A stretch of 64,000 nt of DNA, taken from Schmidtea polychroa. Taxonomy: Eukaryota. How positions within the stretch are numbered: position 1 is the first letter of the stretch; each line of letters begins with the position of its first letter. Below, piece after piece: positions 1 to 64,000 of the stretch. The notes below the pieces were generated by a model. The model ran no database searches. It saw nothing but the letters and a program-made list of their open reading frames with translations, and had not been told where the DNA came from. The stretch is taken from positions 17,672,001-17,736,000 of the forward strand of contig CM097885.1 in assembly GCA_044892525.1 (NCBI GenBank), read 5' to 3'. The position numbers were made by a program, and so were the translations under genes.

Positions 1-310
1 CTGAAGCTGCAGCACTATCATTTTCACTAGGAACAGGAGCAACCTGATCAGCTGTTCTTTCTAAATCACTTGTTTTAGATTTTTTAACAAAGTAATTTGT
101 TAAAGTAGAATTTTTTAGTTTTCTTTTCTCGTTATTCATCTTCACAAAATATTATTTAAACAAATTTTAAAATTAACATTAAACAGAAATTAGACTTTCA
201 AGTTCAAGAGAAAACAAAAAACAAAAAAAAACACGTTTGAAAATTTAAAAACTCGACTGTTTGGGTCCCGCAATTATTATTATTAGTAATAGAAAGTACA
301 TTATCATTAT

Positions 311-370
<60 letters not shown>

Positions 371-400
371 CAGTAAACCCCCCCCCTGCGTACGCGCATG
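1..400 (-). mobile_element. Probable 5' end of a hAT-like DNA transposon running out of the window
   Basis: Minus strand begins CATGCGCGTACGCAGGGGGGG at 400. An ORF from ATG ~139 (MNNEKRKLKNSTLTNYFVKK...) runs off the left edge. The partner end is not in the window. Confidence 0.35.
318..364. repeat. (TA)n microsatellite
   Basis: Direct reading. Confidence 0.95.
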
Positions 401-1006
401 CTAGCAAAAGATTTTTTGAAGGCTAACAAAGTAAGTTTTTTAGATCAAATAGAACAATATAAATTGTGGTGTAAAATAGTTGCACTTTACTTTCACAATT
501 TTTCTTTTCAATACTCTTTTTACCAACCTTTGATCACATCGGGCTAACCAAAATATGTTTGGTTATTGGGTTGGTGACAGTATTTGTAAATTTAAATGTT
601 CACTCTGACTCCAAAGCGTGTTTTATTAATTCACAAATTGACAATCCCGAACAAGATGAACCTTTATTAATGTTTACAATAAATCGTACAAATTGCAATT
701 CTTAATTAACAGTGACCTTTGTTTTAATTTCTTGTTTGTTTTCCTTTATTTGATTTATCTTTCTCATTTCACATTTCTTTTTACTTTAGTTTTCTTCGAG
801 TTCCCATAGATCGTCCCGTTTGTCATGACGATCTCCCCCAGGTAATATACTTATTTATTATACTTTTTGTTATTTAGGTAACCTCAACACAATATAAAAA
901 TAAATATACGTGAGATTCAGTTAAATTAATGAAATTTGCAGAAGATTCAAAAATTCATTTGACATTACATTTTCGTATAGTAAATGGCTAATTCAGATAT
1001 TATTTC

Positions 1007-1587
1007 AGTAGGGTAATGTGTGGACCCGGGAACAAAGAACTAATACGTAACCAATGACGTCACAAAGGGAAATTACGTAATACCCTCGTGGGGGGTTTTT
1101 TTTAATTTTAATTTTTTTTAAAAAAATTACATAACAGAGACATATTACATAACAAAGACATATTACGTAACAAAGGAAAAATTTTAAACAAAGACATTTG
1201 AACAAAGGCACATGACTCATCATACTTTTTTCAATATATTACGTTGCGGTATTTTAAAATTTAATTATATTTTAATCATTAAATATATTACGTTGCGGTA
1301 TTTTAAAATTTAAATTTATTTTAAAAACTTATTTTGACGGTTAAGTTGACAAAATAAAATTATTGCACATACTTTGCATTATCATATATATAGTCTATCA
1401 GACAAGATATTCTGTTCCCCTGTGGGTAATGGTCACAAAGGTAAAGGTCACAAAGGTACTGCTAAAACTTTAACATATTATTACACAATGTATAAAAAAT
1501 AGTATTAGTGTCCACACATGGTCATGCAACAAGTTAGTGTTCCCATCGATAGCTCATCTTAAAGTCTAGTGTAAGATTTATCTAATG

Positions 1588-1645
<58 letters not shown>

Positions 1646-1656
1646 ATTGGTAAAGA

Positions 1657-1708
<52 letters not shown>

Positions 1709-1913
1709 ATTATTTTTTTTATTATTATTTTTATTAATATTATTATTATTATATAGTCCGAGTCTATCCGACAAGATATTCTGTCCCCCTATGAATAATG
1801 GTCACAAAGGTAAAGGTTACTAATGTACTGCTCGCAAGGGTACTGCTAAAAATATTCAAGACAAAACTTTAACAAAGAAATTCTAAATATTATACTTTAA
1901 ATATACACTCAAA
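1007..1913 (+). repeat. Left TIR of Polinton A
   Basis: Matches the reverse complement of ~40978-41836, including the embedded (TTA)n tract. Confidence 0.9.
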
Positions 1914-2195
1914 CTAAAATTTATTAACACATTCACATTCATCATCTCCACGTTTCATAACATTTTCAACAACATGATCTATACAATCGCTATATACACG
2001 CGTTTCAGTATCCGTAAATTCCTCCATAGGTTCATCAATTTCTTGAATACTTTCCTCGTCATCTTGAGTGTTTTCTTCATCAGTTTCATCAAATCCCGAA
2101 TCTTTACTCTCTGCTACCCACTCTATATTTAATGCATTTGTCACATGTAATATATCTTCCATTTTCACACCAGATATTTCTGCTAATTTTTCCAA
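1914..2195 (-). CDS. Small acidic hypothetical protein of Polinton A (possibly a last exon)
   Basis: 93-aa E/D-rich ORF with a non-ATG start. Its 3' part recurs at ~16165-16240. Confidence 0.4.
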   Translation of the reverse strand: MEKLAEISGVKMEDILHVTNALNIEWVAESKDSGFDETDEENTQDDEESIQEIDEPMEEFTDTETRVYSDCIDHVVENVMKRGDDECECVNKF

Positions 2196-2378
2196 TAAAA
2201 AGTTTATTACAAATTCTAAATATTAAATAATTCAATAATTAACTAATCATATTAACCTTTTTCTGTAGTTATTATTATTGTTATTTTAAAACTATAGTGT
2301 ATATTTGTTTATAGAAAATATAGAAAATGGGCGAAAACAAATATAACTAAATGCATTTATTAAATACAACAACATTTA

Positions 2379-2798
2379 TTAAAATGTCTGTGAAAGTCTA
2401 GCAGACATAATTTTCCAAATTGGAGAATACACATCATTATTATCAACTTTATATCCTAGGATTGCAATTGTTATATACCAATTTTCATTTTCTTTGAAGC
2501 TGATTTCATCAAAGGAATCATAAAATCTTGCATATCGGTTGTTGAAAAAACCATGATGATTACATGATAGATTCGTATTCAAACGTTTGAAAACCTCATC
2601 AATAGATTTAATATCTATCATTGAAAGTGTGCCGGATAAGAATTGAAATTGGGTAGGAATTAGCTTGATCGGTGACACCAATTTCATATTGATTTCTTCT
2701 TTTAAAAAATACATTTTGTAGTTATGGAACATTTGAACAGGTTGTACAAGTTCTGGAAGAACTTTTGGTTTTTCAGTGGTTGAAAATTTCTTTGTCAT
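2379..2798 (-). CDS. Hypothetical protein of Polinton A
   Basis: 139-aa ATG ORF of normal complexity, with TATA-like and CCAAT-like motifs upstream (~2835-2870). Confidence 0.5.
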   Translation of the reverse strand: MTKKFSTTEKPKVLPELVQPVQMFHNYKMYFLKEEINMKLVSPIKLIPTQFQFLSGTLSMIDIKSIDEVFKRLNTNLSCNHHGFFNNRYARFYDSFDEISFKENENWYITIAILGYKVDNNDVYSPIWKIMSARLSQTF

Positions 2799-2973
2799 CG
2801 TGAATTATGATTAAAATGAAATGGTATAGGGTTTTTATACCTATGACTATAGTTTATCATCCAATCAGATTGCTGCATGTCTTTGTTTTAATTGCAATGA
2901 TATCGCATTGATATTGCATTGATATTGCATTGGCACATGTTTTATATTATTAAAATTATTATTATTATTATTA

Positions 2974-3531
2974 TTATTGTTCATGTTTAAATTCAAGATC
3001 ACGAATAATAATTTTATTTTTGAATAATAACAATTTGTCCATGTCAATACCATAAGATAATGCCATCATTGAACAACCTAATGGTCGCATCTCAGTTGAT
3101 TGGGTAGAAAGCTGCTTAATATCCGCAATAGAACGACATATTATGTCGCAAGGCATTTCATATCCATGTTTATATCTAAATCGACCTGCTTCCATTTGTG
3201 CACGACATACTTGAGATCGATAATCAGGGATCATACCAGTCATAACACCTCCAGTACTTTCAGTAATATTAAACAATTTTGTAGCTGAACTTTTCTCAAT
3301 CATTTTATCTGGAACCTTTCTTTGTGTAGCTACTACATCAGAATTATTGCATCGAATACCCACGGAAATCCGTCCACCAAATAAATTTAATATTAGTTGG
3401 CCAAAAACACCATTAAAGTTATCAGGATCTCTTGGGATCATAAAAATGGAACCATCAGTTTCGTTGGTAGTATTTCCAATTTCCATTGAGTTATCAGATT
3501 CATAAATTTCTTCATTAAAAGCAGCCATCAT
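2974..3531 (-). CDS. PSMA6-like: Proteasome subunit alpha type-6-like fragment inside the 3' LTR
   Basis: TQRKVPDKM, LFNITESTGGVMTGM, FRYKHGYEMP and TEMRPLGCSM match PSMA6 (TQKKVPDKL, LFKITENIGCVMTGM, WKYKYGYEIP, AEMRPLGCCM). Homologous part ~3019-3378, native N- and C-termini missing, first ATG at 3531. Confidence 0.85.
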   Translation of the reverse strand: MMAAFNEEIYESDNSMEIGNTTNETDGSIFMIPRDPDNFNGVFGQLILNLFGGRISVGIRCNNSDVVATQRKVPDKMIEKSSATKLFNITESTGGVMTGMIPDYRSQVCRAQMEAGRFRYKHGYEMPCDIICRSIADIKQLSTQSTEMRPLGCSMMALSYGIDMDKLLLFKNKIIIRDLEFKHEQ

Positions 3532-3819
3532 TAACAACTCTTTCCTTAAATCGAAACATAACTCATCCAATACAATCGATCGATAAAAATCTAAATCTAA
3601 AAATTAAATTACAACCAAACTAATTAATAAATATTGCCATACTTCTTGCTCGCGTCTGTGTGCGCACACAGCCAAAAACAAAGAAAAGAAAAGCGCACAC
3701 AGACGCGACACACCAACAACCCAACCCAAAAAATGACATTGCTCGCGTCTGTGTGCTCACACAAACCTATCACACAATACAACGCGCACACAGACGCGCA
3801 TTGAGCTCATAATTCACCA
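2978..3819 (-). repeat. 3' LTR (842 bp)
   Basis: TGGTGAATT...CATGAACA. Differs from the 5' LTR by a few substitutions and a ~93-bp indel near 3670-3760. Confidence 0.92.
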
Positions 3820-3833
3820 TCCTCCCCCCCCTT
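3820..3833 (-). promoter_or_regulatory. Polypurine tract
   Basis: AAGGGGGGGGAGGA directly abuts the TG of the 3' LTR. Confidence 0.9.
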
Positions 3834-3919
3834 GACACCTTAGTGTCAATCTCAAATCCCCATCAGCTTCTCCTTCTTCTTTTATACTCAAACATAATTT
3901 GAAGATACATTCCCGTGTC

Positions 3920-4077
3920 AGTTTATCCCTTTTCCCCTTCATTTCTTCCACTTCCCTCGCCATTTTATCCCTTTTCCCCTTCATTTTCTGCATTTCCCTC
4001 GCCATTTTATCCCTTCTCCCCTCCATTTTCTGCATTTTCCTCGCCATTTTATCCCTTTCCCCCTTCATTTCCTGCAT
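3920..4077. repeat. 42-bp tandem repeat (~3.5 copies)
   Basis: Repeating GCCATTTTATCCCTTT..CCCTTCATTT unit, giving a 14-aa periodicity (RDKMAREMQKMKGK) on the minus strand. Confidence 0.85.
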
Positions 4078-4157
4078 TATGGCTCAATCTCCAATAACCC
4101 TCACACACCCATCTTTGTATTATATAAGCCGCCGCACCACGCACCTTTTTTGAAAGA

Positions 4158-4715
4158 TCAAAAAAAAAAAATTCTCCACCCACCATCGCTATACTCGGCC
4201 AAGCAGCTGTCCCTGTTCAGTTTGATTAGGTGTAATCTCTCCATTATTCTTTCTCCCTTTTTCGCCAATTCCATATTCCACACTTTTCCCTGTTGCATTT
4301 CATTTAGTGACCAGTTTTCACTTAATGTTTTTATAAGCATCCTACAAAGTCGTTCTTTGATTGCTTCGTGTTTCGATTCCCCAATCGACACCTTGTCTTT
4401 CATGTGCATCTTTTGAGGCGTGCAAGCGAGTTCCAGTGACCCTTGTTGTTTTAAACTGTTCGATGATTCGTTCAATTTTTCCAAAACTTCTTTGGCCCCT
4501 TGATCATTATCACGTACAGTTTCCCATGATTTCCCATATACCATACTGGTCTCCTTGTTTTGCCTCTCCCCTTTGGAGTCTTCTGCCCCTTTTACATTAT
4601 CACGTTCTTCTTTTAGTCGATTAACTTCCCCTTCGTCGACCTGAATATCATTAACCGCCGCCTCGGGCGTTAAATCCTCTGATGTTGATTTGTCTTTTTC
4701 CCAATTACTCATCAC
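4158..4715 (-). CDS. Charged hypothetical ORF downstream of gag
   Basis: 185-aa E/K-rich ORF with no recognisable motif. Confidence 0.35.
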   Translation of the reverse strand: MMSNWEKDKSTSEDLTPEAAVNDIQVDEGEVNRLKEERDNVKGAEDSKGERQNKETSMVYGKSWETVRDNDQGAKEVLEKLNESSNSLKQQGSLELACTPQKMHMKDKVSIGESKHEAIKERLCRMLIKTLSENWSLNEMQQGKVWNMELAKKGERIMERLHLIKLNRDSCLAEYSDGGWRIFFF

Positions 4716-4846
4716 TTACGTTGTCTTCGGTTCCACAATTTTATCGTCGGATAATTTTATGATCTCACCAGCCCGGCAAGCCTCATCTTGCTTTTCCCCT
4801 GTATTCATTTTTCCTTGAACATTTTGTGTGATTGTCATAACGTTAA

Positions 4847-6571
4847 CTAATTCGTTAGTTCTTCCAGAATTGAATATTTGCCATCTAAATGACTCTGAGC
4901 TCCTTGCTCTTCATTAGATGCCTTACTCCTGTGGAGTGGCGTGTCCTCAATTCCTCGAGATGCCCGTAACTCGTCATTGAACATTTCAGTTACCGCAAAA
5001 TAACTCTGAACCGTCCTCATTGATGCGTTTTCATTTAATAATTCGTTGTGTCTTTGCTTACATCCGGTAACCTTGCAGAAAGATTCTTTACGGCATTCCT
5101 TGGCCATGTGATTTCTTTTGAAGCAATTCCTGCACAGTTTCATTTCTTCGATGACTCTCTTCCTTTCTGAAATTGTGAGTTGCTTAAACTTGTCACATTG
5201 GTCTAGGTAATGTTGACCACCACATTCTACACACTCTGATCTATAGCCGTTAGAGTTATTCACCTGTATAACCGTTCCACTTTTAACTCTGCCATTTGGT
5301 TGCCCCGTAAAATGCGTCCGACCTCCTGGATTGAAGCTTTCTCTTTCTCTAGACACACCTTCTACTCTTGGCCCATCATAAGTCCTGGTGCTTGATTGAG
5401 TCCCATACACGACCTCGTTAGTGGACCTTAGGATCTCCGCTTCTTGTTGTATCCATCTTCTCAAATCCTCTATCGTCTCCCGCAATTCCTTTTCTATTTT
5501 CTCTTTCTTCCATTTATACACAAGATCCGTTGTTAACTTGCTCAAACACTTTTGAAAAAGATATCCAGTCTTTAACTCGGTTTCTTTCCCAGTGGATTTA
5601 AATCGCACGGTGACTGTTTCTAATAATCCAACAAATAAGTCTAGATCCTTCAAATCTCCTTCTCGAATTGGCCTGAACTTGTCCATCTCCTCTAACATTG
5701 ATAAATATATCCTTTCATCCCCACCATATATCCTATCCAACTTCTCTTTTGCCATTTGATAAGCCTCTGCCGAATATTCTAGATTTTCAATTAACTTTAA
5801 TGGCTCTCCGTGAAGGTACTTGTGCAGGTGAAACATCTTTTCAACCTCATCACCTTCCGCTTCGTCAACACACGCCGTAAAAGCTGCTTTGCATGGTTCG
5901 TACTCTTTCATCTTGCCTTCAAAAACAGGGATTGTAATTTTCTGTAGACTTTCCAGTTTTCTTTTATGCACGGAATTATTCTTCTTGAAGGTATCATCAT
6001 TCACATTTTCCTTCTCTTCCATAACAGATTGATTTGCTTTTCTTTCCATCAATGCCCCAATCATTTGATGTTTTTCCTCGATCTCTTGCAGGTCTTTATC
6101 TAAGATTGCAGTGATGTCCAATCTTTGCAATTTTTTACTGATCGTTCTCAGATCCCCTAATTCTTCATCTAGACTCTCCTTTTGATCTTCATATTCCGCC
6201 AACCATTCGCTAACATCCTTCCCATTTATATCATTGAGAATCTTGTTTCTCAATCTCGTTAATTTTCCTTTTTTCATTCTCTTTTTCCACAGTCCTTCTT
6301 CTAAAATCTCTTCGTCATTGCCCCCGCACAGCCTGAGTGACAAATGAAGTGTCGAACCTACTTGTATCCTATAATCGTTCAATCTTCTTCTATTTTCTAA
6401 TTGCTTTCCTGCGTGTACTAACATTTGATAATTTACCGGAATTCCTTCTTTGTCCTGGATTTTTCCTTTTACCTTTTCAATTGTGTCGTTCCATTCAACA
6501 TCAAGAGTAATTGTCTTACCAGTAAGAGTTTTGACAAATATTTGACTTTCCCATCGCAACTCAAAACCCAT
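4847..6571 (-). CDS. Ubiquitin-Gag fusion (ubiquitin-like domain + BEL/Pao-type Gag with zinc knuckles)
   Basis: [14 protein letters not shown]...[12 protein letters not shown] (6544-6320). Then a coiled coil, a DUF1759-like region (KITIPVFEG...[14 protein letters not shown]...[10 protein letters not shown]) and Cys/His motifs [27 protein letters not shown] and [14 protein letters not shown]. First ATG at 6571. Confidence 0.9.
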
Positions 6572-6845
6572 TACTCCGCTCGCCCTCACCCTTGACTCAT
6601 CTCTGTTCTTTACCCTGATCCCCTGGCTTCCCCCTTTAAAAAAGTGCTGGGGCCATAGCAGCACTTTCCCACGCTCGGTAGGGAAGGGAGGATGATTAAT
6701 TTTACAAAAATAAAGTTCAAATAAATGAAAATAAAATTTACATCACCCTTGATGATTAATTTTACAAAAATAAAATTCGAATAAATGAAAATAAAATTTA
6801 CATCACCCTTGATCAGCCGGGCTGTCTCCACTGAAACATTGGTGC

Positions 6846-7433
6846 CTAGCCCCCTGAAGGGAACCATGCTCTGCTACCATGTTCATGTTTAAATTCAAGA
6901 TCACGAATAATAATTTTATTTTTGAATAATAACAATTTGTCCATGTCAATACCATAAGATAATGCCATCATTGAACAACCTAATGGTCGCATCTCAGTTG
7001 ATTGGGTAGAAAGCTGCTTAATATCCGCAATAGAACGACATATTATGTCGCAAGGCATTTCATATCCATGTTTATATCTAAATCGACCTGCTTCCATTTG
7101 TGCACGACATACTTGAGATCGATAATCAGGGATCATACCAGTCATAACACCTCCAGTACTTTCAGTAATATTAAACAATCTTGTAGCTGAACTCTTCTCA
7201 ATCATTTTATCTGGAACCTTTCTTTGTGTAGCTACTACATCAGAATTATTGCATCGAATACCCACGGAAATCCGTCCACCAAATAAATTTAATATTAGTT
7301 GGCCAAAAACACCATTAAAGTTATCAGGATCTCTTGGGATCATAAAAATGGAACCATCAGTTTCGTTGGTAGTATTTCCAATTTCCATTGAGTTATCAGA
7401 TTCATAAATTTCTTCATTAAAAGCAGCCATCAT
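6846..7433 (-). CDS. PSMA6-like: Proteasome subunit alpha type-6-like fragment inside the 5' LTR
   Basis: Second copy (one K/R difference). Reads through the LTR end and PBS to a stop at 6846. Confidence 0.85.
   Translation of the reverse strand: MMAAFNEEIYESDNSMEIGNTTNETDGSIFMIPRDPDNFNGVFGQLILNLFGGRISVGIRCNNSDVVATQRKVPDKMIEKSSATRLFNITESTGGVMTGMIPDYRSQVCRAQMEAGRFRYKHGYEMPCDIICRSIADIKQLSTQSTEMRPLGCSMMALSYGIDMDKLLLFKNKIIIRDLEFKHEHGSRAWFPSGG
6862..6879 (-). promoter_or_regulatory. Primer binding site, initiator tRNA-Met
   Basis: TGGTAGCAGAGCATGGTT immediately after the 5' LTR, complementary to the animal tRNAi-Met 3' end (...CUCUGCUACCA). Confidence 0.88.
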
Positions 7434-7628
7434 TAACAACTCTTTCCTTAAATCGAAACATAACTCATCCAATACAATCGATCGATAAAAATCTAAATCT
7501 AAAAATTAAATTACAACCAAACTAATTAATAAATATTGCCATACTTCTTGCTCGCGTCTGTGTGCGCACACAAACCCATCACACAATACAACGCGCACAC
7601 AAACGCGCATTGAGCTCATAATTCACCA
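6880..7628 (-). repeat. 5' LTR (749 bp)
   Basis: Direct repeat of 2978-3819 with TG...CA ends. Confidence 0.92.
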
Positions 7629-7775
<147 letters not shown>

Positions 7776-8179
7776 TAAATAATCAAAAAAACGTGGCAAT
7801 GATTTAATAATACAGAAACGCCAACTCAATAAATTCAACATAAACGCGATATATTTCAATTGTACAACAATCTTCGTCAGGCAGCAATCTGGATAATCAA
7901 TAATAAGACATAAAATATGCAATATCTAAACAAATTAACTAATAATAATCATCTCCAAACTGTATCAAAAATTTTAAAAAAATACAAAAAAAAATATTTA
8001 AAAAAAAAACCAAACCATATTTTACATGGCCCCACATACATATTATTTTAAAAATGAAATTTTAATTTAATAACATTCAACATTCAACATAAAATTAACA
8101 AATTTAAAAAAAATTACATAGTTTACAAAACACAAACATAATTATACCACAAACACGACTCCCAACCTTCAACCTTCAA

Positions 8180-8516
8180 TTACTTAAACACATTCAAAAT
8201 CTCCGTGGAACGGGCAACTTGATCATTTATTTTTGGATTTAAATATCTAATCAACAATGCCTCACAAGTTACTCGTTCCCAATAATTACTTAAACCTTTT
8301 GAAATAATTTTAAAATCAGAGATACCTATTTTTTTACTGACACATTTCCTAACATGATTACTAATATTAGTCAATCCTTTTGGTCGACAGTGTTCAAGAA
8401 CTCGGGTGCAGAGATGACGGGCAGTCTCTCCAATGTATGTGGCATTACACCCATTACATGAAAATTGATACACGAGCTCAGAACACAAACCAATTGGCGT
8501 TGGACATTTACTAGTA
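8180..8516 (-). pseudogene. Penelope-like element 3' fragment, GIY-YIG endonuclease
   Basis: LVYQFSCNGCNATYIGETARHLCTRVLEH...SNH...EALLIRYLNPKIN is the PLE-type GIY-YIG with CxxC. Confidence 0.88.
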
Positions 8517-8743
8517 TGCGTACGTCTGAATCTGAGGTACCTATTGATCCTGAGGAAAGTAGTATGTTAAATTCGGAAAGTGACAAGAATCGATCCAATC
8601 GCATGGAGCCGAAATATGTGTTAGTATTGCCTTATTCTGAGGGTTTCAGAGAATTTAAACATAAAATTCTCAAATATGTAGACAAGGATCAATTCAGGAT
8701 TGTTTCCACTTCTTGCAAAGTTAGCAGTATGTTTACTAGTAAA
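8517..8743 (+). pseudogene. Inverted upstream piece of the same Penelope ORF (RT-EN linker)
   Basis: KYVLVLPYSEGF...VSSMFTSK joins in frame to TSKCPTPIGLCSELVYQF once the segment is re-inverted. Confidence 0.7.
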
Positions 8744-8887
8744 TCCCAGAGAAATGTATTGATAATTCGAAAATCCAGATTCTGGTTTCATTGTAAATTA
8801 AGTTTGGGATTATTGCAACATCTCGATCTTTGAGAATATCATACATTTGCGGGTAATAAAAATACAATCTTTCCAGTATTATTGCAA

Positions 8888-9300
8888 AGTAGTGAGAAGT
8901 GAGGAGTATAAACCAAGCCAAAAATGCAGTATTACGTAATATCTGTATGGGTACCATGGGGGTGGTTTGGTGTTACATAATTTTGTAAAATTACGTAATC
9001 ACACATAAAATGACGTAATTATATTTTTTGATTACGTTATAATTGATTTTTTAAATTTACGTCATAATTGACCCCCCATGTAATAATTGACCTTTGACCT
9101 CTTACATAATAATTAACCTTTGACCTCTTATATAATAATTATACTTCATTAGAGTAGTGAGGAGTATAAACCAAGCCAAATATCCCTGGAAAAAATTCAA
9201 TACATTTTGATAGAGTAGTGAGAAGTGAGGAGTATAAACCAAGCCAAATATACAGTATTACGTAATATTTGTATGGGTACCTTGGGGGGTGGTATGGTGT
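8888..9300 (+). mobile_element. Orphan Polinton-type terminus in three direct copies
   Basis: AGTAGTGAG(AAGTGAG)GAGTATAAACCAAGCCAAA at 8888, ~9153 and ~9214, followed by TTACGTAA/TGACCT-rich sequence resembling other TIRs here. Confidence 0.6.
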
Positions 9301-9545
9301 TAATAATAATTATCTGTAAATATTATCTGTAAATAATAATAATATGATAAATACAATTAATATTAAAATTTACCATAATGTTCATGTTCTTTCATGGCTG
9401 CTATAGCTGAACTTTGAATATTGTACATGGTTTAAAAATGATAACTAAACCCAAAACATTTTGTTATAAATAATCATCAGCCAATTAGATTTCGACCAAT
9501 CAGAATCATGCATTTCAATGGCATTGAATTTGCAATGATAAATAA

Positions 9546-10010
9546 TTAATTAAGTGATAATAAAAAATCTAAAAATTCTTTTCCTTCAATTATTGATTTA
9601 ATTTCAGATATGATATTATCAACTATACATTTGTAATCAATATTTTTTATTCCAAGAATTACTATCTTACCGCTAGCTAATATATTTACACACATAGGGT
9701 TATATTTTATATATCTCAAAGCTGGAAATAATTCTGGTTCGTAAAAGCATGGTATTAATTTAGCCAATTTATTTAAATTACAAGAAAAACCTATATCGGA
9801 AGTTACGGTTATCGATTGTATTTCTAAATCATAAACATTATATTCACTAGCTTTGATTATTTCCTTACACCCCATAATTCTATATTTACCAGTTTTGAAA
9901 TATATTATTGGATATTTTTTACTTCTATTGATAAGTTGTTGCGGTTTCCCCATTGGAAATACCATTTTTGATACATCAGCTTTTGCCCTGTAATTTATAT
10001 TTGAAAGCAT
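9546..10010 (-). CDS. TBP-like: TATA-binding-protein-like protein of Polinton A
   Basis: Two TBP repeats: IYFKTGKYRIMGCK, then IQSITVTSDIGFSCNLNKL...YEPELFPALRY...VNILASGKIVILGIK (compare TBP YEPELFPGLIY...LIFVSGKVVLTGAK). Confidence 0.85.
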   Translation of the reverse strand: MLSNINYRAKADVSKMVFPMGKPQQLINRSKKYPIIYFKTGKYRIMGCKEIIKASEYNVYDLEIQSITVTSDIGFSCNLNKLAKLIPCFYEPELFPALRYIKYNPMCVNILASGKIVILGIKNIDYKCIVDNIISEIKSIIEGKEFLDFLLSLN

Positions 10011-10118
10011 TTTAATGAAATAATTATAAAAACTCTGTTATATATATATAGTTATTTTAAAACGGAGTTCATTTAAATTATCAATATAAACAATAATTAT
10101 ATAGTTTAAATTTAAAAA

Positions 10119-10757
10119 ATGGAATTACGAAATGATGCAGTATACCAAATCGTTGGTCCAAGTGGTAGCGGAAAAACATTATTTGTTTGTAAAGTACTAA
10201 AATCAAATTTGTTCAAAACAAAATTCAACAATATTTATTGGCATAGGGGCGCCGATGAAGAACACGAATTGGCGCAATCAAGTCTCTGTCAGTTGAAAAA
10301 CATGAAAATAGTAAAGGGTTATGATAAAAACTGGTCAAGTCGTTTGAAAAAAGATGATGTCATCATTATCGGTGATTTGTATCAAGAAGCCAATAAAGAA
10401 ACGGATTTTAATAATTTATTCACAAAAATCAGCATACATGTTGGAGTAACAGTTATTTTCATAACACAAAATCTATTTCATCAAGGTGGTGCACATCGAA
10501 CACGTAATTCAAATGTACAATATTTAGTTATTTTCAAGAATCCTAGAGATGCAACTGTCATTGATTTTCTTGGACGACAAACATACCCTAATAACCGTAA
10601 TTTTCTTATCAATGCATTTCAAGATGCTACGAAAATACCTCATGGGTATATATTTTTCGATTTCACACAACAATGTCCTGATGATATACGGGTAAAAACA
10701 GATATTTTCAACCCAAAAGGTGCCATGGTTTATAAACAAAGTTCAAAACAAATTTGA
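10119..10757 (+). CDS. Polinton DNA-packaging ATPase (A32/FtsK-HerA type)
   Basis: Walker A GPSGSGKT, degenerate Walker B (IIIGDL), FITQNLF and YLVIFKNPRD motifs. Confidence 0.92.
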   Translation: MELRNDAVYQIVGPSGSGKTLFVCKVLKSNLFKTKFNNIYWHRGADEEHELAQSSLCQLKNMKIVKGYDKNWSSRLKKDDVIIIGDLYQEANKETDFNNLFTKISIHVGVTVIFITQNLFHQGGAHRTRNSNVQYLVIFKNPRDATVIDFLGRQTYPNNRNFLINAFQDATKIPHGYIFFDFTQQCPDDIRVKTDIFNPKGAMVYKQSSKQI

Positions 10758-10770
10758 AAACATATAAATA

Positions 10771-11265
10771 ATGTTTTCAAAAACAAGGATATCGAGTAAA
10801 AAACAACCAAAGGTTCCACCAACAACTAGTTATACTCCATCGAAAGAACTTATTACAGAAAATTTTGCTGCAATGAATCTTATTTCGAAAAATCCTAAAC
10901 CTAAACCTAAAAGTAAAACCACTAAGAAAGTAAAAGTTGTTAAAAATCATCGGAGTTTCCCGTTTTTCAATACATTGTTAAAGGCAACAAGTATGAAAAG
11001 AAACAGTATTTTGCAATCATTTCAAAATTATGTTGTCGATGATTTACTCGATATTATACTTAAAGTAGTCAAAGGCAAGATTAAAATCAGTAAATCTAAA
11101 AAGCAATTATTGAGTAAACATAGGAAACCTTTGCTATCATTAGTAAATAATAAAAATCGTCAACAAATGAGAAAAATTATATATAAACAACAAAGGGGAT
11201 TTATCGGTGCATTGATACCTTTAGCAATAGCATTATTAGGTGGAATAATAGGAAGTCAATCATAA
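10771..11265 (+). CDS. Basic Polinton virion/core protein
   Basis: K-rich, with a C-terminal hydrophobic RGFIGALIPLAIALLGG, positioned between ATPase and integrase. Confidence 0.65.
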   Translation: MFSKTRISSKKQPKVPPTTSYTPSKELITENFAAMNLISKNPKPKPKSKTTKKVKVVKNHRSFPFFNTLLKATSMKRNSILQSFQNYVVDDLLDIILKVVKGKIKISKSKKQLLSKHRKPLLSLVNNKNRQQMRKIIYKQQRGFIGALIPLAIALLGGIIGSQS

Positions 11266-11326
11266 ACAATGGGTGTTAATCCTTCATTACCAGACATTAA
11301 ATTTAATATTAAATCTTCTTACTGTA

Positions 11327-12465
<1,139 letters not shown>

Positions 12466-13234
12466 ATTTATATCCTTTTTTTCCAAGTAATAGTTGCCCG
12501 CTTATTCATCCGGATAATCAAGCCAGTAAATTCATGGTCAATCTCCAGAATCCGATTTCTTTAAATGGTGACTGAGAAGTTGCACTGCAAGATTTTACAT
12601 TCGTGTACAATACATTCCCATTTTATAGTCAATGTAAGATTGATTTCAAAAGGAATGCTATGAAAACATGTAGTGGTATCTTTATTATCAGTAATTATGA
12701 TAAAACATATCATATTCCGAATCAAATATTAGATCCGCATTGCTCTATGTTTTACAAGGATGGATTAAATATCAGTTGTGATTTTAAACCATTTACAATA
12801 ACATTCGAAACTATTGAAGATGCCAAACGATTGGGTTGCAATAAGTTGAAAAATGAAGTTATGGAAACAGAATACTTATTACGCTTTGATCTATTTGAAG
12901 CAAAGTGTAATGAAAGAAGAAATCAAAATATCAGTGTCGTATAATAATGAAGTTGAAGAATCATTCACCTTTGCTGACGAATTATATATTGATAAACTTG
13001 ATGTGTTACTTAAATATTTAAAGTACAATTGTTCACACATATTTAAAAGTTTGGACATTGTGAAAGATTTAAATGTAACTTAAAGTTTGAATGATGACAT
13101 TTGTGAGGTTACATTTGATAAAAATTTGACAAATACACTTGGATTAGAGAAGCAGCAATATCGGGAAAAATCGGCTGGTATACGTAAACCAAGAATACTT
13201 GAACATCATCAACAAATGTTCATATATACTAATA

Positions 13235-14270
13235 CAGTAGATTTCGCTTATAGAGAACTTGCTTAAAGAGAACAAAATCGGTTAAAGAGAATTTTTTGGT
13301 TTAAAAACGGCATTTACCCCAATTTTTCAGTGTAAATGTTCTCTTTAACCGATGATCGGTTAAAGAGAACAATTTTTTATTTTGGGTTTATTTTTTTCGA
13401 AATACAGTTTATTTTAGACAGTAAACATATAATTTAATTATTTTTGTTTTAAAAAGGTAATTGATTAAATGGTAACCTGATTAAAGGTTATTTGATTAAT
13501 TGAAAATATTATTTTACTTAAAAATTTTAGGCCATAATGAAATCAAGTTCTAGGACAATTCTAACACTCAAACAGAAATTTGAAATCATAGCACTTTTTG
13601 AGAAAGGAGAAAGCCAAGCATCATTGGCCAGAAAATATAAAATATCACCTTCATCAATATCAAACATTTGTCACAAGAAAAGGGAAAAAATACTTGAGGC
13701 CTACAGTTCCAGGCCTTCGTCAACCAAGAAACTGAAACAATCTTTTCATGATGATTTAGATATTCAGTTAAGGCATTGGTATTTGCTGCAACGATCCAAA
13801 AAGATTCCCATTAACAGTGTATTACTTATTGAAAAAGCTGATCAAATTGCCAAATACCTAAAGATTCAAGATTTTACTTGCACAATGAGTTGGATCCAAC
13901 GTTTTAAAACTCGGCATTCTCTTGTTTTCGGATCTATTTCTGGAGAAGCTGGTGATGTAAATAATGAGTTGGTGGCGTCGTGGCTTAAAAATGAGTGGCC
14001 GGAAATTAGGAAAGGTTATGGTAACAAAGATATTTTTAACTGGCCATTTACAAGAAAGTTTAATAGCAATTGAATCAGATTTGGAGAAGATTTTACTCAA
14101 GAAAAAAACCAGGCAACGGAAAATAACTGAGTTTATTTTCAAAAAATAAATGTGTTATGTAGTTAGTAAAATTTTTTGAATATTTTTAAAATTATCCTTA
14201 TTAAAAAGTATCGGTTATAGAGAACATTTTTTCAAGTCCAAAAAATGTTCTCTTTAAGCGGTATCTACTG
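13235..14270 (+). mobile_element. Tigger/pogo-type DNA transposon, internally deleted
   Basis: TIRs CAGTAGATTTCGCTTATAGAGAAC / GTTCTCTTTAAGCGGTATCTACTG with a TA duplication. Confidence 0.92.
13537..14073 (+). pseudogene. Tigger transposase N-terminus (CENP-B-type HTH domains), DDE core deleted
   Basis: LTLKQKFEII...LARKYKISPSSISNI and WIQRFKTRHSL...SGEA. Truncated at DIFN and joined to a C-terminal tail. Confidence 0.88.
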
Positions 14271-15930
14271 TATTATTGAGCCTATAATTGTTGGCGATTC
14301 AAGTGTTCCTCTATTGAAATCGGTGTGGATTGGAAAATATGAACATGGTGAAGTTGTCAATATAAATATAGATAATCCCATGTATTTATCAATTTCAAGC
14401 TCATGTATAAACAATATAGAAATAAATATTCGTGACGATAGTGGAAAACTTATAAACTTCCCAAAAGACTCAAAAACTCATTTGACACTACATTTTCGTA
14501 AAGTAGATGGCTAATTCTGATATTATTAGTATGTATAGTGATAGCCAATCTGGCGGTGAATTACCATATTTTATTGGTAAACAGTACGGATCAGGTTGGT
14601 TAAAAACAATAGGGAGATTTGCACTTCCTATTATTAAACGTATTGGTAGTTTTGGCATGAAAACTTCTAAAGACGTGATTATGAATGAACACAAAATATT
14701 ACCATAGTAGATGGATAGGGCATCGCTAGATCAGGGGCCCGCTAGATCACATACCCCCCCCCCGGACGGAAAATTTTTAAAAAATTTTCTAAGTCTAAAA
14801 GTACATTTTTTTCAAGGTCAAATTTTAAACAAAGACATATGACTCATCAAGGTCATTTAAACAAAGACCATGACTCATCAAGGTCATTTCAAGGTCATTT
14901 AAACAAAGACCATGACTCATCAAGGTCATTTCAAGGTCATTTCAGGGTCGCGTGACTCATCCAAGGTCATTCCCAAGGTCATATGACTCATTGTGATGAC
15001 TCATCAAGGTCATATTATTATTTTTAAAAAATATTATTTTATTATTATTATTCAAAATATTATTAGTGATCTAGCGGGCCCCTGGTTTTCGTTTGCCCAA
15101 ATGTTTTCGTTCCAATCATCGATAGCTTATAGCTTTTATCGATAGCTTATTTTGAAGCTTAGTGCAAGACCTTTCGAATGAGCTATTGAAGGTATCATCA
15201 TCATTAATATTGACAAAGTTATTAACGTTTTCCCGAGATCATTTTCAAGGTCATTTGACTATTTTATTATTATTTTTCAAAATATTATTTTTTCAAGGTC
15301 ATATTATTATTTTTCAAAATATTATTTTTTCAAGGTCATTTTTTTTTCAAGGTCATTTTTTTTCGAGGTCATATTTTAAATTTTAAATTTACAGAGTTGC
15401 CGTCAACAAATATTATTCAACGATAGCTCATTTTAAAGCTCGATCCAAGACCTTTCGATTGAGCCATAGAAGGTATCATCATCATTAATATTGACAAAGT
15501 TATTAACATTTTACCAAAAATCATTTTCAAGGACATATAATTATTCAAAATATTATTAGTGTTCTGGCGGGCTCATGGTTTTCGTTTGCCTAAATGTTAT
15601 CGTTCCCATTATCCGAATTTATTAATCGATAGCTTAATTTAAAGCCCAGTGCAAGATCTATCTACTGATATATAAATATTATTATTATCATTATTATAGG
15701 CAAAATTATTAACGTTTTCCCGAGATCATTTTCAAGGTCATTTGACTATTTTATTATTATTTTTCAAAATATTATTTTTTCAAGGTCATAGTATTATTTT
15801 TCAAAATATTATTTTTCAAAGTCATTTATTATTTTCAAGGTCATTTATTATTTTCAAGGTCATTTATTTTTTTCAAGGTCATTTATTTTTTCAAGGTCAT
15901 TTATTTTCTCAAGGTCATTTATTTTCTAAG

Positions 15931-15985
<55 letters not shown>

Positions 15986-15992
15986 CTATATA

Positions 15993-16441
15993 CTCTGAGT
16001 TTATCCGACAAAATATTCTGTCCCCCTATGGGTAATGCTCACAAGGGTACTGATCACCAGGGTACTGCTCACACTCGACAAGTCACATGGGTATTGTTCA
16101 CAAAGTTACTGGTAAAAATATTCAAGACAAAACTTTAACAAAGAAATTATACTTTAAATATACACTAAAATTTATTACCACATTCACATTCATCATCTCC
16201 ACAGTTCATAACATTTTCAACAACATGATCTATACAATGTTTACTGATTGTTGTTATATAGTTGTAGGTTGATAATGCTTAGTACCTGGTTGTTGTCGGT
16301 TGTAAGTACTTAGTATCTAGTTGTTAGCTGGTTGTTGGTATCTAGTATCTAGTAAATGGGTAGGTGGGGGTTGAGTGTTAGCAATACCCTTACGACCAGT
16401 ACCCTTAGGGGGTCAAAACATCCTGTCGGATAAACTCAGAG
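15993..16441. mobile_element. MITE-like unit within C
   Basis: Inverted ends CTCTGAGTTTATCCGACA flanked by TA. Confidence 0.6.
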
Positions 16442-17499
16442 TATATATAATAAAACTGATCAACAATAAGTATTTATTGAATGCGATTTTTACATTGCAA
16501 TAATAAGTCAGTAGTAATCAATTTAAAGAAGAATGTTTTGTAAATTAGAATTCTATAGTCTTTCATTTTAATTTAAATTATCATCAATCCCACGTAGTGA
16601 TGAGTTGACAATTATTCATTTTTTGATGAAAATCCTCATTTTTGTTAAATTTAGACATTTTGAAAAGGTTTTTCTACTGATTGTAATTAAACATATTTTG
16701 AAGACAGATAAAAAATTAATTTAAAAATCATTTCATAAAATACAATGAAGAATATTTAGTTGATTGTAAGTAGTTAGTTGTAAGTATCTGGTTGTTTGAG
16801 AGTTAGTTAGTACGAGGTATCATGTTGAAAGTATTTGGTATCTAGCTGTTTGTTAGAAATACATTGTTGTAAGTATTTGATTGTAAGTATCTGGTTGACC
16901 TTTTAAATTTTGACTTAAACATATTTGATTGTAATAATTTACAAACAAATAATGTTTTCCCACATCCCTTGGATCAATAATTTGATATACTGTATCATTT
17001 CTCAATTCCATTTTAATTAATTTAATCTATTAATATTATTTATATTTGTTTTAATTAATTGTTATACATGAATAAAAAATATTCAAATATAATTACTTTA
17101 TTAATGCTTAGCAATATAAAGTATTATTTTTATTATTATTTTTATTAATATTATTTTATTATCATTATTATCATTATTATTATTTGTAAAATTTGCATCT
17201 AAATTTTCTTTAAAAACTATTTCATTAAAATTTTCATTTCTCAAAACCTGACTATCATTCAAACTTTTTTATAATAGATTAAAAATTATTACTTTAATTA
17301 AAAATTTATGTCCATAATTTACTTTAATTTAATTATTACTATCAATTCTCATTCTCTTTCTAAATTTATTAGTTAGTTTTAAAATTTACCCTTTTCATTT
17401 ACTATTATTTTTATTAGTAGTGGTTAATTGAAATCTGTCTTTGAAATTAATTTAATATAAATTTGTATTTAATTTTGACTTGGAAAATTATTTCATAAA

Positions 17500-17712
17500 A
17501 ATTTTACACTGATTGAAAATAAGCTAACGAAAAAACTGAACGATGTTAAGAGAAGGTATTTAACTTGTTCAATTTGTAAAGAAAATCAAGTTTCGGTTTT
17601 GTATTTACCGTGTGGTCACGTAATTGTTTGTTCTAAGTGTCACGAGAAGAATGTTCACAATTGTCAAGCCTGTTCAACACTGATTAATGAATATCATACT
17701 ATATACATGTAA
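17500..17712 (+). pseudogene. IAP/MDM2-type C3HC4 RING finger fragment
   Basis: Manual translation: CSICKENQVSVLYLPCGHVIVCSKCHEKNVHNCQACSTLINEYHTIYM*. Not in the ORF track and no clear start. Confidence 0.8.
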
Positions 17713-18269
17713 GTTCTCAATACAAATCAATACAATATCAAAGTCAAATGAATTATTACCATACATAATGATGGTACTATAATGTAGAAAATTTTCAAAC
17801 ATTGAATAATATGAAATAATCTTGGTAATTAAATATATTGGGCGCAACTAACAAATGGTGATGATATATTCTTAGGACAATTCTGTGACTATTTTAGGAA
17901 CTAATTAACAATTTATATTGAGGAGAACATTTAACAAATTCATAGAGATTTTATATACTTTTCTGCGAAATATCATTTGGAGATATTAATTAGTAAATTC
18001 TTTAGCAAGAAACATGTTTATTTCACATTCAGCAAAATTATATTCAATTTATGCATGTTTGATAGAAAAACATGATTATTTTAGAAATCAATTCATAGGT
18101 ATATTAAAAGCAAGATCATTTAAGTCTTAAATTTTAAGATATCATTCAGTAAATGAATTCTTAGATAATATAGTATTTTTGAGTATTTTTTAGTTAATTT
18201 TTAAAATAACAGTATTTTGATGTATCAATAAAGACAATTTGGGTAGCATATTGCAAGTTCTTATATATA

Positions 18270-20100
18270 CTCCGAGTTTATCCGACAAGATATTCTGTCC
18301 CCCTAAGGGTATTGCTAGCAAGGGTACTGCTCACATTCAACATGTCGCAAGGGTATATTAATTAGTAAATTAAGGTACATGTATATCAGTTAGAAATTAC
18401 TAGGTAATTTAGTGAGATGATCAGAAATTCGTGAATATTTGAAATGTAACTTTACACTTATGTTGAGCGATTAATTTATTGGTTAATTTTTTAGACATTT
18501 AAAGCAAAAGGTAATTTATTCATCTAATGTTCGTTACAATAGTTAATATAATTTATATAACTTCGTGAGAAATACATAGTCTAATAACAACAACATTCAA
18601 CAATTCATTTGGAGTAAATTTCTGTCTTTGTTCGAGGCAAAAATATTTAAAGGAGTCAGAGTCATAATAGATCATTTGGTTATCATTTAACCAAATAAGG
18701 TGCTCATTAGTTAGAAATACATGTTCAATTCTTTTTTAATTTAATATTTAGCAAAGGTAATTTAGCACAATATCATTTATCCACCTGATAACAATATTCC
18801 TTCAATAGATTAACTGATATTCAACTTATGTAATTTCTGGAAATATAATTAAAATCATAAATTTCCTTCATGAAAGTTAAATTTTCTTTAGTTGTCGATG
18901 TTCAAATCTTTTAAGTCAATATTTTTGTTACCGTTACTTCATAATGAATGTCCGTCTTTAACATGTTAAATAAAATAATTTAAAGCAATAACCTTTGATA
19001 TCAATTATCTCTAAAGATTTCAAATATTTCATTGTCAAAACCAAGTAAATTAGTCATTAACCCTAAACACTTTAATAAATCCTGGATAATTAATAGACTA
19101 TTTCCGTTGAAACATTTCCAATAAGAACATCACCCATTTAAATATTCAAAACATTTCCACCCTAACCGATCCCTCACCAAATATTTCTACCCCTGTAAAC
19201 ATCCAATCGAATATATCCCCCCTAAAATACTATATATTCACAACTTAACCGAACCCTAACTAAATCCAACCAACTATAATTTACCCACTTGAGCCCTTTA
19301 ATATATCTTAAAATCTATAGAAAATTCTTCAAAATATGAATTTTATTTAATTGTTACAGATATTTTTCTATTGAAATAATTTAGTAGCTAAATTCAAAGA
19401 GTCCACTAAAAGATCAAAATAAATATTTAACCACATGTATCATCAAATACCTAACTAGAGATGATAATATTTCATTGATTCATCATAATTCTTCATCGAT
19501 TCAACTAATTATAACAATTATAACATGATATATCTTTTAAACTAAATCACAATTTTCAGTATATTGTACAATAATTTTCAAGTAGATTTCAAATATATCA
19601 TTATCGTGAAAAAAAAATTTAGCTGGTTTCAACTATAGATTTTCAATATTTTAAAGTTCATCAATGTGTAAATATTCTTAGAAAAATATATGAAAAAATT
19701 ATTTAGTCAAATTCAATATCATTACAAAGTCATCATCATCAAATTTATCCTATCACTTGATTATTAGCCTCATTAAAAATTAATTTTTATCTAAAATTTA
19801 AAAACTAGTCAATAAATATAGCAAATTATCAAGAAATTAATTAAATTTATCTTAGAATTAACACTAAAATTTTTAAATATTCTTTCAATTAACATGAAAT
19901 TCACAAAAAATGTTAGTAAAATCCCGCTAACTCTAAAAAAAAAAATTACCAATGAATTTAATGCCAAATAATAACCAAAAATTTGCCTAAATAAAATCAT
20001 TAAAACACACCAGTACCTTTACGACCAGTACCCTTACGACCAATACCCTTACAAGCAGTACCCATAGGGGGAGAAAATATGTTGTCGGATAAACTCAGAG
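18270..20100. mobile_element. Second MITE-like unit of the same end family within C
   Basis: CTCCGAGTTTATCCGACAA ... TTGTCGGATAAACTCAGAG, TA on both sides. Confidence 0.6.
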
Positions 20101-20950
20101 TATATATAATAAAACGAATTAACAATAACTCCATCAAATTGAATCAGTCAAATTATCACAAATTTTAATGAAAAATCTTATTCTAAAATGGTAAGCAGCG
20201 TAAAATCGAAAGATAATTTTAATAACACAGAGATAAATAATATTTTGAAAAATAATAATAAAATAGTTAAATGACCTTGAAAATGATCTCGGGGAAACGT
20301 TAATAACTTTGTCAATATTAATGATGATGATACCTTCAATAGCTCATTCGAAAGGTCTTGCACTAAGCTTCAAAATAAGCTATCGATAAAAGCTATAAGC
20401 TATCGATGATTGGAACGAAAACATTTGGGCAAACGAAAACCAGGGGCCCGCTAGATCACTAATAATATTTTGAATAATAATAATAAAATAATATTTTTTA
20501 AAAATAATAATATGACCTTGATGAGTCATCACAATGAGTCATATGACCTTGGGAATGACCTTGGATGAGTCACGCGACCCTGAAATGACCTTGAAATGAC
20601 CTTGATGAGTCATGGTCTTTGTTTAAATGACCTTGATGAGTCATATGTCTTTGTTTAAAATTTGACCTTGAAAAAAATGTACTTTTAGACTTAGAAATTT
20701 TTTTTTAAAATTTTCCGGCCGGGGGGGGGGTATGTGATCTAGCGGGCCCCTGATCTAGCGGTGCCCTATCCATCTACTTACCATCCCTAAAAACAAATGC
20801 TTTAGCTGAGTTAGGGAAGGTTCTACCTGGAGTTGCTGGTATGTTTCAAAGAGATACGCCTCCAGCCCCAGCCCCAGCTCCAAAACGTAAATGACATGGA
20901 ATATTGCGTATAAACAAACGAATGAAAGGACATGGAACTATATTTGCAAA

Positions 20951-21260
20951 ATGATTTGTGGTAAATCCGAATTATGTATATTTGATAGACCATCGCGTCA
21001 AGCGGTAATCGAATTTGGGGCCTTTGAGGAAGCCTTTCCTATGAATTCAATTACTGATAGTAGAAATGATATCGAGTTTTATATTAATGGTTCACAAACT
21101 GAATATTTAGATTTGAACGATACTTTATTGACTGTTCAGATCAAGGTTGTAGATAAAGATAGAAAAGTTTTGGATGCCAATGCGGATGTATTACCAAACA
21201 ATTTCCTGTTTCATATTCTGTTTAAAGATGCAGTGTTGGGATTTAATAATATCAAGATTG
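20951..21260 (+). pseudogene. Polinton A major capsid protein, N-terminal fragment
   Basis: KSELCIF...IEFYING...YLDLNDTLLTVQIKV...PNNFLFHILF is a typical Polinton MCP start. Truncated after ~100 aa. Confidence 0.82.
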
Positions 21261-21468
21261 AGAACATTGGATAGCTATATATTTGAAACCTAGTAATATA
21301 TTCGTATTCGATCCTATGGGTTTCTATTATCCTGCTTTGTTGATATCAAAACTGCAAACAATTGGGAAACCTAATGTATATAATAAAACTATGTTTCAAA
21401 ATCCATTGACTCAAACATGTGGTCAACACTGTTTGACATGGTTGTTTTATAAAAAATTTGATGGTTAA
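21260..21468 (+). pseudogene. Polinton A adenain-like cysteine protease, C-terminal fragment
   Basis: EHWIAIY...FDPMG...FQNPLTQTCGQHC (H, D, Q, C catalytic residues). Confidence 0.85.
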
Positions 21469-21883
21469 TTAATGTATACTGTATGATTTTTATTTGTTGA
21501 CTATTTTAATTAATTTTTTAAAATATTATTATTTGTTAAATATTATTATTTTATGTTTAAAATATTATTATTATTTGTTAAATATTATTATTTTATGTTT
21601 AAAATATTATTATTATTTGTTAAATTTTATGTTTAAAAATATTATGTAATACTATTACATGTTCAGTGCATGGACAGTGCAAAGTAACAAAGCACTGAGT
21701 AATAAAGACATGTAAAGGTCATTATTTCGTCATGGTTTGTATAAACAAACATGTTGTATCTTTTGCTATCCTATCTCTATTTTCATTGGTCGGTTAATAA
21801 AACCTGTAATATCTCTCTTATATAGTCTACACTTTCATTTTTTCATCACTTTTAAAAAACTATTAACAACAATTAACAACAAC

Positions 21884-22150
21884 ATGAACAACAATATTCA
21901 AAGAGTTAACGGAAAAATCGTCGGAGGAATTAATGGTAAATTTATTATTTTATTATTTTTAATATGATTATTAGGTACTAATCAACAAATTAATATGAAT
22001 ATCGTCGGACAAGCTGTAGACTTGAATAGAATAAATGGTAATAGTTTACTATTATTATCATTATTATTTTTATTGTGCTTTTAGATGGAAATGTAATAAA
22101 TACTTCTGCTGGTTCTGATGCTGGAAAATTTCTTTCGAAAGGACGAAAAT
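21884..22150 (+). CDS. Putative small spliced gene (exons 21884-21935, 21975-22037, 22085-22150)
   Basis: GT-AG introns of 39 and 47 nt, all junctions phase 1, open frame MNNNIQRVNGKIVGGINGTNQQINMNIVGQAVDLNRINDGNVINTSAGSDAGKFLSKGRK. Confidence 0.5.
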
Positions 22151-22196
22151 GTAATATTTATTTATTGTTATAAGTTTTTGAGGTTTTTAAGTTTTT

Positions 22197-22383
<187 letters not shown>

Positions 22384-22959
22384 AAGAAGATTATAAAGAA
22401 GCTTATGAAAGGAAGATTTATGAAAAGAAGATTTTTGAAATGAAGATTCATTAAATATGATGATTTTGAAATGAACATTATAATAATATAATTAATACTT
22501 TTGTATATTATTTGGAATCATAATTTATTTTAATTATTTATGAAAATAAAATATATTTTAGAAAATGAATTATTTATTTATGAAACCGAATTAAATTATC
22601 TATTTTTTATAAGATACTATTTAAAGGAATAATCTTATAAATATGTATTTATTTTTTCGTGAAAAAATGATGATTAGGAAAAGAACATTATGAAAAGAAC
22701 ATTACAATAACTTTTGTATATTATTTGGAATCATAATTTATTTTAATTATTTATGAAAATAAAATTTAGTTTAGAAAATGAATTAAATTATTTGTGAAAA
22801 CGAATTAAATTATATATTTTATAATATTTTTTATAAGATACTATTTAAAAGACAATTTTGAATAATATCTTATGAAAAAATATCTTAAACTTTGAAAATG
22901 ATTATTAAAATTATCTTAATATTTTTTAAACATTTTATGATAAAAATATTTTCATTGGT

Positions 22960-23382
22960 TTGAAATATCAAAACTTTTGTAATAGTCAATATCATAATGA
23001 CTGCGATGATATAATGGAAAGATATTATAGTCATAAATATAACGGTGTCACCTACATCCTATGCCCTAAATGTGAGGTTATTGAAGTTATAACGTATAAG
23101 GAATTTTTTAATAAGCATAGACTCCATCTCCAACAATTTAAACCTTCTAAGAAATCTCTTTTCTATAGCTTATATAAATCGTTTGTTAACAATAATAATA
23201 TCAACAACAATAATAATACTAACAACACCAATAATAATAATGATATAAACGAAATAAATAATCTAAAAGATCAAGTAAATAAATTAAATGATCAAATGAA
23301 TAATCTAATTAATATGAATAAAAGAAAAAATAATGAAAAAATAAATTTAATACCAATTAAAAATCTAAAGTTATTGATGTAA
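22960..23382 (+). CDS. Hypothetical ORF with a CxxC/H motif, possibly detached 5' part of pPolB
   Basis: LCPKC...NKHRLH followed by an N-rich tract, directly upstream of pPolB, non-ATG start. Confidence 0.35.
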   Translation: MKYQNFCNSQYHNDCDDIMERYYSHKYNGVTYILCPKCEVIEVITYKEFFNKHRLHLQQFKPSKKSLFYSLYKSFVNNNNINNNNNTNNTNNNNDINEINNLKDQVNKLNDQMNNLINMNKRKNNEKINLIPIKNLKLLM

Positions 23383-23564
23383 TCACAATAAGTGATGATG
23401 ATGTAATAATCAACATAAGTGATGATGAAATTGTTAATAATAATAGTAGTAGTAATATTTATTATAATAATGGTATTAATAATAATTATAATAATATTAA
23501 TCAAATAGGTTATGGTGTCGTAGATGTCACCAGTGATTTAAATAATAATCATATTATATTAAAA

Positions 23565-25257
23565 ATGGACGTTTCGTCTTTAGATTTAAAAACGGTCTCT
23601 GTACCAGACATTTTAATAAATAAATTAAATTTATATGTAAATAAATTAAAATCATGTAAAATTCAATTTTGTCTAAAGGTGGAATTTATAAAAGATGATG
23701 AGTTACAATCTTTTGTAATCTCGAATTCCGCCCGAGTTTGGAGATATACATTCATTGACGAAGGTATTGCTCGTTTAAATGAAAAAATAATTAAAATTAA
23801 TGAGAAAGGTAGTAATTGGACTATCAATAAAATCGAATACATAAGCTTTGTTCTGACTAAATTTGCTGAAATAAGTCGTTTAAGTGGTAGAAGCTTTATT
23901 GAAACCCCAAAATCTTTAAGAAACTTAAGCTGTCTCATTAATGCAGTTAATAATGACCAATTCTGCTTTTTGTATAGTTTCTTGTCAATTATTAAATATG
24001 ACAGTATAAATAGGCAATATAGAAATCGCCCTAATTCCTACAATCTTTCTGATATTAAATTTGATTCTAATGATATGCCGATGAAACTATCAAATATAAG
24101 TAAATTTGAACAACAAAATCCAGGTTATAGTATTAATGTTCTTACTTACAACGAAAAGGCTTTGATAGACATTTCCGATGAAGATGCAGTTATGAAACAT
24201 CCCTTTATTGATATAATATACAGGAGTAAGATAGTAGGAGCCATACCTATCAATTTATTATTAATTGAAAAGAATGATAATTATCATTATCTTGGAATCA
24301 CAGACCTAAATAGATTCCTTAATTGTAGGAATAGTTCAATCACTCCTGTTAGGATTTGTAGTCAGTGGTGCCCTAGGTGTTTAAACGGGTTTAGGAATGA
24401 TGACGCTTTTAATAGACATAAGGGTCTTTGTGATAAAAATCAGCTTGGTACTACCTTGTACACATTGCCTAAAAATAAATATTTAGAATTTACTGACTGG
24501 AGTAAAACAGTTACTCCTCCGTTTGTTATTTACGCCGAATTTGAGGCTATCTTACCTAAAGACACTCTCTATTTTCAACGTCATCTACCTATTTCTGCCG
24601 GTATACTTTTTATTAATAATTTTACGGGAGTAAAAATTTATAAGTCGTTTACCGGTTTAGATTGTGTCGATCAATTTCTTACTGAAATTGAAATGATAGG
24701 GAAATATATTGTAACTCCTTATTATTATAAAAATTATCAAAAGAAAATGATAATTACAGATGAACAACAATTAATGTTTGAAAACAGTACATCCTGTTAT
24801 TTGTGCAATAAGCCTTTAGTTAGTCCAGTTAGGGACCATGATCATTTTACCGGTCTATATCTTAGTGCCGCTTGTACAACTTGTAATCTGTCGAGGCAAA
24901 TTAGACATATCCTTCCTGTAGTATTTCATAATTTAAAGGGTTATGATCTGCATCATATCTTGAAATTTGGCCTTTCAAAATACCATTCATGGAATATTAG
25001 TTGTATTCCTTTAACCAGCGATAAATTCCTTAGTCTTTTTGCTAGGATTGACTCATTAACTGTTAAATTTATAGACTCATCAATTTGTCAGCGAGTCTTT
25101 GAATAATGCTGTCAAAACTTCATCATCTTTACCCTTGACCGAATCAGAATTTCAGGGTACAATAATAACTGCAAAGGGAATTTTTCCTTATGATGCCGCA
25201 ACTTCATTAGAGGTTTTGCATAACACTCATCAGTTACCTCCTATTTGGAAAGATGTG
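23565..25257 (+). pseudogene. Protein-primed family B DNA polymerase of A, 5' part
   Basis: GSNW, INAVNNDQFCFLYS, FVIYAEFEA, EndoVII-like VRDHDHFTG...CN, VVFHNLKGYD, FIDS, KGIFPY. Frameshift near 25080, cut by element B. Confidence 0.92.
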
Positions 25258-25565
25258 AGTAGTGTGTATCTATCCCTAACGACCACAAGCCTCCCAGCTG
25301 TTTTCATGTTTTATACCTATTTTTTTCCCGTTTTATACCTATTTTTCCCCCATAAACGTAAAAAAAAAACACTTAAAACCTTAAAAACCTATATCTTTTA
25401 ATTTCTTTATTCCGAAGACATTTTGCTTTCAAAATAAAAACTTAAAAAACAACAAAAATATTAAAAAAACAACACAAAATGTTAATAAAACAGGGAAAAA
25501 AATACTGATAAAACTATGAAAAACGTTTGTCGGCTTGCGGTCGTTAGGGATAGATACACACTACT
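25258..25565. repeat. Left TIR of B, itself bounded by a 34-bp inverted repeat
   Basis: AGTAGTGTGTATCTATCCCTAACGACCACAAGCC ... GGCTTGCGGTCGTTAGGGATAGATACACACTACT. Confidence 0.92.
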
Positions 25566-25567
25566 TG

Positions 25568-25718
25568 CAGGTCGCCAGTTTATCAAGTCGCCAGTTTATC
25601 AAGTCGCCAGTTTATCAAGTCGATAGTTTGTCAAGTCAATGATGCAATCGCTGCGGTCTTGGCAAGTCGACAGCTTGGTAAGTCGACAGCTTGGCAGGTC
25701 GATAGCTTGGCAAGCTGC
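25568..25718. repeat. Subterminal 16-bp tandem repeats
   Basis: GTCGCCAGTTTATCAA x3, then GTCGA(C/T)AG(C/T)TTG variants. Confidence 0.85.
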
Positions 25719-25875
25719 TAGAATATAAATATAAAAAAAATAAAAAAAAAATAAAAATAAAAATAAAAAAATAAAAAAAATAAAAATAAAAAAAAATAAA
25801 AATAAAAATAAAAATAAATATATAAAAATTTAAAATTTAAAAACAACGTATCCAGTAAAAAAATTTTTTCTAAAA

Positions 25876-28800
25876 ATGAATTGTAATATTTGCAATAAAG
25901 TTTTTAAAAATAAAACAGGATTAATTTCTCACTATAAATCGAAAGCTCACTTACTAAAAGAAAATAATCTTAATGACACAAATTCAAAAGTTTGTACTAA
26001 ATGTAAAGGAAGATTTCTACATTCTGGATATAATAAACATTTTGAAAATTGTATCGGGAAAAATAGAGAAATATTTACATGTCCTCATTGTAACTTTTCA
26101 ACAAAACTAAATTTCTATTATTTAAGACATTTAAAAGAATGTAAAAATAAAAAACAAAATTCTGACGTTGAAGAATGTCATTCAGAAGGAGAACCTGATC
26201 ATGTTGAAAGAGAAAAATACAACTGGGATGATTTTAATCATATAGATGAATTTCAATTAAAAATTAATGGACCTGCAACCCCTGGAGAATATATAAGGAG
26301 AAATAAAAAAAATATTAAAAATTCTTTCACTGAAGCTTTAAAAAATTATAAACCAACAAGGTATAATGTTATAAAATATAAAATTACAATCAAAGCAAAA
26401 TATTGGAGAGGACCAGAAGAAAAGACAACTCCTTTAGATGTTGAAATTGGAATACCTTTTAAATATTTATTTTCAACTAGAGGATTTAATAAAAGCATCA
26501 AAGAAATAATTCAAGCAGTAGAAGCAAAACAAGAAGAGGTTGAAAATGAATTAGGAGATTCAAACTTAGTATTCAACTCTTTCCAAACTTTAGTGATTGA
26601 TTATTGGAGAGGATTACCACCTAATCCTAAATCTTATATTCAAACACCCTTTAGATCTAGGGTTGTTATAAATGTACAGAATAAGGATAACAAATGTTTC
26701 ATGTGGTCAATACTTGCATATTTACATCCTCAAGCTGAAAACCCTCAAAGAGTTTCAAAATACAAACAATATGAAAATGAATTAATATTTCCCAAGGGAT
26801 TCACACACCCAATGAAACTAGAAGACATTCCAGAATTTGAAAAACTAAATAATCTTAAACTTAATATTTATGAACATGTTAAAGGATGGGGACATGGAAG
26901 GAAAGATATTATTCCAATTTATATTTCTGATAGTGATAGCACGAGGGAGATATATCTTTTAATCTTGGAAGAAGGAAATAATCAACATTATGTTTTAATA
27001 AAAGACTTTCAAGCTTTTACATCACCAGAGAATCCAACTAGTGGAGGAGGAACATGTAAAAGATGTCTTCATTATTCAACAACTAAAAACTCTATGATTA
27101 AACATGCAAGATTTTGTGAAAAAGATGATCCAGCTTTAATTAGAATGCCTACAGATCCCAGGATGTATTTTAAAAACTTTACAAATTTATTACAAACATT
27201 AGGAGTTGTCTATGGAGACTTTGAATCTATAAATCGTAAACAAGATATAATTATGCAATATTTAAAAATAATAGAAAAATATAAACTCATGGATGAATGG
27301 AAAGCCTCTAAACAGAAGATGAAACCAGAGAGGATGAAAGCCTTTCTAAGAAAAAGAAATAAACCTAATAGTGTTAAAAAAACTAAACAATTACCATCTG
27401 CTTATAAATTATTATTTAAAAGTAATTATAGAATCTAGAGAATATGCATTTCAAGGAACTTCAGAAGATGTTTTAAATCATTTTACTAAAAGTATAAATG
27501 ATCTAGAACATGAAATATTTAAAATATTAAAAACAAAGTATCCTCAAAAAATTTCTAATCAACAACAACAAGAATATGAAAATACTTCCAACTGTTGGAT
27601 GTGTAAACAAGACATTCTTCCTGATGATAAAGTTATAGATCACGATCATTTAAAAAAGGAAAATAATTATCGAGGAGCAGCCCATAGAAATTGTAATCTT
27701 AATTGTCATACTCCTAAATTTGTACCAGTTATATTTCATAATCTTTTTGGTTATGACATACATCTATTTATTAAACATTTAGCAGAAAATGCTAAAAACT
27801 CTTTCAAAGTTATAGGACTTACAAAGGAAAAATATAAATCAGTTGAATATGGAAAATTAAAATTTATAGACTCGTTAAACTTTCTCAAATGTCTCTAGAT
27901 GGAATAGCTAAAACAATGAAAGCAGAAAATTTTAAAATCACTCGAGAATTCTTGGAAAAAAATAATATCCCCCAGAAGAATATCCTACATGCTTAGCAAA
28001 AGGAATATATCCCTATGACTATGTTGATTCATTTGAAAAATATAATGAAACAAAATTACCAGAGAAAGAAGATTTCTATTCCCAACTTCAAAAATCTCAT
28101 ATTACAAATCAAGAATATTCTCGAGCAAATAAAATGTGGGATCTTTTCAACTGTAAAACTTTAGGAGAATATACAAGTATGTACTTATCCCTAGATGTTT
28201 ATATTCTAGCAGATTGCTTTGAAGAATTTACAAAGTCTTTTGTTCTTAAACCTTATAATTATATAACAGCTCCTTCTTTAGCTTGGGATACTATGTTATA
28301 TACCATTTGGACTTCAGATCTTCCAGAATCTGATAAAATTATAGATCTTTTAACCGACCAAGATATGTTTAATCAAATTAAAACAAACATTAGAGGAGGA
28401 GTATCTTCAGTAATGGGGAATAGAGAAATAAAAGCTAGAAATGCAATAACTACTAGCCGAAGAATCTCTAAACACCCTGATCCATATATAAAACTTAACA
28501 ATGAGGAACTAAAAGAAGTATTAGAAGGAATGAAAAATCCTCTATTTATACTTTATATAGATGCAACAGCTTTATATTCAGGAATTATGACTCAATATTT
28601 ACCAATGAGTGACTTTCAAGAAATATACTCCTCTGAAGGACTTCCAGAAATAGAATGCCCTCCAGAAGAATATTTAAAGACTCTTATGAATGAAATACTT
28701 TCAACTCCTAAAGATTCTCCAATAGGATACTTTGTAGAATGTGACCTCGACTACCCAGATGATATAAAATCAGGAACAAGACATTTCCCTTTAGCTCCTA

Positions 28801-30200
28801 TAAGAAGAAAGATTGATATCAACGAACTTTCACTCTGGCAAATCTCACAAGATAAACCTCCAACAATGAAACTTCTTTGTGATCAAACAGATCGAACTTA
28901 TTATCTTTGTCACTATAGACTCCTCCAGTTTTATCTTTCACAAGGAATGATATTAAAAAAAGTTCATAGTGTCATAAGATTTAAACAAGCAGCATTCATG
29001 AAGACTTTCATCGAGGAGAACATTCGTTGTCGAAACATTGCAAAAAGAGAAGGTAACCTTTTAAAAGACAATAATTATAAACTTTTAAACAATTCAGTCT
29101 TTGGGAAGACAATGGAGAATGTTGATAAATATACTCATATTGAACTCCTAACAAATACCCCGAAAGATATAGCCCGTTATAATCGTATGCTAGGAAAGCC
29201 TACATTTAAAAATGCAGAAGTATTTTCTGAAAATCTTACTGCAGTAGAACTACAGAATTTTGAGAAAACATATAATAAACCAATATTTATCGGCTTTGCA
29301 ATTTTAGAACTTTCAAAATTACAAATGTATGAAACATATTATAACATCTTACAACCTATATATGGATCGAATATAGCAATGCATGCAATGGATACAGATT
29401 CAATGTTTTTAACAATAAGAACTCACGATTTACAAAGTGATATCTCTGAAAATCCTATACTTTCAAATTTAATAAATTCATCTGGAGAATTATTTTCGTT
29501 TAAAGATGAAAAACCTTTTACTCCTATAGAAAATGGAATATTTATTCGTGCTAAACAATATTCATATGAAACATTTACAAATCCTAAATTTGAAGAACAT
29601 TCATTTATATTTAAAACCCCAGAAACAGAAGAAAGCATTACACATAGATATCCTATATTCCCTAAAGGACCTGACGGACAGGGAGAAAAACCTGTAAAGG
29701 ATAACAGATGTAAAGGAATTCAGAGATGTGTAGCAAAGAATCTTTCTCATCAAGATTATATAGATACATTGAATCCAAATCATAAAGATAAAATTGATGA
29801 AATACATCAACTTAAAAGTGAAAAGCATGATATTTACTTGATAGAATCCCAAAAAGTATCATTATCAAATTATGATGACAAAAGATTCATACTAAGTGAT
29901 TTAAAGACAACTCTTCCTATAGGAAATAATTTAATACCGATAATAAAAAATCTTGATAGATTGAATCAGTTATATGGTACAAAGATTACTGATCTTGATA
30001 TTTATAATGTTGAAATCATTTATCCTGAGAGAATTGAGAAACCTTTATATTCTCAAGTTTTTAATCCTATATGTTTAGAACTTAAATATTTTAATACTGA
30101 TCCTGAATATATAAAAGGTCTAAGTGATAAAGAATTTAAAGATCATAAAGAGGTTCTAAAAACTAATTTCGAAAAGTTAACATCAGATTCTATCAAATGA
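25876..30200 (+). pseudogene. Protein-primed family B DNA polymerase of B (frameshifted)
   Basis: N-terminal C2H2 fingers, INVQNKDNKCFMWS, VYGDFES, EndoVII-like DHDH...YRGAAHRNCN, FHNLFGYD, YIDATALY, KLLNNSVFGKT, MDTDS, CKGI, YDDKR. Frame breaks near 27430 and 27895-27980. Confidence 0.95.
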
Positions 30201-30274
30201 TTTTTTTCTTTTAAAAATGTCAACAATTAATTTAAGAGTGACAACATCAACCTTTTGAAGGGCAATAAATTTTT

Positions 30275-30895
30275 TTATGTATGATTCTTTAGCCACTTCT
30301 TTCGTTTAATTTTTTTAGAATATTCATTACTTATAACATTAGCACTTTTTAATCTTATAACCTCATTTTTAATATCTTGTATTATTTGATTTGATTTCAT
30401 TATTTCTTCGTCTGTTAGGATTCCATCTTCCAAAGCTTTTAATTGAAATAAAAATAATTTAGAGATTCCTAATTCTATTGATAAACAAACTTCTCTATAT
30501 AAACTTTTCTTTTTAGAAGTATAAGATAATGAAACTATTTCAGTTAAGAAACCATCAGCTACAGAAATACTTCCAAGTATTACAGGTGCAAGAGTAACAA
30601 CTGGTAAAGTTATGGGTAAAATAACTGTTAATATTGCAGATGCAAATCCTAAATAATAACCTATAACTTTTAAAACTGTATTCCCTTTATTCCATCTATT
30701 TTTAATTTTTTTATAATGCTTTAATAAATCTTGTAAATGTAAGGTTTCTGATTTAAATTCTTTTACTCTCATAATTTCAAGTTCTGTGGGAGCCGAGGCC
30801 TTGGAACCTTTGTGACCTTCGGAATAATATCTTGATGACAATTCTGGGTAAATTTTTTCTTCTCTTACTTCTTCCATCTTTTGGACTTTGTCCAT
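30275..30895 (-). CDS. Polinton putative membrane protein
   Basis: Central hydrophobic hairpin and KALEDGILTDEE motif. Conserved in E (61775-62386). Confidence 0.7.
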   Translation of the reverse strand: MDKVQKMEEVREEKIYPELSSRYYSEGHKGSKASAPTELEIMRVKEFKSETLHLQDLLKHYKKIKNRWNKGNTVLKVIGYYLGFASAILTVILPITLPVVTLAPVILGSISVADGFLTEIVSLSYTSKKKSLYREVCLSIELGISKLFLFQLKALEDGILTDEEIMKSNQIIQDIKNEVIRLKSANVISNEYSKKIKRKKWLKNHT

Positions 30896-30903
30896 TTTAA
30901 TAA

Positions 30904-31908
30904 TTAAAAAAATAAGACTTTATTCTTCTGAGCACCATCTGGTACCAATACTCGGATATCAAAAGAAACTCTTGTTGAGAGAATATCTTTATACAATTCT
31001 CTCAATGCTTTACGAACTTCATCAACATCAACCTTTTTTTCATAAAATATTAAATCTATATATTGTACAAGTGTGCTTTTAAAAATAATATTCTTACTTT
31101 TAACTTTATGTAGTCCATGTGAATGAGTATTAACATACCAATCTCCGTGTGGTAAATCATAACTAGTCATTATAACATCACCCTTTTCAAGCTTACTATT
31201 ATAATCACATTTCACAAACCATTTCATTCTTTCATTATCATCATCAAACAAAAAGAAATAAGGATCAATAATCTTTACAACCATAAAAACACCCCATTCT
31301 TTACTGTTTGTTGTTATTAAACTTGGTTCTATAAAATGTTTATATGTATGGGGTAATAATGTTTTATTCTGTTCTAATTCAGCAGCTCTTTTTCTAATAC
31401 TATGTGTGGTGTTAATGTGTGTTCCATGAGACTTTAAATTTGAAATTCTTTTATTAAATGATGTAATCATCTCATTTATTATATTATATATTGTATTAAA
31501 TTTAGTATTCATAATTTGTTTATCTTTAGAATTTAATATGCTAGTATTTAACTTTACAACTTGTTCAGTTAACAGACTTTGTAACTTGTCAAATTTATCA
31601 TTAAATCGTTGTTCGATATTATTAAGCTTTGATTCCATTGAATCAATTTTTGTTGTTAATGAACTTTCAATTCTTGTTGTTGTTAAATCAGTATATTTTT
31701 TAACACCATCTACATATTTCTTATTAACTGCATCGAGATTATCAACTGGAAAAGATAAATCTTTTATCTTGTGTGCATTCATACTTAAATCACTCTTCAT
31801 TGAATCACCTCTTTCATTAATATATTTATTTTCTGTTAAAGTTAATATGTCTTCTGTATCAACCCCAATTGTTCCTCCACCTTTATTACATGGAATATAA
31901 GAACTCAT
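30904..31908 (-). CDS. Putative fibre/spike-like protein
   Basis: GDSMKSDLSMNAHKIKDL..P....DAVNKKYVD (tail-fibre/trimeric-adhesin-like motif), then a coiled coil and a globular C-terminus. Adjacent to penton and conserved in E. Confidence 0.6.
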   Translation of the reverse strand: MSSYIPCNKGGGTIGVDTEDILTLTENKYINERGDSMKSDLSMNAHKIKDLSFPVDNLDAVNKKYVDGVKKYTDLTTTRIESSLTTKIDSMESKLNNIEQRFNDKFDKLQSLLTEQVVKLNTSILNSKDKQIMNTKFNTIYNIINEMITSFNKRISNLKSHGTHINTTHSIRKRAAELEQNKTLLPHTYKHFIEPSLITTNSKEWGVFMVVKIIDPYFFLFDDDNERMKWFVKCDYNSKLEKGDVIMTSYDLPHGDWYVNTHSHGLHKVKSKNIIFKSTLVQYIDLIFYEKKVDVDEVRKALRELYKDILSTRVSFDIRVLVPDGAQKNKVLFF

Positions 31909-32012
31909 TTATTAGGGGATTAAAATACTTAAGAATTCCTCTCCCCCTTTGTACACTTCGTTAGTCCTTCTCCGCCTTCTCCCTTTTAGTCCTTCTCCCC
32001 CTTGTGACTTCC

Positions 32013-32768
32013 TCAGACCTGTTTCAAATGTAAATACATTGAAATCTCTTCTCCATTAAAATCAATCAATTCTCCTTCTTGATTAAGAATTTTAAAATTA
32101 ATATCCATTATATATTTTCTACATAAAGGTAAATAATTTGGAGGATTCATTCTTTCAACTATTTTATATCCCATAGGAACTGTGTTTGAGGGAAAGGAAT
32201 ATAAAACATTTGTTTGTTTACCATTATTATAAGAACCAGTTATACAATCGCAATGAATATTTATTGTGTTTGTATTTATTATTTTTATAATATTTTCTGA
32301 TGTAACTACAGGTGTGATATAATGGTTTCGTGTAAATCCTAAAATTGTTCTAAAGAAACTATTATTTTGAAAATGAATTCCTATATTCTCTAAAGTCATT
32401 ATACATTTTGAAGTTGGTAAATCCATTTTAATTTTAATGACTCCATTTGTTTTTTTAGAAAGTATATTATTTAAATCTTTTATCTCATAAGCTCCGGGTT
32501 CGATTGTTATTATAATCTTATCTGTAGATTTTGGGCTTATATAATAAAATATGTTATTATCTTTAGTTATATTAAAAATAGTATTATAAGCACAAAACCA
32601 TAATAGTCCTAATTCATAATTTAAATTTTGATCTAATTTAATTTAATCTTGAAAGTTTATAGTAAAGTCTGATTCTTTTGAATTTATAGATAAAGTTCTT
32701 GAATATTTATCTGACATTATGTTTACCATTTTTTTTAAATTATCTTCCGGAAGGTTGCGAAGCTCCAT
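32013..32768 (-). pseudogene. Polinton B minor capsid protein (penton) with premature stop
   Basis: Collinear with intact 59967-60731, but FQDSIK has become FQD*IK at ~32644. INIHCDCITGSY...LIDFNGEEI motifs. Confidence 0.88.
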
Positions 32769-32770
32769 TT

Positions 32771-33202
32771 TCATAGTATAGATTTTAAATCATTATAAAT
32801 TTCTTGGATTAAGGAAGTGAAACCTTCTCCTTTGGATTTATTCAATCTATACAAAACATATAAGCTTAAAATACCACATATTTTAGTATTATTAGGTTGA
32901 ACTTGTAAAGAATTAAAAGTGTAGTCCGAGAGATAGTCTTCAACTTCTTTAGTGGGTTTAATCCCAAAAGAATCAAAGTATATAGATTTATTATATATAC
33001 AAACCCAATGAGATCCTTTTTCATTTGAATTTTGATAATTTATAATGATATTCTTTGGAGTGTCTTCTTTCAGACTCGACAATTCATCATTCATTAATAT
33101 TTTTATTTTTAAATTTAAATAATCTGCATAATCTTTTAAATCAAAATTTGTTTTTGTATTTATTCCAAATGTTTTTAAAAAATCTAATATTGAAGGAGTC
33201 AT
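32771..33202 (-). CDS. Adenain-like cysteine protease
   Basis: GSHWVC, YFDSFG and QVQ...CG motifs. Confidence 0.92.
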   Translation of the reverse strand: MTPSILDFLKTFGINTKTNFDLKDYADYLNLKIKILMNDELSSLKEDTPKNIIINYQNSNEKGSHWVCIYNKSIYFDSFGIKPTKEVEDYLSDYTFNSLQVQPNNTKICGILSLYVLYRLNKSKGEGFTSLIQEIYNDLKSIL

Positions 33203-33224
33203 TTTATATTTTATAACTTTGTAT

Positions 33225-34022
33225 TTATAACTTCGTATACTTATTAAATTTATCTTTTGAAATTATTCCTTGTTTTAATAATTCTTTAGAAATCTTTAAA
33301 ATATCAGAATCTAAATTATTATGTCCTGCTTTTTTAGCTGCTAATAGTTTTCTTAATTCAATAAAAAGATTGATTGGGTTTATCTCCTTACCCTTTCCCT
33401 GGCCCTGACCCTGGCCCTCTCCTTCTGTGACAATATAACCCCTTTCATTTTTATTTAAATATTTCTTTAAATCTTGAATATGTTTTGCTTTAGCACTACC
33501 ATGTACTAATTCTATTAAATTTAAATATTTTTTAATTTCTAGAAGATCAACATTCTCTGAGGGATATCCACAAACTAATCCATAAAAATCATCTGTAAAT
33601 TCAAAATCTAGGTGTTTAGTATTATAAACATTTTGTGAATGAATACGTGATTTATTTTCTGAATTTAAATATAACAGAAAGTCATGTTTATTAATTGTTA
33701 TTATTTGATATCCTTCAACATTAATATTAAATGTAGGTTTAATTGTTTTACTTAAACTCACATTAATTTTAGGATCAAGTATAAGAGGTTTTATATTTAA
33801 ATCTCCCAACCATGGTAATTCTTTTAAATCTTGTTTATCTTCCAACTCTTTAAATTTTAAAACTTCTAACTCTTTTATGGCTTTAATTGTTGGTCCTTGT
33901 TGTTGTTGGATTACCTCATTTAATATTATAGATTCAGCGTGTTGAGTTGTATCTTTTTTATTATATTTATCTTGTTCTGATTGTAATTTTTTTAAAAGTG
34001 CTAATCTTTCTTCATATACCAT
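33225..34022 (-). CDS. Conserved Polinton protein of unknown function
   Basis: C-terminal LRKLLAAKKAGHN...ELLKQGII motif typical of Polinton ORFs. Homologue in E. Confidence 0.7.
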   Translation of the reverse strand: MVYEERLALLKKLQSEQDKYNKKDTTQHAESIILNEVIQQQQGPTIKAIKELEVLKFKELEDKQDLKELPWLGDLNIKPLILDPKINVSLSKTIKPTFNINVEGYQIITINKHDFLLYLNSENKSRIHSQNVYNTKHLDFEFTDDFYGLVCGYPSENVDLLEIKKYLNLIELVHGSAKAKHIQDLKKYLNKNERGYIVTEGEGQGQGQGKGKEINPINLFIELRKLLAAKKAGHNNLDSDILKISKELLKQGIISKDKFNKYTKL

Positions 34023-34044
34023 TTTAATGGTATTAAAAATGGTA

Positions 34045-34647
34045 TCATTTTGGTAAAGGATCCGTTGGAAAGGATTTCAAGTATAAACCTTTACCATTTT
34101 TAATTTTACAAAGACATCCATTCTTTAAAGATTTACATATTTTTTTAAAATCATCTTTATCTTTTGAAGATAAAGATTCAGATGATGAAATTTGATTTTT
34201 TAAAAAATCATTTAAACCACGGCCTTTATAAGGATCAAGATAGAGACCCCTTCCCTGAGACTTTTGCAGACTCCCCTCATATGGATTAAGATAGAGACCC
34301 TTTCCAACGGACACTCCCCCTTTAGCTTGATCCTTCTTCATTGAATCGATTTCAGTTTGTAGTTTTTCTTTTTCTAGGTCTGTCTTTTGAGATTCTTTAG
34401 CTTTTTGAACTGTAGTTGCAATTCCTCCAGCTATTCCAGCAGCACCTGATAGTCCGGCAATGATTGCAGGTATTAAAGCAGCTAATGGAAGAATGCCACC
34501 TTCTTTAGCTTCGTGGAGCTTCGCTCTAACTTGTTCTTTTACATGTTTTCCAATAAAATATTTTTTACCAGAGATTACTACTGATTTATTCTTGTCTGAA
34601 TTTATTAATTCTTGCAAAAATTCCTCTGTAGGGTTTTGTGTTGTCAT
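34045..34647 (-). CDS. Polinton core-like precursor protein
   Basis: EGGILPLAALIP...AGIAGGIA hydrophobic segment and repeated G(K/R)GL motifs. Confidence 0.75.
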   Translation of the reverse strand: MTTQNPTEEFLQELINSDKNKSVVISGKKYFIGKHVKEQVRAKLHEAKEGGILPLAALIPAIIAGLSGAAGIAGGIATTVQKAKESQKTDLEKEKLQTEIDSMKKDQAKGGVSVGKGLYLNPYEGSLQKSQGRGLYLDPYKGRGLNDFLKNQISSSESLSSKDKDDFKKICKSLKNGCLCKIKNGKGLYLKSFPTDPLPK

Positions 34648-34662
34648 TTTATAATAAATAAA

Positions 34663-35442
34663 ATGGATATTTGGAAACCAATTTTAAATAGACATAAGAG
34701 TAAATTTAATAATAAAGTATTTCCTGATAATTTTAGATGCTTAATTATTGGATCTTCTGGATGTGGAAAGAATGTTCTTCTTTTGAGGATGTTATTAGAA
34801 GATGGTTTTTTAGATTATAATAATTTAATCTTTTATTCTACAACCATTAACCAACCAGAATTACAACTTTTGAAATGTGGATTTGAAAATAAATTAACTA
34901 AAAAAGCTATAATTGATATTTTTAAAAATCAACATACATATCCCGAAGAGGTTTTTCATCCTTGTGATATGGTTGATTGGTACAAGGAAAAGATTTTAGA
35001 ATCAGATATTAGTAATAAAAATGATTATATAGGGGATGGAATCCAGATCTTATTCTCTAATAAACCTGAAGATGTTTTACATTGTGATTTACTTCCTAAA
35101 GATAAAAAGAATCTAGTTATATTTGATGATGTTGTTAACATGAAAAATCAAGAGATTCAAAAGAGTTACTTTACACGAGGTAGACATAATAATTGTAATG
35201 TTATTTATATATCTCAAACATATTATGCTTTAGATAAAAACTCTATAAGAAATAATTCTAATTGTTTTATATTTTTTAAATTAGACAAGCGTGATAAGAA
35301 TATGATTTATAATGATTTATTTTCAAATGTTGAACCTGATAAGAATATGTTTGATATGTTTGTTGATAATCATTGGAAAGAAAAATATAATTATATTTAT
35401 TTGGATAGAGAAGAAGCTGAAATGTGGAAAAGTTTATTTTAG
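34663..35442 (+). CDS. Polinton B packaging ATPase
   Basis: GSSGCGK, VIFDD, RGRHNN, YISQ and IRNN motifs. Confidence 0.93.
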   Translation: MDIWKPILNRHKSKFNNKVFPDNFRCLIIGSSGCGKNVLLLRMLLEDGFLDYNNLIFYSTTINQPELQLLKCGFENKLTKKAIIDIFKNQHTYPEEVFHPCDMVDWYKEKILESDISNKNDYIGDGIQILFSNKPEDVLHCDLLPKDKKNLVIFDDVVNMKNQEIQKSYFTRGRHNNCNVIYISQTYYALDKNSIRNNSNCFIFFKLDKRDKNMIYNDLFSNVEPDKNMFDMFVDNHWKEKYNYIYLDREEAEMWKSLF

Positions 35443-35453
35443 GGCTTGTCGAC

Positions 35454-36842
35454 TTAAAAATCTGTTTTCTGTAACTCATTATTATAAAATCTACCTAATA
35501 TTTTTTCATTATTTAAATCGATGATACCATATGTTATTGGAGTTGTATGATGTATTTTATTTATAATAAAAATTTCATTTGTCCATTTTGCTGTGAATCC
35601 TTTTTCAAATTTATTTTTATATTTAAATATTCTTACGCGGTCACCAATTTTAAATTTTGGTTTTATAGGGGTTGTATCAACAATAACATCATTTTCAATA
35701 TTTACCACTTTAATGGTTTCAGGCTTCATGGAAGCATTTAAGGGTGTTGATTTTATAGAACTATGTACATCATTATTATATTCATTTACAATCTTTTGTA
35801 ACAATTCATTATTCCATTTTTGTTTTCCAATAGCAGTAAAATATTTCCACATTTTATATTTTAATGTTCTATTTAATCTTTCAACTACGACTGCTTTTCC
35901 TTCGTTTTCTGTTGAATATAATTTAATATCATTTTCATTTAAAAACTTTGTAAAAACTTTGTTATAAAATTCTGTTCCTTTATCACACCATAAATATTTT
36001 GGAATTCTTTGATATTCTTCAAATATATTTTCAAATGCTTCTGTAATTGAATATCCTGTTTTATTTTCTAAACACCTTGCAAAAGCAAATCTTGTATATA
36101 AATCTATTACTGTTAAAATTATTTTATATTTTTCAGGGTCTGATGATTTGGGCATAAAGACTAAATCAGCAGACCATGTTTGATCTTTTTCATGTACTTG
36201 AACTTTTAAATATTTTTTATTTTTTCTAAATTCATGGTGTAATTCGTTGGCATATTTTATTTCTGATTCTGTTGGGTTTTGTAAGGGTTTATTCTCAAAG
36301 AGTTGATTCTCAAGGGATCTTTCAACGTCTGCTTGTTCAATAATCCTTTTATTAGCAACATCTTTTGCTTTTCTAGGAAGTCCTGCTCCTATGAAAATCT
36401 TACCTTTCATTGCTAATTTAACTAGAGCTCTTTGAATCTTTTCTTGGGTTGATGGGTTTTGTATATTATTTAAATCATGTATTAAATTCACATCAGCAAC
36501 ATGTCTATCTCTAAGATCTTCTGAATTGTAAGCAATATCATGTTTTAAAGCTGCTTGGTCGATTCTATTTATTGGTTCTTCTCCTTGTTTAGGATTATTA
36601 TTTTCATCTAATCTAATATCTAATCTTGTTCCTGGCCCAGTATAATTGTGTTTAAATAAATGTCTTTTACCTGGATATTTTTCTGTAGTAAAAGGTTTTA
36701 ATATTGAAGATGTTGTTTTTGAAGATTGTAGATCACCTCCTGTAATATCAACTCTCGTATGTTTTTTAGTTTTGAGATGACTTGCTTTGTGATGTCTTGT
36801 AACTTGACAATTACAACTTTCACATGTCCAATATTTACTCAT
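35454..36842 (-). CDS. Zinc finger - phospholipase A2 - integrase fusion
   Basis: CESC...HLKTKKH. Parvovirus-type PLA2 NYTGPGT...PINRIDQAALKHDIAY...AD. Intact D-D-E core (WSADL, LWCDKG, VVERLNRT). No chromodomain. Confidence 0.92.
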   Translation of the reverse strand: MSKYWTCESCNCQVTRHHKASHLKTKKHTRVDITGGDLQSSKTTSSILKPFTTEKYPGKRHLFKHNYTGPGTRLDIRLDENNNPKQGEEPINRIDQAALKHDIAYNSEDLRDRHVADVNLIHDLNNIQNPSTQEKIQRALVKLAMKGKIFIGAGLPRKAKDVANKRIIEQADVERSLENQLFENKPLQNPTESEIKYANELHHEFRKNKKYLKVQVHEKDQTWSADLVFMPKSSDPEKYKIILTVIDLYTRFAFARCLENKTGYSITEAFENIFEEYQRIPKYLWCDKGTEFYNKVFTKFLNENDIKLYSTENEGKAVVVERLNRTLKYKMWKYFTAIGKQKWNNELLQKIVNEYNNDVHSSIKSTPLNASMKPETIKVVNIENDVIVDTTPIKPKFKIGDRVRIFKYKNKFEKGFTAKWTNEIFIINKIHHTTPITYGIIDLNNEKILGRFYNNELQKTDF

Positions 36843-36871
36843 TTTAAAAGTTTTTTTATGGGGGAATCTAC

Positions 36872-38167
36872 TTATGAAGAATCTCCCCTAACATTTTCAA
36901 TAATTGAAATCTTTCCACCATATAATTTCATTTCTATTTTCTTTTCTTCTAATATTAATGTATATACTTTAGCTTTAAAATTAGAATCCTTTGTTATATG
37001 AAGTGTAACATCAACATTATTTATAGCTAGGCGATCATCTTGGTCTGATACATTTATACAAAATATAGAATATAAATTTTTGAAATCTTCTAAACTTAAT
37101 TGCGGTTCAACTTTGAAATCATAACATGTTTCAATATAATTTAGATATGGGAATATGTTTTCATTATTTTCAATATTAAATTCCATTCTATTTATTGGAT
37201 AATAAGAACTATTTAATTGAATTTGGATTGTTTTTAAATTATCATCTCCAATCTTTTGAATAAATAGATTGTTATTTTTTTGGAAAGATGAATCTACTTC
37301 TTTGAATCCAATCAAGATATATCTTGGTCGGTATGCTAAATTTGCCACCTTTATAGAATATGTTGAACCCTCTGTCATACTAAATTCACTACAGATTCTA
37401 TTTAAATAATTTACATTTATAGACTTGTTGGAATTTAATCTTTCAAGGAGTTTGATTTCAGAATGTGGGTTTAATGTCCATTCAGGTATATGCAATTCAA
37501 GTGTTGATAATTTTAATTTAGCTGTTGTGTCTGCAGCTCCATAGAACAATCTTTTATCACCTTCTACTCTATTACAGATGAGTTCTATAAAAACATTATG
37601 AAGTACACGGTTATAATTTTGAAGGAATCCAAATAAGTGTTTTAATTCAAAATAACCTTCAAATTTTTTCAACTTAAAAAGTTCAACTCTTTTATAGTAA
37701 GCATAATTTATATCTAAACCATCTTTATCTAAATCCCCTTTATTAACATCAGGAATCCAACCTGTTAATTCACCATATTCGTTTTTATAATCACAACCAG
37801 TTAAAATAAAATTTAACATTGTAGAATATACTCCTGGATGCAAAACAGTTTCAATTTCTGATGATCCTAGTTTTAATCTCATGTTGGAGAATAAATTTGG
37901 AAAGAAATTATTTTCTAGGGTTATATCTTTGTTTGCTTCAATTTCGAATTCAATTTTATAATATAATTTGGCATTACAAATATCTATTGGGTTTGATGTT
38001 TGAAGAGATTGAAAAACTATATCACCCCTACGATTTAAGTTTGCAATAGATCCTGAAGTTGGCGAGATTTTTAAAATATCATTTTTCTTGATTTCATGAG
38101 TAAATTCTTTATTATAATCAAGATTTAATTTATTTTTTTCTTGAATTTTAAGATTTATATTATTCAT
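36872..38167 (-). CDS. Polinton B major capsid protein
   Basis: Intact 431-aa ORF with NNFFPNLFS, LKHLFGF, RPRYILIGF and YSIFCINVS motifs, consistent with a Polinton double jelly-roll MCP. Confidence 0.85.
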   Translation of the reverse strand: MNNINLKIQEKNKLNLDYNKEFTHEIKKNDILKISPTSGSIANLNRRGDIVFQSLQTSNPIDICNAKLYYKIEFEIEANKDITLENNFFPNLFSNMRLKLGSSEIETVLHPGVYSTMLNFILTGCDYKNEYGELTGWIPDVNKGDLDKDGLDINYAYYKRVELFKLKKFEGYFELKHLFGFLQNYNRVLHNVFIELICNRVEGDKRLFYGAADTTAKLKLSTLELHIPEWTLNPHSEIKLLERLNSNKSINVNYLNRICSEFSMTEGSTYSIKVANLAYRPRYILIGFKEVDSSFQKNNNLFIQKIGDDNLKTIQIQLNSSYYPINRMEFNIENNENIFPYLNYIETCYDFKVEPQLSLEDFKNLYSIFCINVSDQDDRLAINNVDVTLHITKDSNFKAKVYTLILEEKKIEMKLYGGKISIIENVRGDSS

Positions 38168-38203
38168 TTATATAATAAAAATTTAAAAAATGATAAAAAT
38201 CCG

Positions 38204-38286
38204 AACTCCGATAGCGCAGTGGGCTAGACTGGCACAGTGGTTCAAATGGATAGCGGTTCAAATCCTAACTACGGTTAGTTTTTTTT
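38204..38286 (+). ncRNA. Putative Pol III tRNA-like small RNA, B copy 1
   Basis: A box TAGCGCAGTGG (38212), B box GGTTCAAATCC (38255), T8 terminator. Confidence 0.6.
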
Positions 38287-38436
38287 AACATAAAATAATA
38301 TTAAAAATTTGAAAATAATATTGAAAATGGTGTGGGTATCTTAGATTTATATTTTATTTTATTTATTTTTATTTTATTTTATTTATTTTATTTTATTTTT
38401 TTATTAATTAAAAATTTAAAAAATGATAAAAATCCG

Positions 38437-38519
38437 AACTCCGATAGCGCAGTGGGAATAGACTGGCACAGTGGTTCAAATGCTAGCGGTTCAAATCACG
38501 TCTGAGGTTAGTTTTTTTT
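38437..38519 (+). ncRNA. Putative Pol III tRNA-like small RNA, B copy 2
   Basis: A box at 38445, B box GGTTCAAATCA at 38488, T8. Part of a ~233-bp tandem duplication. Confidence 0.55.
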
Positions 38520-38689
38520 CAACATAAAATAATATTAAAAATTTGAAAATAATATTGAAAATAATTTTTGAAAATAAATATTAAAAAAATATATAGTGTG
38601 GGTATCTTAGGAAATAAATCTTGTTTATTTTATTTATTTATTAATTAATTAATTTTTAAACATAAATATGAAAAAAAAAATATTGAAAC

Positions 38690-39050
38690 GGGTGTGGTGG
38701 CGAACCGGTAATTATCGCCACCAGTCTTTCGAACACCCCCGGATCGATTCTATAATGTGCACATTTATTTCTTGGTTGTTTTCGGACCTCTTTCGGATTC
38801 GCTTTCGAATTCATTTGTACTTTCGAGCAGCACACTTAAAACGCCGATGAAATCGACTTCGTGAGCGAGAAGCGAATAATAAGGTGTGCTGCTATTATCG
38901 AATTGATTCTGATATATGAGTCTGGCCAGCTTGTATATTGGAAGAGATTTGATAAACGAAAGAGGTTGAAATAAAAAAAAAATGATCCGGATCAAAAAAA
39001 ACTGTTGAGAGGACAGTGAAAAAAAAATACCACTGTCCTCCCAGAGCAGT
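38690..39050. other. Conserved GC-richer structured non-coding subterminal region of B
   Basis: Hairpins GGTGGCGA/TCGCCACC, GCAGCACAC/GTGTGCTGC and GAGGACAGTG/CACTGTCCTC. Conserved at 52995-53375 and partly at 48675-48860. Confidence 0.65.
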
Positions 39051-39142
39051 TTTACTATTTTCATAAAATTTTTTATTCTTCAAGATTAAGATTTATAAAA
39101 TTATAAATTAGTCAAATAGCAACTTGCTAGTTGACATCCTCA

Positions 39143-39408
39143 AGTAGTGTGTTTATATCCCTAACGACCGCAAGCCGACAAACGTTTTTCATAGTTTTAT
39201 CAGTATTTTTTTCCCCGTTTTATTAATATTTTTGTTGTTTTTTTTAAGTCTTTATTTTGAAACCAAAATGTCTTCAGAATAAAGAAATTAAAAGATATAG
39301 GTTTTTAGGGGTTTTAAGTGTTTTTTTTTACGTTTATGGGGGAAAAATAGGTATAAAACATGAAAACAGTGGGAGGCTTGTGGTCGTTAGGGATATAAAC
39401 ACACTACT
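39143..39408. repeat. Right TIR of B, itself bounded by a 34-bp inverted repeat
   Basis: AGTAGTGTGTTTATATCCCTAACGACCGCAAGCC ... GGCTTGTGGTCGTTAGGGATATAAACACACTACT. Confidence 0.92.
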
Positions 39409-39414
39409 GATGTG

Positions 39415-40740
39415 ACTCCCGCTGAATATGAGACAGCTCAGAGAATTTGGCTTGAAACTTCATGTACTTCACTTTTTGATTACATGATGGCTTATTTAAA
39501 ACTTGATGTTTTCCTTTTAGCCGATTTTTTCCAGCAATTTAGAGCTAAGTCCATTGCTCATAACCGACTAGAGCCATTAGATTTCTTAGGTATTCCAGGT
39601 ATGTCTTGGAATTCAGCCTTATTAACTTTAAACTCTCCAATTGAGCTCCTCACCGATATGGAGATGTATAACTTTTTCGAGGGCGGTATCCGTGGCGGAC
39701 TAACTTTTGTAAATAAACACTATGTAAAAACAGACCCGGATACTGCTTTGCTTTACATAGATATAAATAATTTATACGGTTGGGCTTTAAGTCAACCATT
39801 ATCTTGCAGTGACTTTGAATGGGTTACTGATGATAATTTATTAAATAATATAATTGTTGAATGCACAACGGTAGATTTAGATCTGCTTAATTATGGTTAT
39901 ACCATAGAAGTATTATATTAACACAAATACGGCGTTACGAGCAGCGTCGGCAAATAAACTTGATAAAAGTTTTTATAGATTATTAAACAACAGTCTTTAC
40001 GGCAAGACTGTTGAAAATCTTAAAAAACGTATTAATTTACGTCTGTGTAATTCTTCACAGAAATTATTAACATTCTGTTCGAAACCGACTTTTTGTAAAT
40101 CCACGAAAATCGATGATGACTTGATTTCGGTTTTATTGAGGAAGGACACAGTGTGTTTGAATAGACCTAGTTACATTGGTCAAACTGTACTAGATTTATC
40201 CAAACTCAGGATGTACGAGCTGCAGTATGAAGAGTTGCAAAAATATCTCGACGAATTCAACTGCGAAATTAATATCGTTGCTGGGGACACAGATTCCTTC
40301 TTCTTGGAAATTAAACATTGTAGTCTTGACATTCTTTTACCTGCGATGATTAGAGATCAATTATTAGATACTTCGAAATATGACCCAAATCATCTTTTAT
40401 ATAATAGGAACCTTGATTCTGTCATTGGTAAATTCAAAGACGAGAATAAAGGGTTATTATATAAAGATTGGGTGTTCTTGAGATCTAAATGTTACAGATT
40501 GATGGGTGATGAGGAAAGTATGAAGGCTAAGGGGATAAGTATGAAAGATACTGGACTCACACATCAGTCGTATCTAGATTGTTATTTAAACGATAAAATA
40601 TACACAGTCCCTCAGTTTAGAATAACATCAAAAAAATCACCAACTTTTTAGTATTAAAAATAATAAAAGAACCTTGGCATGTAGAAATGATAAGCGAAAT
40701 TAGGTGGATAAAAATCAAAGTTTGGCATATGGCCATTATA
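39415..40740 (+). pseudogene. pPolB of A, 3' part
   Basis: Continues PIWKDV|TPAEYE. YLKLDV, GIRGG, YIDINNLYG, LLNNSLYGKT, AGDTDS and KAKG motifs. Internal deletion near 39920 and frameshifts. Confidence 0.92.
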
Positions 40741-40977
40741 GGGGCGGTGACACCGATATATTTATAGATTCAACGGAAGCTATCTCAGCAGATGATCCAG
40801 ATGATTTCCTTGATCCAGCAGATGATAATTATTTTGGACATGATTATTTTCGATGATGTGGTTAAATTATTTAATAATTGTATTGATTTTATTGTCTTGA
40901 ATATTTTTAACAGTACCTTTGCGAGCAGTACATTAGTAACCTTTACCTTTGTGACCATTACCCAATGTTTTAATAAA

Positions 40978-41836
<859 letters not shown>

Positions 41837-41966
41837 TATTATTTCAGGTTCTTTGAACTCAATAATAATTTTGTCAGTATATGCTTCTTCTGATAATCCT
41901 AAACTAGTAGCCAAAATTTACTAAATTGAACTTTACTGACAACATCTTCCAATATAATTTTAACTC

Positions 41967-42193
41967 TTTTTCCTTTGAATTTATTGAAAAGAGAGTTTGA
42001 AGACTATAAATCAGTAATATATCGATGTTTGTTGATAATCGCAAATTTTCGGCACTGCCTTTTTCAAGTGAATTTTCCTTGAAAATATTCACTTGAAAAA
42101 GGCAGTGCCGAAAATTCTTGAGTATCAACAAACATCGATATTTTACAGAGTTATAGTCTTCAAACTCTCTTTTTAATAAATTCAATGGAAAAA
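41967..42193. repeat. ~225-bp imperfect palindrome (foldback/MITE-like)
   Basis: Arms such as TTTTCGGCACTGCCTTTTTCAAGTGAAT / ATTCACTTGAAAAAGGCAGTGCCGAAAA, centred near 42079. Confidence 0.85.
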
Positions 42194-42539
42194 ATAATCA
42201 GTGGTGAAATTGGAAGAAATATAAGTTCTAATAATAAAACTCTTTCCGTTTTGAATTTCACTTGATTTAAATGGACGAGGATAAAAGATCGATAATTGAT
42301 CATTTATTTGATATACAAAATATTTTTTCAATCTTTCTCTTAAAGTTCGATCAAATCATTCTACATGAGGTTAAAATACCGATTAATGATTTATTCTTTT
42401 GATATCCTCTAACTTTGTTATAAAATTCTATATCTAATTATTCACTTAAAATTTAATTTAATTTAATTTAATTATTCAAATTAGTTTGTAAATTACTAGG
42501 TTGACCATCATCAAACATTTGTTTTATTCATCAGCCATT

Positions 42540-43330
42540 TCATTAGTATATTTGGTTTTTGTAGGGAAAAGCGCGCGTATCTATTAAAAATACCAATGTA
42601 AGTCAAAATATATTTGTATCATTTGTAGATTTTCGAATAAGGAATCATTTCCATCAAATCCATTTACCATAAATCATTGATTCCAAATGTTTTGTACAGC
42701 CTTGTTGGGATTCGCTTCACCATTGGTTTATTTAAATTATAGATGACCATTTCTGAGTTTCTTTCTTTGAATTATTCACTCGTTTGGTTAATTTTCAGTG
42801 GTTACTCGTCCATATAAGCAATGCAAGTATTGCTTGCACTTCAATTTTGAGAGATTCTATATTTTAAATTTAAAAAAACTCTTTAGAAGACCTTTTGGCT
42901 ACTAAAGACAATTTTTATGATTTAGTAACTAAAGAAAAACAAGAAGAATTGAGTTTATATATAAATAAAATTTATTTTTTGAATTTTTCTTTTTTATTGC
43001 TTGCACAAAAATTTTGAGTACAAGCCGCCACTGTTAATTTTTCTTTACCACCAAAATCATCTGGATCTTTTGGGTTTGTCCATATTGATCTGAGCTTTTT
43101 CTCATTTGTTTTGGAAAATGTTTCTTTCATTATTACAACACGTCGTCAAAATATTAAAATCTACAATAATTTTATTTTGTAATGAACTTTTAATGCCCTT
43201 TAAGAATTTAATGATGCAATTGCACTAAATACTGAAAAGACTATTGGGATTAATACACCCAAGAATCCATTTTCTGTTTATATATCATCTTTCTCATCAG
43301 ACGCCGATTTTAATATCGACTAACGATAAA
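42540..43330 (-). pseudogene. Relic of an A-family Polinton (core protein end + integrase 5' part)
   Basis: IWTNPKDPDDFGG, SKKETQKW and PTRLYKTFGINDLW*MDLMEMIPYSKI match 11327-11600. Confidence 0.8.
42796..43033. mobile_element. hAT-type MITE
   Basis: CAGTGG...CCACTG ends with an exact 8-bp TSD TTAATTTT. Interrupts the integrase relic. Confidence 0.8.
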
Positions 43331-46122
43331 AGTGAACTAAATTGCTCATTTTCAAACAATTTTATTTTGCTAAAAAATCATAAAATTCTGTTTTGTCAAT
43401 TCTAAAACTTTCAAAACTTATAAAGGTTGAAATCAAAACACATCTTAATAAATTTTTCACAAAACTGTGTTAACTAATATAATTCAATTTCTTCAGTAGA
43501 TAGTGATCAAAAACCTAAGTAAAGAGATGGCGGGTAGTCATTACAATTTATATGGTCTAACTCCCATGACATAAATATTCATAACCAAGATCTGAACAAA
43601 ATCTATGTAAGATAGACTTGAAATCCATTAAGAAAGATGAAGTTAAAAACATTGAATACGCAACTTCTTGTTCAAAATCTTTACGCAAACTGTCTAACAC
43701 TCCAAATACAAAAATGTAAACTTAAACATATAGTTGTTTTTGATGATTTCATCTAACTCAATCCCTTAATGAGAATTTTTAAAAATGTTATTCTTTAGTC
43801 CTAAGCTTCTTTAAACAACCTGTTGGGCTAGAACCGAGAATCGAGAGCTTGTTTTAATGAATCAAAAATACATAACATAAAAATCACACCAAGTTAAATT
43901 AAAACACCAATCAATACAAATTAAAGTACATAACACATTGATGATAAATAAGACCCGGGTGATAAAATAAAGGAACAAAAATAAAGGTCGCAATCACTAA
44001 CACAATTAGGAGAAACATCACATTCGGAATAGCTAGCAACTAAGAAATAAAATAAAAATAAATAAAATAATGGGTAATAAATTAATTAATAATATGAAAA
44101 ATTTCTAAATAAATAAATTTAAAATTTAAAATAAATTATCTAGTAAACTGATAAAATAATAAAAAGTAGAATAAAAGTAGTAAAATTAGATAAACCATAA
44201 AATTTATAAAACTAAATTGTTTAATGAAAACTAAAAATAAAACCAACGAAATTATTTAAATTATAAAACTTATAAAACCAAATTGTTTAAATTAATGAAA
44301 CTAAAGTAAAATTAACTGAACTTATTTAAATTATAAAACTTGTAAAACTAAAAATTAAAATTAGCAAAACTATTTAAATTATAGAATTTATAAAAATAAA
44401 TCTTAAAAATTAATAAAAGTTAGAATTTTTTGATTAATTAAATTAATTTAATTAAAAAATAAACAATTACACACATTCATGCACGCATGCAAAAATTAAT
44501 CAGAATTGCCTCGCATTCTAATTGGATATAACAGCAGAGAATGCGTAGGCGTATAATTCAATCAGTATAAATACTGAGTGAAATTTCATTTTAAAAAAAC
44601 TCTCACGCTCAACTGGTTACACAACAATTCATTTACTGGCAATGAACATATGCTCTCAATTTTCGATTCCATGCCATCGCGGTGAGGTAAATTTGATTTT
44701 TGTTTTGTGTAGTGTAATTTTGTTAGGTCTAATGTTATTTTGAATTGAAGTTAATTTTAGTTAATGTTATTTAGTTAATTTATTTTGTTATTTAGATAAT
44801 GTTATTTTAAATTGGAGTTAATTTTAGTTAATGTTATTTAGTTAATTTATTTTGTTATTTAGATAAGGTTATTTTAAATTGAAGTTAATTGTTAATATTG
44901 GTATGGTATTATTCATTTTGTTGTTGTTAAGTCTAATGTTATACAATTTTAGGAATTAATAAAATTTTTAACGGAATTTGTTTTTAATTACTTCTTATGT
45001 TTGGCGTATGTTATTTTGTCCTTTTTGAATAATATGATAATTTAGGTTGGGTTTTTCTGGATATTTATGTGTCGATGGTCTGGACTGGGGAAGGTTTGTG
45101 GACGGGCGGCACTACGTGCTGTTAGTCGGCAGATGTTTCACCAGTTGAGTCCATCGGGGTAGGGAATATAGATAGGGAGATGAACGGTTACAGGGGGTAA
45201 AATCAATTTGCGATAGTTTAGGGCCCTATTTAGAGTTAGAAAGTATAGGACTTTTATTTTTATAGATATTTCTGAGTTAGGAGAAATATTAGAATAGTTA
45301 TGAACTGTTGTCAGTAGAGGAAGTAGGTTTAGGCAATTTTATAGAAGCCACGAATAGTTAAGATATTCGATCGTTCAGGATTGGGAATACCGGCAGATCC
45401 CTGCTCAAATTTTCATGAGAAGTGTGGAAACATGTTTATTAACTTGTGAATAAGGGCCAATCCCTGCTCAAATTTTTTGAAGGATAATTTGAATATTATA
45501 GGAGGTATAGAATAATAATCATTAGATGAAAAATAAGGGTGGATCCCTGCGAAAAATTTTGTAAGAGAACAATAGGAAATACCTGTAATTGAGGACCACA
45601 AATGATCTAAAACAGCATACATAGTGAATAATGACGTAAGACCTTCCATCGGCAGTCTAGAACCCGAAAGGAAAATATAATGGGGAGTAGTTTTAGCAAT
45701 AGAGCTCACTTGCTCATTGTTTTTTCACCTTTGTGTACAGTACCAACATGGTCGTCGCCATGGGTACACAAATGGGTTAAGGTGCAATAGTCATGGAGGT
45801 GCTTAGGAAAGAGTCGAACGATTACGATTACCCCTGACGTATTTAAAATATAAAATGTCACACCCCTAAGTAACCAACAAAACCCAAAATGAGGAAAACA
45901 GAATCACAATAGAAAATCTGTCTGAAATACTTACAGTACGTTTTATATATTTTGCTCTAGTAAATTAATAGGAAAGACATGTTATAATTCAGCAAAAATT
46001 TTAAATATTTTTAATAATTAAATTATTAATAATAAAAAATCAAATATGTTAATAAATAATTAAGGATAATAATTAATAAAAAAATGATTAATAATAATAA
46101 TTCAAAATAAAACAAGATAATA

Positions 46123-47239
46123 CAGTAAACCCTCCAACTGCGCGGTAGATACGTTCCACAAAAACAACGCGCAAACCGAAACCGCGCACTGTGAACCCGA
46201 TTTTATATGTAATTATGGGGTTAGGTTCCAGATATTACAAAAATATTAAAAAATATAATAAAAAGTCTTTATTCAACGACTAATATACATATTTACATTT
46301 ATATAAACATAAAAACTAATAAAAACAGTCTCAATTCATTGCTTTTACATAATTAATATTACTATTATAAAAATTAATAAAAATTTAACATAAATAAAAA
46401 TTATAAAAAACAATACAAGAACTAAAAAACAGTCTCAATTCAACGACTAAACATAAATAAAAATTAACATAAGTAACGTTATATTAATCACTGCTACATG
46501 CTGATGAGCTTGATTCTATTGGCTGTGATTGTATAATTTTTTGAAAAAAGCTTGTTAACACTGATTGCTTACCAGCTTTTTGTTTTTCTTTATAAATTTC
46601 AGCATATGGTACTAAAGCTGCTGTCAGATTTCTCCGAAATTTTAAGGCACGCTCCATATCAGGGTCTATATTAAGAGCTTGCTGTTCAAGTTGACTACCA
46701 AGTTTTAAAAACTTGATATTTTTTTGGTAGTAAACTTTTTCTCTTCTGTAATCTGTACATCTTCTTCACTTTCATCATTTTCATCATTATTACCGCCGAA
46801 CTGTGTCAAAATATCGTCAACAGTATTATTTTCTTTATTTGACACAAGGACTTCCGTGATATCTTCTGATTCTAAATTTTGAAAACCGTCCCAACCAATT
46901 GTTCTACCTAAAGTCACAATTAAAACTATGTAATTTTACATCCTAATCCTAACCACATCACTAGAAAAATGAAACTGCCTTTATTATTTTTATATAAAAA
47001 ATACAGTGCATCGAAATACGATGAATCACTATTTTCACTACCATATGTATTCGTAGTTTTACGGGATTCACCATAAAAAATTAAATTAACATGATTTTTC
47101 TTGTTAAAATAGACAAAAACAAAAAAAACCGCGCAGCTACGAAATTTTTAGCGCGCAGATCGAAATTTTGGTATTAAAGGTTTGGCCGCGCAATTGCGAA
47201 ACCGCGCAATGAAAAACCGCGCAGTTGGAGGGTTTACTG
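46123..47239 (-). mobile_element. Tigger/pogo-type non-autonomous DNA transposon
   Basis: Perfect 23-bp TIR CAGTAAACCCTCCAACTGCGCGG and TA TSD. Transposase C-terminal remnant (DPDMERALKF...KQSVLTSFF) at ~46480-46917. Confidence 0.92.
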
Positions 47240-47380
47240 TAAATAATAATTAGTAATAACTAATAAATCTACATATTGAACAGTATTTATAATAAATATT
47301 GTAGAAAAATAAAACTAATTGGTACAATATATTTATTGGTTTCCAAATCTTTGTATAAATTGTATGTGGTATTTGTTAAT

Positions 47381-47992
47381 TTATGAATGAATTCTATTAC
47401 AAAGTAATTCTATGAAAACATTATGGAGTATACGATTATAGTTTTGAAGGAATCCAAATAAATATTTTAATTCAAAATAACCTTCAAATTTTTTAGACTT
47501 GTAAAGTTTAACACGTTTATAATAACCATAATTTGTATCTAAACCATCTTTATCTGTATCACCTTTATTTACATAAGGGATCCAACCTGTTAATTTACCA
47601 TATTCATTTTTGTAATCACAACCAGTCAAAACAAAATTTAACATTGAACAATATACACCTGGATTCAAAATATTTTCAACTTCTGAGGGTCCTAATTTTA
47701 ATCTCATGTTGGAGAAGAAATTTGGGAAGAAATTATTTTCTAGGGTTATATCTTTGTTTTCTTCAATCTCTAATTCAATTTTGTAATATAATTTTGCATT
47801 ACAAATATTTATAAGGTTTGATGTTTGAAGAGATTGAAAAACTATATCACCTGAGCGATTTAAATTTGAAATGGAACCAGAGGTTGGAAAAATTTTAAGT
47901 ACATCATTTTTCTTAATTTCATGAATAAACTGTTTATCATAATCAAGATTTAATTTATTTTTTTCTGAAATCTCGAGATTTATATTGTTCAT
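47381..47992 (-). pseudogene. Truncated MCP of a B-related Polinton relic
   Basis: Aligns to the first ~200 aa of 36872-38167 with many substitutions. Confidence 0.9.
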
Positions 47993-48234
47993 TTTTATAA
48001 TAGAAATTTCAATTTTTTATATTTTTATATTTTTCAATATTTATTAAAATCTTGAGCATTTATTCTCGGGTGTCTATATTTAGAGTATATTAAATTATTA
48101 TTAAAATCTTTAGTGTTAATTCTCGAGTGTCTATGTTTAAAACATATTAAATTATTATTATTAAAATCTCGGGTGTCTATATTTAGAGTGTATTGAATTC
48201 TGATAAAAACTTGGAAGTTTAAATTATTATTTCA

Positions 48235-48526
48235 AGTAGTGGTGAAACTAGTCGCCTTGCCCACCCCTTCCCTATTATGTTAGATCTGTATTTTAATAAA
48301 TTTGTAAGATCTAAAAATCTCGGGTGTCTATGTTTAGAATATATTGAATTTTTAAAATTTCAGGTATTAGTATTTGGATTTATTGAATCTATAAAATCTC
48401 GGGTGTCTGATTTAGAGGATATTAAATTTTGAGAAATATTGAAATATTAAATAATACGTTTTTATTATTCACAAATGTTGCGATTATGGGGTGGGGTGAG
48501 GCAAGGCGACTAGTTTCACCACTACT
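48235..48526. mobile_element. AGTAGT-bounded hairpin cassette (mini Polinton-end-like unit)
   Basis: Perfect 27-bp inverted repeat AGTAGTGGTGAAACTAGTCGCCTTGCC. No TSD found. Confidence 0.75.
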
Positions 48527-49149
48527 ATCGTACATCTCTGTAAAGTCTAATAGTGCGCATATATTATAAAATAGATAGTGCGATATATTTTTGCGATATA
48601 TTAATATATTTTTGTGTCTATCAGTAGTTTTTAAGTTAATTAAAAAATAAATATAAAAAAATAATATATTGAACCGGTTGTGGTGGTGAACCAAGAAGCA
48701 TCGCCACAAGTCTTTTCAACACACCTAGGATTGATTTCTGAATTTCTTTTGGACCTCTTTCGAACCTTCTTCGAATCTTTCGGTCTTTCGGTAATGCGTT
48801 TAAATCACCGCTGAAATTAATAAAAAGATCCTCAACAAAATAACTGCTGAGAGGACAGTGGTATTAAAAGAAACAACGTATTGTTGGTGTTCTCGAAGAA
48901 ATAAAAATCAGATGATTAAAATAATGGTTGATTGAAAGGTATAAGAGATGGTTATATGCCCAGGGGTTTGAAAGAAGACGACGGAAGTTAGCCTAGAGTC
49001 TTGAGAAATCTCCCACGATTATTTCAAACGATAAGGCACCCAATATAGTGTACAATGCAGGCAGGTGAGCCCCTGTGTTAGGACTACTCCTCTATCGGAA
49101 AACAATCTCTATCCAAACAAGCATTTATATTTAAGACATATAAAAACAT

Positions 49150-49641
49150 TGAATTAACAGACCAACTGGCCAGCGAGTTATATAGAGACTTGTTTGAGTT
49201 ATACAACAACAGTTTATATGATAAATCCGTTGAGAATCTGTTAGAAATTGGATGAATTTAAGGTTATGTCATTCAGCTGGAAAGATGATTGCATATGCTT
49301 TAAAACCTACTTTCATAAAATCCATCAGAATTGATTCAATATGTTTAGACAGACCTAGATATATCAGTCAATCAGTACTAGATCTGAATTAACTGAGGAT
49401 TTATCATCTCCAATATAACGAATTGGCGAAATATGGGGATGAATTTAATTGTGAGATTAATATTGTTGCCAGCGACACAGACTTCTGTTTTTTTGAGATT
49501 AAGCACTGTAAGTTTGACATTCTTTCACTGGCAATGATTATAGACAGCCTTCTAGACACCTCTAATTTCGATCCTCTTCACCCTTTATATTGTAGGGTTT
49601 TCAATTCTGCTATAGGAAAATTTAAAGATGAAAGTTACTAA
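49150..49641 (+). pseudogene. Relic of A-family pPolB
   Basis: DEFNCEINIVASDTD...LLDTSNFDP...IGKFKDE parallels 39940-40445. Confidence 0.85.
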
Positions 49642-49676
49642 ATTACAAATCATCTTCCTAATTTATAATTTTCCAT

Positions 49677-50190
49677 CAGTGCTGGACTGGAATACCGGAA
49701 ATATGTCGGTGTGCCTACCGGCACACAAATATTGTCAAGTTTTTTATTTTTTTAAATTAAATTAAATTACATTTTTACAATTTCGACAAATACTCGAATG
49801 AATAATTGAAACAATAAAATTAATAGATAAACAAGGACTTAGTTATCGCTGTTTAAATGAATCTACATATAATTTGATAGATGAAAATTTAGACTATGGT
49901 AATTTTCTAGAATTACTTTTATTAATAAGTAAATTTGATCCCTTATTAAAAATTCACATAGAAAGAGTAAAATTCGCCATGACAAAATTGGCACCAACAA
50001 AGCAAGGAGTAATCTCGCAACACTATTATCTAAAACTACAACAAATTCTGTTTTTAATGCCATTAATATTCTAATGAAAGAAATTCTTTCAAATGAAATA
50101 AATAAACCCGAAATATACAGTATTCAATTAGACACCACCCAAGATATTAACGGAAAAGATCAATGTTCAGTTGATATAAGATAATCATTA
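49677..50190 (+). mobile_element. hAT transposon fragment (ZMYM1/DUF4371-like transposase remnant)
   Basis: Starts CAGTGCTGG. GNFLELLLLISKFDPLL..H and YSIQLDTTQDINGKDQCS motifs. Confidence 0.65.
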
Positions 50191-50863
50191 TAAAATAAAA
50201 ATATGAAAATTTTATTTTCTTGAGAAGTCTCGCATTTTGGGCAAATTAAGAAATTGATGCCATAGAATCTATGGTCATAATATCATTATATATTTTTATG
50301 GGATGTAGATCTATGTCCGATTGACAATACGCAATATTGTGGGTACAATCGATCTAATAAAGTATAAATATATCAAAATATATTTATAAATTATTGACAA
50401 AATATTATTCATTCATAATGCATTTATTATTATATATTTATTACAATGTCTTTATTCAAAATTATTATCAATTGTTATTATTTAATCCATTTTTATTACA
50501 GAAATAATTATAAAATGAATAATATAATAATACATGATAATAATTTTCATTCCCATATAATATTTAGTAATTATTGTTATATTCAATTTAGTCCTTAATA
50601 AATTTAATTCATTATTATTTAAAAAACCTTATAAAAATGAAATATATTAATAACTAATTGATAATGATTATTGTTAATAATTGAAGTCTAATTGTCTAAA
50701 GATATATCAAAATACAAATTGATTACCTAACTGGTATTATTCAAACAGCCAATTTAAATGGCAAATAAATTAAATTAATATTTATACTTAGCATTTATAC
50801 TTATTATACTTTTACTACAATATATATTTTATTTATAAATTAGTTATTTAAATATCCCTAACA

Positions 50864-51560
50864 TCTCTCCTGTTTAAATATTTTAGGCAATCAACGTTGC
50901 GAATTATAAATTATTCATCTCTGTCTCGTAATTCATAACTATTTGCATGGATCTTTCTAACAACGACAAAAGGTCATGTATATCGGTTTTCGTTTTTTTC
51001 TCACATCTACTTTAACTAAAACATTTTCATTTATATCGAATTCTCGGTGTATCCGGTTCTCATTTTTAAAATTTAAATTTCTTGGTTATGATTGCACTTC
51101 CTCCACTATTTTACTTCTATCGTTGTTATATTCTTTTTTTATTGTTCCATTCTCTAGATATCCGGAAACCAAATACTGCTTCTGATGGACTCTTTCCAAG
51201 TGTGCTTTGAATAGTAGCATTTAAAGTAAACTCAATTTCAGGTAACACTTCAACCCAATTCCTCTTAAATTTATCTCTTAATGATGTACTGATAAAATCT
51301 CGTATTGTTCGAAATTGTCTTTCAATCAAACCATTAGTGTTATGATGATAAGGGCTAGAAAATTGCAGCTGTATATTATGATTCTCTGCCAACTCTTTTA
51401 TCAAATTAGACTCAAATGTTTTTCCACAATCAACATGAATAACTCTCGGTGCCCCATATTTTAATATCCAGAATTTCACAATAGTATCCGCTGTAGTTTT
51501 TCGTCTTGCTTTGCTACTGCTGTCAACAATATGTATCGACTACATATATCTATAATTCCC
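50864..51560 (-). pseudogene. Ty3/Gypsy integrase 3' fragment with PPT
   Basis: YGAPRVIHVDCG...SPYHHNTNGLIERQFRT. Purine tract AAACAGGAGAGA followed by TG at ~50863 (probable LTR start). Confidence 0.85.
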
Positions 51561-52632
51561 AAATTTATTTCTTTGTCAAGGTTTTTCGTTTCTGACATAT
51601 TTCACAACTTTGTGTATATTGACACACGATTTTATTTAATTCCTAAATATCGTAATTTATTGATTTTTATTGTACATTTAGTGTATTTTAATTGATTAGT
51701 TGAGATGAAATAATAGCAAATCAAACGAGAAAAGTTTATGTATACTACCTGGATTTTGTCATTATTTCAAAAAATAAGTCTGAGAAATATTAAGAAGAAG
51801 CATTCATTATTTAAACCAGTTTATGCTTTCCATGATTATGAAATGCATTTATTGAAGAAACCAATAGATTATAATTTGATGAAACCTAATGCATTAATGA
51901 AGAAATGCAATAATTATTGGATTGAACAATTTGATGAAGATATTCAAGATGCTATTGGTACATTATTGGCATGTATCAATAAGGACCTTGTGATTTATGA
52001 AAGCGGATCATTTCTAGGTGGACAATCAAGTGAATTTTAAGAAGAAAATAATCAAATACCTTTTAAACCAGATTTTAACCCTTTCCTATCTTGTGTCTAT
52101 AAAAATATGACAAAAAGAAATTAACCATTCTATCCTCTGTCTGTAAAAAAATAACATTATTTCTAAATAGTTTATTTCCCATGCACTGTCAATTATATTA
52201 TAACCAACTGTTATGACCAAAAACTAAAAAAAAATAATTTTTTGAAAATTTTTTAAAATTTTATTAGGATTGGAAGGGCTGGACACCTAAAATAAACAAG
52301 ATAGGAAAGGGTTAAATGGAATTTGAAAATATGTATCCAAGGTTTCAAAACAGCACCAAGTGCAGTTAAATATTACTAGTATGGAACATTATAAGTTGAA
52401 AATTATAAACAACGATTAATGTTAATATTGTTCAGTTTGTTTAATAAAAGTTTTACAAAATCTTAATTTTATGTTGTTATAAAAATACTTTGAAATTTAA
52501 AATTCAAATTATTTATTCAATATAAGTTTCATTGGTTTCATTAATGTTGACAAATATTAATTACCGAGGACGAGTCCATTTGAAAATTATACGAAATATG
52601 AGATATCCATCAGGTAAACCTCAACAAAATTT

Positions 52633-52873
52633 AGTGAGGAATCTATGCACCCCAGCACCCCCACCCTAAAAAAAACAGCGCTATTGACCCATATTTTCCA
52701 CATTTATATGCTTTTTTACCCCATATTCTTCACTTTTTTTAACTTTTAAACTTTGTCCCTATTGCCATTAACCCTTAATTTCTTCCCTTAAAAGTAAAAA
52801 AGTTCGGAATAGATGTATTTATAGATTAGTAATTCCGAGAAAAGGTAACGGGGTGCATAGATTCCTCACTACT
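52633..52873. repeat. Terminal hairpin cassette of E
   Basis: AGTGAGGAATCTATGCACCCC (52633) inverted with GGGGTGCATAGATTCCTCACTACT (52850-52873). Confidence 0.85.
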
Positions 52874-52994
52874 TGGTCTTAAGGATTTAATGTTATAAGA
52901 ATATCAGATTACCTAATTCATAATGATCTAGGTCGCCTGATCACCTTAAGGTTTTGAAAGTTTTAAAAATAAAAAATTTTATGAAAATAGTAAA

Positions 52995-53375
52995 ACTGCT
53001 CTGAGGGGACAGTGGTATTTTTTTTTTTTTTTTTTTTTTTCACTGTCCCCTCAACAGTTTTTTTTTGATCCGGATCATTTTTTTTTTATTTATCAACCTC
53101 TTTCGTTTATCAAATCTCTTCCAATATACAAGCTGGCCAGACTCATACATCAGAATCAATCCGATAATAGCAGCACGCCTTATTATTCGCTTCTCGCTCA
53201 CGAAGTCGATTTCAACGGCGTTTTAAGTGTGCTGCTCGAAAGTACAAATGAATTCGAAAGCGAATCCGAAAGAGGTCCGAAAACAACTGAGAAATAAATG
53301 TGCACATTACCGGGATCGATCCGGGGGTGTTCGAAAGACAGGTGGCGATAATTACCGGTTCGCCACCATCACCCG
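52995..53375. other. Conserved structured non-coding subterminal region of E
   Basis: Reverse complement of 38690-39050 with few changes. Confidence 0.65.
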
Positions 53376-53529
53376 TTTCAATATTTTTTTTTTCATATTT
53401 ATGTTTAAAAAATAATTAATTAATAAAAAAATAAAATAAATAAAATAAAATATACAAGTACTTTATAAATATAAGATACCCACACTATTTTCAATATTAT
53501 TTTCAAATTTTTAATATTATTTTATGTTG

Positions 53530-53612
53530 AAAAAAAAACTAACCTCAGATGTGATTTGAACCACTATCCATTTGAACCACTGTGCCAGTCTATTCCCACT
53601 GCGCCATCAAGG
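53530..53612 (-). ncRNA. Putative Pol III tRNA-like small RNA, E copy 1
   Basis: A box TGGCGCAGTGG, B box GGTTCAAATCA and T-run. Orthologue of the B copies. Confidence 0.55.
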
Positions 53613-53860
53613 TTTGAATTTTTGTCATTTTTTAGACTATAAATAATCGATTCAAGTTCTTTAACTCTTTCCTGTAATTGTTTCATTTTCTTCAATCTTA
53701 TATCAGCAACATCTACAGCCTTCATATAAAAATGTCGATACTTTTCATTATCTACCATCAACTCTTTGATGTATTCTAATGGTTCTTCTTCTCTTCTTTT
53801 CATTCTCTTATGTTTAACTTCATTCAATTCATTTCTCATTCTTTCTTTTAACTCATCCAT
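53564..53860 (-). CDS. Small coiled-coil protein present in E but not B
   Basis: 98-aa charged helical ORF with an AAAATG start. Confidence 0.55.
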   Translation of the reverse strand: MDELKERMRNELNEVKHKRMKRREEEPLEYIKELMVDNEKYRHFYMKAVDVADIRLKKMKQLQERVKELESIIYSLKNDKNSNLDGAVGIDWHSGSNG

Positions 53861-54017
53861 TTTTATAAATATTTTTTTATTGGATATATTAATTTTTGGT
53901 AGTTAAAACGTTTTTGATCTTAAATTTCCAAGAGTTGCCGTTGACCAATCACCTTAAAAATTTGTAAAAGTACTAAATCGAGTATGCTGATCAATATTTT
54001 GTTTAAAAAAAAATTTG

Positions 54018-54099
54018 AAAAAAAATTGACCGAAATGGGATTTGAACCCATTGGTATTGGCAATGCAGTCGAGTGCTATTACCACTAAGCTATTAGAGC
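54018..54099 (-). ncRNA. Putative Pol III tRNA-derived small RNA, E copy 2 (tRNA-Cys-like 5' half)
   Basis: TAGCTTAGTGGTAATAGCACTCGACTGCA, perfect T arm ATGGG-TTCAAAT-CCCAT, T8. Acceptor and anticodon stems do not pair. Confidence 0.65.
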
Positions 54100-54261
54100 T
54101 ATACTCAATATAAAATAAGTTGTTAATGTGTGACTATTTATTGATGAAATTAATAATTAATTATTCATTTTCTCGACAACTACCACTCAGATCGATCTGA
54201 AAATTTAAATATATACTAAAATCAGTACGCTGAATCAGATTCCGTTGAAAAAAAAATATCG

Positions 54262-54343
54262 AAAAAAATTGACCAAAATTGAAAATTGAACCCGGTACTC
54301 CCGGTGATAAAATTGAAGCCTATTCCCACTCCGCTATAATGGC
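54262..54343 (-). ncRNA. Putative Pol III tRNA-like small RNA, E copy 3
   Basis: A box TAGCGGAGTGG, weak B box GGTTCAATT, and the same GGTCAATTTTTTT end as copy 2. Confidence 0.45.
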
Positions 54344-54399
54344 TTACATAATATATTTAATTAATCCTATTGTGTGTGTGTAAATTTTAATATATAAAA

Positions 54400-55692
54400 A
54401 TGAATAACATAAATCTTAAAATTCAAGAAAAAAATAAATTAAATCTTGATTATAATAAAGAATTTACTCATGAAATTAAAAAAAATGATATTTTAAAAAT
54501 CTCCCCAACTTCAGGATCTATTGCAAACTTAAATCGTAGGGGTGATATAGTTTTTCAATCTCTTCAAACATCAAACCCTATAGATATTTGTAATGCCAAA
54601 TTATATTATAAAATCGAATTAGAAATTGAAGCAAACAAAGATATAACCCTAGAAAATAATTTCTTTCCAAATTTATTCTCCAACATGAGATTAAAACTAG
54701 GATCATCAGAAATTGAAACTGTTTTGCATCCGGGAGTATATTCTACAATGTTAAATTTTATTTTGACTGGTTGTGATTATAAAAACGAATATGGTGAATT
54801 AACAGGTTGGATTCCTGATGTTAATAAAGGGGATTTAGATAAAGATGGTTTAGATGTAAACCATGGTTACCATAAAAGAGCTGAACTTTATAAATCTAAA
54901 AAATTTGAAGGTTATTTTGAATTAAAACACTTGTTTGGATTCCTTCAAAACTATAATCGTATACTTCATAATGTTTTTATAGAATTCATCTGTAATAGAG
55001 TAGAAGGTGATAAAAGATTGTTCTATGGAGCTGTAGATACAAAAGCTAAATTAAAATTATCAACACTTGAATTACATATACCTGAATGGACATTAAACCC
55101 ACATTCTGAGATTAAACTCCTTGAAAGATTAAATTCCAACAAGTCTATAAATGTAAATTATTTAAATAGAATCTGTAGTGAATTTAGTATGACAGAGGGT
55201 TCAACATATTCTATAAAGGTAGCAAATTTAGCATACCGACCAAGATATATCTTGATTGGATTCAAAGAAACAGATTCATCTTTCCAAAAAAATAACAATC
55301 TATTTATTCAAAAGATTGGAGATGATAATTTAAAAACAATACAAATTCAATTAAATAGTTCTTATTATCCAATAAATAGAATGGAATTTAATATTGAAAA
55401 TAATGAAAACATATTCCCATATCTAAATTATATTGAAACATGTTATGATTTCAAAGTTGAACCGCAATTAAGTTTAGAAGATTTCAAAAATTTATATTCT
55501 ATATTTTGTATAAATGTTTCAGACCAAGATGATCGCCTAGCCATAAATAATGTTGATGTTACACTTCATGTAACAAAGGATTCTAATTTTAAAGCTAAAG
55601 TATATACATTAATATTAGAAGAAAAGAAAATAGAAATGAAATTATATGGTGGAAAGATTTCAATAATCGAAAATGTTAGGGGAGATTCTTAA
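54400..55692 (+). CDS. Polinton E major capsid protein
   Basis: Intact 430 aa, nearly identical to the B MCP. Confidence 0.87.
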   Translation: MNNINLKIQEKNKLNLDYNKEFTHEIKKNDILKISPTSGSIANLNRRGDIVFQSLQTSNPIDICNAKLYYKIELEIEANKDITLENNFFPNLFSNMRLKLGSSEIETVLHPGVYSTMLNFILTGCDYKNEYGELTGWIPDVNKGDLDKDGLDVNHGYHKRAELYKSKKFEGYFELKHLFGFLQNYNRILHNVFIEFICNRVEGDKRLFYGAVDTKAKLKLSTLELHIPEWTLNPHSEIKLLERLNSNKSINVNYLNRICSEFSMTEGSTYSIKVANLAYRPRYILIGFKETDSSFQKNNNLFIQKIGDDNLKTIQIQLNSSYYPINRMEFNIENNENIFPYLNYIETCYDFKVEPQLSLEDFKNLYSIFCINVSDQDDRLAINNVDVTLHVTKDSNFKAKVYTLILEEKKIEMKLYGGKISIIENVRGDS

Positions 55693-55709
55693 TATTTTAA
55701 CATTTTAAA

Positions 55710-57118
55710 ATGTCTTTAAATAAATATTGGAGATGTGAAACTTGTAATTGTCAAGTTACAAGACATCATAAAGCAAGCCATCTTAAAACTAAAAAACATA
55801 CAGTAGGTGACCTAATTCCACGAGCTGGAGGCGATTTGCAATCTTCAAAAACAACATCTTCAATATTAAAACCTTTTACTACAGAAAAATATCCAGGTGA
55901 AAGACATTTATTTAAACACAACTATACTGGACCAGGAACACGTCTAGATATTAGATTAGATGAAAATAATAATCCCAAACAAGGAGAAGAACCAATAAAT
56001 AGAATTGATCAAGCAGCTTTAAAACATGATATTGCATACAATTCAACAAATCTTAGAGATAGACATGTTGCAGATGTGAATTTAATACATGATTTAAATA
56101 GTATCCAAAATCCATCAACCCAAGAAAAGATTCAAAGAGCTCTAGTTAAATTAGCAATGAAAGGTAAGATTTTCATAGGCTTAGGACACAGTCCGATCAC
56201 CATGGGTGCAAGACTTCCTAGGAAAGCAAAAGATGTTGCTTATAAAAAGATTATCGAACAAGCAGAGATTGAAAGATCCCTCGAGAGTACAGCCAAGACT
56301 AGTTTACAAACCCCAACAGAATCAGAAATAAAATATGCTAATGAATTACACCATGAATTTAGAAAAAATAAAAAATATTTAAAAGTTCAAGTACATGAAA
56401 AAGATCAAACATGGTCTGCAGATTTAGTCTTTATGCCCAAATCATCAGACCCTGAAAAATATAAAATAATTTTAACTGTAATAGATTTATATACGAGATT
56501 TGCTTTTGCAAGATGTTTAGAAAATAAAACAGGATATTCTATTACAGAAGCATTTGAAAATATATTTGAAGAAAATCAAAGAATCCCAAAATATTTATGA
56601 TGTGATAAAGGAACAGAATTTTATAACAAAGTTTTTACAAAGTTTTTAAATGAAAATGATATTAAATTATATTCAACAGAAAACGAAGGAAAAGCAGTCG
56701 TAGTTGAAAGATTAAATAGAACATTAAAAAATAAAATGTGGAAATATTTATTGCTATTGGAAAACAAAAATGGAACAATGAATTGTTACAAAAGATTGTA
56801 AATGAATATAATAATGATGTACATAGTTCTATAAAATTAACACCTTTAAATGCTTCCATGAAGCCTGAAACCATTAAAGTGGTAAATATTGAAAATGATG
56901 TTATTGAAAAACCAAAGTTTAAAATTGGTGACCGAGTAAGAATATTTAAATATAAAAATAAATTTGAAAAAGGATTCACAGCAAAATGGACAAATGAAAT
57001 TTTTATTATAAATAAAATACATTATACAACTCCAATAACATATAGCATCTTTGATTTAAATAATGAAAAAATATTAGGTAGATTTTATAATAATGAACTA
57101 CAGAAAACAGATTTTTAA
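55710..57118 (+). pseudogene. ZnF-PLA2-integrase of E, disrupted
   Basis: Same domains as in B. TGG>TGA at 56598-56600 and a frameshift near 56730-56750. Confidence 0.92.
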
Positions 57119-57129
57119 GTCGACAAGCC

Positions 57130-57921
57130 CTAAAACAAACTTTTCCATATTTCAGCTTCTTCTCTATCCAAATAAATATAATTATATTTTTCTTTCCAAT
57201 GATTATCAACAAACATATCAAACATATTCTTATCAGGTTCAACATTTGAAAATAAATCATTATAAATCATATTCTTATCACGGCGATCTAATTTAAAAAA
57301 TATAAAACAATTGGAATTATTTCTTATTGAATTTTTATCTAAAGCATAATATGTTTGAGATATATAAATAACATTACAATTATTATGTCGACCTCGTGTA
57401 AAGTAACTCTTTTGAATCTCTTGATTTTTCATATTAACAACATCATCAAATATAACTAGATTCTTTTTATCTTTAGGAAGTAAATCACAATGTAAAACAT
57501 CTTCAGGTTTGTTAGAGAATAAAACTTGAATTGCCTCCTGCCCTTCTTCACAAATATAATCATTTTTATTACTAATATCTGATTCTAAAATCTTTTCCTT
57601 ATACCAATCAACCATATCACAAGGTTGAAAAACTTCTTCAGGACACCTATGTTGATTTTTAAAAATATCAATTATTGCTTTTTTAGTTAATTTATTTTCA
57701 AATCCACATTTCAAAAGTTGTAATTCTGGTTGATTTATGGTTGTAGAATAAAAGATTAAATTATTATAATCTAAAAAATCATCTTCAAGTAACATTCTCA
57801 AAACAAGTACATTCTTTCCACATCCAGAAGAACCAACAATTAATAATCTAAAATTATCAGGAAATACTTTATTATTAAATTTACTCTTATGTCTATTTAA
57901 AATTGGTTTCCAAATATCCAT
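57130..57921 (-). CDS. Polinton E packaging ATPase
   Basis: GSSGCGK, VIFDD and RGRH motifs. Confidence 0.93.
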   Translation of the reverse strand: MDIWKPILNRHKSKFNNKVFPDNFRLLIVGSSGCGKNVLVLRMLLEDDFLDYNNLIFYSTTINQPELQLLKCGFENKLTKKAIIDIFKNQHRCPEEVFQPCDMVDWYKEKILESDISNKNDYICEEGQEAIQVLFSNKPEDVLHCDLLPKDKKNLVIFDDVVNMKNQEIQKSYFTRGRHNNCNVIYISQTYYALDKNSIRNNSNCFIFFKLDRRDKNMIYNDLFSNVEPDKNMFDMFVDNHWKEKYNYIYLDREEAEIWKSLF

Positions 57922-57936
57922 TTTGTTTATTATAAA

Positions 57937-58515
57937 ATGACAACTGAAGAATCTTTGCAAGAATTAATAAATTCAAATAAAAATAAATCAGTAGTAATTG
58001 ATGGTAAAAAATATTTTATTGGAAAACATGTAAAAGAACAAGTTAGAGCGAAGCTCCACGAAGCTAAAGAAGGTGGCATTCTTCCATTAGCTGCTTTAAT
58101 ACCTGCAATCATTGCTGGTTTATCAGGTGCTGCTGGAATAGCTGGAGGAATTGCAACTACAGTTCAAAAAGCTAAAGAATCTCAAAAGACAGACCTAGAA
58201 AAAGAAAAACTACAAACTGAAATCGATTCAATGAAGAAGGTAGGGCAAGTTAAAGGGGGAGTGTCCGTTGGAAAGGGTCTCTATCTTAATCCATATGAGG
58301 GGAGTCGGCAAAAGTCTCAGGGCAAAGGTCTCTATCTTGATCCTTATAAAGGTAGAGGTTTAAATGATTTTTTAAAAAATCAAATTTCAACATCTGAATC
58401 TTTATCTTCAAAAGATAAAGATGATTTAAAAAAAATATGTAAATCTTTAAAGAATGGATGCCTTTGTAAAACTAAAAATGGTAAAGGATTATACTTGAAG
58501 CCCTTCGAACTATGA
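57937..58515 (+). CDS. Polinton core-like precursor protein
   Basis: Orthologue of 34045-34647. Confidence 0.75.
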   Translation: MTTEESLQELINSNKNKSVVIDGKKYFIGKHVKEQVRAKLHEAKEGGILPLAALIPAIIAGLSGAAGIAGGIATTVQKAKESQKTDLEKEKLQTEIDSMKKVGQVKGGVSVGKGLYLNPYEGSRQKSQGKGLYLDPYKGRGLNDFLKNQISTSESLSSKDKDDLKKICKSLKNGCLCKTKNGKGLYLKPFEL

Positions 58516-58537
58516 TACCATTTTTGATACCATTAAA

Positions 58538-59431
58538 ATGGTATATGAAGAAAGATTAGCACTTTTAAAAAAATTACAATCAGAACAAGATAAATATAAT
58601 AAAAAAGATACAACTCAACATGCTGAATCTATAATATTAAATGAGGTAATAACACAACAACAGGGGCCAACAATTAAAGCTATAAAAGAGTTGGAAGATT
58701 TCAATGAGCAAGCAAAATTTAAAGAGTTAGAAGATAAAAAACAAAAAATAAAAGAACTAGAGTGGCAGGATAAAGAAAAAGAATCCAGTGAAAACCATCC
58801 TGAAAGTCATTCTGAAAGAAATCAAAGAAAACGCAGAAGAATTTCTAATGTGGAAGAAGAAGAAATGTTTTTAAAAACAAAACCTCTTAAAGTTGATCCT
58901 AAAATTAGAGATGATTTACCTCCTTCAATTAGACCCACATTTAATACTAATACTGAAGGATATCAAATAATAACAATTAATAAACAAAACTTTACTTTAT
59001 ATTCAAATTCAGAAAATAAATCACGTATTCATTCACAAAATGTTTATAATAATGAATATTTAGACTTTGAATTTACAGATGATTTTTATAGATTACTTTG
59101 TGGATATTCTTCAGATGATGTTGAAGAAATTAAAAAATATTTAAATTTAATAAGATTAATAAGAGCTAGTTCTAAAGCAAAATATATTCAAGATTTAAAG
59201 AATTATTTAAATAAAAATGAAAAGGGTTATGTTGTTACAGAGGGAGAGGGATTAATTAGTGAAGGTGGTAAACCAAATCCCATCAATCTTTTTATTGAAT
59301 TAAGAAAACTATTAGCTGCAAGGAAAGCAGGACATAATAATTTAGATTCTGATATTTTAAAGATTTCTAAAGATTTGTTAAAACAAGGAATAATTTCAAA
59401 AGATAAATTTAATAAGTATACGAAGTTATAA
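58538..59431 (+). CDS. Conserved Polinton protein of unknown function
   Basis: Orthologue of 33225-34022 with a divergent middle. Confidence 0.7.
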   Translation: MVYEERLALLKKLQSEQDKYNKKDTTQHAESIILNEVITQQQGPTIKAIKELEDFNEQAKFKELEDKKQKIKELEWQDKEKESSENHPESHSERNQRKRRRISNVEEEEMFLKTKPLKVDPKIRDDLPPSIRPTFNTNTEGYQIITINKQNFTLYSNSENKSRIHSQNVYNNEYLDFEFTDDFYRLLCGYSSDDVEEIKKYLNLIRLIRASSKAKYIQDLKNYLNKNEKGYVVTEGEGLISEGGKPNPINLFIELRKLLAARKAGHNNLDSDILKISKDLLKQGIISKDKFNKYTKL

Positions 59432-59453
59432 ATACGAAGTTTCAAAATACAAA

Positions 59454-59918
59454 ATGACTCCTTCAATATTAGATTTTTTAAAAACATTTGGAATAAATGC
59501 AAAAACAAATTTTGATTTAAAAGATTATGCAAATTATTTAAATTTAAAAATTAAAATATTAATGAATGATGAATTATCAAGTCTGGAGAGTCCCCTGAAT
59601 ATAATAATCAATTATCAAAATTCAAATGAAAAAGGATCTCATTGGGTTTGTATATATAAGAAATCTATCTACTTTGATTCTTTTGGGATTAAACCTACTA
59701 AAGAAGTTGAAGATTATCTCTTGAGGGGTTCTCCGATTGATTCCCCAAATGGTTATACTTTTAACTCTTTACAAGTTCAACCTTTGAATACTAAAATATG
59801 TGGTATTTTAAGTTTATATGTTTTGTATAGATTGAATAAGGGAGAGGGAAAGGGGCATACGCAGGATTTTGAATCTATAATTCAAGAAATTTATAATGAT
59901 CTAGAATCTCTACTATAA
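59454..59918 (+). CDS. Adenain-like cysteine protease
   Basis: GSHWVC, YFDSFG and QVQ...CG motifs. Confidence 0.92.
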   Translation: MTPSILDFLKTFGINAKTNFDLKDYANYLNLKIKILMNDELSSLESPLNIIINYQNSNEKGSHWVCIYKKSIYFDSFGIKPTKEVEDYLLRGSPIDSPNGYTFNSLQVQPLNTKICGILSLYVLYRLNKGEGKGHTQDFESIIQEIYNDLESLL

Positions 59919-59966
59919 GGATTTTTACTATAAGGATTTTTACTATATGAATTTACTACTAAAGAA

Positions 59967-60731
59967 ATGGAGCTTCACAACCCTCCGGAAGATAATTTAA
60001 AAAAAATGGTAAACATAATGTCAGATAAATATTCAAGAACTTTATCTATAAATTCAAAAGAATCAGAGTTTACTATAAACTTTCAAGATTCAATTAAATT
60101 AGATCAAAATTTAAATTATGAATTGGGGCTATTATGGTTTTGTGCTTATAATACTATTTTTAATATAACTAAAGATAATAATAAATTTACTATTCAAACT
60201 CGTGATGGGCATAAACCAGAAATTATAACAATAGAACCTGGGGCATATGAGATAAAAGATTTAAATGATATACTTTCTAAAAAAACAAATGAAGGTATTA
60301 AAATTAAAATGGATATACCAACTTCAAAATGTGTAATGACTTTGAAGAATATAAAAATTAGTTTTTTAGATAATTGTTTCTTTCACACAGTTTTAGGATT
60401 TAAACCTATGGATATAACAATAAAAGAAGATAAAATAATAACATCAGAACATATTATTAAAATAATAAATACAAACACAATAAATATTCATTGCGATTGT
60501 ATAACAGGTTCTTATAATAATGGTAAACAAACAAATGTTTTATATTCCTTTCCCTCAAACACAGTTCCTATGGGATATAAAATAGTTGAAAGAATGAATC
60601 CTCCAAATTATTTACCTTTATGTAGAAAATATATAATGGATATTAATTTTAAAATTCTTAATCAAGAAGGAGAATTGATTGATTTTAATGGAGAAGAGAT
60701 TTCAATGTATTTACATTTGAAACAGGTTTGA
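59967..60731 (+). CDS. Polinton E minor capsid protein (penton)
   Basis: Intact 254 aa with IEPGAYEI and INIHCDCITGSY motifs. Confidence 0.88.
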   Translation: MELHNPPEDNLKKMVNIMSDKYSRTLSINSKESEFTINFQDSIKLDQNLNYELGLLWFCAYNTIFNITKDNNKFTIQTRDGHKPEIITIEPGAYEIKDLNDILSKKTNEGIKIKMDIPTSKCVMTLKNIKISFLDNCFFHTVLGFKPMDITIKEDKIITSEHIIKIINTNTINIHCDCITGSYNNGKQTNVLYSFPSNTVPMGYKIVERMNPPNYLPLCRKYIMDINFKILNQEGELIDFNGEEISMYLHLKQV

Positions 60732-60755
60732 AGATTCATTTTAAATTATTAATAA

Positions 60756-61766
60756 ATGAGTTCTTATATTCCTTGTAATAGAGGTGGTGGAACAATAAAA
60801 ACAGGGTTTAATACAGAAGAAATATTAACTTTAACAGAAAATAAATATATTAATGAAAGAGGTGATTCAATGAAAGGAGATTTAAATTTAAATGGACACA
60901 AGATAAAAGATTTATCTTTACCAACTGATGAAGCTGATGCAGTTAATAAAAAATATGTTGATGGTGTTAAAAATTATACTGATTTAACAACAACAAGAAT
61001 TGAAAGTTCATTAACAACAAAAATTGATTCAATGGAATCAAAGCTTAATAATATCGAACAACGATTTAATGATAAATTTGACAAGTTACAGAGTCTGTTA
61101 ACTGAACAAGTTGTAAAGTTAAATACTGCTATATTAAATTCTAAAGATAAACAAATTATGAATACTAAATTTAATACAATATATAAAATAATAAATGAGA
61201 TGATTACATCATTTAATAAAAGAATTTCAAATTTAGAGTCTCATGGAACACACATTAACACCACACATAGTATTAGAAAAAGAGCTGCTGAATTAGAACA
61301 GAATAAAACATTATTACCCCATACATATAAACATTTTATAGAACCAAGTTTAATAACAACAAACAGTAAAGAATGGGGTGTTTTTATGGTTGTAAAAATT
61401 ATTGATCCTTATTTCTTTTTGTTTGATGATGATAATGAAAGAATGAAATGGTTTGTGAAATGTGATTATAATAGTAAGCTTGAAAAGGGTGATGTTATAA
61501 TGACTAGTTATGATTTACCACACGGAGATTGGTATGTTAATACTCATTCACATGGACTACATAAAGTTAAAAGTAAGAATATTCATTTTTCTAGTTCACT
61601 TGTACAATATATAGATTTAATATTTTATGAAAAAAAGGTTGATGTTGATGAAGTTCGTAAAGCATTGAGAGAATTGTATAAAGATATCCTCTCAACAAGA
61701 GTTTCTTTTGATATCCGAGTATTGGTGCCAGATGGTGCTCAGAAGAATAAAGTCTTATTTTTTTAA
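60756..61766 (+). CDS. Putative fibre/spike-like protein
   Basis: Orthologue of 30904-31908. Confidence 0.6.
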   Translation: MSSYIPCNRGGGTIKTGFNTEEILTLTENKYINERGDSMKGDLNLNGHKIKDLSLPTDEADAVNKKYVDGVKNYTDLTTTRIESSLTTKIDSMESKLNNIEQRFNDKFDKLQSLLTEQVVKLNTAILNSKDKQIMNTKFNTIYKIINEMITSFNKRISNLESHGTHINTTHSIRKRAAELEQNKTLLPHTYKHFIEPSLITTNSKEWGVFMVVKIIDPYFFLFDDDNERMKWFVKCDYNSKLEKGDVIMTSYDLPHGDWYVNTHSHGLHKVKSKNIHFSSSLVQYIDLIFYEKKVDVDEVRKALRELYKDILSTRVSFDIRVLVPDGAQKNKVLFF

Positions 61767-61774
61767 TTATTAAA

Positions 61775-62386
61775 ATGGAAGAAGTAAGAGAAGAAAAAAT
61801 TTACCCAGAATTGAGATCATCAGGATATTATTCCGAAGGTCACAAAGGTTCTAAGGCCTCGGCTCCCACAGAACTTGAAATTATGAGAGTAAAAGAATTT
61901 AAATCAGAAACCTTACATTTACAAGATTTATTAAAGCATTATAAAAAAATTAAAAATAGATGGAATAAAGGGAATACAGTTTTAAAAGTTATAGGTTATT
62001 CTTTAGGATTTGCATCTGCAATATTAACAGTTATTTTACCCATAACTTTACCAGTTGTTACTCTTGCACCTGTAATACTTGGAAGTATTTCTGTGGCTGA
62101 TGGTTTCTTAACTGAAATAGTTTCATTATCTTATACTTCTAAAAAGAAAAGTTTATATAGAGAAGTTTGTTTATCAATAGAATTAGGAATCTCTAAATTA
62201 TTTTTATTTCAATTAAAAGCTTTGGAAGATGGAATCCTGACAGACGAAGAAATAATGAAATCAAATCAAATAATACAAGATATAAAGAATGAGGTTATAA
62301 GATTAAAAAGGGAGGGCATGGTGGCTAATGTTATAAGTAATAAAAAAACATCTCGAGAAAAATGGTTAAAGAATTCTTACTTATAA
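61775..62386 (+). CDS. Polinton putative membrane protein
   Basis: Orthologue of 30275-30895. Confidence 0.7.
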   Translation: MEEVREEKIYPELRSSGYYSEGHKGSKASAPTELEIMRVKEFKSETLHLQDLLKHYKKIKNRWNKGNTVLKVIGYSLGFASAILTVILPITLPVVTLAPVILGSISVADGFLTEIVSLSYTSKKKSLYREVCLSIELGISKLFLFQLKALEDGILTDEEIMKSNQIIQDIKNEVIRLKREGMVANVISNKKTSREKWLKNSYL

Positions 62387-62480
62387 AATGGGTGTATTTT
62401 TAAAAAAGTAGATCAGGTTGCTATAGTTGCTTAAATTAATTGTCGACATTTTATTATTAAAAAATTAAATATCGTTGGTT

Positions 62481-63035
62481 TCAGTTATGGTTGAAAGCCA
62501 ACCTATGAATCATTAATTTATGATCTTTAAATTCTTTATCACTTAGACCTTTTATATATTCAGGATCAGTATTAAAATATTTAAGTTCTAAACATATAGG
62601 ATTAAAAACTTGAGAATATAAAGGTTTCTCGATTTCTCTCTCGGGATAAATAATTTCAACATTATAAATATCAAGATCAGTAATCTTTGTATCATATAAC
62701 TTATTCAACTTTTCTAGATTTTTTATTATAGGGATTAAATTATTTCCAATAGGTAGAGTTGTCTTTAAATCACTTAGTATGAATCTCTTATCATCATAAT
62801 TTGATAATGATACTTTTTGAGATTCTATCAAGTGAATATCATGGTTTTCACTTTTAAGTTGATGTATTTCATCAATTTTATCTTTATGATTTGGGTTTAA
62901 TGTATCTATATAATCTTGATGAGAAAGATTCTTTGCAACCACTCTCTGTATTCCTTTACATCTGTTATCCTTTAAATTAGTAATATTTTTTATAATTTCA
63001 AAAATGTTATTTTCTTGATTTTTAGTTTCCATCAT
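62481..63035 (-). CDS. Stand-alone duplicate of the pPolB C-terminus (B-type allele)
   Basis: From KDNRCKGIQR onward almost identical to the end of the B pPolB, preceded by a novel ATG-initiated ~21-aa leader. Confidence 0.8.
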   Translation of the reverse strand: MMETKNQENNIFEIIKNITNLKDNRCKGIQRVVAKNLSHQDYIDTLNPNHKDKIDEIHQLKSENHDIHLIESQKVSLSNYDDKRFILSDLKTTLPIGNNLIPIIKNLEKLNKLYDTKITDLDIYNVEIIYPEREIEKPLYSQVFNPICLELKYFNTDPEYIKGLSDKEFKDHKLMIHRLAFNHN

Positions 63036-63059
63036 TTTATAGTATTAAAATTCTAATTC

Positions 63060-64000
63060 TTAGACCAGTCGTAATTGATTTATAATTATTTCTGCAGTAA
63101 TGCTTTTTAACATTAATTTATGTGATTTAAAGTCTTCTGGTGTTAGTCCTTGGATATATTCAGGATCAGTATTAAAATATTTAAGTTCTATAGGTTTTAT
63201 ATTTTGAACTTGATTATATAAAGGTTTAGGAATTAATATTTCAGGATATTGGATTTCTACTTTAGCAAGTTGAAGGTCTGTAATCTCTAGGTTATAAATT
63301 TCATTTATTTTATCAAGATTTTTTATTATAGGGATTAAATCATTTCCAATAGGTAATGTTGTCTTCAAGTCAGAAAGTATAAATCTTTTATCATCATAAT
63401 TTGTTATAGCAATCTTGTTACACTCTTCAAGATATATATTATGTTTCTCTGATTTAAGATGATGGGTTTTAGCAATTTTATTTTTATAATTTATATTTAA
63501 TGAATCTTTATACTCTTGATGTGTGAAGGTTTTTGACACTGATTTTTGAATTCCTTTACTTTTATTTTCTTTATAGCTTTTCGGGTTTTCAGGGAATGAA
63601 GGATATTCAAATGTTCGATCTACTTCAACAGATCCTTCTATTATAAATTTTATTGTATGCTCTTTCATAATTGGTTTGTCTTTCATTTCAAGAGAATATT
63701 GTTTAGGTCTAATAAACACTCCTCCAGTTATTGGAGTATTTGGTTTTTCATCTTTAAAAGTAAACAACTCTCCAGAATTGTTTATTAATTTATTTAAGGT
63801 TGGATCTTCACGTATTTCTTTTTTTAAATCTTTGCTATATCCTTTTAAAAACATACTATCAGTGTCCATTGCATGCATGGATATTCGATCTCCAAAATGT
63901 GGTACTAGAACATCATAGTAGGCTTCATACATTTGAAGCTTTGAAAGTTCTAAAATTGAAAACCCTATAAAGATTGGTTTATTATAAGTTTTTACAGAGT
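63060..64000 (-). CDS. pPolB of E, 3' part (runs out of the window)
   Basis: YNKPIFIGFSILELSK, MDTDS, FKDEKP, SKGI and YDDKR motifs. Confidence 0.95.
   Translation of the reverse strand, partial: SVKTYNKPIFIGFSILELSKLQMYEAYYDVLVPHFGDRISMHAMDTDSMFLKGYSKDLKKEIREDPTLNKLINNSGELFTFKDEKPNTPITGGVFIRPKQYSLEMKDKPIMKEHTIKFIIEGSVEVDRTFEYPSFPENPKSYKENKSKGIQKSVSKTFTHQEYKDSLNINYKNKIAKTHHLKSEKHNIYLEECNKIAITNYDDKRFILSDLKTTLPIGNDLIPIIKNLDKINEIYNLEITDLQLAKVEIQYPEILIPKPLYNQVQNIKPIELKYFNTDPEYIQGLTPEDFKSHKLMLKSITAEIIINQLRLV

Follow-up and report, generated by a model that had tools for sequence, protein, structure and literature searches.

Why does each long terminal repeat (LTR) of a retrotransposon in the genome of Schmidtea polychroa contain an open reading frame (ORF) for part of a proteasome subunit, and what might the element gain from it? 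The element lies on the minus strand of the window, the stretch of 64,000 nucleotides of DNA analysed here, and the ORF within each of its LTRs matched the Pfam family Proteasome (E 7e-23), with PSMA6 as the best match among solved structures.

The element and the origin of its LTR cargo

The element had a total length of 4651 nt (Table 1). The repeated 5′ part of the LTR was 93 nt shorter in the 5′ LTR than in the 3′ LTR, and the two LTRs differed at 2 of the 692 positions compared; the window element is a young copy. The target-site duplication was weak evidence of insertion because the site is a simple repeat, and a clearer duplication was found in the relative L042. Many LTR copies of the family, like the window element, were flanked by ATT/TAA or AT microsatellites, a possible target preference. 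The primer-binding site (PBS) presumably corresponds to the initiator Met tRNA. A purine-rich 42-nt tandem repeat (3910-4077) was located upstream of the polypurine tract. The internal ORF (4847-6742) encoded ubiquitin and then a Gag with DUF1759, and its Gag DNA was 95.8% identical over 1701 nt to that of the Gag-Pol relative L098. No pol was found among the ORFs and Pfam matches of the internal region, from which it has been deleted, and Pao-type pol domains, from protease, RT, and Peptidase_A17 to integrase and DUF5641, were found in L098, L100, and L279, which had at least 95% of the Gag DNA in common with the window element. By its LTRs, PBS, purine tract, DUF1759, and pol, the family is classed as a BEL/Pao LTR retrotransposon, an assignment made through Pfam domains. 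The window copy itself is a non-autonomous element with a broken LTR-Gag fusion. Positions 1-9128, flanks included, recurred 56 kb upstream with 100% identity (L278, L002; G000:C1:17.616-17.625 Mb); this twin was rejected as an independent insertion because its flanks are identical too, and it arose either by segmental duplication in the very recent past or as a duplicate made in the assembly.

Table 1. Positions in the window of the features of the LTR element
Feature	Position	Strand	Remark
5′ LTR	6880..7628	-	749 nt, TG...CA ends
3′ LTR	2978..3819	-	842 nt, TG...CA ends
Target-site duplication ATTAT	2973..2977, partner 7629-7633	.	within ATT microsatellite
Primer-binding site (PBS)	6862..6879	-	read as codons in the LTR frame
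Polypurine tract	3820..3835	-	next to 3′ LTR
Acidic leader, first ATG at 3531	3373..3531	-	probably from zinc-ribbon/RING cargo of sister LTRs
Spliced PSMA6 piece, 3′ LTR copy	3018..3382	-	host codons ~33-153; 91.8% to host CDS; Pfam PF00227
PSMA6 piece, 5′ LTR copy	6920..7284	-	same piece as 3′ LTR copy
LTR-initiated ORF, 5′ LTR	6846..7433	-	leader, PSMA6, and PBS read-through; stop 11 codons past LTR end
AATAAA, likely poly(A) signal	3013..3018	-	41 nt before LTR end; also in 5′ LTR
Diverged ubiquitin unit, Gly-Gly end	6320..6544	-	adjoins Gag; Pfam PF00240, E 1.3e-21
BEL/Pao Gag	4847..6319	-	DUF1759 at ~5501-5923; Cys/His knuckles

The window also contained other mobile sequences. Two inverted Polinton/adintovirus-like elements (25834-38167 and 54391-63044), whose longer matched arms were 92-99% alike, encoded a protein-primed PolB, a double jelly-roll capsid, an A32 ATPase, and an integrase fused to a phospholipase A2-like domain. 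At 9546-12312, a TBP-like ORF (PF00352, E 7.9e-13) stood head to head with the ATPase and integrase ORFs of another Polinton-like element, the integrase being interrupted in frame by an ATT microsatellite, and a fragment of a CENP-B/Tc5 DNA-binding ORF was located at 13531-14073.

A donor search with the PF10584 profile gave 80 matches, and 35 loci were inspected. L056 was an intact host PSMA6 gene with three introns and a product of 246 residues. The piece at 3018-3382 aligned without gaps to the spliced coding sequence of L056 with 91.8% identity over 365 nt, spanned its exon 2/3 junction, and lacked intron 2, the loss of introns that is expected of an LTR-mediated retrocopy. At the protein level, 99 of 119 residues were identical to the host protein (residues 34-152 of 246), and a Pfam scan of the LTR piece did not detect PF10584, the N-terminal alpha signature. 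A fragment of residues 34-152 would be without the helix at the N terminus and without the half of the sandwich that is formed by the C-terminal part. Longer sister pieces (host nt 36-562) were without introns 1 and 2, and flatworm PSMA6 gave the best protein matches to such a piece. A 23-mer across the spliced junction occurred 520 times in the genome, with no occurrence of its reversed control, so that the genome contains at least 520 spliced PSMA6 pieces. In the copies listed, the pieces graded from host nt 36-562 (94-98% identity) through 96-489, 96-460, and 145-460 to 155-460 at 85% identity. Among 49 single loci picked by the junction pattern, two had a PBS and most of the others ended at a flank; these look like solo or 3′ LTRs. 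These results bore out what the first-pass annotation had proposed, namely that a piece of spliced PSMA6 mRNA, open and intron-free in both LTRs and without its N- and C-terminal parts, had been retro-captured and left behind in solo LTRs. Dispersed, degenerate pieces of another proteasome alpha gene (L036, L047, L050, and L055), whose DNA is unrelated to the PSMA6 LTRs, are possibly another cargo family.

The acidic leader had been described as novel, a description contradicted by its match to L258 (89.5% over 124 nt, E 1.8e-43), where it corresponded to the middle of a cargo with a zinc ribbon and a RING domain. Pfam assigned this sister cargo to PF14369 and zf-RING_2, both under the curated cut-off, and we take it to be RNF115/RNF126-like. 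The RING cargo and host PSMA6 share 9 nt exactly at the junction of leader and PSMA6, microhomology of the kind expected at a switch point, observed at the one junction examined. At least 150 copies of the RING cargo were found in the genome; in this LTR subfamily (L254-L272, L311-L330), the LTR ends inside the RING domain and the usual AATAAA tail is missing. Searched as DNA, the leader matched LTR copies, and PSMA6 came next at 29 of 30 loci. A pattern search of the genome found no host donor gene of the RING cargo, and each of the best 20 among 113 PF14369 loci was either a copy of the LTR type or could not be resolved as a host gene. The sister cargo thus points to a RING-type donor of the leader.

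The reading frame across the primer-binding site

The LTR ORF had no stop within the LTR; its stops were located in the flank (2974-2976) and behind the PBS (6846-6848). The stop that breaks the fusion in the window copy was present in 3 of 38 copies with the same type of spacer, two of the three being the window element and its twin. In nine two-LTR relatives fetched by spacing, the LTR frame crossed the PBS, and in four of them (L097, L098, L103, and L104) it went on through ubiquitin into Gag. The fused ORF of L098 had 1683 codons and included Proteasome, ubiquitin, DUF1759, protease, RT, and Peptidase_A17; those of L097, L104, and L103 had 916, 813, and 486 codons, respectively, and further fused ORFs of 1421 and 1157 codons were found in L279 and L280. 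In the other five relatives, the fusion was broken by stops, shifts, or an insertion. The frame had previously been viewed as a free-standing gene of the LTR, a view that does not hold for an ORF without a stop of its own that forms the front end of a ubiquitin-Gag ORF in relatives.

The exact 20-mer joining the LTR end to the PBS marked 356 junctions in the genome, of which the first 30 were sampled, including four copies of one tandem array as well as the window element and its twin. Upstream of the PBS, the frame was open for at least 100 codons at 24 of 30 junctions, and at none in each of the other frames. Downstream, it was open over this length at 17 of 30, and on both sides at 15 of 30; in the remaining 15, as in the window copy, the fusion was not open for at least 100 codons on both sides. 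In a second set, consisting of 30 of the 38 copies with the spacer type of the window element, 15 copies were open for at least 100 codons upstream, against 0 and 1 copies in the other two frames; ubiquitin was in the frame of the PBS in 17 of the 24 copies where it was detected. The LTR end could be located in 100 of 110 copies and had the same codon phase in 95 of them. Among eight LTR length classes with two or more copies, seven showed that phase without adjustment; the eighth, with 2 copies, did so once two 1-nt alignment gaps were counted in each copy. For seven independent changes, the probability of this phase arising by chance would be 4.6e-4.

The ubiquitin unit before Gag ended in LSLRLCGG in 22 of 24 sequences of the window lineage, the other two being masked at the end, and in the second set the Gly-Gly end was kept in 16 of 20 copies and the last Gly lost in 4. 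Elements of a second Gag lineage, which shares this PBS region, had from one to three ubiquitin units and LGLAGG before Gag; in L213, L221, and L222, LRLRGG stood between the units, and the first unit of L213 had no starting Met. The final ubiquitin ends in LRLCGG or LGLAGG, not in LRLRGG, which, like the loss of the last Gly, counts against a cut at this point. Ubiquitin in frame, with Gly-Gly directly before the protein to be released, likely lets Gag be cut free. A similar layout was found in a single copy of a Gypsy-type element (L277:1-8208; G000:C1:19.587-19.595 Mb) with DUF7041 Gag, protease, RT, RNase H, and integrase: its frame started in the LTR with a KIAA0319_N/PAN piece, crossed the PBS, and, after one stop, reached a ubiquitin-like Gly-Gly unit and then Gag. 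When relatives of the ubiquitin-Gag fusion were sought beyond this genome, the 120 matches listed of 724 were polyubiquitin-like and none of those listed carried DUF1759, which is no proof of absence. In both BEL lineages and the Gypsy element (L097, L213, and L277), the open spacer encoded a long hydrophobic stretch before ubiquitin, which may be a membrane anchor or just the product of AT-rich codons.

PSMA6 was missing from 14 of the 30 sampled 5′ LTRs. Pfam searches of 17 chosen frames, together with earlier ones, identified EAP30/SNF8, Ras, LIM, DSPc, Adaptin_N, HSP70, RING, ClpP, and myotubularin cargos, often joined as in-frame mosaics of several genes, and three LTR cargos had no Pfam family. 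The SNF8 cargo was 94-98% identical to the host gene L156 and began at an internal Met codon of that gene. In L161 and L164, PSMA6 was trimmed to ~30 codons, and L161 remained open into Gag. In the second Gag lineage, a DEAD fragment, presumably eIF4A-like, was located in the spacer, outside the LTR (L199, L202, and L216).

Of 30 LTRs of the family, 26 had an AATAAA no more than 70 nt from the LTR end, compared with 7 of 120 control windows, which puts the cargo upstream of a likely poly(A) signal. This position and the codon-phase evidence together suggest a long R region. The start of transcription, the R/U3 boundary, and translation of the LTR frame are predictions that we draw from sequence.

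Probable selection on the frame and the alternative explanations

Removing segmental duplicates and the second LTR of loci already represented, and discarding two split hits and one identical copy, left 110 of the 128 distinct PSMA6 segments; the 110 still included two LTR pairs of single elements and had been sampled partly by similarity. Relative to the host coding sequence, the variants private to one copy comprised 184 nonsynonymous changes, 58 synonymous changes, and 19 stops (19 of 261). The corresponding numbers were 46, 17, and 0 for variants in two copies and 92, 34, and 0 for variants in three or more. The absence of stops from the 126 shared variants differed from the private proportion (P 6.5e-4), whereas the nonsynonymous-to-synonymous ratios, 184/58 for private variants and 92/34 for those in three or more copies, did not differ (P 0.53). 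The indels comprised 19 frame-shifting and 5 in-frame in single copies, three of each in two copies, and none in three or more. The PSMA6 part was intact in 75 of 110 copies.

Under the MGK+F1X4 model, omega of PSMA6 was 0.87 in 104 sequences including the host (P 0.19 against 1) and that of the spacer was 1.25 (P 0.40). Lower values were obtained with the same model for ubiquitin (0.59, P 0.012), Gag (0.51 and 0.43, P 7e-4 and 7e-5), and RT-RNase H (0.43, P 0.017). For the PSMA6 piece of 12 full-length, PBS-bearing copies, omega was 0.57 with MGK+F1X4 (P 0.03) and 0.37 with GY+F3X4, a model that gives lower values for PSMA6 and yielded 0.59 for all 104 sequences. The pN/pS of host PSMA6 was 0.54-0.60 against L097, L100, and L138, and 0.90 against the window copy. 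Amino-acid change in the PSMA6 piece was thus near neutral, with possible weak constraint in full-length copies. Stops and frameshifts have been purged. The best reading is that the frame is selected and the cargo dispensable.

An untranslated passenger would also be open in young copies: cargo in U3 or the leader could look intact as a recent coding capture, and a young capture starts out with an open frame (Tan et al., PMC5131818). An in-frame ATG at 6571, just before ubiquitin, was present in the lineage of the window element, so Gag could start there instead of in the LTR, and the fusion is broken in many copies. Such a passenger, however, would be expected neither to lack stops among 126 shared variants, nor to keep its phase after repeated tail deletions, nor to join multi-gene mosaics always in frame, and the AT-rich spacer, which looks non-coding, was open for at least 100 codons at 17 of 30 junctions. 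We consider this explanation very unlikely. A function of the PSMA6 piece as a protein, either as a dominant-negative alpha subunit, as suggested earlier, or as a module that binds the proteasome, appears more improbable still, although 75 of 110 copies are intact over this part, omega falls to 0.57 (P 0.03) in the 12 full-length copies, and the RING E3, SNF8, ubiquitin, and HSP70 cargos all belong to pathways of protein turnover or sorting. The piece is half a subunit (residues 34-152 of 246), its private and shared substitutions have like ratios, host and window copy give a pN/pS of 0.90, and in successful subfamilies it has been cut to ~30 codons (L161, L164) or replaced (none left in 14 of 30 LTRs).

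A role in camouflage, in which the LTR fragments of essential genes are kept because small RNAs directed against the element would also strike host mRNAs such as that of PSMA6 and so blunt silencing, the open frame being a side condition, seems unlikely as the principal explanation, yet less so than the two above. Spliced PSMA6 junctions number at least 520 in the genome, 126 of 335 31-nt windows of the LTR piece differ from the host mRNA by a single mismatch or none, the cargos come mostly from housekeeping genes, and precedents are described in the captures of nxf2 by TART and of piwi and aub (PMC13534243) and in siRNAs from captured genes in maize (PMC13317346). Against it, the cargo drifts to 85% host identity and is trimmed and replaced in successful subfamilies, the cargos identified are not silencing genes, and the codon phase at the LTR end is left unexplained. 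Small-RNA cross-talk with host PSMA6 is possible on sequence similarity, and camouflage is compatible with translation of the cargo, so the two are not exclusive. The evidence set out above argues for the PSMA6 piece being translated, which we regard as probable, within an exchangeable N-terminal extension consisting of cargo, PBS, spacer, ubiquitin, and Gag, with a predicted cut behind ubiquitin.

A proposed mechanism and its relation to known systems

For a translated extension of this kind, we propose that the Gag reading frame would begin in the LTR, in captured host sequence. During early minus-strand synthesis, in a long R that precedes the poly(A) signal, microhomology would guide a template switch onto an mRNA packaged together with the element; this would place that mRNA into R, and the normal duplication of the LTR would then fix the new cargo at both ends simultaneously. 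The 5′ copy would be translated into Gag, while the 3′ copy would form an untranslated tail. Selection would hold the frame open, because with a stop the cargo would become an upstream ORF at the expense of Gag-Pol. Gag might be freed at Gly-Gly by deubiquitinases of the host or by the element's own protease, and any cargo would be tolerated because of this proposed release.

Coding sequence within or across an LTR has several forms. The sag gene of MMTV and the nef gene of lentiviruses are fixed in U3 and are read from the 3′ end, and GAG of Ty1 starts in the 5′ LTR and has a coding PBS, a short native overlap without host cargo. LTR-mediated retroposition in animals, as described by Tan et al. 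(2016, PMC5131818), captures partial spliced mRNAs through template switching at short microhomologies, and those retrocopies have multi-gene chimeras and further rounds of retroposition in common with the present family. In that description, however, the retrocopies replace part of the internal ORF, whereas here the cargo is inside the LTR, at both ends, and persists in Gag-Pol elements and hundreds of solo LTRs, in frame upstream of Gag. Bs1 of maize is an LTR retroelement whose chimeric ORF is made up of fragments of several host genes (PMC5131818, PMC13317346); as described there, it has 1-5 copies, fixed junctions, and internal cargo, unlike the many interchangeable LTR cargos and the ubiquitin before Gag found here. 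A parallel in layout to the ubiquitin unit is provided by cytopathogenic pestiviruses, in which captured ubiquitin, with cellular sequence upstream, stands directly before a viral protein in the polyprotein, and in BVDV host hydrolases cut behind ubiquitin to give an authentic N-terminus (PMC8310069, PMC13517609). In that RNA virus the processing is described as experimentally shown and the rearrangement as an evolutionary dead end; the present layout belongs to a stably inherited retrotransposon with a diverged ubiquitin tail, and its cleavage is predicted.

Within the retrotransposons, the account of BEL/Pao families in PMC3118150, which includes planarian ones, gives a DUF1759 Gag, protease, RT, Peptidase_A17, and DUF5641 integrase in a single Gag-Pol frame between TG...CA LTRs. 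The LTR-initiated frame, the host cargo, and the ubiquitin are extra here, and the word ubiquitin is absent from its main text. The giant Gypsy elements of planarians, Burro/GYPSM1, encode a polyprotein with host-like domains, including ubiquitin/SUMO-like ones (PMC6431247); in those elements, the additional domains follow an N-terminal Gag within an ORF of 5000 residues and do not represent recent captures of mRNA in the LTR. The main text of PMC11410931 gave no match for ubiquitin, BEL, or gene fragments. In the literature searched here, we found no description of exchangeable host cargo in LTRs that is read into ubiquitin-Gag. What is known is gene capture by LTR elements; what appears new is an exchangeable cargo within the LTR, read toward ubiquitin-Gag.

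We give about even odds to a wider interpretation, in which the LTR would be a self-duplicating cassette for exon shuffling: translation would start in captured mRNA and cross the PBS, ubiquitin would free Gag by means of host deubiquitinases, and the family would continuously sample the transcriptome, make chimeric host fragments, and scatter hundreds of cassettes of promoter plus ORF, a solution that BEL/Pao and Gypsy elements would have reached independently in one genome. The captures known from LTR elements are rare events, for the most part internal and usually a dead end; here capture is routine, located in the LTR, and compatible with elements that encode Gag-Pol. The ubiquitin break-point before Gag suggests how a retroelement might tolerate foreign coding sequence. 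Annotation, read mapping, and the design of RNAi in this animal will be misled by the spliced copies of PSMA6, SNF8, and a RING gene, which are nearly identical and number in the hundreds. The family is also a possible and testable origin of small RNAs that target housekeeping genes, and it offers a natural series in which template switching, and the choice of mRNAs that are co-packaged, can be followed.

Follow-up and report, generated by a model that had tools for sequence, protein, structure and literature searches.

A ubiquitin domain ahead of Gag and host mRNA pieces in the LTRs of a planarian BEL/Pao retrotransposon lineage

Introduction

Why does a retrotransposon carry a ubiquitin domain directly in front of its Gag protein? 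The question is raised by a minus-strand ORF in the window, that is, the whole 64,000-nucleotide stretch of Schmidtea polychroa DNA analysed here (contig CM097885.1, positions 17,672,001 to 17,736,000). A sequence-only reading of the locus had proposed that a protease-less element uses host deubiquitinases (DUBs) to mature its Gag or to destabilise it through an exposed Asn, or else that the domain is an uncleaved decoy. The reason for the domain likely lies upstream in the same frame, in an LTR-encoded, host-derived and variable leader which that reading had missed. Our preferred reading, to which we give a probability of roughly 70%, is that translation would start in the LTR and that host DUBs would release a uniform Gag from this changing leader.

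Results

A pol-less BEL/Pao element

The element lies on the minus strand of the window and has the following features, given from its 5' end after the ORF:

4847-6742 (-): ORF matching PF00240 ubiquitin (E 1.3e-21) and DUF1759 Gag (E 2.2e-11)
7629..7633 and 2973-2977 (no strand): TSD ATTAT, inside an (ATT)n tract
6880..7628 (-): 5' LTR, TG...CA, 749 nt, 97.9% identical to the 3' LTR over 730 nt
7551..7612 (-): inverted-repeat motif, conserved at the start of this and of sibling LTRs and probably promoter-like
6846..7433 (-): LTR-encoded reading frame from ATG 7433, which in this copy, its leader being out of frame, stops at 6846
7275..7421 (-): cargo 1, a piece also found in a longer cargo with a PF14369 zinc ribbon (E 3e-4, below cut-off)
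6945..7280 (-): cargo 2, residues 35-144 of proteasome alpha-6, numbered by the solved subunit (E 5e-35)
6915..6920 (-): AATAAA, 41 nt before the LTR end, the cargo lying upstream of this likely poly(A) site
6862..6879 (-): PBS, complementary to the 3' end of host tRNA-Met with one mismatch in this copy
6572..6861 (-): leader from PBS to ubiquitin, which differs in length from copy to copy and contains a conserved GGGCCC-type motif
6569..6571 (-): internal ATG, eight codons before ubiquitin Q2
6320..6544 (-): ubiquitin domain Q2-G76, ending LRLCGG
5014..6319 (-): BEL/Pao Gag with helical N-terminus, DUF1759 (about 5501-5923) and three Cys/His knuckles
3833..5013 (-): non-pol segment where PR-RT-RH-IN would be, common to a non-autonomous subfamily
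3820..3832 (-): polypurine tract, by sequence
2978..3819 (-): 3' LTR, 842 nt, with the same cargo as the 5' LTR

The DUF1759 Gag with three Cys/His knuckles, the TG...CA LTRs, the tRNA PBS, the polypurine tract and the 5-bp TSD identify the element, as far as its sequence tells, as a member of the BEL/Pao LTR retrotransposons. The PBS is complementary to the 3' end of tRNA-Met genes that are arrayed in the genome, and translated in the Gag frame it reads G-S-R-A-W in the window copy. One tandem tRNA-Met array with a 454-bp period starts at G000:C1:79326093 (L300), and 1,228 pattern matches were counted genome-wide.

Compared with the pol-bearing copy L036, the window copy is 95.7% identical up to position 5014 and then continues into the non-pol segment; protease and RT are absent from it. 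It is a pol-less derivative of the lineage and out of frame between LTR and ubiquitin, and its ubiquitin-Gag would need ATG 6571 or else helper copies. Tandem repeats of 21 nt (3910-4077) in the non-pol segment encode a coiled-coil-like peptide and are partly present in derivatives of family B (described below). A 100% identical element together with its flanks lies 56 kb before the window (L065, G000:C1:17614000-17623999), as a segmental duplication or an assembly repeat.

Other mobile DNA surrounds the element. Polinton/Maverick-type genes (polB, integrase, A32 ATPase, double jelly-roll capsid) occupy 9546-13000, 23361-40651 and 54391-63992, including a pair of copies in inverted orientation (about 29,300-39,000 and 53,100-64,000) that agree mostly at 92-99%. 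A TBP-like ORF (PF00352, E 7.9e-13) at 9546-10037 (-) lies beside a Polinton-type ATPase and integrase. A GIY-YIG-like fragment at 8180-8566 (-), below cut-off, is possibly a Penelope-type remnant, and a CENP-B/Tc5-type transposase N-terminal fragment is present at 13531-14073 (+).

The LTRs carry pieces of host mRNA

A genome search for the element gave 492 candidates, 40 of which were scored, and 35 loci were fetched at 10 kb. The sibling LTRs begin with the same inverted-repeat motif, after which different host pieces follow: EAP30/SNF8, Ras-family/Rab, dual-specificity phosphatase, TCP-1 chaperonin, LIM, cofilin-like and two unnamed ones. Pfam matches in the cargo were Ras, DSPc, Cpn60, LIM, EAP30 and Proteasome; the two unnamed cargos received no name from Pfam and their Atlas matches fell below recognition level. 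Cargo 1 of the window LTRs we take to be an RNF115/126-like, RING-ligase-like piece. None of the genome candidates proved to be the host gene for alpha-6 or for the RING ligase.

The SNF8 piece matches the host gene in a single exon at 95.5% identity, and four copies differ from the host by 3-4 synonymous and 2-4 non-synonymous changes, which are small counts; a fifth pair fell out of register. The unnamed cargo of L047 corresponds to four exons of the host locus L241 at 94-100% identity and is devoid of the three GT-AG introns between them; therefore this cargo, the one in which intron absence was tested, came from spliced RNA. Of 116 copies, 106 have AATAAA at 26-59 nt from the end of the LTR, after the cargo, so that the cargo is likely situated in R. 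The cargo retains the host gene's own frame and differs between subfamilies. Host pieces also stand in frame between PBS and ubiquitin, namely a DEAD-box helicase (L163:2026-2496) and HSP90 (P0241). These comparisons indicate that the LTRs are changing mosaics of host mRNA pieces.

A first look at the whole genome gave 1,376 proteasome-like and 1,240 ubiquitin-like candidates. Many alpha-6 fragments lie behind the LTR motif with no PBS nearby (L132-L137, L265-L294) and are probably solo LTRs or derivatives.

Family B and distant relatives

All 20 loci picked from 150 listed ubiquitin matches belong to a second family, family B, which compared with family A of the window copy has a Gag about 35% identical, the same PBS, overlapping cargo and two ubiquitin units, the second ending L[AT]GG in 19 of the 20. 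In L155 two stretches, namely the whole first unit and codons 1-33 of the second, were copied recently (dS 0.02 and 0.11) from adjacent host polyubiquitin repeats, and the rest of the second unit is old (L155:2449-2901, oriented). The divergence pattern indicates that family B refreshed its ubiquitin from two adjacent host repeats and kept its own old C-terminal half.

Among 120 listed relatives of the RT region, 7 contain PF00240 and 2 more start with an L-x-GG remnant. A Gag profile search added 5 ubiquitin carriers among 149 new matches, plus one remnant, and the JGI contig L138 holds one further ubiquitin lineage. Families A and B, the RT relatives, the Gag-profile matches and L138 make up the 18 lineages compared below. 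The translated PBS (GSRA) stands in frame upstream in six of them (P0124, P0126, P0127, P0164, P0241 and L138), and kinesin and Sec23/24, TRAF and HSP90 pieces precede ubiquitin in four distant members, most of these distant relatives being known from gene-called proteins, with cargo that may lie in their LTRs. P0123 has cargo and no GSRAW match. DNA of distant members came from three JGI contigs, drawn from 597 or more pattern matches; in L139 AATAAA, CA and PBS all lie in frame.

Several of the ubiquitin carriers, at 45-53% RT identity, have the same layout. A quick IQ-TREE of 33 RT rows placed the 11 carriers and 2 N-terminally incomplete rows on one side of a branch with SH-aLRT 99, the contrast being 20 chosen non-carriers, whereas an earlier 53-row RT tree, which included a long-branch row, needed 3 changes and gave no single ubiquitin branch. 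The rows of these trees are unnamed or carry species labels only, none of them being a named BEL/Pao superfamily reference. A homologue search with Gag alone found nothing, one with ubiquitin included was swamped by polyubiquitins, and the IMG/VR scan gave no relative among 104 pattern matches. In a Gypsy-type element (L299:16-2247, Gypsy-type pol nearby) a ubiquitin-like domain with a long N-terminal extension ends FGG before a DUF7041-like Gag, below cut-off.

One reading frame from the LTR into Gag

The family-A set comprised 111 loci, of which 107 keep the ubiquitin tail at the Gag junction and 98 have the PBS; copies were chosen by similarity or HMM score, with young intact ones over-represented and a few duplicates included. 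In most siblings the LTR frame runs on through the PBS into ubiquitin-Gag. The distance from PBS to GG is in frame in 73 of the 98 copies, in 17 lengths from 493 to 628 nt, and all 6 lengths found in at least 3 copies are in frame. Out of frame are 25 copies (19 of 36 distinct lengths), mostly singletons, the window copy among them. From PBS to GG 63 of the 73 in-frame copies are free of stops and 10 contain one. Before the PBS the family-A LTR frame is open for a median of 164 codons, and an opening of at least 100 codons is found in the Gag frame in 63 of the 84 copies with enough flank, compared with 1 of 168 for the other frames; in family B the same count is 16 of 19, with 0 of 38 in the two remaining frames.

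The first open in-frame AUG lies a median of 168 nt past the LTR motif (65 copies; 5 had none in frame), preceded by a median of 3 out-of-frame AUGs and by none in only 3 of the 65 copies. Contigs of four runs, presumed to be RNA, cover parts of the element and give neither strand nor start nor level. A short way ahead of ubiquitin, families A and B and two distant contigs keep a palindromic GGGCC(C) motif (about 6640-6660 in the window; L138:783, L139:820, L155-L174), a candidate RNA dimerisation signal.

One would argue that translation starts instead at the ATG just before ubiquitin, that the domain is a cut-off N-terminal tag for expression or folding, as in the ubiquitin-ribosomal fusions, and that the LTR frame is open simply because coding RNA was captured. 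This ATG is kept in 90 of the 98 family-A copies where the site was located, several distant members have Met at or near the ubiquitin start, and a captured coding sequence is naturally open in one frame. However, such a start leaves unexplained why different captures all fall into the Gag frame and why the PBS is in frame in distant elements. Met is missing at the ubiquitin start of P0123, P0164 and P0236 and of the first unit of family B. Furthermore, from the LTR motif to the internal ATG there are, at the median, 1,024 nt and 35 AUGs (70 copies), so a ribosome would have to pass about 35 AUGs if the cap is near that motif. We therefore regard this explanation as improbable. Against translation from the LTR we count the out-of-frame AUGs upstream, the retention of the internal ATG and the copies that are out of frame or interrupted by a stop.

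The ubiquitin tail is what is conserved

The ubiquitin-like domain N-terminal to Gag is real, as the matches of the ORF to PF00240 and DUF1759 confirm, and alignment to solved ubiquitin bore out its reported details: the tail LRLCGG followed by Asn, K48 kept, and the changes K63V, I44V, F45H, V70S and R74C. To these we add R42M and a missing M1; F45H is peculiar to the window copy, 90 of 98 copies having Tyr. Residues Q2-G76 are about 72% identical to ubiquitin and their AlphaFold model superposes on it at about 1 A rmsd, hence sequence match and model agree on the ubiquitin beta-grasp fold. The near-invariant R42, I44, V70, R74 and K63 of a canonical conjugatable ubiquitin are all replaced.

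The di-Gly, whose conservation across copies had been proposed as a check, is intact in 100 of the 107 family-A copies that retain the ubiquitin-Gag junction. L-x-G-G, with x being R, L, K, F, Q, Y, V, A or C, stands directly before Gag with no Pro after the GG in 18 of 18 diverged lineages, as a processing signal would require, and it is conserved while the remainder of the domain drifts. Only L73, G75 and G76 are invariant in a 10-row alignment, the binding-surface residues varying freely. Against 14 host ubiquitin units the element domain has dN of 0.22-0.25 with dS at least 1.9 or saturated, a dN/dS of about 0.12 or lower. Among 98 copies, variants common to at least 4 give pN/pS of 0.37, and rare variants give 1.25, as expected from decay after insertion; the same test on shared Gag variants (93 copies) gives 0.28. 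By these values the domain is under purifying selection, and the neutral decay that would have spoken against a function was not seen.

The domain might also stay attached to Gag and act as a ubiquitin-like decoy or adaptor, e.g., towards ESCRT, proteasome or p97 partners. The changes of R42, I44, V70 and R74 in family A would suit this role, and the accessible part of PMC6431247 describes Burro elements with internal Ubi2/SUMO-like domains. The conservation pattern fits it poorly, since what stays invariant is L73, G75 and G76 and not the surface through which partners would be bound, and family B has recently gained an intact LRLRGG repeat from host polyubiquitin. It is thus rather unlikely that the domain remains uncleaved.

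The domain is not tied to the loss of the protease

A still slighter chance is left to the proposal that a protease-less element employs DUBs in place of its protease or exposes Asn in order to destabilise Gag through NTAN1. It describes the window copy well enough, which is without pol and has Asn after the GG, as do all 107 family-A junctions. RT is, however, retained in 24 of the 35 sibling loci fetched at 10 kb, and in both siblings scanned, L036 and L041 (single frames of 2,121 and 2,189 codons), ubiquitin, DUF1759, RT, Peptidase_A17, integrase and DUF5641 follow one another in one ORF. The absence of a protease thus holds for the window copy and not for the family. Pol-bearing siblings and distant complete elements, the autonomous relatives in which the domain was to be looked for, carry the same ubiquitin; therefore the domain is not tied to protease loss and, on this comparison, appears not to be a substitute for a lost protease.

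The residue after the GG is Ser in 7, Met in 5, Gly in 4, Gln in 1 and Asn in 1 of the 18 lineages, so that Met, Ser or Gly occupies the position in 16 and no destabilising residue is conserved. Met, Ser and Gly are not Arg/N-degrons, while Gly and acetylation-dependent degrons exist. The proposed destabilisation through Asn consequently applies to a single lineage, and the ubiquitin-Gag junction is not a conserved N-degron. What survives of the earlier proposal is its core: a host DUB cut after the GG that matures Gag is still the best reading of the conserved L-x-G-G and of the selection on the domain, albeit separated from the rationale of protease loss.

Finally, that ubiquitin rides along as one more neutral capture, in a family that often takes up host RNA, polyubiquitin included, is hardly credible given the dN/dS and shared-variant pN/pS values above and the constancy of position and tail across a deep branch.

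Discussion

The reading that we prefer, LTR-started translation followed by a DUB cut, can be put as a sequence of steps. Transcription would start near the inverted-repeat motif of the LTR, and the long R region would pick up host mRNA by template switching onto co-packaged mRNA. Ribosomes would start at an AUG in the cargo, and DUBs would cut after the GG and free Gag from its leader. With such a ubiquitin spacer the element could put up with any leader that is in frame, and the turnover of the cargo would thereby be accounted for. The replacements R42M, I44V, V70S and R74C could weaken recognition by DUBs. The cargo may be useful, e.g., as cover from small-RNA silencing, or may only be tolerated.

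A bolder version is tentative. It could be that in an ancient lineage the LTR became a constantly replaced, translated cassette of host mRNA together with an evolved, host-cleaved ubiquitin spacer that leaves Gag untouched, that the turnover is adaptive since RNA ends dressed as essential housekeeping genes make small-RNA silencing costly to the host, and that a Gypsy family of this genome may have arrived independently at a similar ubiquitin-GG-Gag arrangement.

If the preferred reading is true, a retrotransposon relies on the ubiquitin machinery of its host to cut its polyprotein, and this cut would explain how constant exon-shuffling at the element's own 5' end is tolerated. Partial copies of housekeeping genes, hundreds of them, have been dispersed across the genome by this lineage, and they matter for gene annotation, RNAi specificity, read mapping and the control by small RNAs. 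Its many naturally diverged L-x-G-G tails are moreover candidate substrates with which the requirements of host DUBs for recognition could be explored.

Among known systems, yeast Ty1 has a GAG that starts in the LTR; its ORF crosses the LTR end and the tRNA-Met PBS, as the frame does here. The LTR stretch of Ty1 is, however, a fixed Gag sequence without host cargo and without ubiquitin.

Described BEL/Pao elements encode DUF1759 Gag, three knuckles, RT, Peptidase_A17, integrase and DUF5641 in one ORF (de la Chaux and Wagner, 2011, PMC3118150). Our lineage has this gene set, likewise in one ORF, together with TG...CA LTRs and a 5-bp TSD, and departs from the elements in the accessible part of that description by the ubiquitin before Gag, the ORF starting in the LTR and the host mRNA mosaics within it; the word ubiquitin is absent from PMC3118150. 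We found no description of ubiquitin-Gag or of translated LTR cargo in BEL/Pao in the literature, although Repbase Reports, subscription journals or supplements could hold one. In the accessible parts of PMC3118150, PMC6431247, PMC9289625 and PMC13524379 the only related feature is the internal Ubi2/SUMO-like motif of Burro. These giant planarian elements have a polyprotein with an internal ubiquitin/SUMO-like domain (PMC6431247); they differ in being Gypsy elements, in the internal position of the domain and in having no processing role or LTR cargo reported in that part of the source.

LTR-mediated retroposition by template switching yields spliced, partial and multi-gene host pieces within LTR elements (Tan et al., 2016, PMC5131818). 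The captures in the portion of that study available to us replace internal ORFs; the present ones are found within both LTRs and share the frame of an intact gag-pol, and they occur in pol-bearing copies too.

With regard to the cut itself, Fubi, which lacks Arg74, is cut by USP16/36 according to the accessible text of PMC10611586, so the loss of R74 is compatible with cleavage. FUBI-eS30 resembles our fusion as a diverged N-terminal ubiquitin-like domain without Arg74 that is cleaved at the di-Gly, and differs in being a host ribosomal gene with no variable leader. The closest viral likeness is given by the cytopathogenic pestiviruses (BVDV Osloss, CP Rit), where, in the accessible part of PMC8310069, a host-derived ubiquitin stands inside the polyprotein behind a foreign peptide, and its cleavage by cellular hydrolases generates an authentic N-terminus. 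There the ubiquitin is recent, near-identical to that of the host and found in occasional variants, and its cleavage is demonstrated; here it is an old, diverged and lineage-wide domain of a retrotransposon, for which the same cleavage is predicted.

Follow-up and report, generated by a model that had tools for sequence, protein, structure and literature searches.

A divergent TATA-binding-protein homologue in a Polinton lineage, a candidate late-promoter factor, and a box shared by the lineage's packaging and structural genes

The Polinton element and its TBP-like gene

The 64,000-nucleotide stretch of Schmidtea polychroa DNA analyzed here (the window) contains a broken copy of an A-family Polinton that has taken in several insertions, including a B-family Polinton, and in which a gene for a TATA-binding-protein (TBP) homologue is still open. 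This TBP-like gene occupies 9546-10010 on the minus strand and is unbroken from ATG to stop, as expected from a sequence-only reading of the window, which had described an intact, intronless ORF of 154 amino acids. Its product has a complete lobe 2 and a lobe 1 that lacks helix H1 and most of H2. The gene stands head-to-head with that for the packaging ATPase, whose ATG lies at 10119 on the plus strand, and the spacer between them is 108 nucleotides long, again as described.

In the element's gene order, an SSB-like and a TBP-like gene, which both point left, precede the genes for the ATPase, a core-like protein, the integrase, penton-like, pX-like, and capsid-like proteins, the protease, and PolB. 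In the left arm of the window copy, a 139-amino-acid SSB-like gene (2379-2798, minus strand) encodes a protein predicted to have an OB fold and to bind single-stranded DNA; the likeness of this stretch to the copy with which it was compared is only 80%, and it may therefore belong to a sister subfamily. On the plus strand, the A32-like packaging ATPase (10119-10757; Pfam match below cut-off) is followed by a basic 164-amino-acid ORF (10771-11265), a putative core protein that we label pVII-like from its position, and by an RVE integrase (11327-12441; rve match at an E value of 5e-7, narrowly under the Pfam cut-off) that is broken in this copy, with a frame change and an ATT repeat. A putative minor capsid (penton) gene (12411-14505, plus strand) is also broken, split at about 13235-14261 by a CENP-B/Tc5-type transposon. 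The ATG of a pX-like gene follows at 14507 (plus strand); at 20951-21444 (plus strand), a deletion has fused the 5' part of a putative major capsid gene with the protease gene's 3' part; and PolB begins as a broken 5' part (23014-25258, plus strand) and resumes at 39409-40927, past the nested B-family Polinton. PolB, the ATPase, and the protease were identified by similarity among the window and the other loci and are ordered between the terminal inverted repeats (TIRs); the capsid, penton, pVII, and pX labels reflect gene order and weak similarity. In the first of the two clades that carry TBP-like genes (clade 1) the putative major capsid protein has no Pfam match, and in clade 2 it matches Capsid_N at an E value of 0.007; the B-family candidate matches DJR at 1e-26.

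A search of the genome for the TBP-like gene yielded 4109 candidates, of which the best 150 were scored. All 150 are essentially full length and 95-100% identical, and 148 are free of internal stops, figures that are biased toward intact copies because these were the best matches. The gene is thus carried by at least 150 copies of the A family and is not peculiar to this one. Among 30 loci that were fetched (one the window itself and one an identical duplicate), the ATPase start is head-to-head with the TBP-like gene in 28; residues 43 and 111 set 3 of the 30 apart from the others, and as the window copy is one of these 3, its own TBP-like protein may be impaired. Six copies were obtained with wide flanks, and three of them (c029, c022, and c003) run cleanly from TIR to TIR over about 15 kb, with TIRs of about 620-760 nucleotides and, in 3/3 checked, 6-bp target-site duplications; the ends of the window copy itself are not cleanly delimited. 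At least three further subfamilies in this genome carry TBP-like genes, about 50-58% identical, with the head-to-head order kept, and loci chosen by ATPase similarity had the gene in six of six cases. Two TIR-bounded B-family copies gave no TBP-like match.

Several other features of the window deserve mention in their own right. The B-family Polinton, without TBP, is present twice (about 25876-38167 and 54400-64000), the first copy being nested inside the PolB gene of the A copy; 145 scored copies of its ATPase are about 100% identical, which indicates a very recent burst. Between the SSB-like and TBP-like genes, an ORF at 4847-6571 fuses a ubiquitin domain to a DUF1759/zinc-knuckle Gag-like product, flanked by proteasome-subunit-like ORFs at 2974-3531 and 6846-7433. 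A short Cys/His-rich, RING-like coding stretch (17520-17712) was noticed by eye within the insertion at about 14700-20780. A segment 56 kb upstream (L001, G000:C1:17624007-17627468) is 100% identical to window positions 8049-11510, a local duplication.

The SSB-like gene belongs to a family of its own, comprising the window gene, members at L032 and L040, and 23 more ORFs, and is a conserved neighbor of the TBP gene. Its structural model (pLDDT 89.7) best matches ASFV CP312R, the phage Enc34 SSB, and T7 gp2.5 at middling Z scores of 6.8-7.2, so that on the model this neighbor is likely an SSB; a search of the ESM Atlas with it gave no lead.

Fold, DNA-facing residues, and ancestry of the TBP-like protein

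The proposed homology to TBP is well founded. Residues 62-125 match Pfam PF00352 at an E value of 7.8e-13, which exceeds the curated cut-off, and a sequence search of the PDB returned 35 distinct sequences at E ≤ 1, all of them TBPs or TBP fusions. An AlphaFold2 model built from 24 homologues (pLDDT 92.8) gave 44 Foldseek matches at E ≤ 0.001, every listed one a TBP entry, and VIA-align placed 141-146 residues, from both lobes, on TBP structures at rmsd values of 2.5-3.6 (best alignment: Z 11.6, rmsd 2.9, 141 aligned), so that both structural comparisons return TBP. Sequence searches clearly detect only the second TBP repeat, and it is the model together with profile comparison that bears out the description of two repeats of which the first is shortened. 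In the first repeat the strands are kept; the model has no helix H1 between the strands at 2-10 and 25-28, and the profile comparison shows, in clade 1, a 15-residue deletion spanning helix H2. The fold occupies residues 1-146 of 154. The protein is a member of the TBP superfamily (PF00352) that lacks several canonical TBP features.

We compared 19 clade-1 and 14 clade-2 sequences with 11 cellular TBPs, using window numbering, and found fixed differences at N6 (V in cellular TBPs), P23 (F), Q25 (A), R44 (V), M46 (T), S66 (N), T68 (V), R99 (I), C/S107 (V), and N109 (L); A97 is also fixed differently in both clades. By contrast with these, N4, F38, F95, P96, and position 111 hold the cellular residue in most family members. 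We take the alignment columns of the fixed changes to face DNA, and R99, C/S107, and N109 to correspond, in yeast numbering, to the TBPm3 altered-specificity sites I194, V203, and L205. Among the four canonical intercalating Phe positions, position 23 is Pro in 19/19 clade-1 and 11/14 clade-2 sequences, and Phe is kept in the family at the other three (38, 95, and 111). The central Asn pair is likewise incomplete, N4 being kept and position 66 being S or T in 32/33. The C-lobe glutamates are retained almost without exception (E91 in 32/33, E93 in 33/33). The basic N-lobe H2 surface is deleted in clade 1; in clade 2 the helices are kept but the basic patch sequence is not. Mutation of yeast I194, V203, and L205 gives TBPm3 its altered specificity, according to the accessible text of PMC1636458. 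The accessible part of PMC7221094 describes the C-lobe glutamates of TBP as binding TFIIB and the N-lobe H2 surface as serving TFIIA, Mot1, TAF1, and Brf.

The family extends well beyond this genome. A protein search found thirty homologues at 39-57% identity (one at 95%), and in a profile search 56 clusters scored E ≤ 1e-30, a number that rose to 613, cellular TBPs among them, when the limit was relaxed to E ≤ 1e-10. Among the best 80 of 127 metagenomic relatives listed, 42 have a Polinton core gene on the same contig, and in 21 of the 24 metagenomic contigs of at least 4 kb Polinton core genes adjoin the TBP-like gene. The place of the latter is not constant: it may precede the ATPase or follow either the exonuclease or a PLA2-like gene. 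Other genes seen near it in these relatives encode a ubiquitin-conjugating enzyme (L039:225-719), a dual-specificity phosphatase (L032:4008-4316), and an LRR protein (L065:1918-3327). The ratio ω is 0.046 in a set of 12 sequences and 0.093 in a set of 9, against about 0.03 for the ATPase; these values are approximate, pairwise dS being saturated in 36/66 and 25/36 pairs, respectively. The TBP-like gene is a stable element gene under purifying selection.

In a 57-row tree, 37 family sequences stand apart from 11 cellular TBPs and 3 host paralogues with an SH-aLRT of 99; the one viral outgroup, an NCLDV TBP (L031), together with L196 and L108/L110, also falls outside the 37-row family in what is a quick tree with long branches and a midpoint root. 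Because the family lies apart from host TBPs, the origin of the gene appears old. A functionless passenger, that is, a retrocopy of the host TBP gene, might be suggested by the lack of introns and by the existence of intronless TBP paralogues in the host. We ruled this out as scarcely credible given an ω below 0.1, the separation from host paralogues in the tree, the hundreds of 50%-identity clusters that match the profile (cellular TBPs included), and best tblastn matches to host TBP-family loci that are either short or of about 25% identity. Such loci number at least six in the host (L151, L152, L153, and L154-L156), three of them divergent and apparently intronless, and none has Polinton structural genes nearby.

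TBP-like genes occur in two ATPase clades that are separately supported (98/99 and 100/97), and the union of these two TBP-plus-box clades has no support in the ATPase tree. Comparison of subfamilies L002 and L142 gives a dS of about 2.9 for the TBP gene and about 0.6 for the ATPase (amino-acid identity, 57% versus 88%), a contrast in sequence divergence suggesting that elements have swapped the TBP arm. A second, more canonical TBP is encoded at L196:2443-2976 (minus strand), on a Polinton-like contig and head-to-head with a capsid-like gene; the words TATAAAAGG and AATAAAAGGG lie upstream of its neighbor genes, and it looks like an independent capture. Atypical TBP-like genes are also carried by L102 and L108. 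The contigs L187-L201, which are Polinton-like, were binned into prokaryotic MAGs and are probably eukaryotic contamination.

The spacer and the YATAAACR box

The sequence-only reading had drawn attention to a TATATA run in the spacer between the TBP-like and ATPase genes. The run is there, as (TA)6 at 10039-10050, yet it is weak evidence of a signal: when this 88% AT spacer is shuffled with its dinucleotides preserved, TATATA arises by chance in 49% of the shuffles (the complete (TA)6 in 0.15%). Its length varies among copies (27 spacers have 4-6 units and the 28th has 45), and it is absent from the spacers of subfamilies L148, L149, and L159; on these two grounds we rejected it as a conserved spacer signal. 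Lying 29-40 nucleotides before the ATG of the TBP-like gene, it is possibly, from its sequence and position, that gene's own canonical TATA box. What is conserved when the spacers of four subfamilies of this genome are aligned is ATATAAA(C/T)AA, about 34 nucleotides before the ATPase ATG. A conserved upstream element therefore does exist, but its sequence is ATAAACR and not the TATATA run. The head-to-head arrangement also holds within this genome's subfamilies but is not general, since the ATPase and TBP genes are on the same strand in 28 of 30 metagenomic loci.

In the window element the box recurs, on the plus strand, ahead of one cassette gene after another, and it often falls within the end of the gene before. 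No other word of the spacer is as well conserved across subfamilies as the copy at 10085-10092 (TATAAACA), which lies 34 nucleotides before the ATPase ATG. Further copies lie at 10731-10738, within the 3' end of the ATPase gene and 40 nucleotides before the ATG at 10771; at 11261-11268 (CATAAACA), 66 nucleotides before the integrase ATG (11327); at 12391-12398 (GATAAACA), preceding the putative minor capsid gene; at 14406-14413, 101 nucleotides before the pX-like ATG (14507); and at 20909-20916, 42 nucleotides before the ATG of the putative major capsid gene (20951).

The box was found first in the four genome subfamilies and was then tested on metagenomic loci that had played no part in its discovery, 223 of 287 records being kept after dereplication. 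At positions -60 to -25, measured like all box distances to the ATG and not to the transcription start site (TSS), ATAAACR is present before 68 of 87 dereplicated genes of the ATPase/structural type: ATPase (19/23), core-like (14/14), PLA2-like (9/11), penton-like (8/13), capsid-like (6/10), and exonuclease (12/16). In this interval it is rarer before integrase (4/15), pX (1/7), and protease (0/5) genes, where it often lies further out, at -61 to -106. Between -70 and -15 there are 68 occurrences on the sense strand and none on the antisense strand, against 2.8 ± 1.6 in shuffled sequences (maximum, 8 in 200 shuffles), and a de novo count of 6-mers ranks the ATAAACR core first (70/87 genes versus 3.9 expected). 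The box typically lies about 37 nucleotides before the ATG, with distances peaking at 31-45 and mostly within 31-55. Among 78 boxes, the core is preceded by T (55), C (19), G (3), or A (1), and the last base is A (65) or G (13), hence the consensus YATAAACR. Coding sequence contains 21 of 68 boxes, in two different frames. The family's TBP genes differ from their neighbors, having the box in 1 of 54 cases and TATAWAW in 26 of 54, versus 6.3 in shuffles.

Could the box instead mark the 3' end of the gene upstream, as a poly(A) variant or a stop-codon context? NATAAA resembles poly(A) variants, and in 14 of 60 cases an open frame upstream ends at the TAA of the box. We nonetheless regard this as very improbable: the box is kept in the head-to-head spacer, although that strand has no gene end there; of 27 gene ends ahead of a TBP gene, 26 lack it; AATAAA shows no enrichment (10 versus 11.5); and whereas the distance of the box to the ATG has a peak, that from the stop upstream ranges widely, from -71 to +387.

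The box also keeps company with the TBP-like gene. In 23 TBP-bearing loci it stands at -100 to -25 before 81 of 95 core genes, leaving 14 of the 95 without it, and in 11 loci in which TBP was undetected it precedes none of 26 core genes, though 10 of the 11 are partial contigs and a TBP gene could lie outside them. These 11 comprise 10 contigs selected by ATPase and one B-family copy; the Fisher p value of 1e-16 for the co-occurrence is overstated, as the loci are phylogenetically non-independent. The contig controls were drawn from 15 MAG-binned contigs, of which 10 served as negatives, L187 and L196 were kept as TBP-bearing, and L193 (a near-duplicate of L192) and L197 and L199 (no usable ATPase ORF) were dropped; ATPase scans of viral contigs and of a phage collection for TBP-less controls gave no matches. 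L187, the nearest of the ATPase-selected contigs, has both a TBP-like gene and the box, and L196, with its canonical-looking TBP, has 2 core genes, neither of them preceded by the box. The box is also missing in front of the L108 ATPase, and in L102 it precedes 1 of 4 other ORFs on the same strand. B-family elements contain a comparable total of ATAAACR words (10-12 versus 16 per 15 kb), though not at gene starts.

Who, then, reads the box? One possibility is that it does act as a late promoter but that its reader is a host factor, of the forkhead type or a TBP paralogue, or some other protein of the element, with the TBP-like protein doing another job such as terminus binding or replication help. 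ATAAACA fits the forkhead consensus; the divergent, apparently intronless host TBP-family loci described above could supply a reader; a predicted SSB gene often adjoins the TBP gene, which would suit a job elsewhere; and shared ancestry could explain the co-occurrence of TBP and box. Against this, the other forkhead words GTAAACA (1/87) and ATAAATA (3/87) occur at shuffle level, the box is strictly sense strand, and 13 of 78 boxes end in G. Many metagenome samples, unrelated to one another, contain elements with this same box, and the B family, which lacks TBP and lives in the same host, does not have it at gene starts. We judge this reading unlikely, though the strongest of the alternatives.

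A proposed late-promoter factor and its relation to known systems

The sequence-only reading had offered two roles, a factor that redirects host polymerase to late or structural promoters and an antagonist of TBP. The shared upstream box, as a sequence pattern, supports the former. The latter, a decoy that titrates host TFIIB or blocks host TATA promoters, would draw on the kept TFIIB glutamates, the replacement of one intercalating Phe and of the second central Asn, and the truncation of lobe 1; it leaves unexplained both the fixed new DNA face common to two clades and the box that stands before structural genes and is absent from TBP-less elements. We consider it improbable, and it fits less well than a late-promoter factor with a DNA face and a matching box. 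Based on these sequence patterns, we propose, with a probability of roughly two in three, that the altered Polinton TBP is a late-promoter factor that binds the YATAAACR box and recruits host TFIIB and RNA polymerase II.

In this model, the host's own TBP would transcribe the TBP-like gene early from an ordinary TATA box, since that gene has a canonical TATA word and lacks the box. Based on the fixed polar residues of the DNA-facing surface, which are specific to the family, we predict that specificity would be shifted toward the box, such that the protein would prefer YATAAACR over TATAAAAG or a scrambled sequence. Given the kept glutamates, host TFIIB would be recruited and, through it, host RNA polymerase II. 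The deletion of the lobe-1 H2 helix would allow escape from control of the Mot1/TAF1/TFIIA type, and, with a minimal promoter of its own for each packaging or structural gene, the element would switch from early to late expression. That all of these parts make up a one-protein late switch in a widespread Polinton lineage, in which a minimal, regulator-insensitive TBP with a re-coded face reads a private YATAAACR box and relies on host TFIIB and polymerase II, seems to us somewhat less secure than the core proposal, if still the better bet. Contigs of one read set (X1, RNA by guess) cover the TBP-like gene, and those of two others (X2 and X4) hardly do so.

No element-borne, multi-copy TFIIB was found (PF00382 had 21 matches among 32 candidates genome-wide, versus thousands for element genes), nor was there a spare ORF of TFIIB size between the element's TIRs. 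The genome does contain thirteen clustered, intronless, divergent TFIIB-like genes of about 301 amino acids (L210:4572-5477, L211:4182-5087, and 11 more on C1 and C3); neither L210 nor L211 has a Polinton cassette around it, and a PolB fragment lies near one of them.

A close parallel to the proposed role is offered by the TBP-like proteins (vTBPs) of herpesviruses. According to the available part of a preprint, KSHV ORF24 has a polar DNA face (bioRxiv 10.1101/2025.08.25.672222), and it reads TATTWAA about 30 bp before late TSSs; beta- and gammaherpesvirus vTBPs read a TATT box at that distance, in the accessible text of PMC6541308. As far as these partial sources go, the Polinton protein resembles the vTBPs (KSHV ORF24, EBV BcRF1, and HCMV UL87) in having a TBP fold whose DNA face is polar at places where that of cellular TBP is hydrophobic, a variant TATA word ahead of capsid and packaging genes, and reliance, here predicted, on host polymerase II. 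It differs in standing alone at 154 amino acids, with no room for a polymerase II-binding N-terminal domain, an extended C-terminal domain, or a further DNA-binding domain; in keeping the TFIIB glutamates, which ORF24 is described as lacking; and in the word itself (YATAAACR), with no six-protein complex of the herpesvirus kind evident. With BcRF1 the structural match is remote (E 0.015, 9% identity), so convergence probably explains the likeness, and by analogy the Polinton TBP likely works like a herpesvirus vTBP from outside that family.

With cellular TBP and TRF the protein shares the two-lobe saddle, 3 of 4 intercalating Phe positions, the first central Asn, and the YEPELFP stirrup; unlike them, it has in clade 1 a lobe 1 without H1 and H2, and some ten DNA-facing positions hold other, fixed residues. 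The TBPs of large double-stranded DNA viruses have a diverged N-lobe, proposed to evade Mot1, and most of them have diverged TFIIB glutamates and are accompanied by a virus-encoded TFIIB, in the available portion of PMC7221094. The Polinton protein is like them a TBP of the virus-encoded type with a diverged N-lobe; set against that same portion, its glutamates are near-invariant, and the NCLDV-type TBP (L031) lies outside the family.

The elements themselves have the hallmarks of Polinton/Maverick elements of the adintovirus-like kind (TIRs, a 6-bp target duplication, PolB, RVE integrase, ATPase, protease, and putative capsid genes) and are unlike known ones in their TBP-like gene and shared upstream box. 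The sequence-only reading held that the Polinton core set has no basal transcription factor, which must be qualified by what is already in print: some polintoviruses carry the transcription factor VLTF3 (PMC11131425), and a figure legend of Starrett et al. 2021, for a map of MELD virus or a relative with an adintovirus-like PolB, includes the label "TBP" (PMC8502044). The accessible text of the latter neither discusses this label nor mentions a promoter motif, and the label may refer to the present family or to another. Our search of freely accessible article text found no description of this TBP family or of the box, and the available portions of 10.64898/2026.10.13.758929, PMC11131425, PMC11161782, and 10.64898/2026.06.19.733378 make no mention of TBP or TATA.

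How do Polintons time the expression of their capsid genes, and do they still behave as viruses? A candidate factor and a candidate 8-bp box make the question of late expression in Polintons directly testable, and the box offers annotators of this lineage a practical way to mark gene starts and late genes. If the proposal is true, the pair would be a natural, orthogonal TBP-promoter system convergent with that of the herpesviruses and the smallest viral TBP system known, as well as a natural experiment in re-coding TBP specificity with the link to TFIIB kept. It would also be evidence that these "transposons" run a staged, virus-like program of expression.

Follow-up and report, generated by a model that had tools for sequence, protein, structure and literature searches.

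Polintons, also called Mavericks, have terminal inverted repeats (TIRs) of 100-1500 bp, target duplications of 5-8 bp and lengths of 13-25 kb in the accounts available to us. Their exit and the copying of their ends rest, in the literature that we saw, on a model of excision, far-end pairing and protein priming. Strand-displacing, protein-primed replication that leaves single strands is established for adenovirus and PRD1, whose inverted terminal repeats (ITRs) are proposed to pair as a panhandle on the displaced strand, providing a duplex origin and restoring homology between ends; the part of that source available to us states that panhandle structures in protein-primed viruses still await direct evidence (PMC11886824). 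Self-complementary ends are described, in the portions that we consulted, for Halocafeteria virophages and PLVs, which carry tight palindromes (52 nt in the example given, with a search gap limit of 10) and mainly non-pPolB genes (bioRxiv 10.64898/2026.07.28.741278), and for AAV and parvoviruses, with their rolling-hairpin ITRs (PMC11575299).

The element studied here resembles the PLA2-bearing "adintovirus"-type Polintons/Mavericks (Polintoviricetes), as far as these are covered in the sections of PMC8502044 and bioRxiv 10.1101/2023.08.22.554363 at hand, in its family B polymerase, rve integrase, A32 ATPase, double jelly-roll capsid, PLA2-like domain, TIRs of a few hundred bp, 6-bp duplication and length of 14 kb. 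Unlike the Polintons described in those sections, it has TIRs that hold a co-evolving inverted inner copy of their own terminus, and the literature searched (Kapitonov and Jurka 2006 and Repbase/Dfam lying outside the search) gave no description of nested Polinton ends. As in the adenovirus-type panhandle, the studied family shows terminus-anchored exchange between ends; unlike in adenovirus and PRD1, the ends have a second, local partner 240-310 bases from the terminus, and one element of this type can keep unlike ends or carry ends of different types. The family shares with the Halocafeteria palindromes the presence of self-complementary ends adjoining the target duplication in integrating Polinton relatives, but its arms are 21-34 nt long, its loop 190-250 nt, its polymerase a pPolB (PF03175), and its arms co-evolve across copies. 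The predicted 3' fold-back puts the last base against the body, as in the rolling-hairpin ITRs; unlike AAV, which in the part of PMC11575299 that we consulted has both flip and flop ends, the studied ends are never flipped and no Rep was found by Pfam in the 12 ORFs scanned, and the element differs from AAV and the parvoviruses in having a protein-primed-type polymerase and an integrase.

A Polinton with nested ends

The window, that is, the whole stretch of 64,000 nucleotides of Schmidtea polychroa DNA that was analyzed, contains a Polinton of 14,151 bp (25258..39408) bracketed by the 6-bp target site duplication GATGTG, which flanks the whole element and not one cassette (Table 1). The insertion target was the polymerase gene of another Polinton, seen as an open reading frame (ORF) from 23565 on the left and PF03175 pieces from 39484 on the right, and the empty site with a single GATGTG copy is present in public contigs (loose ends at 39409). 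The element has the family B polymerase, retroviral-type integrase, packaging ATPase and double jelly-roll capsid protein by which Polintons/Mavericks are recognized, and its TIRs (∼270-310 bp), duplication and length lie inside the ranges of that group.

Table 1. Coordinates of the studied Polinton and of the neighboring end modules in the window
Feature	Position	Strand	Remarks
Target site duplication, left copy	25252..25257	+	GATGTG; right copy 39409..39414 (+)
Left end module (left TIR)	25258..25565	+	308 bp, self-complementary
Left outer repeat (terminus)	25258..25291	+	allele GTGTATCT; A at position 28
Left inner inverted terminus copy	25532..25565	-	GTGTATCT; G at position 28
Spacer, inner repeat to polymerase start	25566..25875	+	short-repeat and A-rich
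Family B DNA polymerase, organellar/viral type	25876..30200	+	PF03175, E 1e-11
A32-type packaging ATPase	34663..35442	+	PF04665, E 9e-9
Retroviral-type integrase with N-terminal phospholipase A2-like domain	35454..36842	-	PF00665, E 3e-12; PF08398, E 4e-9
Double jelly-roll capsid protein	36872..38167	-	PF21738, E 4e-27
Right inner inverted terminus copy	39143..39176	+	GTGTTTAT; G at position 28
Right end module (right TIR)	39143..39408	-	266 bp
Right outer repeat (terminus)	39375..39408	-	allele GTGTTTAT; A at position 28
Second-family end module	48235..48526	.	27 nt identical, nested alike
Third-family end module	52630..52873	.	24 nt identical; very abundant family

A sequence-only reading of this DNA had placed the terminus twice at each end, in inverted orientation, and all four copies were confirmed, starting at 25258 (+), 25565 (-), 39143 (+) and 39408 (-). 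Both left copies indeed read GTGTATCTATCC and both right copies GTGTTTATATCC, and the difference between GACCAC (outer) and GACCGC (inner) does follow position, base 28 being A in the two outer copies and G in the two inner ones. Identity between outer and inner copy begins precisely at base 1 of AGTAGT and covers 27 nt, or 34 nt save position 28; at the left end, the pairing goes on imperfectly to about 80 nt. The end modules of the family, 242-309 bp long, are AT-rich and have no coding, the integrase sitting in the body, and the spacer that follows the left module varies between subfamilies as far as the inner AGTAGT.

The polymerase gene of the studied copy is split over three frames, with shifts near 27350-27438 and 27898-27966, and in 2 of the 4 other copies inspected the polymerase lies in one frame of ∼1,450 codons. 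It has an N-terminal zinc finger, and its middle piece gives a weak endonuclease VII-like match (PF02945, E 0.012, below the cut-off), such matches being stronger in the polymerase of the neighboring Polinton. A search of the polymerase for a terminal-protein domain gave no PHROGs match, and the nearest Atlas clusters were unnamed eukaryotic proteins. The scanned ORFs of the element had no Pfam match to a maturation protease or minor capsid protein, several ORFs being without an assignment.

Spread of the nested build and covariation of its repeats

The nested build occurs at 127 ends of the studied family, in three other Polinton end families of the genome, one of which has 3,122 motif matches, and on one distant metagenome contig. 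Outer and inner copies are identical from the terminal base over 27, 27, 24, 22-28 and 21 nt in five unrelated end sequences. The second-family end in the window is unrelated in sequence to the studied family beyond AGTAGTG, and the third-family end has its first two outer bases altered in that copy; at four repeats per copy, the third family would comprise about 780 copies. Among metagenome contigs with a related capsid, 1/34 had a nested end, although most such contigs may stop before an end, and scans of viral contigs, prokaryote genomes and phage records gave no nested end. Some ends without an inner copy integrated with clean duplications, one such end type in 3 insertions, which means that at least one end can do without the inner copy. 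A conserved CA before the inner repeat was considered as a retrovirus-like integrase end; it is found in three families (CG in one subfamily), and the rule was dropped because the fourth family lacks it.

Covariation within ends was borne out across copies. Seven distinct haplotypes of the studied family have outer and inner repeats matched over positions 7-27, including private multi-base variants, and in the fourth family 12/15 cassettes are identical over 22 nt, with 5 haplotypes. In one element (C1:122945328), four private changes are common to both copies of one end and zero occur at the other. Eleven sites changed alike in both copies of the studied family, none of them past position 34 (sites were tabulated to 46), and co-change is absent from the imperfect stem that adjoins (positions 35-80). 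The two repeats of an end are thus indeed linked by copying or selection.

The two ends of the element nevertheless do not behave alike. Outer and inner copies agree in 46/51 unique left ends versus 23/55 unique right ends, leaving 32/55 right ends discordant (three left-marker cassettes, which BLAST placed at the capsid end, were not counted as left). We then compared positions 7-14 in 36 unique four-repeat elements, a table without duplicated insertions, elements having an inner-less end and elements with two like-classed ends. The left outer copy equaled the left inner in 33 and the right outer in 20, the right outer equaled the right inner in 14, and the two inner copies were equal in 1; the right outer exactly matched the left outer or the right inner in 32/36. 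The mean of shuffles for equal outer copies was 11, a permutation comparison that overstates independence since the copies are related by descent. As these 20/36 elements indicate, copying between the two ends also occurs. Left-type sequence is found in right cassettes as short, middle and full-length tracts from the terminus inward, and right-end copies of about 1 kb are found at left ends. The proposal that termini are copied within and not between ends thus holds for left ends and fails for right ends, and that of an intra-end fold-back in place of the panhandle keeps its within-end part (7 + 5 haplotypes), whereas between-end copying persists.

The discordant right ends also imply that rewriting does not take place in every cycle. 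Since A outer and G inner are kept at position 28 in 105/106 ends, though position 31 beyond it co-changed, a simple tract from the terminus is insufficient to account for the pattern. The mosaic table includes cases compatible with either copying direction, inner to outer or outer to inner, and in one fourth-family element a variant is shared by the two inner copies and absent from the outer ones.

We also compared end types with the genes behind them. The N-terminal half of the polymerase is 86-99% identical to that of the studied element behind studied-family ends (4/4 fetched), 55-60% behind fourth-family ends, 41-45% behind second-family ends and 55-56% at 5/7 third-family polymerase ends, the remaining 2/7 capping the polymerase of the studied family. 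In the third and fourth families the capsid has 93-100% identity to its counterpart in the studied element, and the neighboring third-family element matches the studied one at 96% (capsid), 93% (ATPase) and 88% (integrase). End type appears mostly to track the polymerase, not the capsid or integrase.

A proposed local fold-back and its alternatives

The left cassette has a predicted folding energy of -63.8 kcal/mol, compared with -23.5 ± 3.8 for 100 shuffles (z -10.7, 0 shuffles equal). Predicted folding favors the strand having the terminus as its 3' end at 4/4 ends tested, by 1.7-5.1 kcal/mol, and position 28 of the studied family gives a G.T wobble there, compared with an A.C mismatch on the opposite strand. 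One third-family outer end is extended by 58 nt that repeat, in inverted orientation, the inner repeat together with its body flank, the product expected if a folded 3' end had been extended; only one such case was seen, and it could stem from host repair. No free or replicating form and no strand-changing joint were found in the public-run data, an absence that is uninformative as these are contigs only.

We propose, giving the idea about even weight, that the 3' end, when single-stranded, folds back to pair with the inner copy, in a short-range panhandle that would act as origin and repair template. Such a fold-back would give the element's polymerase a local duplex end for start and repair. 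A strand-displacing, protein-primed polymerase would leave single strands, the 3' terminus of which would find two partners on the same strand, the nearby inner copy and, as in the classical panhandle, the distant 5' terminus, and the terminal 21-28 bases would be rewritten from the partner used. Two-partner rewriting would make the left outer copy equal to the left inner nearly always and the right outer equal to the left outer or the right inner, and would keep the inner copies unlike each other, as observed. Each end might then serve as an origin alone, so that ends would be swapped as modules, mostly following the polymerase that reads them. More broadly, we tentatively picture, at somewhat less than even confidence, a Polinton clade with a second local origin per end, an unflipped stem for start or self-priming, and polymerase-matched modules swapped between near-identical bodies.

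Alternatively, the folded 3'-OH might itself prime the second strand into the body, parvovirus-like, which we think rather unlikely. With a stem flush with the terminal base, extension would begin at the first body base, and the 58-nt inverted extension is the expected product; the endonuclease VII-like matches, weak here and stronger in the neighboring polymerase, also fit, as does the proposal, in the portion of bioRxiv 10.64898/2026.07.28.741278 that we consulted, of hairpin priming in virophages and PLVs that have terminal palindromes. Yet there is no flipped cassette interior among 106 unique ends and no exact match to a flipped third-family end, which speaks against AAV-type resolution, so that self-priming would need a special one: the integrase or a nuclease-like domain of the polymerase might open the hairpin by cutting the new strand just behind the terminus, leaving no flip. 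The AGTAGT start, which we take to be compatible with slide-back initiation, also counts against self-priming, as do the membership of the polymerase in a protein-primed family (PF03175) and the absence of a Pfam family of the Rep/HUH nickase kind from the 12 ORFs scanned (smaller ORFs lying outside the scan). Published palindromic ends, moreover, accompany non-pPolB genes in the same portion of that preprint. Fold-back would have no role at all if the inner copy were a second double-stranded DNA binding site, recognized by a host factor or by the polymerase/terminal protein, and were kept alike by linkage and by generic template switching of neighboring inverted repeats. We hold this to be unlikely, as it leaves unexplained the identity that starts from the terminal base and ends at 21-28 nt in five sequences and the lack of co-change at positions 35-80; it would agree with the many insertions that keep discordant right ends, with the dispensability of the inner copy at some ends and with the finding, in the part of PMC8794818 available to us, that template switching can make or perfect stems with multi-base compensatory changes.

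It is quite improbable, in our estimate, that a hairpin or cruciform marks the terminus for excision by an integrase or endonuclease VII-like cut, with stem mismatch repair homogenizing the copies. The base of the stem is the host boundary, other DNA is joined exactly at the inner AGTAGT in three third-family copies, and single-strand excision belongs to the standard Polinton model as given in the consulted part of bioRxiv 10.64898/2026.07.28.741278. However, head-to-head module footprints and end-to-end junctions gave 0 matches at gaps of 0-6 nt in the third, most abundant family, and end type goes with the polymerase, not with the integrase. A loop of 190-250 nt, besides, is unfavorable to a cruciform in duplex DNA. 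Composite transposons such as Tn10 and Tn5 have on each side a module with two inverted ends, and their rare rearrangements break at the inner end. The modules here likewise have inverted ends, and the three precise inner-end junctions resemble adjacent deletions; unlike those of Tn10 and Tn5, they are non-coding, always lie in one orientation and were never found as solo copies flanked by a duplication. That each is a mini-element bounded by one outside and one inside end, mobile alone, was an option in the sequence-only reading that is now largely refuted and that we rate as very improbable: 0/127 cassettes of the studied family have their own target duplication versus an exact 6-bp one around 57/58 paired whole elements, and, together with the lack of flips, this disfavors both a composite transposon and AAV-type resolution. 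Of the third-family inner repeats, 4 have a neighbor other than A, and none of these is a solo insertion; both ends of the only mini-element (198 bp, C3:140160476) are of the outer type, and the end modules are without transposase, the integrase being in the body. Polishing can collapse nearby near-identical repeats, which would favor an assembly or polishing artifact. The chance of this is negligible in our view, because the same four-allele pattern recurs in 10/36 independent insertions with discordant ends alongside; the build is also seen in four families, with a fixed difference at position 28, and on an unrelated metagenome contig, and the right inner and right outer alleles are found free of substitutions in public-run contigs, from a run that is perhaps not independent of the assembly.

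Implications for Polinton ends

The nested modules would explain why ends of different families stand on near-identical capsid modules. They also call for caution in annotation, since each end resembles a MITE and may be mistaken for one. The hundreds of young copies offer a structural clue to how Polinton ends are copied, and for native ends they predict a stem that ends flush at the 3' terminus, an absence of flips and two competing templates. If the fold-back onto the inner copy is true, these Polintons would have an end-replication design intermediate between the panhandles of adenoviruses and the hairpins of parvoviruses.

Structure of the element and its ends

The 14,151-bp element is a Polinton: its body encodes a PF03175 polymerase, an A32 ATPase, an rve integrase that also carries a PLA2-like domain, and a double jelly-roll capsid; a GATGTG target site duplication lies at both outer borders of the whole element. 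It sits inside a polymerase gene that belongs to another Polinton, and its empty site is present in public contigs. Its polymerase is split over three frames; a single frame was found in two of the four other copies inspected.

We confirmed the four terminal repeats and their alleles (window 25258/25565 and 39143/39408). From AGTAGT inward, the outer repeat of an end and its inner copy share 27 nt; position 28 is A in the outer and G in the inner repeat, the match resumes up to position 34, and imperfect outer/inner pairing then reaches ~80 nt. The left module (outer repeat to inner inverted copy) is predicted to fold far better than its own shuffles (z = -10.7).

Outside Repbase/Dfam entries and the founding Polinton paper, the literature searched yielded no account of a Polinton terminus with a spaced inner copy; it included parts of PMC8502044, 10.1101/2023.08.22.554363, PMC12220804, 10.1101/2025.02.07.637071, PMC4061559 and PMC11575299. 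The nearest case, in the part of 10.64898/2026.07.28.741278 covered, has tight terminal palindromes and non-pPolB genes, in contrast to the spaced inner copy and PF03175 polymerase found here. Excerpts of two further sources describe Polinton polymerases with terminal-protein and endonuclease domains (10.1101/2024.03.18.585575) and "end modules" made of a TIR plus replication genes (PMC11296320).

Matching and exchange between terminal repeats

We then searched the 781-Mb genome and extracted stretches and obtained at least 141 ends of this family; among those listed, 127 carried both repeats (106 unique by host flank), and a duplication was common to both ends in 58 end pairs (exact in 57/58). 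The sequence-only reading suggested that the first ~15 to 25 nt are copied within one end and not between ends. Among the matches listed, outer and inner repeats agreed at positions 7 to 14 in 46/51 unique left ends, which bears out the within-end part, and in only 23/55 right ends. Exclusivity did not hold: in 36 unique four-repeat elements listed, the left outer and inner repeats (LO, LI) agreed in 33 and the right ones (RO, RI) in 14, LO equaled RO in 20, and LI equaled RI in 1. The window's pattern, with ends alike inside and unlike each other, occurred in 10/36 elements, and the most frequent one (16/36) had LO, LI and RO alike and RI alone different.

Shuffling tests of repeat matching were significant; since the copies are kin to one another, we preferred to count distinct matched haplotypes and co-changed sites. 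Among the copies listed, we found seven such haplotypes and 11 sites altered in both copies of one end, none past position 34; one end had four private changes, each present in both of its copies, and that element's other end had none. Within-end matching is real, and the two copies must therefore be compared, via copying or selection for pairing.

In the alignment of the 106 modules, tracts of left-type sequence begin at the terminus of right modules and run inward, usually over the first 14 to 31 nt and once as far as mid-loop; the tract spans the loop six times with the inner copy unaltered and includes the inner tip twice. Two elements have ~1.0 to 1.4 kb of right-end sequence at the left end. 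The classical panhandle is said to act thus, restoring ends terminus inward (PMC11886824, in part), so that calling an intra-end fold-back "unlike" the inter-end panhandle was too strong.

Features of the window and of extracted loci (L-numbers; G000, S. polychroa assembly; C1 to C4, its contigs)
Feature	Location	Details
Identical insertion, same flanks (L002, L036)	G000:C1:17641216-17655366	56 kb upstream of window's copy; regional duplication, no independent event
Second end family, nested	window 48235-48526	27 nt identical; 16 motif matches in genome
Third end family, nested	window 52630-52873	24 nt identical; 3,122 motif matches in genome
Fourth end family, nested		22-28 nt identical; 84 motif matches in genome
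Second Polinton, inverted	window 52630-64000 + L185:1-3847	vs studied element: capsid 96%, ATPase 93%, integrase 88%, polymerase 48-68% identity; wholly different end sequence, 3,122 genome matches
Polintons inside or few kb from other Polintons (often seen)	window 23565-25257, 39415-48526; L250, L253, L260	possibly target preference or clustering
Mini-element, 198 bp (L133)	G000:C3:140160476-140160673	two outer-type ends; 6-bp duplication
Third inner repeat, partly decayed (L045)	G000:C1:80094124-80094695	327 bp further inward; preceded by flank typical of another subfamily
288-bp element (L139:5299-5586)	G000:C2:104829298-104829585	starts AGTAGT; long perfect inverted arms, inverted flanks; fold-back repeat of another type
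6.2-kb copy-back derivative (L288), three like copies	G000:C4:47748564-47754768	left-arm sequence at both ends; inner repeat missing at one end; 6-bp duplication
Extra inverted 1.1-kb right end preceding element (L281+L282)	G000:C4:89410776-89426033; mirror copy near C4:90332513	element flanked by 170 bp inverted duplicate sequence
Duplicated proteasome-subunit fragments	window 2974-3670, 6846-7572	flank ubiquitin/DUF1759 ORF at 4847-6571
CENP-B/Tc5-type transposase piece	window 13537-14073
Perfect 402-bp inverted pair	window 14889-15290, 20235-20636

Candidate mechanisms

The mechanism that we favor, with about an even chance of being right, is a short-range panhandle. The 3' terminus of a displaced single strand would have two possible partners, the inner copy nearby and the distant 5' end; with each of them, the polymerase would gain a duplex end and the terminal 21 to 28 bases a template, and copying from inner to outer or from outer to inner is conceivable. 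This would explain why RO matches LO or RI in 32/36 elements and why inner copies remain different from one another. The strand with its 3' end at the terminus is the better predicted folder in 4/4 ends, by small margins. At one third-family end (L265:1463-1752, reverse strand; G000:C1 near 150349446), the outer terminus continues as a 58-nt inverted inner repeat plus body flank, a joint that, in this one case, would be the trace expected from extension of a folded 3' end; further on lies a stretch that we take to resemble the end of an AAA-ATPase gene. Counting against the short-range panhandle are the many discordant right ends, the skipping of position 28 by the matching, the failure to find a terminal-protein domain in the polymerase, and the lack of any free element form in public contigs.

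Snap-back self-priming without a flip is a less likely route. The sequence-only reading had suggested looking for flipped cassette interiors, and none was found: position 28, as that reading proposed, tracks outer/inner position (A in 106/106 outer and G in 105/106 inner copies of the unique ends), and a flipped third-family end gave 0 exact matches. Somewhat less probable again is an inner copy that serves as a duplex binding site and is kept alike by generic template switching, a source of likeness for which part of PMC8794818 speaks. We consider it improbable that the fold-back marks the terminus for excision. Several ends without an inner copy nevertheless have clean duplications, so that integration can do without the inner copy at the end concerned. 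The composite transposon, in which each end is a mini-element, is very improbable, as 0/127 modules listed had their own duplication and none of the four inner repeats of the third family that have a non-A neighbor proved to be a solo insertion. One of these has a point change; in the other three (L266, L267 and L268), internal Polinton DNA abuts the inner AGTAGT exactly at position 1502, in two through deletions into the body, of 1.4 kb and 3.1 kb, and in one through a junction to a related Polinton that is 72% alike. No end-to-end junctions were found in the third family. An artefact is hardly credible.

Other end families and the link with the polymerase

The nested, co-changing end architecture is real and family-wide, and probably clade-wide. 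In the fourth family, 12/15 extracted modules were identical over 22 nt, with five haplotypes, and 1/34 metagenome contigs whose capsid is related (31% identical) starts with a nested pair (21 nt over 150 bp). We found that the terminal sequence goes with the polymerase, whose N-terminal half was 86 to 99% identical to that of the studied element behind its own end type, 55 to 60% behind third- and fourth-family ends and 41 to 45% behind second-family ends; as an exception, two third-family ends cap the studied family's polymerase, ~1 kb away. For the capsid, third- and fourth-family elements showed 93 to 100% identity; for the integrase, the single third-family element compared showed 88%. 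This link points to a function of the termini as origins more than in recognition by the integrase.

What the first reader, a model, noticed from the sequence alone, without database searches (positions are those of the whole stretch)
38204..38519. Polinton B carries tandem Pol III tRNA-like small RNA units (VA-RNA-like)
Seen: two ~80-nt GC-richer units with A box, B box and T8 terminator at tRNA-like spacing, divergent from the MCP gene, with no full cloverleaf. Established: adenovirus VA RNAs and murine gammaherpesvirus tRNA-like RNAs are Pol III transcripts that counter host defence or yield miRNAs. Inference: Polinton-encoded small RNAs, or TFIIIC-bound insulators shielding the integrated element. 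I am not aware of this being described for Polintons.
Basis: partly seen in the sequence, partly recalled or inferred. Interest (0 to 1): 0.75.

Follow-up and report, generated by a model that had tools for sequence, protein, structure and literature searches.

The report
Polinton tRNA-like Pol III RNA cassette
A virus-like Polinton transposon carries, right beside its capsid gene, two worn-down tRNA look-alikes that keep the start and stop signals of RNA polymerase III, followed by a longer stretch predicted to fold strongly, so it likely makes its own small RNAs, although no transcript has been shown.

Summary
Observation confirmed. Two 74-nt units (38205-38286, 38438-38519; a 233-bp tandem duplication) have an A box, a B box and a T8 run at tRNA positions but no cloverleaf. 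They lie in a 14.15-kb Polinton with a 6-bp target duplication, 38 nt from the capsid gene start and divergent from it. A sister Polinton in the window has three such units at the same place; one scores as tRNA in Rfam. Five units occur in 64 kb, none in 200 shuffles. Across units the boxes, length, end pairing and terminator are kept; the middle is not. 'VA-RNA-like' does not fit the short units (unstructured). Best reading: an element-borne, tRNA-derived Pol III cassette whose short units likely work by holding Pol III factors beside the capsid promoter, with the long RNA as candidate effector. Transcription and genome-wide distribution are untested. This scan already noted the same kind of cassette elsewhere in this genome and in others.

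The parts
38205..38286 (+). Short unit alpha-1: A box 38212-38222, B box 38255-38265, T8 terminator 38279-38286; 4 of 7 acceptor-register pairs, other arms broken
38438..38519 (+). Short unit alpha-2, second copy of a 233-bp tandem duplication: A box 38445-38455, B box from 38488, T8 38512-38519; 5 of 7 acceptor-register pairs
   Evidence: (D18)
38691..39074 (+). Long unit delta: A-box-like site at 38698 (one mismatch to TRGYNNARNNG), B-box core at 38742, T4 at 38779, first run of 5 or more T at 39069; predicted multi-hairpin fold
38895..38955 (+). 61-nt hairpin inside delta (10 bp, 2x2 loop, 15 bp, 7-nt loop), pre-miRNA sized
   Evidence: z -4.86
38998..39053 (+). 3' hairpin of delta, with one two-sided pair change between elements B and C
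   Evidence: (z -6.08)
36872..38167 (-). Double-jelly-roll major capsid gene of element B; start codon 38 nt from alpha-1
25258..39408 (.). Polinton B: ends AGTAGT/ACTACT, target duplication GATGTG on both sides, terminal inverted repeats 25258-25567 and 39141-39408; protein-primed polymerase B in pieces, A32 ATPase, PLA2-like domain plus rve integrase
54262..54343 (-). Unit beta of sister element C, 57 nt from its capsid start codon; has an internal T4
54018..54099 (-). Unit gamma of element C: Rfam tRNA match, intact T arm, GCA at the anticodon position, broken anticodon stem
53530..53613 (-). Alpha unit of element C (single copy); 6 of 7 acceptor-register pairs; overlapped by the end of a 98-codon ORF (53564-53860)
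52970..53372 (-). Delta unit of element C; similarity to B ends just after its T run

Best explanation
The two units are degenerate tRNA-derived genes of a Polinton's own non-coding cassette; they keep the A box, B box and terminator, are likely transcribed by host RNA polymerase III into short uncharged RNAs, and likely work mainly by holding Pol III factors beside the capsid promoter, while the adjacent 380-nt unit is the predicted RNA-level effector. Shown: position in the element, boxes, spacing, terminator, loss of the cloverleaf, paralogues in a sister element, tRNA ancestry of one paralogue, and strong predicted folding of the long unit. From established knowledge: TFIIIC binds A and B boxes and places TFIIIB upstream, and tRNA genes can block heterochromatin spread (PMC12409998, passages). 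Inferred: transcription; that TFIIIB would sit over the capsid gene's 5' flank and keep it open or tune it; that the long RNA feeds or jams the host's RNA-silencing machinery as TMERs and VA RNAs do.
For: 5 of 5 short units in the window lie between a capsid start codon and the element end, against none in 200 shuffles. All five have the T run 74-75 nt after position 1. Over three lineages (alpha, beta, gamma) 16 of 23 box columns are invariant, against 16 of 52 other columns and 2 of 26 in the middle (partly circular, since the boxes were the search key). End pairing peaks in the tRNA acceptor register: 25 of 35 pairs against 7-19 in eight slid registers. Gamma scores 32.4 bits as tRNA, above the gathering score of 29. 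Beta and gamma share 3' flanks (3 of 1000 shuffles as good), so units multiplied inside the element. A different unit is first in B (alpha, 38 nt from the ATG) and in C (beta, 57 nt), both divergent from the capsid gene. Delta folds at z -6.8 to -8.2 in B and -6.9 to -9.7 in C; ten control windows of B range from +1.7 to -3.4. It folds better on the strand of the boxes, and in its strong hairpins B and C differ by one two-sided change and two A-U to G-U changes.
Against: No transcript or occupancy data. Only two elements with units were available, and their capsid genes are 97% alike (1255 of 1296), so depth of conservation is small. The third copy in the window (capsid fragment 47381-47992) has no short unit and only a shortened delta with a decayed B box. 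0 of 36 metagenome loci with capsid relatives had a unit; in 17 of the 18 with 400 nt or more upstream another ORF abuts the capsid gene, so this layout is not general. Alpha-1 and alpha-2 differ more inside the unit (8 of 72) than in the flanks (1 of 70). Of 16 B-to-C substitutions in delta, 6 break a predicted pair: 3 come from a reshuffled 5' end, 2 are in weak helices and 1 is in a strong helix. The pattern that found delta's boxes was widened after I saw them. Beta has an internal T4 that could end its transcript early.
Confidence: 0.5

Rival explanations
1. The short RNAs themselves are the effectors: abundant 5'-triphosphate, oligo-U-ended tRNA mimics that act as decoys for RNA-binding or silencing proteins, or as sources of tRNA-fragment-like guides.
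For: End pairing is kept in the acceptor register, which matters for an RNA and not for a DNA site. 6 of 9 differences between alpha-1 and alpha-2 fall in one 8-nt block between the B box and the 3' end (0 of 20000 random placements), as if the 3' part were swapped or diversified. A single MHV68 tRNA-like RNA has an in vivo effect without miRNAs (PMC4337559, passages).
Against: No conserved fold (z near 0 for both B units; weak consensus fold of -5 kcal/mol). The middle 26 columns are almost unconstrained. The alpha T arm has only 2 of 5 pairs, a poor tRNA mimic.
Confidence: 0.2
2. Captured host tRNA genes that once served as translation cargo, as in other polinton-like viruses, now decaying and duplicated or deleted by drift.
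For: Intact tRNA genes are known in PLVs and virophages. Gamma still looks like tRNA-Cys. Copy number and type differ between close sisters, and one copy has none.
Against: Neutral decay should hit boxes, terminator position and end stem as much as the anticodon region; it did not in three lineages.
Confidence: 0.2
3. Heads of a dispersed tRNA-derived SINE that landed in the Polinton by chance.
For: SINE heads also keep A and B boxes while losing the cloverleaf (PMC12498455, passages). The genome-wide test could not be run.
Against: A strong T run follows the head directly, with no body, A tail or target duplication seen in the sequence. All five units are in the same Polinton segment and a profile search finds no other copy in the window. 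Alpha shares both flanks between B and C.
Confidence: 0.06
4. The signals act at DNA or protein level only: alpha is held by overlap with a small ORF, and delta's hairpins fold in single-stranded DNA during replication.
For: In C a 98-codon ORF runs into alpha. Delta lies 70 nt from the terminal repeat, and its reverse strand also folds well (z -5.2 and -3.4).
Against: The ORF is absent in B and has no convincing Pfam match; beta and gamma have no ORF. Delta begins at an A box, ends at a T run, and its one-sided changes keep pairs only as G-U on the sense strand.
Confidence: 0.04

Closest known systems
Murine gammaherpesvirus 68 vtRNAs/TMERs (PMC4337559 and PMC8223928, passages)
   Same: Cluster of tRNA-like Pol III type 2 units near one end of a DNA virus genome; not charged; an alternative terminator after the tRNA-like part followed by stem-loops, which is the predicted layout of delta.
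   Different: The two short units stop at T8 with no hairpin behind them and have lost the cloverleaf; delta's head is not a cloverleaf either; no sequence link was tested; host is a different animal and the element is integrated; no expression shown.
tRNA genes of polinton-like viruses, virophages and MELD viruses (PMC12220804, PMC6905037, PMC8502044, passages)
   Same: tRNA-derived cargo in the same broad virus group; gamma still scores as tRNA.
   Different: Those were called by ARAGORN or Rfam and read as codon supply; the units here fail ARAGORN, have broken anticodon stems and keep mainly promoter, length, end stem and terminator.
Adenovirus VA RNA I/II (abstract starts of PMC6599070 and PMC3643585; Rfam RF00102)
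   Same: Internal A/B-box promoter and T-run terminator; tandem genes in a protein-primed DNA virus lineage.
   Different: VA RNA is a highly structured dsRNA mimic of about 160 nt (length recalled); the short units are 74 nt and unstructured; no VA family hit. Delta is structured but about 380 nt.
tRNA-gene and ETC chromatin barriers (PMC12409998, passages)
   Same: TFIIIC-binding B boxes at a border that would gain from a barrier or open chromatin.
   Different: ETC sites lack TFIIIB and Pol III; these units keep an A box and a terminator, so they look like full genes. Here they travel inside a mobile element.
Bovine leukaemia virus Pol III pre-miRNA cluster (PMC12498455, passages)
   Same: An integrated virus with a cluster of type 2 Pol III units and hairpins.
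   Different: BLV B boxes lie beyond the terminator; here they are internal at tRNA spacing.

Membership tests
Pol III type 2 gene | A box TRGYNNARNNG and B box GGTTCRANYCY / core GWTCRANNC (PMC12498455) | tested here: met
   Both B units match the A box fully and the B-box core; alpha-1 matches the full B box. Delta has one A-box mismatch.
Pol III type 2 gene | tRNA-like box spacing and an oligo-T terminator | tested here: met
   44-45 nt from T8 to the B-box core in 7 of 7 sites; T run at +74 or +75 in the 5 short units.
Pol III type 2 gene | Pol III occupancy and transcript | not testable with these tools
   No RNA or ChIP data were obtained.
Functional tRNA gene | Cloverleaf with paired acceptor, D, anticodon and T arms | tested here: not met
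   ARAGORN 0; no Rfam tRNA hit for the two B units; T arm 2 of 5 pairs, anticodon stem at most 3 of 5. Gamma passes Rfam's score but has a broken anticodon stem.
Adenovirus VA RNA | Highly structured dsRNA-mimic fold, Rfam VA family | tested here: not met
   Short units z -0.08 and +0.66; no VA family among matches up to E 10 for 38000-39100, which includes delta.
Adenovirus VA RNA | Binds PKR, Exportin-5 or Dicer | not testable with these tools
   Needs experiments.
Gammaherpesvirus TMER | tRNA-like 5' module followed, past a weak terminator, by hairpins in one Pol III transcript | tested here: inconclusive
   Not met for the two short units (T8 follows directly). Layout met for delta: boxes, T4 at +88, hairpins, T6 at +378, but its head is not a cloverleaf (z -0.40).
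Gammaherpesvirus TMER | Yields miRNAs | not testable with these tools
   Only a pre-miRNA-sized hairpin is predicted.
tRNA-derived SINE | Body and 3' tail after the head, own target duplication (features recalled) | tested here: not met
   T8 directly after the head, none of these seen by reading the sequence; flanks shared between B and C.
tRNA-derived SINE | Dispersed copies outside the host element | tested here: inconclusive
   None in the 64-kb window; no whole genome was held.
Polinton / adintovirus-type element | Terminal inverted repeats, 6-bp target duplication, polymerase B, rve integrase, packaging ATPase, double-jelly-roll capsid | tested here: met
   The PLA2-like domain is typical of Alpha-class adintovirus modules (PMC8502044, passage).
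Polinton / adintovirus-type element | Maturation protease and minor capsid | tested here: inconclusive
   Candidate ORFs 32771-33202 and 32013-32426 had no relevant Pfam match; the first also had no relevant PDB match.

The most novel reading that the evidence does not exclude
Animal Polintons run a TMER-like Pol III programme: an expanding and contracting array of tRNA-derived genes plus a 380-nt tRNA-headed hairpin RNA that is cut into guide RNAs or jams Dicer, with Pol III factors parked on the capsid promoter. This would be a counter-silencing system that helps explain how these elements persist, and a parallel to or forerunner of adenovirus VA RNA in the same virus lineage.
Probability: 0.25. 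Interest if true: 0.8.

Novelty: new variant of a known kind. Interest (0 to 1): 0.55.

Why it matters
Polintons are annotated almost only by their proteins, and tRNA callers miss these units, so a non-coding layer may have been overlooked. If the cassette is transcribed, it gives a concrete, testable route by which an integrated virus-like element resists host silencing, through chromatin or through RNA. It also offers a model for how tRNA genes turn into viral Pol III RNAs such as TMERs and VA RNAs: gamma is still tRNA-like, alpha keeps little beyond the promoter and ends, and delta has gained hairpins.

Tried and rejected
Whole genome: none held, so copy number and the SINE test stay open. 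Sequencing runs: 20 of 24 listed runs hold part of the stretch, no RNA holder listed; no read-level result was obtained, so expression is open. Viral contigs: no capsid relatives and no match to the alpha pattern. Parent tRNA of alpha: a resemblance to eukaryotic tRNA-Trp is recalled only; the tests did not support it (0 hits; 7 of 100 loci had the motif in a tRNA, of six isotypes, none Trp; no phage match), so the parent is unknown. The gamma pattern hit tRNA-Cys in 6 of 6 loci, but it contained the anticodon, so this is partly circular. ARAGORN at a lowered threshold gave 34 calls in the window, mostly noise, with gamma and beta among them and neither B unit; a low-score call in L023 had no clear boxes and was dropped. 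Rfam gave no family above its gathering score for delta. One wide-scan hit in L004 lies inside an ORF and was dropped. Look-ups of earlier notes by sequence found nothing for the capsid, the short units or delta. The 98-codon ORF has no convincing match. Functional tRNA, strict VA RNA and ETC-only site were considered and rejected as memberships.

Full report
Observation. The two units are as described. Each has an A box (38212, 38445), a B box 43 nt further on (38255, 38488) and eight T (38279-38286, 38512-38519). Counted from 7 nt before the A box, where a tRNA would start, each is 74 nt up to the T run. They are two copies of a 233-bp tandem duplication. ARAGORN finds no gene in the window. 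Rfam finds no tRNA or VA match in 38000-39100 at E up to 10. The two units fold no better than shuffles (z -0.08 and +0.66). In tRNA register the T arm has 2 of 5 pairs and the anticodon stem at most 3 of 5, while the acceptor stem keeps 4 and 5 of 7. A scan for A box, B box and T5 finds 5 sites in the window and none in any of 200 block-wise dinucleotide shuffles.

The element. The units lie in a Polinton of 14,151 bp (25258-39408). It has AGTAGT/ACTACT ends, the target duplication GATGTG on both sides and terminal inverted repeats of about 300 bp (83% alike). Pfam finds a double-jelly-roll capsid, an rve integrase with a PLA2-like domain, an A32 ATPase and polymerase B, the last in several ORFs. 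The PLA2-like domain is typical of Alpha-class adintovirus modules (PMC8502044, passage). Protease and minor capsid were not confirmed. The host is not identified. The 27% G+C and Atlas clusters rich in eukaryotes fit an AT-rich invertebrate, which is inference.

Sister copies. Element C (capsid 54400-55692; 1255 of 1296 nt identical) has three short units at the same place: beta, gamma and one alpha. Gamma scores 32.4 bits as tRNA against a gathering score of 29, with an intact T arm, GCA at the anticodon position and a broken anticodon stem. A pattern from it hit tRNA-Cys in 6 of 6 viral loci, partly by construction. Beta and gamma share downstream flank (3 of 1000 shuffles score as well), so they likely arose by an older duplication inside the element. 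Relative to C, B lacks beta, gamma and most of a 98-codon ORF and has alpha twice. In both elements the first unit starts close to the capsid start codon and points away from it: 38 nt in B, 57 nt in C. A third, truncated copy (capsid piece 47381-47992) has no short unit. The parent tRNA of alpha was not found.

What is conserved. Across alpha, beta and gamma, 16 of 23 box columns are invariant, against 16 of 52 other columns (Fisher p 0.002) and 2 of 26 middle columns; the boxes were the search key, so this is partly circular. Two features were not fixed by the search. End pairing peaks in the acceptor register, 25 of 35 pairs against 7 to 19 in eight slid registers; three of the five units are close kin, so these are three lineages, not five. 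Against simple purifying selection, alpha-1 and alpha-2 differ at 8 of 72 unit positions but 1 of 70 flank positions. [quoted passage not shown]

A third unit type. Directly downstream, 38691-39074 has an A-box-like site (38698, one mismatch to the published consensus in PMC12498455, passage) and a B-box core 44 nt on. A T4 lies at +88 and the first run of five or more T at +378. The widened pattern, chosen after I saw this site, finds 7 sites in the window, all between a capsid start and an element end; shuffles give 0.145 on average, 27 of 200 give one or more, and none more than 2. The stretch folds at z -8.2 in B and -9.7 in C; my own run with fewer shuffles gave -6.8 and -6.9, against -5.2 and -3.4 for the reverse strands and +1.7 to -3.4 for ten control windows. 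The fold has long-range helices, a 61-nt pre-miRNA-sized hairpin (38895-38955; z -4.86) and a 3' hairpin. B and C differ at 16 positions: 2 form one two-sided pair change, 2 turn A-U into G-U, 6 are unpaired, and 6 break a predicted pair (3 at a reshuffled 5' end, 2 in weak helices, 1 in a strong helix). Similarity between B and C ends just after the final T run. The truncated third copy keeps the 5' hairpin region and parts of the rest, with a decayed B box. No Rfam family reaches its gathering score here. Earlier scan notes, read, mention a folded RNA candidate beside such units elsewhere in this genome; I had folded the 3' hairpin before that, and the boxes of delta were found here.

Relatives elsewhere. 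39 capsid homologues were found, and 36 metagenome loci with 19-52% identity were fetched. None had a unit by motif scan or profile. In 17 of the 18 loci with 400 nt or more upstream, another ORF abuts the capsid gene. So the layout is not general, and these short contigs mostly do not show the element ends. Viral contigs gave nothing. No whole genome was held, so distribution outside Polintons was tested only within the window.

Mechanism. TFIIIC binds the B and A boxes and positions TFIIIB upstream, and tRNA genes can act as barriers to heterochromatin (PMC12409998, passages). The short units would give RNAs of about 78 nt ending in oligo-U that cannot be charged. What is kept (promoter, length, closing stem, terminator) and what is free (the middle) fit selection for being transcribed more than for what the RNA says. 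TFIIIB covers roughly 40 bp upstream of the start (recalled), which in B is the capsid gene's 5' flank. Delta has the layout of an MHV68 TMER, a tRNA-type head, a weak terminator and then stem-loops (PMC4337559, passages), and is the better candidate for an RNA that feeds or jams silencing. All functional steps are inferred. Odds: this reading 0.5, short RNAs as effectors 0.2, decaying tRNA cargo 0.2, SINE heads 0.06, DNA or protein-level constraint 0.04.

Known and new. Intact tRNA genes are reported for polinton-like viruses (558 hits in about 8300 genomes; PMC12220804, passages), virophages (PMC6905037, passages) and some MELD viruses (PMC8502044, figure legend). tRNA-like Pol III RNAs are known from gammaherpesviruses, and VA RNAs from adenoviruses (abstract starts only). 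Six searches of the open-access library listed no paper whose title or abstract start describes degenerate Pol III units or TMER-like RNAs in Polintons; most listed papers were not opened, subscription journals and Repbase are not covered, and I did not read the supplementary ncRNA tables of PMC12220804 or the maps of PMC8502044, which may bear on this. The scan has noted the same kind of cassette three times in this genome and related cases in others; these are unchecked notes, not support.

Verdict. A real feature and a new variant of a known kind: virus-borne, tRNA-derived Pol III genes, here degenerate and clustered with a structured long unit in a Polinton. Interest 0.55; 0.8 if the counter-silencing reading (probability 0.25) holds.

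Noticed in passing
window 25258-25567 and 39141-39408: Each terminal repeat of element B has its own inverted ends of about 70-90 bp, like a small element in itself; similar self-inverted units lie at 48235-48526 and near 52632-52871.
   Followed up: no
window 23565-25106 and 39484-40651: Element B appears to be inserted into the polymerase gene of another Polinton, whose pieces flank it.
   Followed up: partly
window 38230-38249 and 38464-38482: The middle of alpha holds a second A-box match fused to a near-B-box, like an internal duplication of promoter motifs.
   Followed up: no
window 53564-53860 (minus): A 98-codon, charged, likely coiled-coil ORF between gamma and alpha in element C runs into the alpha unit; B keeps only its last few codons upstream of alpha. 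No convincing Pfam match.
   Followed up: partly
window 9546-10010 (minus): A short TBP-domain ORF lies head to head with an A32-like ATPase in another Polinton-like gene set; earlier scan notes cover this.
   Followed up: no
L003 2810-2890 (minus): A relative with 51% capsid identity has a long hairpin (z -6.4) followed by T8 in a non-coding gap; no clear A/B boxes.
   Followed up: partly
window 48064-48455: In the truncated third copy, short CTCGGGTGTCTAT-type repeats stand where B and C have the Pol III units.
   Followed up: no
window 38165-38175, 54390-54402, 47990-48000: All three capsid genes have a TATA-like run directly before the ATG.
   Followed up: no
window 14889-15290 and 20235-20636: A perfect 402-nt inverted repeat pair bounds an unexamined 5.7-kb element.
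   Followed up: no

Follow-up and report, generated by a model that had tools for sequence, protein, structure and literature searches.

A possible exchange of self-inverted ends and polymerase between closely related Polintons in Schmidtea polychroa

Two Polintons, B and E, lie in a window of 64,000 nucleotides from Schmidtea polychroa (the whole stretch of DNA analysed here), and they combine near-identical bodies with different terminal cassettes and different pPolB polymerases. With a probability that we put at about one half, E is chimeric: its body belongs to the B family and its ends and polymerase to a related donor lineage, the exchange having gone into either E or B. An earlier note on this DNA had proposed that such ends are exchangeable and may be swapped together with the polymerase. 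The shared body with its different ends and polymerases bears out the first part of that proposal, whereas a joint swap of end and pPolB from one donor is a suggestion of the model discussed below.

The window is AT-rich, eukaryotic-type DNA (28% G+C) in which several Polintons are nested one inside another. An older pPolB gene was the insertion site of B, and B's two flanks read as the two sides of that gene. Element B is laid out as follows.

25258-39408: element B, flanked on both sides by the 6-bp target-site duplication (TSD) GATGTG
25258..25565, + strand: B left TIR, self-inverted, with 27-bp perfect arms; TSD GATGTG at 25252-25257
28134..30200, + strand: polymerase part of B pPolB (Pfam PF03175)
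39084..39142: B-specific spacer, 59 bp, joined to the block shared by B and E also in sequencing run X3
39143..39408, − strand: B right TIR, self-inverted, with 27-bp perfect arms; TSD GATGTG at 39409-39414

B is a Polinton in every feature tested. Its TIRs are within the 100-1500 bp of the Polinton/Maverick criterion, its TSD has the required 6 bp, and its termini, (AGT)2//(ACT)2, carry the Polinton/Maverick end motif as given in PMC8097293 (papers are cited here for those portions of their text that were available). Pfam matches identify the double jelly-roll MCP (PF21738), the A32-type packaging ATPase (PF04665) and the PLA2-like/rve integrase (PF00665 and PF08398); a separate ORF at 25876-27438 holds the 5′ part of pPolB and begins 310 bp inward of the left TIR. 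Because B has its TSD, self-inverted cassettes are proven as the ends of a complete element. The fold-back of its right TIR is far more stable than that of shuffled sequence (z = −9.65). Elsewhere in the window, 4847-6571 encodes ubiquitin fused to a DUF1759 domain, and two 605-bp copies of a proteasome-subunit-like ORF, 99.7% identical, flank it at 2974-3583 and 6881-7485.

E runs in the opposite orientation to B, from 52633 across the right edge of the window, and includes the following features.

52627..52632, + strand: candidate left target-site copy of E, its position moving 3 bp if insertion was followed by loss of the first triplet
52633..52873, + strand: E left terminal cassette, non-coding and self-inverted, 241 bp
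52633..52653, + strand: outer arm of the cassette, starting with a single AGT instead of two
52850..52873, − strand: inner arm of the cassette, a full (AGT)2 copy of the terminus, then TG toward the body
52874..52961: E-specific spacer, 88 bp, with no match in B or the rest of the window
52962..53404: subterminal non-coding block common to E and B (38660-39083 in B)
54400..55692, + strand: E MCP, 96.7% amino acid identity to B MCP
55710..57115, + strand: E PLA2-like and rve integrase gene, broken by a stop at codon 297 and, further on, by a frame change
57130..57921, − strand: E packaging ATPase, 95% amino acid identity to that of B
62481..63035, − strand: B-like 3′ piece of pPolB, 94.7% amino acid identity over 152 codons
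63060..64000, − strand: 3′ part of E's divergent pPolB (dS 0.98 against B), continuing past the window edge

E is a Polinton by gene content, its left end alone falling within the window: pPolB, rve integrase, packaging ATPase and double-jelly-roll MCP are all present in B by Pfam and in E by identity to B. By B's geometry, the right end of E should lie near window position 68,000, about 4 kb past the window. The E pPolB piece had no Pfam match of its own, yet it is ~60% identical to B's. Pfam also returned no match for the ORFs at 59454-59918 and 59967-60731, which may encode a maturation protease and a minor capsid protein.

The cassette ends form a perfect 21-bp inverted repeat, or 24 nt if the inner arm's additional AGT is included, and none of 200 shuffles folded as stably (z = −6.87). 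The earlier note had placed this cassette at 52633..52970; the self-inverted cassette is real, but it ends at 52873, and the remainder is mostly the 88-bp spacer, which has no counterpart in B. Its limit of homology between B and E, ~39078/52966, was measured at 39083/52962 and so was accurate to within 5 bp. The subterminal block is 93-96% identical between E and B (two unmasked pieces) and ~70-80% identical to 48640-48865. Rfam placed no family on the E cassette (its two matches in 47900-54400 were both elsewhere), the E arm pattern was not found in viral, metagenome or genome contig collections, the shared-block piece was not found in viral contigs, and MCP relatives were not found in viral contigs, genome contigs or phages.

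Several smaller features surround this end. In E's left flank, 52074-52316 is another short element with 21-bp inverted ends, repeated in the runs examined. The end region of E holds a tRNA-like sequence at 54027-54099 on the − strand (Rfam RF00005, 32.4 bits), in which ARAGORN finds no tRNA; further units with A/B-box-like motifs were seen by eye at ~54270-54340 and 53540-53610, and such units are duplicated in B at 38200-38280 and 38430-38510. A stem next to a T run recurs in three copies of the shared block (38660-38750, 53315-53410 and 48640-48736) and could represent a small RNA; by eye, the copy near cassette D has a G-C pair replaced by G-U.

The polymerase stands apart from the rest of the element. 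In 9 of the 9 shared genes compared, B and E differed at a dS of 0.08-0.37 and were 80-97% identical in amino acids, the lowest value (80%) belonging to one gene, whereas the parts of pPolB within the window differed at a dS of 0.98, with ~60-61.7% amino acid identity. The earlier note's divergent E polymerase was thus confirmed at 61.7%; of its nearly identical MCP and integrase, the former fits well at 96.7%, but the integrase, 91.1% identical over the part before the stop, fits less well. Directly behind the stop of E's polymerase lies a B-like 3′ remnant of pPolB with a dS of only 0.22, which starts abruptly at ~62975 and is preceded by ~20 unrelated codons with their own ATG. Since the pPolB region of E is present at both a body-like and a foreign divergence, a rate effect is ruled out, and E's divergent polymerase is a replacement rather than a product of fast evolution. 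Tree distances between B and E agree, at ~0.03 changes per site for MCP and 0.54 for pPolB. Still, the two polymerases were mutual closest relatives among the 14 rows of the tree, which comprised 11 of 42 database matches and three window pieces. Gene conversion between the E polymerase and the B-like remnant was considered and found no support (11 vs. 11 informative sites).

We then compared the E end with assembled contigs from four of the 22 listed runs (X1, X3, X19 and X20), over 48150-53250 only. X19 and X20 belong to one study, and X19 is possibly the window's own source. From the flank bin to the first cassette bin, summed contig depth rose from 2.9k to 1.0M in X19 and from 486 to 307k in X20, and this level persisted, in the same order, into the E body; summed depth is not a copy number, and long single contigs had ~160-325 in X19 and 40-48 in X20. 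The E cassette is highly repeated, and the repeated stretch begins at the cassette start, although the depth bins merge the 88-bp spacer with its neighbours. In X1 and X3, which come from two other studies, contigs left the E sequence at 52965-52968, among the contig ends listed. Past this junction, X3 contigs matched B's spacer exactly (30/30, by eye), and X1 contigs continued into a third sequence loosely like B's spacer. Because contigs of both runs switch at the same place, the junction is a real, recurring switch point. Cover on the E cassette itself was nearly nil in these two runs (60.8/6.6 in X1 and 0.3/0 in X3) compared to the shared block (488k and 118). We did not count this as a sign of a population-specific end, as a gap in filtered contigs is no evidence.

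The self-inverted design is not limited to B and E. A further cassette, D, lies between an MCP fragment (47381-47992, 83% amino acid identity to B) and a diverged subterminal block.

48235..48526, − strand: cassette D, with 27-bp perfect arms

Its right junction is bridged by contigs from three runs, and its fold-back is again stable relative to shuffles (z = −9.21). The position of D, internal to a subterminal block, shows that an element can come to contain such a cassette. A motif repeated left of D recurs inside it (48040-48420), linking the D cassette to the capsid side. Across the whole window, inverted 18-mer seeds of the cassette kind numbered 53, vs. 0 in 30 of 30 shuffles. The cassettes have arms of 21-27 bp and a loop of 100-250 nt, the inner copy of the terminus lies 150-310 nt inside, and the body-side dinucleotide of the inner arm is TG in four of five (a post hoc count in which B's two are homologous). 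The design is also not confined to this host: the database locus L016, whose capsid protein is 31% identical, starts with a 150-bp self-inverted AGTAGT cassette (16-165) whose arms are 21 bp long; the capsid gene follows downstream. Among 37 MCP loci, L016 was the only one to show the design, and none of 7 pPolB loci did, though most of these loci stop short of a terminus.

Several looser relatives of the design came to light along the way. L016 holds a decayed additional copy of the inner arm after its cassette (~220-245), and another capsid relative, L036, has a 179-bp imperfect palindrome without AGT ends at its contig end (1258-1434). In the window, the 6-kb element C (14706-20778; TSD TACCAT, AGTAGA ends) has TIRs with a 19-bp internal inverted repeat that excludes the terminus, a variant of the self-inverted design. 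Three AGTAGTGAG-type element ends stand in direct orientation at 8888, 9153 and 9214; a TBP-like gene (9546-10010, PF00352) and an ATPase-like ORF lie downstream of these AGTAGTGAG-type ends. The first 11 nt of the end at 9153 are identical to the E inner arm, which is not significant. A 228-bp near-perfect palindrome occupies 41967-42193, with 110-nt arms and a 7-nt gap.

Whether the B and E cassettes share an origin bears directly on the exchange. In local alignments, 18 and 13 of 150 shuffles scored as well as the real pairs, and past their first 6 nt the arms were not similar. At first sight the E arm resembles the B arm and the end at 9153, but this likeness likewise disappeared against shuffles (1165 and 2196 of 5000 as good for the B arm, 1913 of 5000 for the end at 9153). 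Global alignments, by contrast, scored above shuffles (z of 4.4 and 2.1, or 4.6 and 1.6 with block shuffles). However, scores were also high in the wrong orientation (z of 5.1 and 3.8), and cassette D aligned with E as well as B did; because of this, we read the high global scores as shared layout, although a remote common ancestry of the cassettes is possible. The earlier description of unrelated cassettes of the same design is right about the design and about the missing local alignment, but "unrelated" is too strong and "unalignable" is safer. The same results allow for a reading with no exchange at all, in which a single ancestral end gave rise to those of B and E, with divergence in place outpacing that of the body. 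The global scores (z up to 4.6) and the identical layout and first nucleotides of the two ends favour it, yet adjoining non-coding DNA is 93-96% identical and then stops sharply, B's own two TIRs differ at just 10 of 265 sites, D matches E as well as B does, and the replacement of the polymerase is established independently. We consider divergence in place very improbable.

Returning to the chimera, the cassette at 52633-52873 would be E's TIR, and its position matches that of B's: 88 bp from the shared block, compared to 59 bp in B. Two ends and pPolB would form one module supplied by the donor through two junctions, at 52962 and ~62975. Two template switches could have brought this about, or a nested insertion followed by a deletion. 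If the ends are brought together, ends and polymerase become neighbours, and a need for fit between polymerase and origin would then select for matched sets. As the B polymerase gene adjoins the TIR, a single donor explains both changes with fewer events, and E's end and polymerase may well derive from one. The integrase stayed with the body, which suggests that this shared enzyme needs little beyond the terminal AGT motif, whereas pPolB or the terminal protein would read the arm sequence. Against this stands that a single copy of E is the sole link of cassette to polymerase, with the right end lying beyond the window. We rejected a simpler route of one crossover followed by panhandle copying of the TIR, which fails on the different spacers and on B's unmatched TIRs.

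The chief competitor to a single-donor chimera accepts the cassette as E's TIR but has end and polymerase replaced separately, with any pPolB of the clade able to use any AGT fold-back end. We think it a possible but clearly weaker reading, at about half the weight of our own. It draws on nematode Polintons whose pPolB was replaced while their TIRs were kept (PMC10748475), on body genes that are patchy (dS 0.08-0.37, one at 80% amino acid identity) and suggest exchange beyond one module, on D, where yet another cassette adjoins capsid sequence of this family, and on the 10 kb between the two junctions in a linear element. What tells against it, apart from the economy of one donor where pPolB abuts the TIR, is that an end-module model has already been published (PMC11296320).

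Less probable still is that the cassette is a unit apart from E rather than its TIR, either a MITE-like mini-Polinton or the stump of a nested element beside a truncated B-family copy. Both sides of each cassette are complete element ends, and its dimensions are those of a MITE, short and non-coding with inverted ends (241-308 bp in the window and 150 bp in L016); that of E is highly repetitive in X19 and X20, D sits within a non-coding region, and the window as a whole is a nest of mutually inserted elements, as with B in the older pPolB gene. However, none of the five cassettes examined is flanked by a TSD of its own, a point against solo MITEs. The E cassette has the position and the polarity of B's true TIRs, with TG facing the body; in other runs the sequence changes at the same junction, and the foreign polymerase toward E's other end would need a second explanation. 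A composite transposon, in which by definition the flanks encode their own transposase, was set aside: the cassettes have no 100-aa ORF, and B-right, D and E have no 70-aa stop-to-stop ORF.

How such ends are maintained can be approached through B. Aligned with each other, its two TIRs show substitutions at 10 of 265 sites, plus 44 gap columns. Two of these substitutions fall in the outer arm, and each has its mirror image in that TIR's inner arm (together 4 of the 10 sites). In simulations of ten random changes, two mirrored pairs arose in 9 of 200,000 trials and one in 2,270 of 200,000, the latter figure applying if both changes, which are 2 nt apart, were a single event. Beyond position 27, the arms differ identically in both TIRs, and thus the matched tract is short. 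Decay after insertion cannot mirror changes, and pairing with the far end would match the outer arms to each other; local copying or selection for pairing is therefore needed, and either way local fold-back matters. Judged from sequence alone, the ends of B are corrected or selected locally and not across the element, and selection explains the mirroring as well as copying does.

These patterns suggest a fold-back function for the cassettes. On a displaced single strand, the end would fold onto its own inner arm and create a local duplex origin, and the terminus could be checked or rebuilt against the inner arm as template, the far end having no part in the pairing. Protein-primed initiation involves a jump-back, whose failure would cost one terminal repeat unit. 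Such a failed jump-back would give the missing AGT of E's outer arm, although a later mutation is possible. An end that folds locally needs no match to the far end for replication, which would make exchange easier. Alternatively, the folded 3′ end may itself prime synthesis, as in parvoviruses, in place of protein priming; this is compatible with exchange but unlikely in our view. The geometry does leave a paired 3′ end on a template, and the terminal palindromes found in protist virophages and PLVs have been suggested to act by hairpin priming (10.64898/2026.07.28.741278). However, the elements here encode pPolB and keep the (AGT)2 termini typical of protein-primed Mavericks, and the published palindromes are short-gapped and mostly in elements without pPolB (10.64898/2026.07.28.741278). 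More broadly, and as a tentative proposal, a Polinton clade may have swapped the whole-genome panhandle for autonomous, self-correcting plug-in ends that are exchanged with their cognate polymerase, with integrase and capsid retained and with different end types sweeping different host populations.

Polinton replication has so far been modelled only from sequence, in a racket or panhandle scheme that pairs the two far ends (PMC4196379), as in the adenovirus panhandle (PMC12116113). The elements here resemble adintovirus-like Polintons/Mavericks in their TIRs, 6-bp TSD, AGT motif, pPolB, rve integrase, ATPase and double-jelly-roll MCP (PMC8097293). They differ in that the terminus recurs within each TIR, inverted, at a distance of 150-310 nt, and in that B's two TIRs are unmatched to each other at arm sites where each matches itself. 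We found nothing on self-inverted TIRs in the available portions of PMC8363768, PMC8547959 and 10.1101/2024.01.15.575659, and a literature search, with Repbase, supplements and most subscription papers outside its scope, turned up neither mirrored arm changes nor self-inverted TIRs with a long loop. Comparable structures are the Halocafeteria virophage and PLV palindromes, which likewise fold back at the very end of the TIR, beside the TSD; these are 52 nt, found with a gap limit of 10 and mostly in elements without pPolB (10.64898/2026.07.28.741278), whereas the pPolB elements here have 21-27-bp arms and loops of 100-250 nt. If a fold-back function holds, Streptomyces telomeres (Tap/Tpg) offer an analogy, with a protein-primed end whose terminus repair is templated by local single-strand fold-back (PMC5449611). 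No homology is claimed; the elements here have no Tap/Tpg and one long-range stem instead of packed small hairpins, and the same source notes that for adenovirus- or phi29-type replicons such repair has not been reported (PMC5449611).

Swapping of replication and virion modules has already been published (PMC8502044), as has an end module made up of TIRs with replication and integration genes (PMC11296320). In PLVs, virophages and Polisuviricotina (Barth et al.), the morphogenesis module is similarly kept while TIRs and replication genes change, and tandem or nested integration followed by deletion has been proposed as the route (PMC11296320; 10.64898/2026.10.13.758929). Those cases, as far as the accessible text describes them, are mostly distant or of other replicase classes, and the integrase lies inside the module. 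By contrast, the bodies of B and E are ~85-99% alike, the integrase stays with the body, and both junctions and a B-like polymerase remnant are visible. The nematode pPolB1/pPolB2 swap is alike as a recent polymerase replacement in a closely related element, but there the TIRs were conserved, indicating that the coupling of end and polymerase is not obligatory, and the polymerases are of distant classes (PMC10748475). Here the end differs too, and the polymerases are sisters at ~60% amino acid identity. One body with two ends, two polymerases and many copies thus provides a natural experiment on recognition by pPolB or terminal protein vs. integrase, and mirrored arm changes provide a purely computational test of local against panhandle correction of the ends. 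If true, our reading would explain at base level the published replication-module mosaicism of these viruses. Module swapping is already known; what seems new here is a recent case with both junctions, in which the ends are seemingly kept true locally.

Follow-up and report, generated by a model that had tools for sequence, protein, structure and literature searches.

Why should a virus-like transposon keep, between its capsid gene and its end, a row of short sequences that each carry the promoter boxes and terminator of a Pol III gene? The question is raised by a Polinton lying within the 64-kb stretch of DNA analysed here (the window), in which a first-pass annotation had noticed three co-oriented A box/B box/T-run units beside the capsid gene. 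These units were confirmed, with exact coordinates and all on the minus strand; their direction (away from the capsid gene), an interleaved 98-aa open reading frame (ORF) and a nearby folded region had not been recorded. The question bears on how Polintons escape host silencing and on how the expression of their capsid gene is timed; the literature that we searched contains no non-coding function for these elements.

Two Polintons and their five units

The window is AT-rich (GC 14-42% per kb) and contains several Polinton/Maverick elements. One of them, Polinton B (25258..39408, 14.15 kb), is complete, with palindromic AGTAGT-type terminal repeats, identical 6-bp flanks (a target-site duplication) and genes for pPolB, integrase, ATPase and capsid. 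The cluster belongs to another element, E, which is inverted relative to B and 69-97% identical to it gene by gene (97% for the capsid protein); the proteins of B and E give Pfam matches to pPolB, a retroviral-type integrase, a double jelly-roll (DJR) capsid protein and an A32-type ATPase. Polinton E leaves the window ahead of its polymerase gene and has a single end inside it. Its DJR major capsid protein is encoded at 54400..55692 on the plus strand (PF21738, E=1e-26), and a palindromic AGTAGT-type end piece at 52631..52873, positioned by reference to B and differing from it in sequence, is probably its terminal repeat. A third Polinton copy, D, is partial (capsid protein 84% identical).

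The terminal repeats at 25258-25567, 39143-39408, 48235-48526 and 52631-52873 are all palindromes, and those of B, D and E represent three unrelated versions. The PLA2-like/integrase gene of E (55710-57118) consists of two ORFs; its B counterpart is one 462-aa frame. Elsewhere in the window, a ubiquitin and DUF1759 ORF has on either side a copy of a proteasome alpha-6 fragment (2978-3707 and 6880-7607; the copies are 98% identical), and a long near-perfect inverted repeat (42003-42155) attracts sub-threshold miRNA family matches. The proteasome fragment aligns at 123 bits to the top solved-structure entries (mammalian) and at 88-91 bits to the following group (plant and yeast), which makes an animal host probable. 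Another element carries a TBP-fold ORF (9546-10010, minus strand; PF00352, E=8e-13) head to head with a helicase/ATPase-like ORF. An element-encoded TBP serving E as a TFIIIB helper was considered and rejected, since this gene lies in the other element and neither E nor B contains a match to it.

All three units of E lie between the capsid gene and the element end and are directed away from the capsid gene. E1 (54262..54343, minus strand; 54343 is its tRNA position 1) has a perfect A box at 54336, a B box at 54292 without the invariant C61, and a T7 run. Both boxes are perfect in E2 (54018..54099, minus strand; A box 54092, B box 54048), which ends in T8, while E3 (53530..53613, minus strand) has its A box at 53606, its B box at 53562 and a T9 terminator whose final T is position 53530. 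Two units of the E3 type occur on the plus strand in B, about 960-1200 bp inside its right end and outside the terminal repeat, namely B1 (38205..38286; A box 38212, B box 38255) and B2 (38438..38519; A box 38445, B box 38488). Scored against the A-box consensus, the A boxes of all five units are free of mismatches. The B box is perfect in E2 and B1 and has one mismatch in the others, at the last position in E3 and B2 and at C61 in E1. Every unit has an A-to-B spacing of 43-44, an oligo-T terminator of T7-T9 right at the tRNA 3' end, and 74-75 nt between tRNA position 1 and the T-run.

When a perfect A box and at most one B-box mismatch were required over the whole 64 kb, only these five units were found, against a mean of 0.0 in 60 local shuffles. 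A pattern built from the units once they were known matched 5 times, where 100 dinucleotide shuffles predict 0.01, and a profile of the five detected nothing beyond them in the window and 45 loci. By these counts, the predicted units are a real, non-random feature. There are no dispersed copies outside the elements in the rest of the 64 kb, and the units stop at the T-run, without the body or tail of a tRNA-derived SINE. Their spacings (244, 486, i.e. about 2 x 243, and 233 bp) perhaps merely reflect the size of a duplicated monomer.

Promoter boxes, unit interiors and duplications

E2 matches the tRNA family of Rfam (RF00005) at 32.4 bits, above the gathering score of 29; E1, E3, B1 and B2 have no tRNA match in Rfam, and ARAGORN predicts 0 tRNAs in the window. 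No unit retains a full cloverleaf. E2 has its T stem at 5/5 pairs, D stem at 3/4, acceptor stem at 5/7 and anticodon stem at 2/5, with GCA as anticodon. The D, anticodon and T stems have been lost from E1 and E3, and degeneration has gone furthest in E1 (T stem 3/5, anticodon stem 2/5). Acceptor pairs, 5-6 of 7 in E1-E3, form a partial terminal stem; covariation within this stem was considered and set aside as too weak (own pairs 5-6/7 against 3-5/7 when swapped, by hand count).

Positions 8-37 of E2 are nearly identical to tRNA-Cys(GCA). A pattern running from the D loop to the anticodon, widened with known tRNA-Cys positions, matched 17 public loci, in 8 of which ARAGORN found a tRNA, each time a tRNA-Cys(GCA) at the match. 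E2 agrees with these eight at 27-29 of 37 positions in the 5' half and poorly over positions 38-49, and with the best of the 17 loci at 29/37 over positions 1-37, identities that the pattern itself partly forces. The tRNA-Cys-like 5' half and perfect T arm of the first-pass annotation are thus recognizable in E2 (29/37 to the best locus; T stem 5/5), whose 5' half is, to judge from its sequence, derived from tRNA-Cys.

The other interiors are of a different kind. Four of the five units fold no better than shuffled sequences (z of -0.24 for E1, -0.33 for E3, +0.26 for B1 and +0.32 for B2), the exception being E2 (-2.61). In place of the anticodon region, E3, B1 and B2 carry an additional perfect A box that is fused to an additional B-box core; in E3 these extra boxes (53587 and 53578, minus strand) make up the middle of the unit. 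The proposal of variable RNA payloads is not supported by this analysis, as the middle spans only 26-27 nt, holds no hairpin ahead of the terminator, folds like shuffled sequence in four units and consists of additional boxes in three. With the adenovirus VA RNAs in mind, we found no ACCC partner within any unit and no VA family (RF00102) among Rfam matches up to E=10.

The orthology of one unit with those of B was borne out, E3 matching the B units at 84-88% (blastn). B1 and B2 represent a tandem duplication of the E3 type (233 bp), which is recent. E1 and E2 lie in a 492-bp block (53891..54382, minus strand) of two tandem monomers of ~244 bp, which is absent from some public contigs and both borders of which carry one 6-nt AT-rich word. 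This duplication, annotated earlier at ~240 bp, has a period of 244 bp and an identity of 74% over 94 nt (blastn, E=1.7e-10). In the ungapped alignment of E1, E2 and E3, 16 of 20 box columns are invariant against 2 of 27 in the middle, with the length unchanged, although part of the box conservation is built in, the units having been chosen by their boxes. Between E1 and E2 the boxes agree at 17/20 positions and the middle at 11/27, which is the level of shuffles (Fisher p=0.002). The upstream flank (34/56 identical) falls below the boxes (p=0.04), whereas the downstream flank (42/61) is not significantly below them (p=0.13). From these identities, the middle has diverged more rapidly than the flanks, and the boxes do not clearly exceed the downstream flank. 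The earlier claim of boxes better kept than the sequence between them stands. Selection on the Pol III promoter and terminator, as had been proposed, is nevertheless well supported by the sequence (boxes, spacing of 43-44 and T-run kept; middle at random identity).

The block 3' of E1 and E2 (54200-54245 and 53955-54000, minus strand) is conserved to roughly the same degree as the boxes (42/61) and might act as another cis element. E1, E2 and E3 are, in our reading of the alignments, three types of one ancestor. Since E1 is E3-like in its 5' part and E2-like in its flanks, the comparison suggests recombination, or a later refreshing of E2 from a host tRNA.

Optional blocks and neighbours of the cluster

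The number of units was rightly described as variable: there are 2 in B, 3 in E and none in D between the capsid gene and the end piece, and public contigs occur without E1 and E2 or without the ORF. In contigs of runs X5 and X19, position 53634 is joined to 54382-54393, which places an E3-type unit immediately beside the capsid gene, and in contigs of X14, X18 and X5, 53890 is joined to 54383, giving the capsid gene, the ORF and E3 without E1 and E2. Because public contigs join the capsid gene to the E3-type unit with or without the ORF, the E end region appears as a composite, in which two optional blocks precede a recurring E3-type unit.

One DNA run has 6,535 contigs on a 4.6-kb stretch, in keeping with a large and varied family. 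Summed DNA depth in X5, which is not a copy number and gives only a hint of a large family, is ~80,000 over E1 and E2, 27,000 over the ORF, 282,000 over E3, 290,000-460,000 over the capsid gene and 11 at 52770-52923. At 53078-53385 the summed depth (18,795 and 2,273 in X18; 5,787 and 5,541 in X14) is much higher than at the capsid gene (0-133 in X18; 226-719 in X14); depth over E3 is ~650-1,150 in X18, E1 and E2 stay below 8 in X18 and X14, and X19 has little. X18 and X14 are RNA by guess and contig depth cannot rank parts, so these values speak neither for nor against transcription.

A search for relatives by capsid returned 0 loci from viral_contigs, 0 from genome_contigs and 36 from metagenome_contigs (19-52% identity). 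With up to 1+1 mismatches allowed, none of the 36 has an A/B pair, and none has an ARAGORN tRNA; they are a weak test, being mostly short and in no case shown to reach the element end. In nearly all of the 21 loci with at least ~300 nt upstream, the capsid gene is immediately preceded by other ORFs. DNA patterns of the E3 type gave 0 matches in viral_contigs and elsewhere 1 bacterial chance match.

The 98-aa ORF (53564..53860, minus strand) is situated between E2 and E3 in divergent orientation to the capsid gene and terminates inside E3, its final codons crossing the A boxes of that unit. It is optional across public contigs, and its product is charged and helical-looking. In its core, 8 of the 9 listed differences from one public contig fall at third codon positions and 5 of the 9 are synonymous against 0.166 expected (p=0.009), in a comparison that covered 21 of the contig's 23 differences, 12 of which lay outside the core. 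By this pattern the ORF looks like a real protein-coding gene. It has only weak Pfam matches and 0 homologues; one coiled-coil-type match (E=8e-4) was returned, as were unnamed Atlas clusters (0.92, low recognition).

Beyond E3, on the same strand, lies a candidate folded non-coding region (53085..53385, minus strand; B counterpart 38680-38975, plus strand). The minus strand of 53060-53390 has a folding z of -5.27, the plus strand one of -1.42, and a G-U-rich hairpin of ~25 bp at about 53105-53167, which is pre-miRNA-like, reaches -24 kcal/mol on the minus strand against -4 on the plus strand. Between E and B there are 15 differences, 8 of them in predicted pairs; in 6 of these 8 a change on one side leaves the pair intact, and the other 2 disrupt a small hairpin. 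No Rfam family was matched, and DNA patterns of the region gave 8 short viral matches in one search and 0 in another. Because AATAAA and A-runs follow on its 3' side, the folded region may be a separate transcript. A shorter version near D (48669-48865, plus strand) has neither the long hairpin nor any unit. A GGGU/ACCC pairing in the folded region was tried as a VA stem and rejected, as it amounts to two 4-mers not in the VA position.

Just inside the terminal repeat there is a hairpin with an A/T-run loop (52985..53057; B counterpart 38995-39050), which differs between E and B by one two-sided change and one mismatch. A GGGTRTCT motif with an AT-rich tail is exclusive to these end regions, with one site in E (53481, minus strand), two in B (38334 and 38600, plus strand) and four in D (48068, 48171, 48322 and 48401, plus strand), the element without Pol III units. 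A scan for bacterial promoters and terminators was empty and is irrelevant here.

Candidate functions and comparison with known Pol III loci

These features suggest that the element probably recruits the Pol III machinery. The best explanation that we can offer, with a probability of roughly 0.45, is that the units are tRNA-derived type 2 Pol III mini-genes of the Polinton, in which selection would keep Pol III recruitment and termination, mainly in cis. Following established Pol III biology, host TFIIIC would bind the A and B boxes and load TFIIIB and Pol III, and the polymerase would make ~75-nt oligo-U RNAs directed away from the capsid gene. The bound complex itself may be the selected trait (the least certain step), as an open-chromatin or barrier element that would protect the promoter of the capsid gene and the end of the element against host silencing in the way that tDNA barriers do, and the RNA interior would then be free to drift or to be replaced by extra boxes. 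Such a role in cis is favoured by the contrast between boxes (16/20 invariant) and middle (2/27) at constant length, by the T7-T9 run ending all five units at tRNA position 74-75, by the shuffle-like folding of four of the five, by the extra A box and B-box core of E3, B1 and B2, which add factor sites and not RNA structure, and by the recurrence of the E3-type unit across contig variants. Two comparisons point the same way: the vtRNAs of MHV68, which act as RNAs, are described as 'remarkably similar' to each other, unlike the Polinton units (PMC4337559), and tDNA barriers require TFIIIC and Pol III (PMC2040200). Against it stand the selection of the units by their boxes, the nearly equal conservation of the E1/E2 downstream flank, the missing C61 of the E1 B box and the absence of units from D, which makes them dispensable for some relatives. 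The tRNA-Cys 5' half and perfect T arm of E2 would be needless in a pure DNA element, and a terminator is expected whether the units act in cis or in trans.

An action in trans is possible, though we hold it doubtful. In that case the units would give rise to plentiful oligo-U RNAs of ~75 nt with a triphosphate, and these would decoy host proteins that handle RNA or serve small-RNA defence (La, exportin, Dicer, Argonaute/Piwi), in the manner of VA RNA or vtRNA, with different types perhaps addressing different targets. The grouping of the units at the genome end, with a small protein gene among them as in TMERs, would fit (PMC4337559), as would the exact tRNA length with its partial terminal stem (5-6/7 acceptor pairs in E1-E3), the near-exact tRNA-Cys segment of E2 (29/37), which folds better than shuffles (z -2.6), and the strand-specific folded region just downstream on the same strand; in the same source, a single vtRNA partly restores MHV68 virulence. 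The units are, however, not VA-like, having half the length, no apical stem and no Rfam VA match; no pre-miRNA hairpin precedes the terminator, and the interiors are mutually unrelated and mostly unstructured. The units could instead be functionless relics, in which a single capture of a host sequence (a tRNA-Cys pseudogene or the head of a tRNA-type SINE) was followed by slippage duplication close to the capsid promoter and by decay. This would fit the E1 B box without C61, the variable copy number, the absence of units from D and all 36 distant capsid loci, and the share of box conservation due to how the units were found. Neutral decay would not give boxes at 16/20 beside a middle at 2/27 with constant length, the units occur nowhere else in the window and lack a SINE body or tail, and the 36 loci are a weak blank, being mostly short, with ends not reached and other genes beside the capsid gene; we regard this origin without function as unlikely.

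Two further proposals concern single parts of the cluster. The units might be promoters or upstream helpers of the folded region, through read-through or TFIIIB supply, producing transcripts with a tRNA-like leader and a hairpin; strand and order do follow a TMER-like layout and the long hairpin is strand-specific, but T9 comes directly after E3, an AT-rich spacer of ~145 bp with more T-runs follows, and the shorter folded version near D exists without any unit, which leaves this proposal very improbable. That E2 is a working tRNA-Cys aiding translation of the element genes has in its favour the Rfam score above gathering, the GCA anticodon in place and the intact tRNA genes known in polinton-like viruses (PMC12220804), and we consider it next to impossible given an anticodon stem of 2/5, an acceptor stem of 5/7 and no ARAGORN prediction in the window.

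A broader and rather speculative extension, on which we would sooner bet against than for, is that animal Polintons independently evolved a VA/TMER-like small-RNA locus. This would be a modular end cassette built from captured tRNA pieces (including a fresh half of a tRNA-Cys), exchanged and multiplied in increments of ~240 bp along with a small accessory protein gene and a neighbouring hairpin RNA, and blunting host small-RNA/dsRNA defences in trans. Degenerate Pol III units of the kind described here fall below the detection of ARAGORN and mostly below that of Rfam, and would thus be missed by tRNA surveys of such elements. Our literature search (thin on subscription papers and partly confined to titles and opening lines) returned no prior report of Pol III or VA-like units in polintons or adintoviruses; the supplementary tRNA tables of PMC12220804 could include Polinton entries. 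If the units were occupied by Pol III, they would allow a direct test of a transposon-borne chromatin barrier or of a VA-RNA analogue in an adenovirus-related lineage, and would offer a snapshot of the proposed path from tRNA to viral RNA.

Among known systems, the TMERs/vtRNAs of MHV68 come close to the predicted Polinton genes. They are tRNA-like Pol III genes of type 2, interleaved with small protein genes and not charged as tRNAs, and their placement together at one genome end and their multiplied A boxes may have counterparts in the Polinton (PMC4337559, PMC8223928). TMERs belong to an unrelated virus, keep a tRNA-like structure and carry miRNA hairpins (same sources), whereas the putative Polinton genes have divergent, mostly unfolded interiors and stop at the tRNA 3' end. 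The A boxes are two and separate in the E3 type against three and overlapping in the TMER, the position at the element end is shown for B, and in place of a tRNA-like part joined to miRNA hairpins, the nearest long hairpin lies more than 350 bp past the T9 of E3. Adenovirus VA RNAs I and II, encoded by viruses of a double-jelly-roll lineage related to the Polinton carrier (PMC8502044), likewise have a box A, a box B and a U-run terminator; they occur as head-to-tail copies thought to be duplicated, and an origin from a tRNA gene has been proposed (PMC7589676). According to the same paper, a VA RNA measures ~160 nt and folds with an apical, a terminal and a central (GGGU-ACCC) stem, while the Polinton units, placed at the element end, measure 74-75 nt, fold weakly and lack those stems.

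Genes derived from tRNAs are also known within elements related to Polintons: a collection covering polinton-like viruses (PLVs) as well as virophages has 558 tRNA matches, and maps of MELD viruses show predicted tRNAs (PMC12220804, PMC8502044). Those genes are identified as tRNAs and interpreted as codon helpers, whereas the Polinton units have lost the cloverleaf and kept the promoter. In yeast tDNA/TFIIIC barriers, A and B boxes recruit TFIIIC and Pol III beside a silencing-prone region (PMC2040200, PMC3395662). The known barriers are host tRNA genes or chromosomal B-box sites and not the cargo of a virus-like transposon; a Polinton barrier is putative. Compared at the level of sequence, the units resemble a viral type 2 Pol III locus that is neither a VA RNA nor a TMER.
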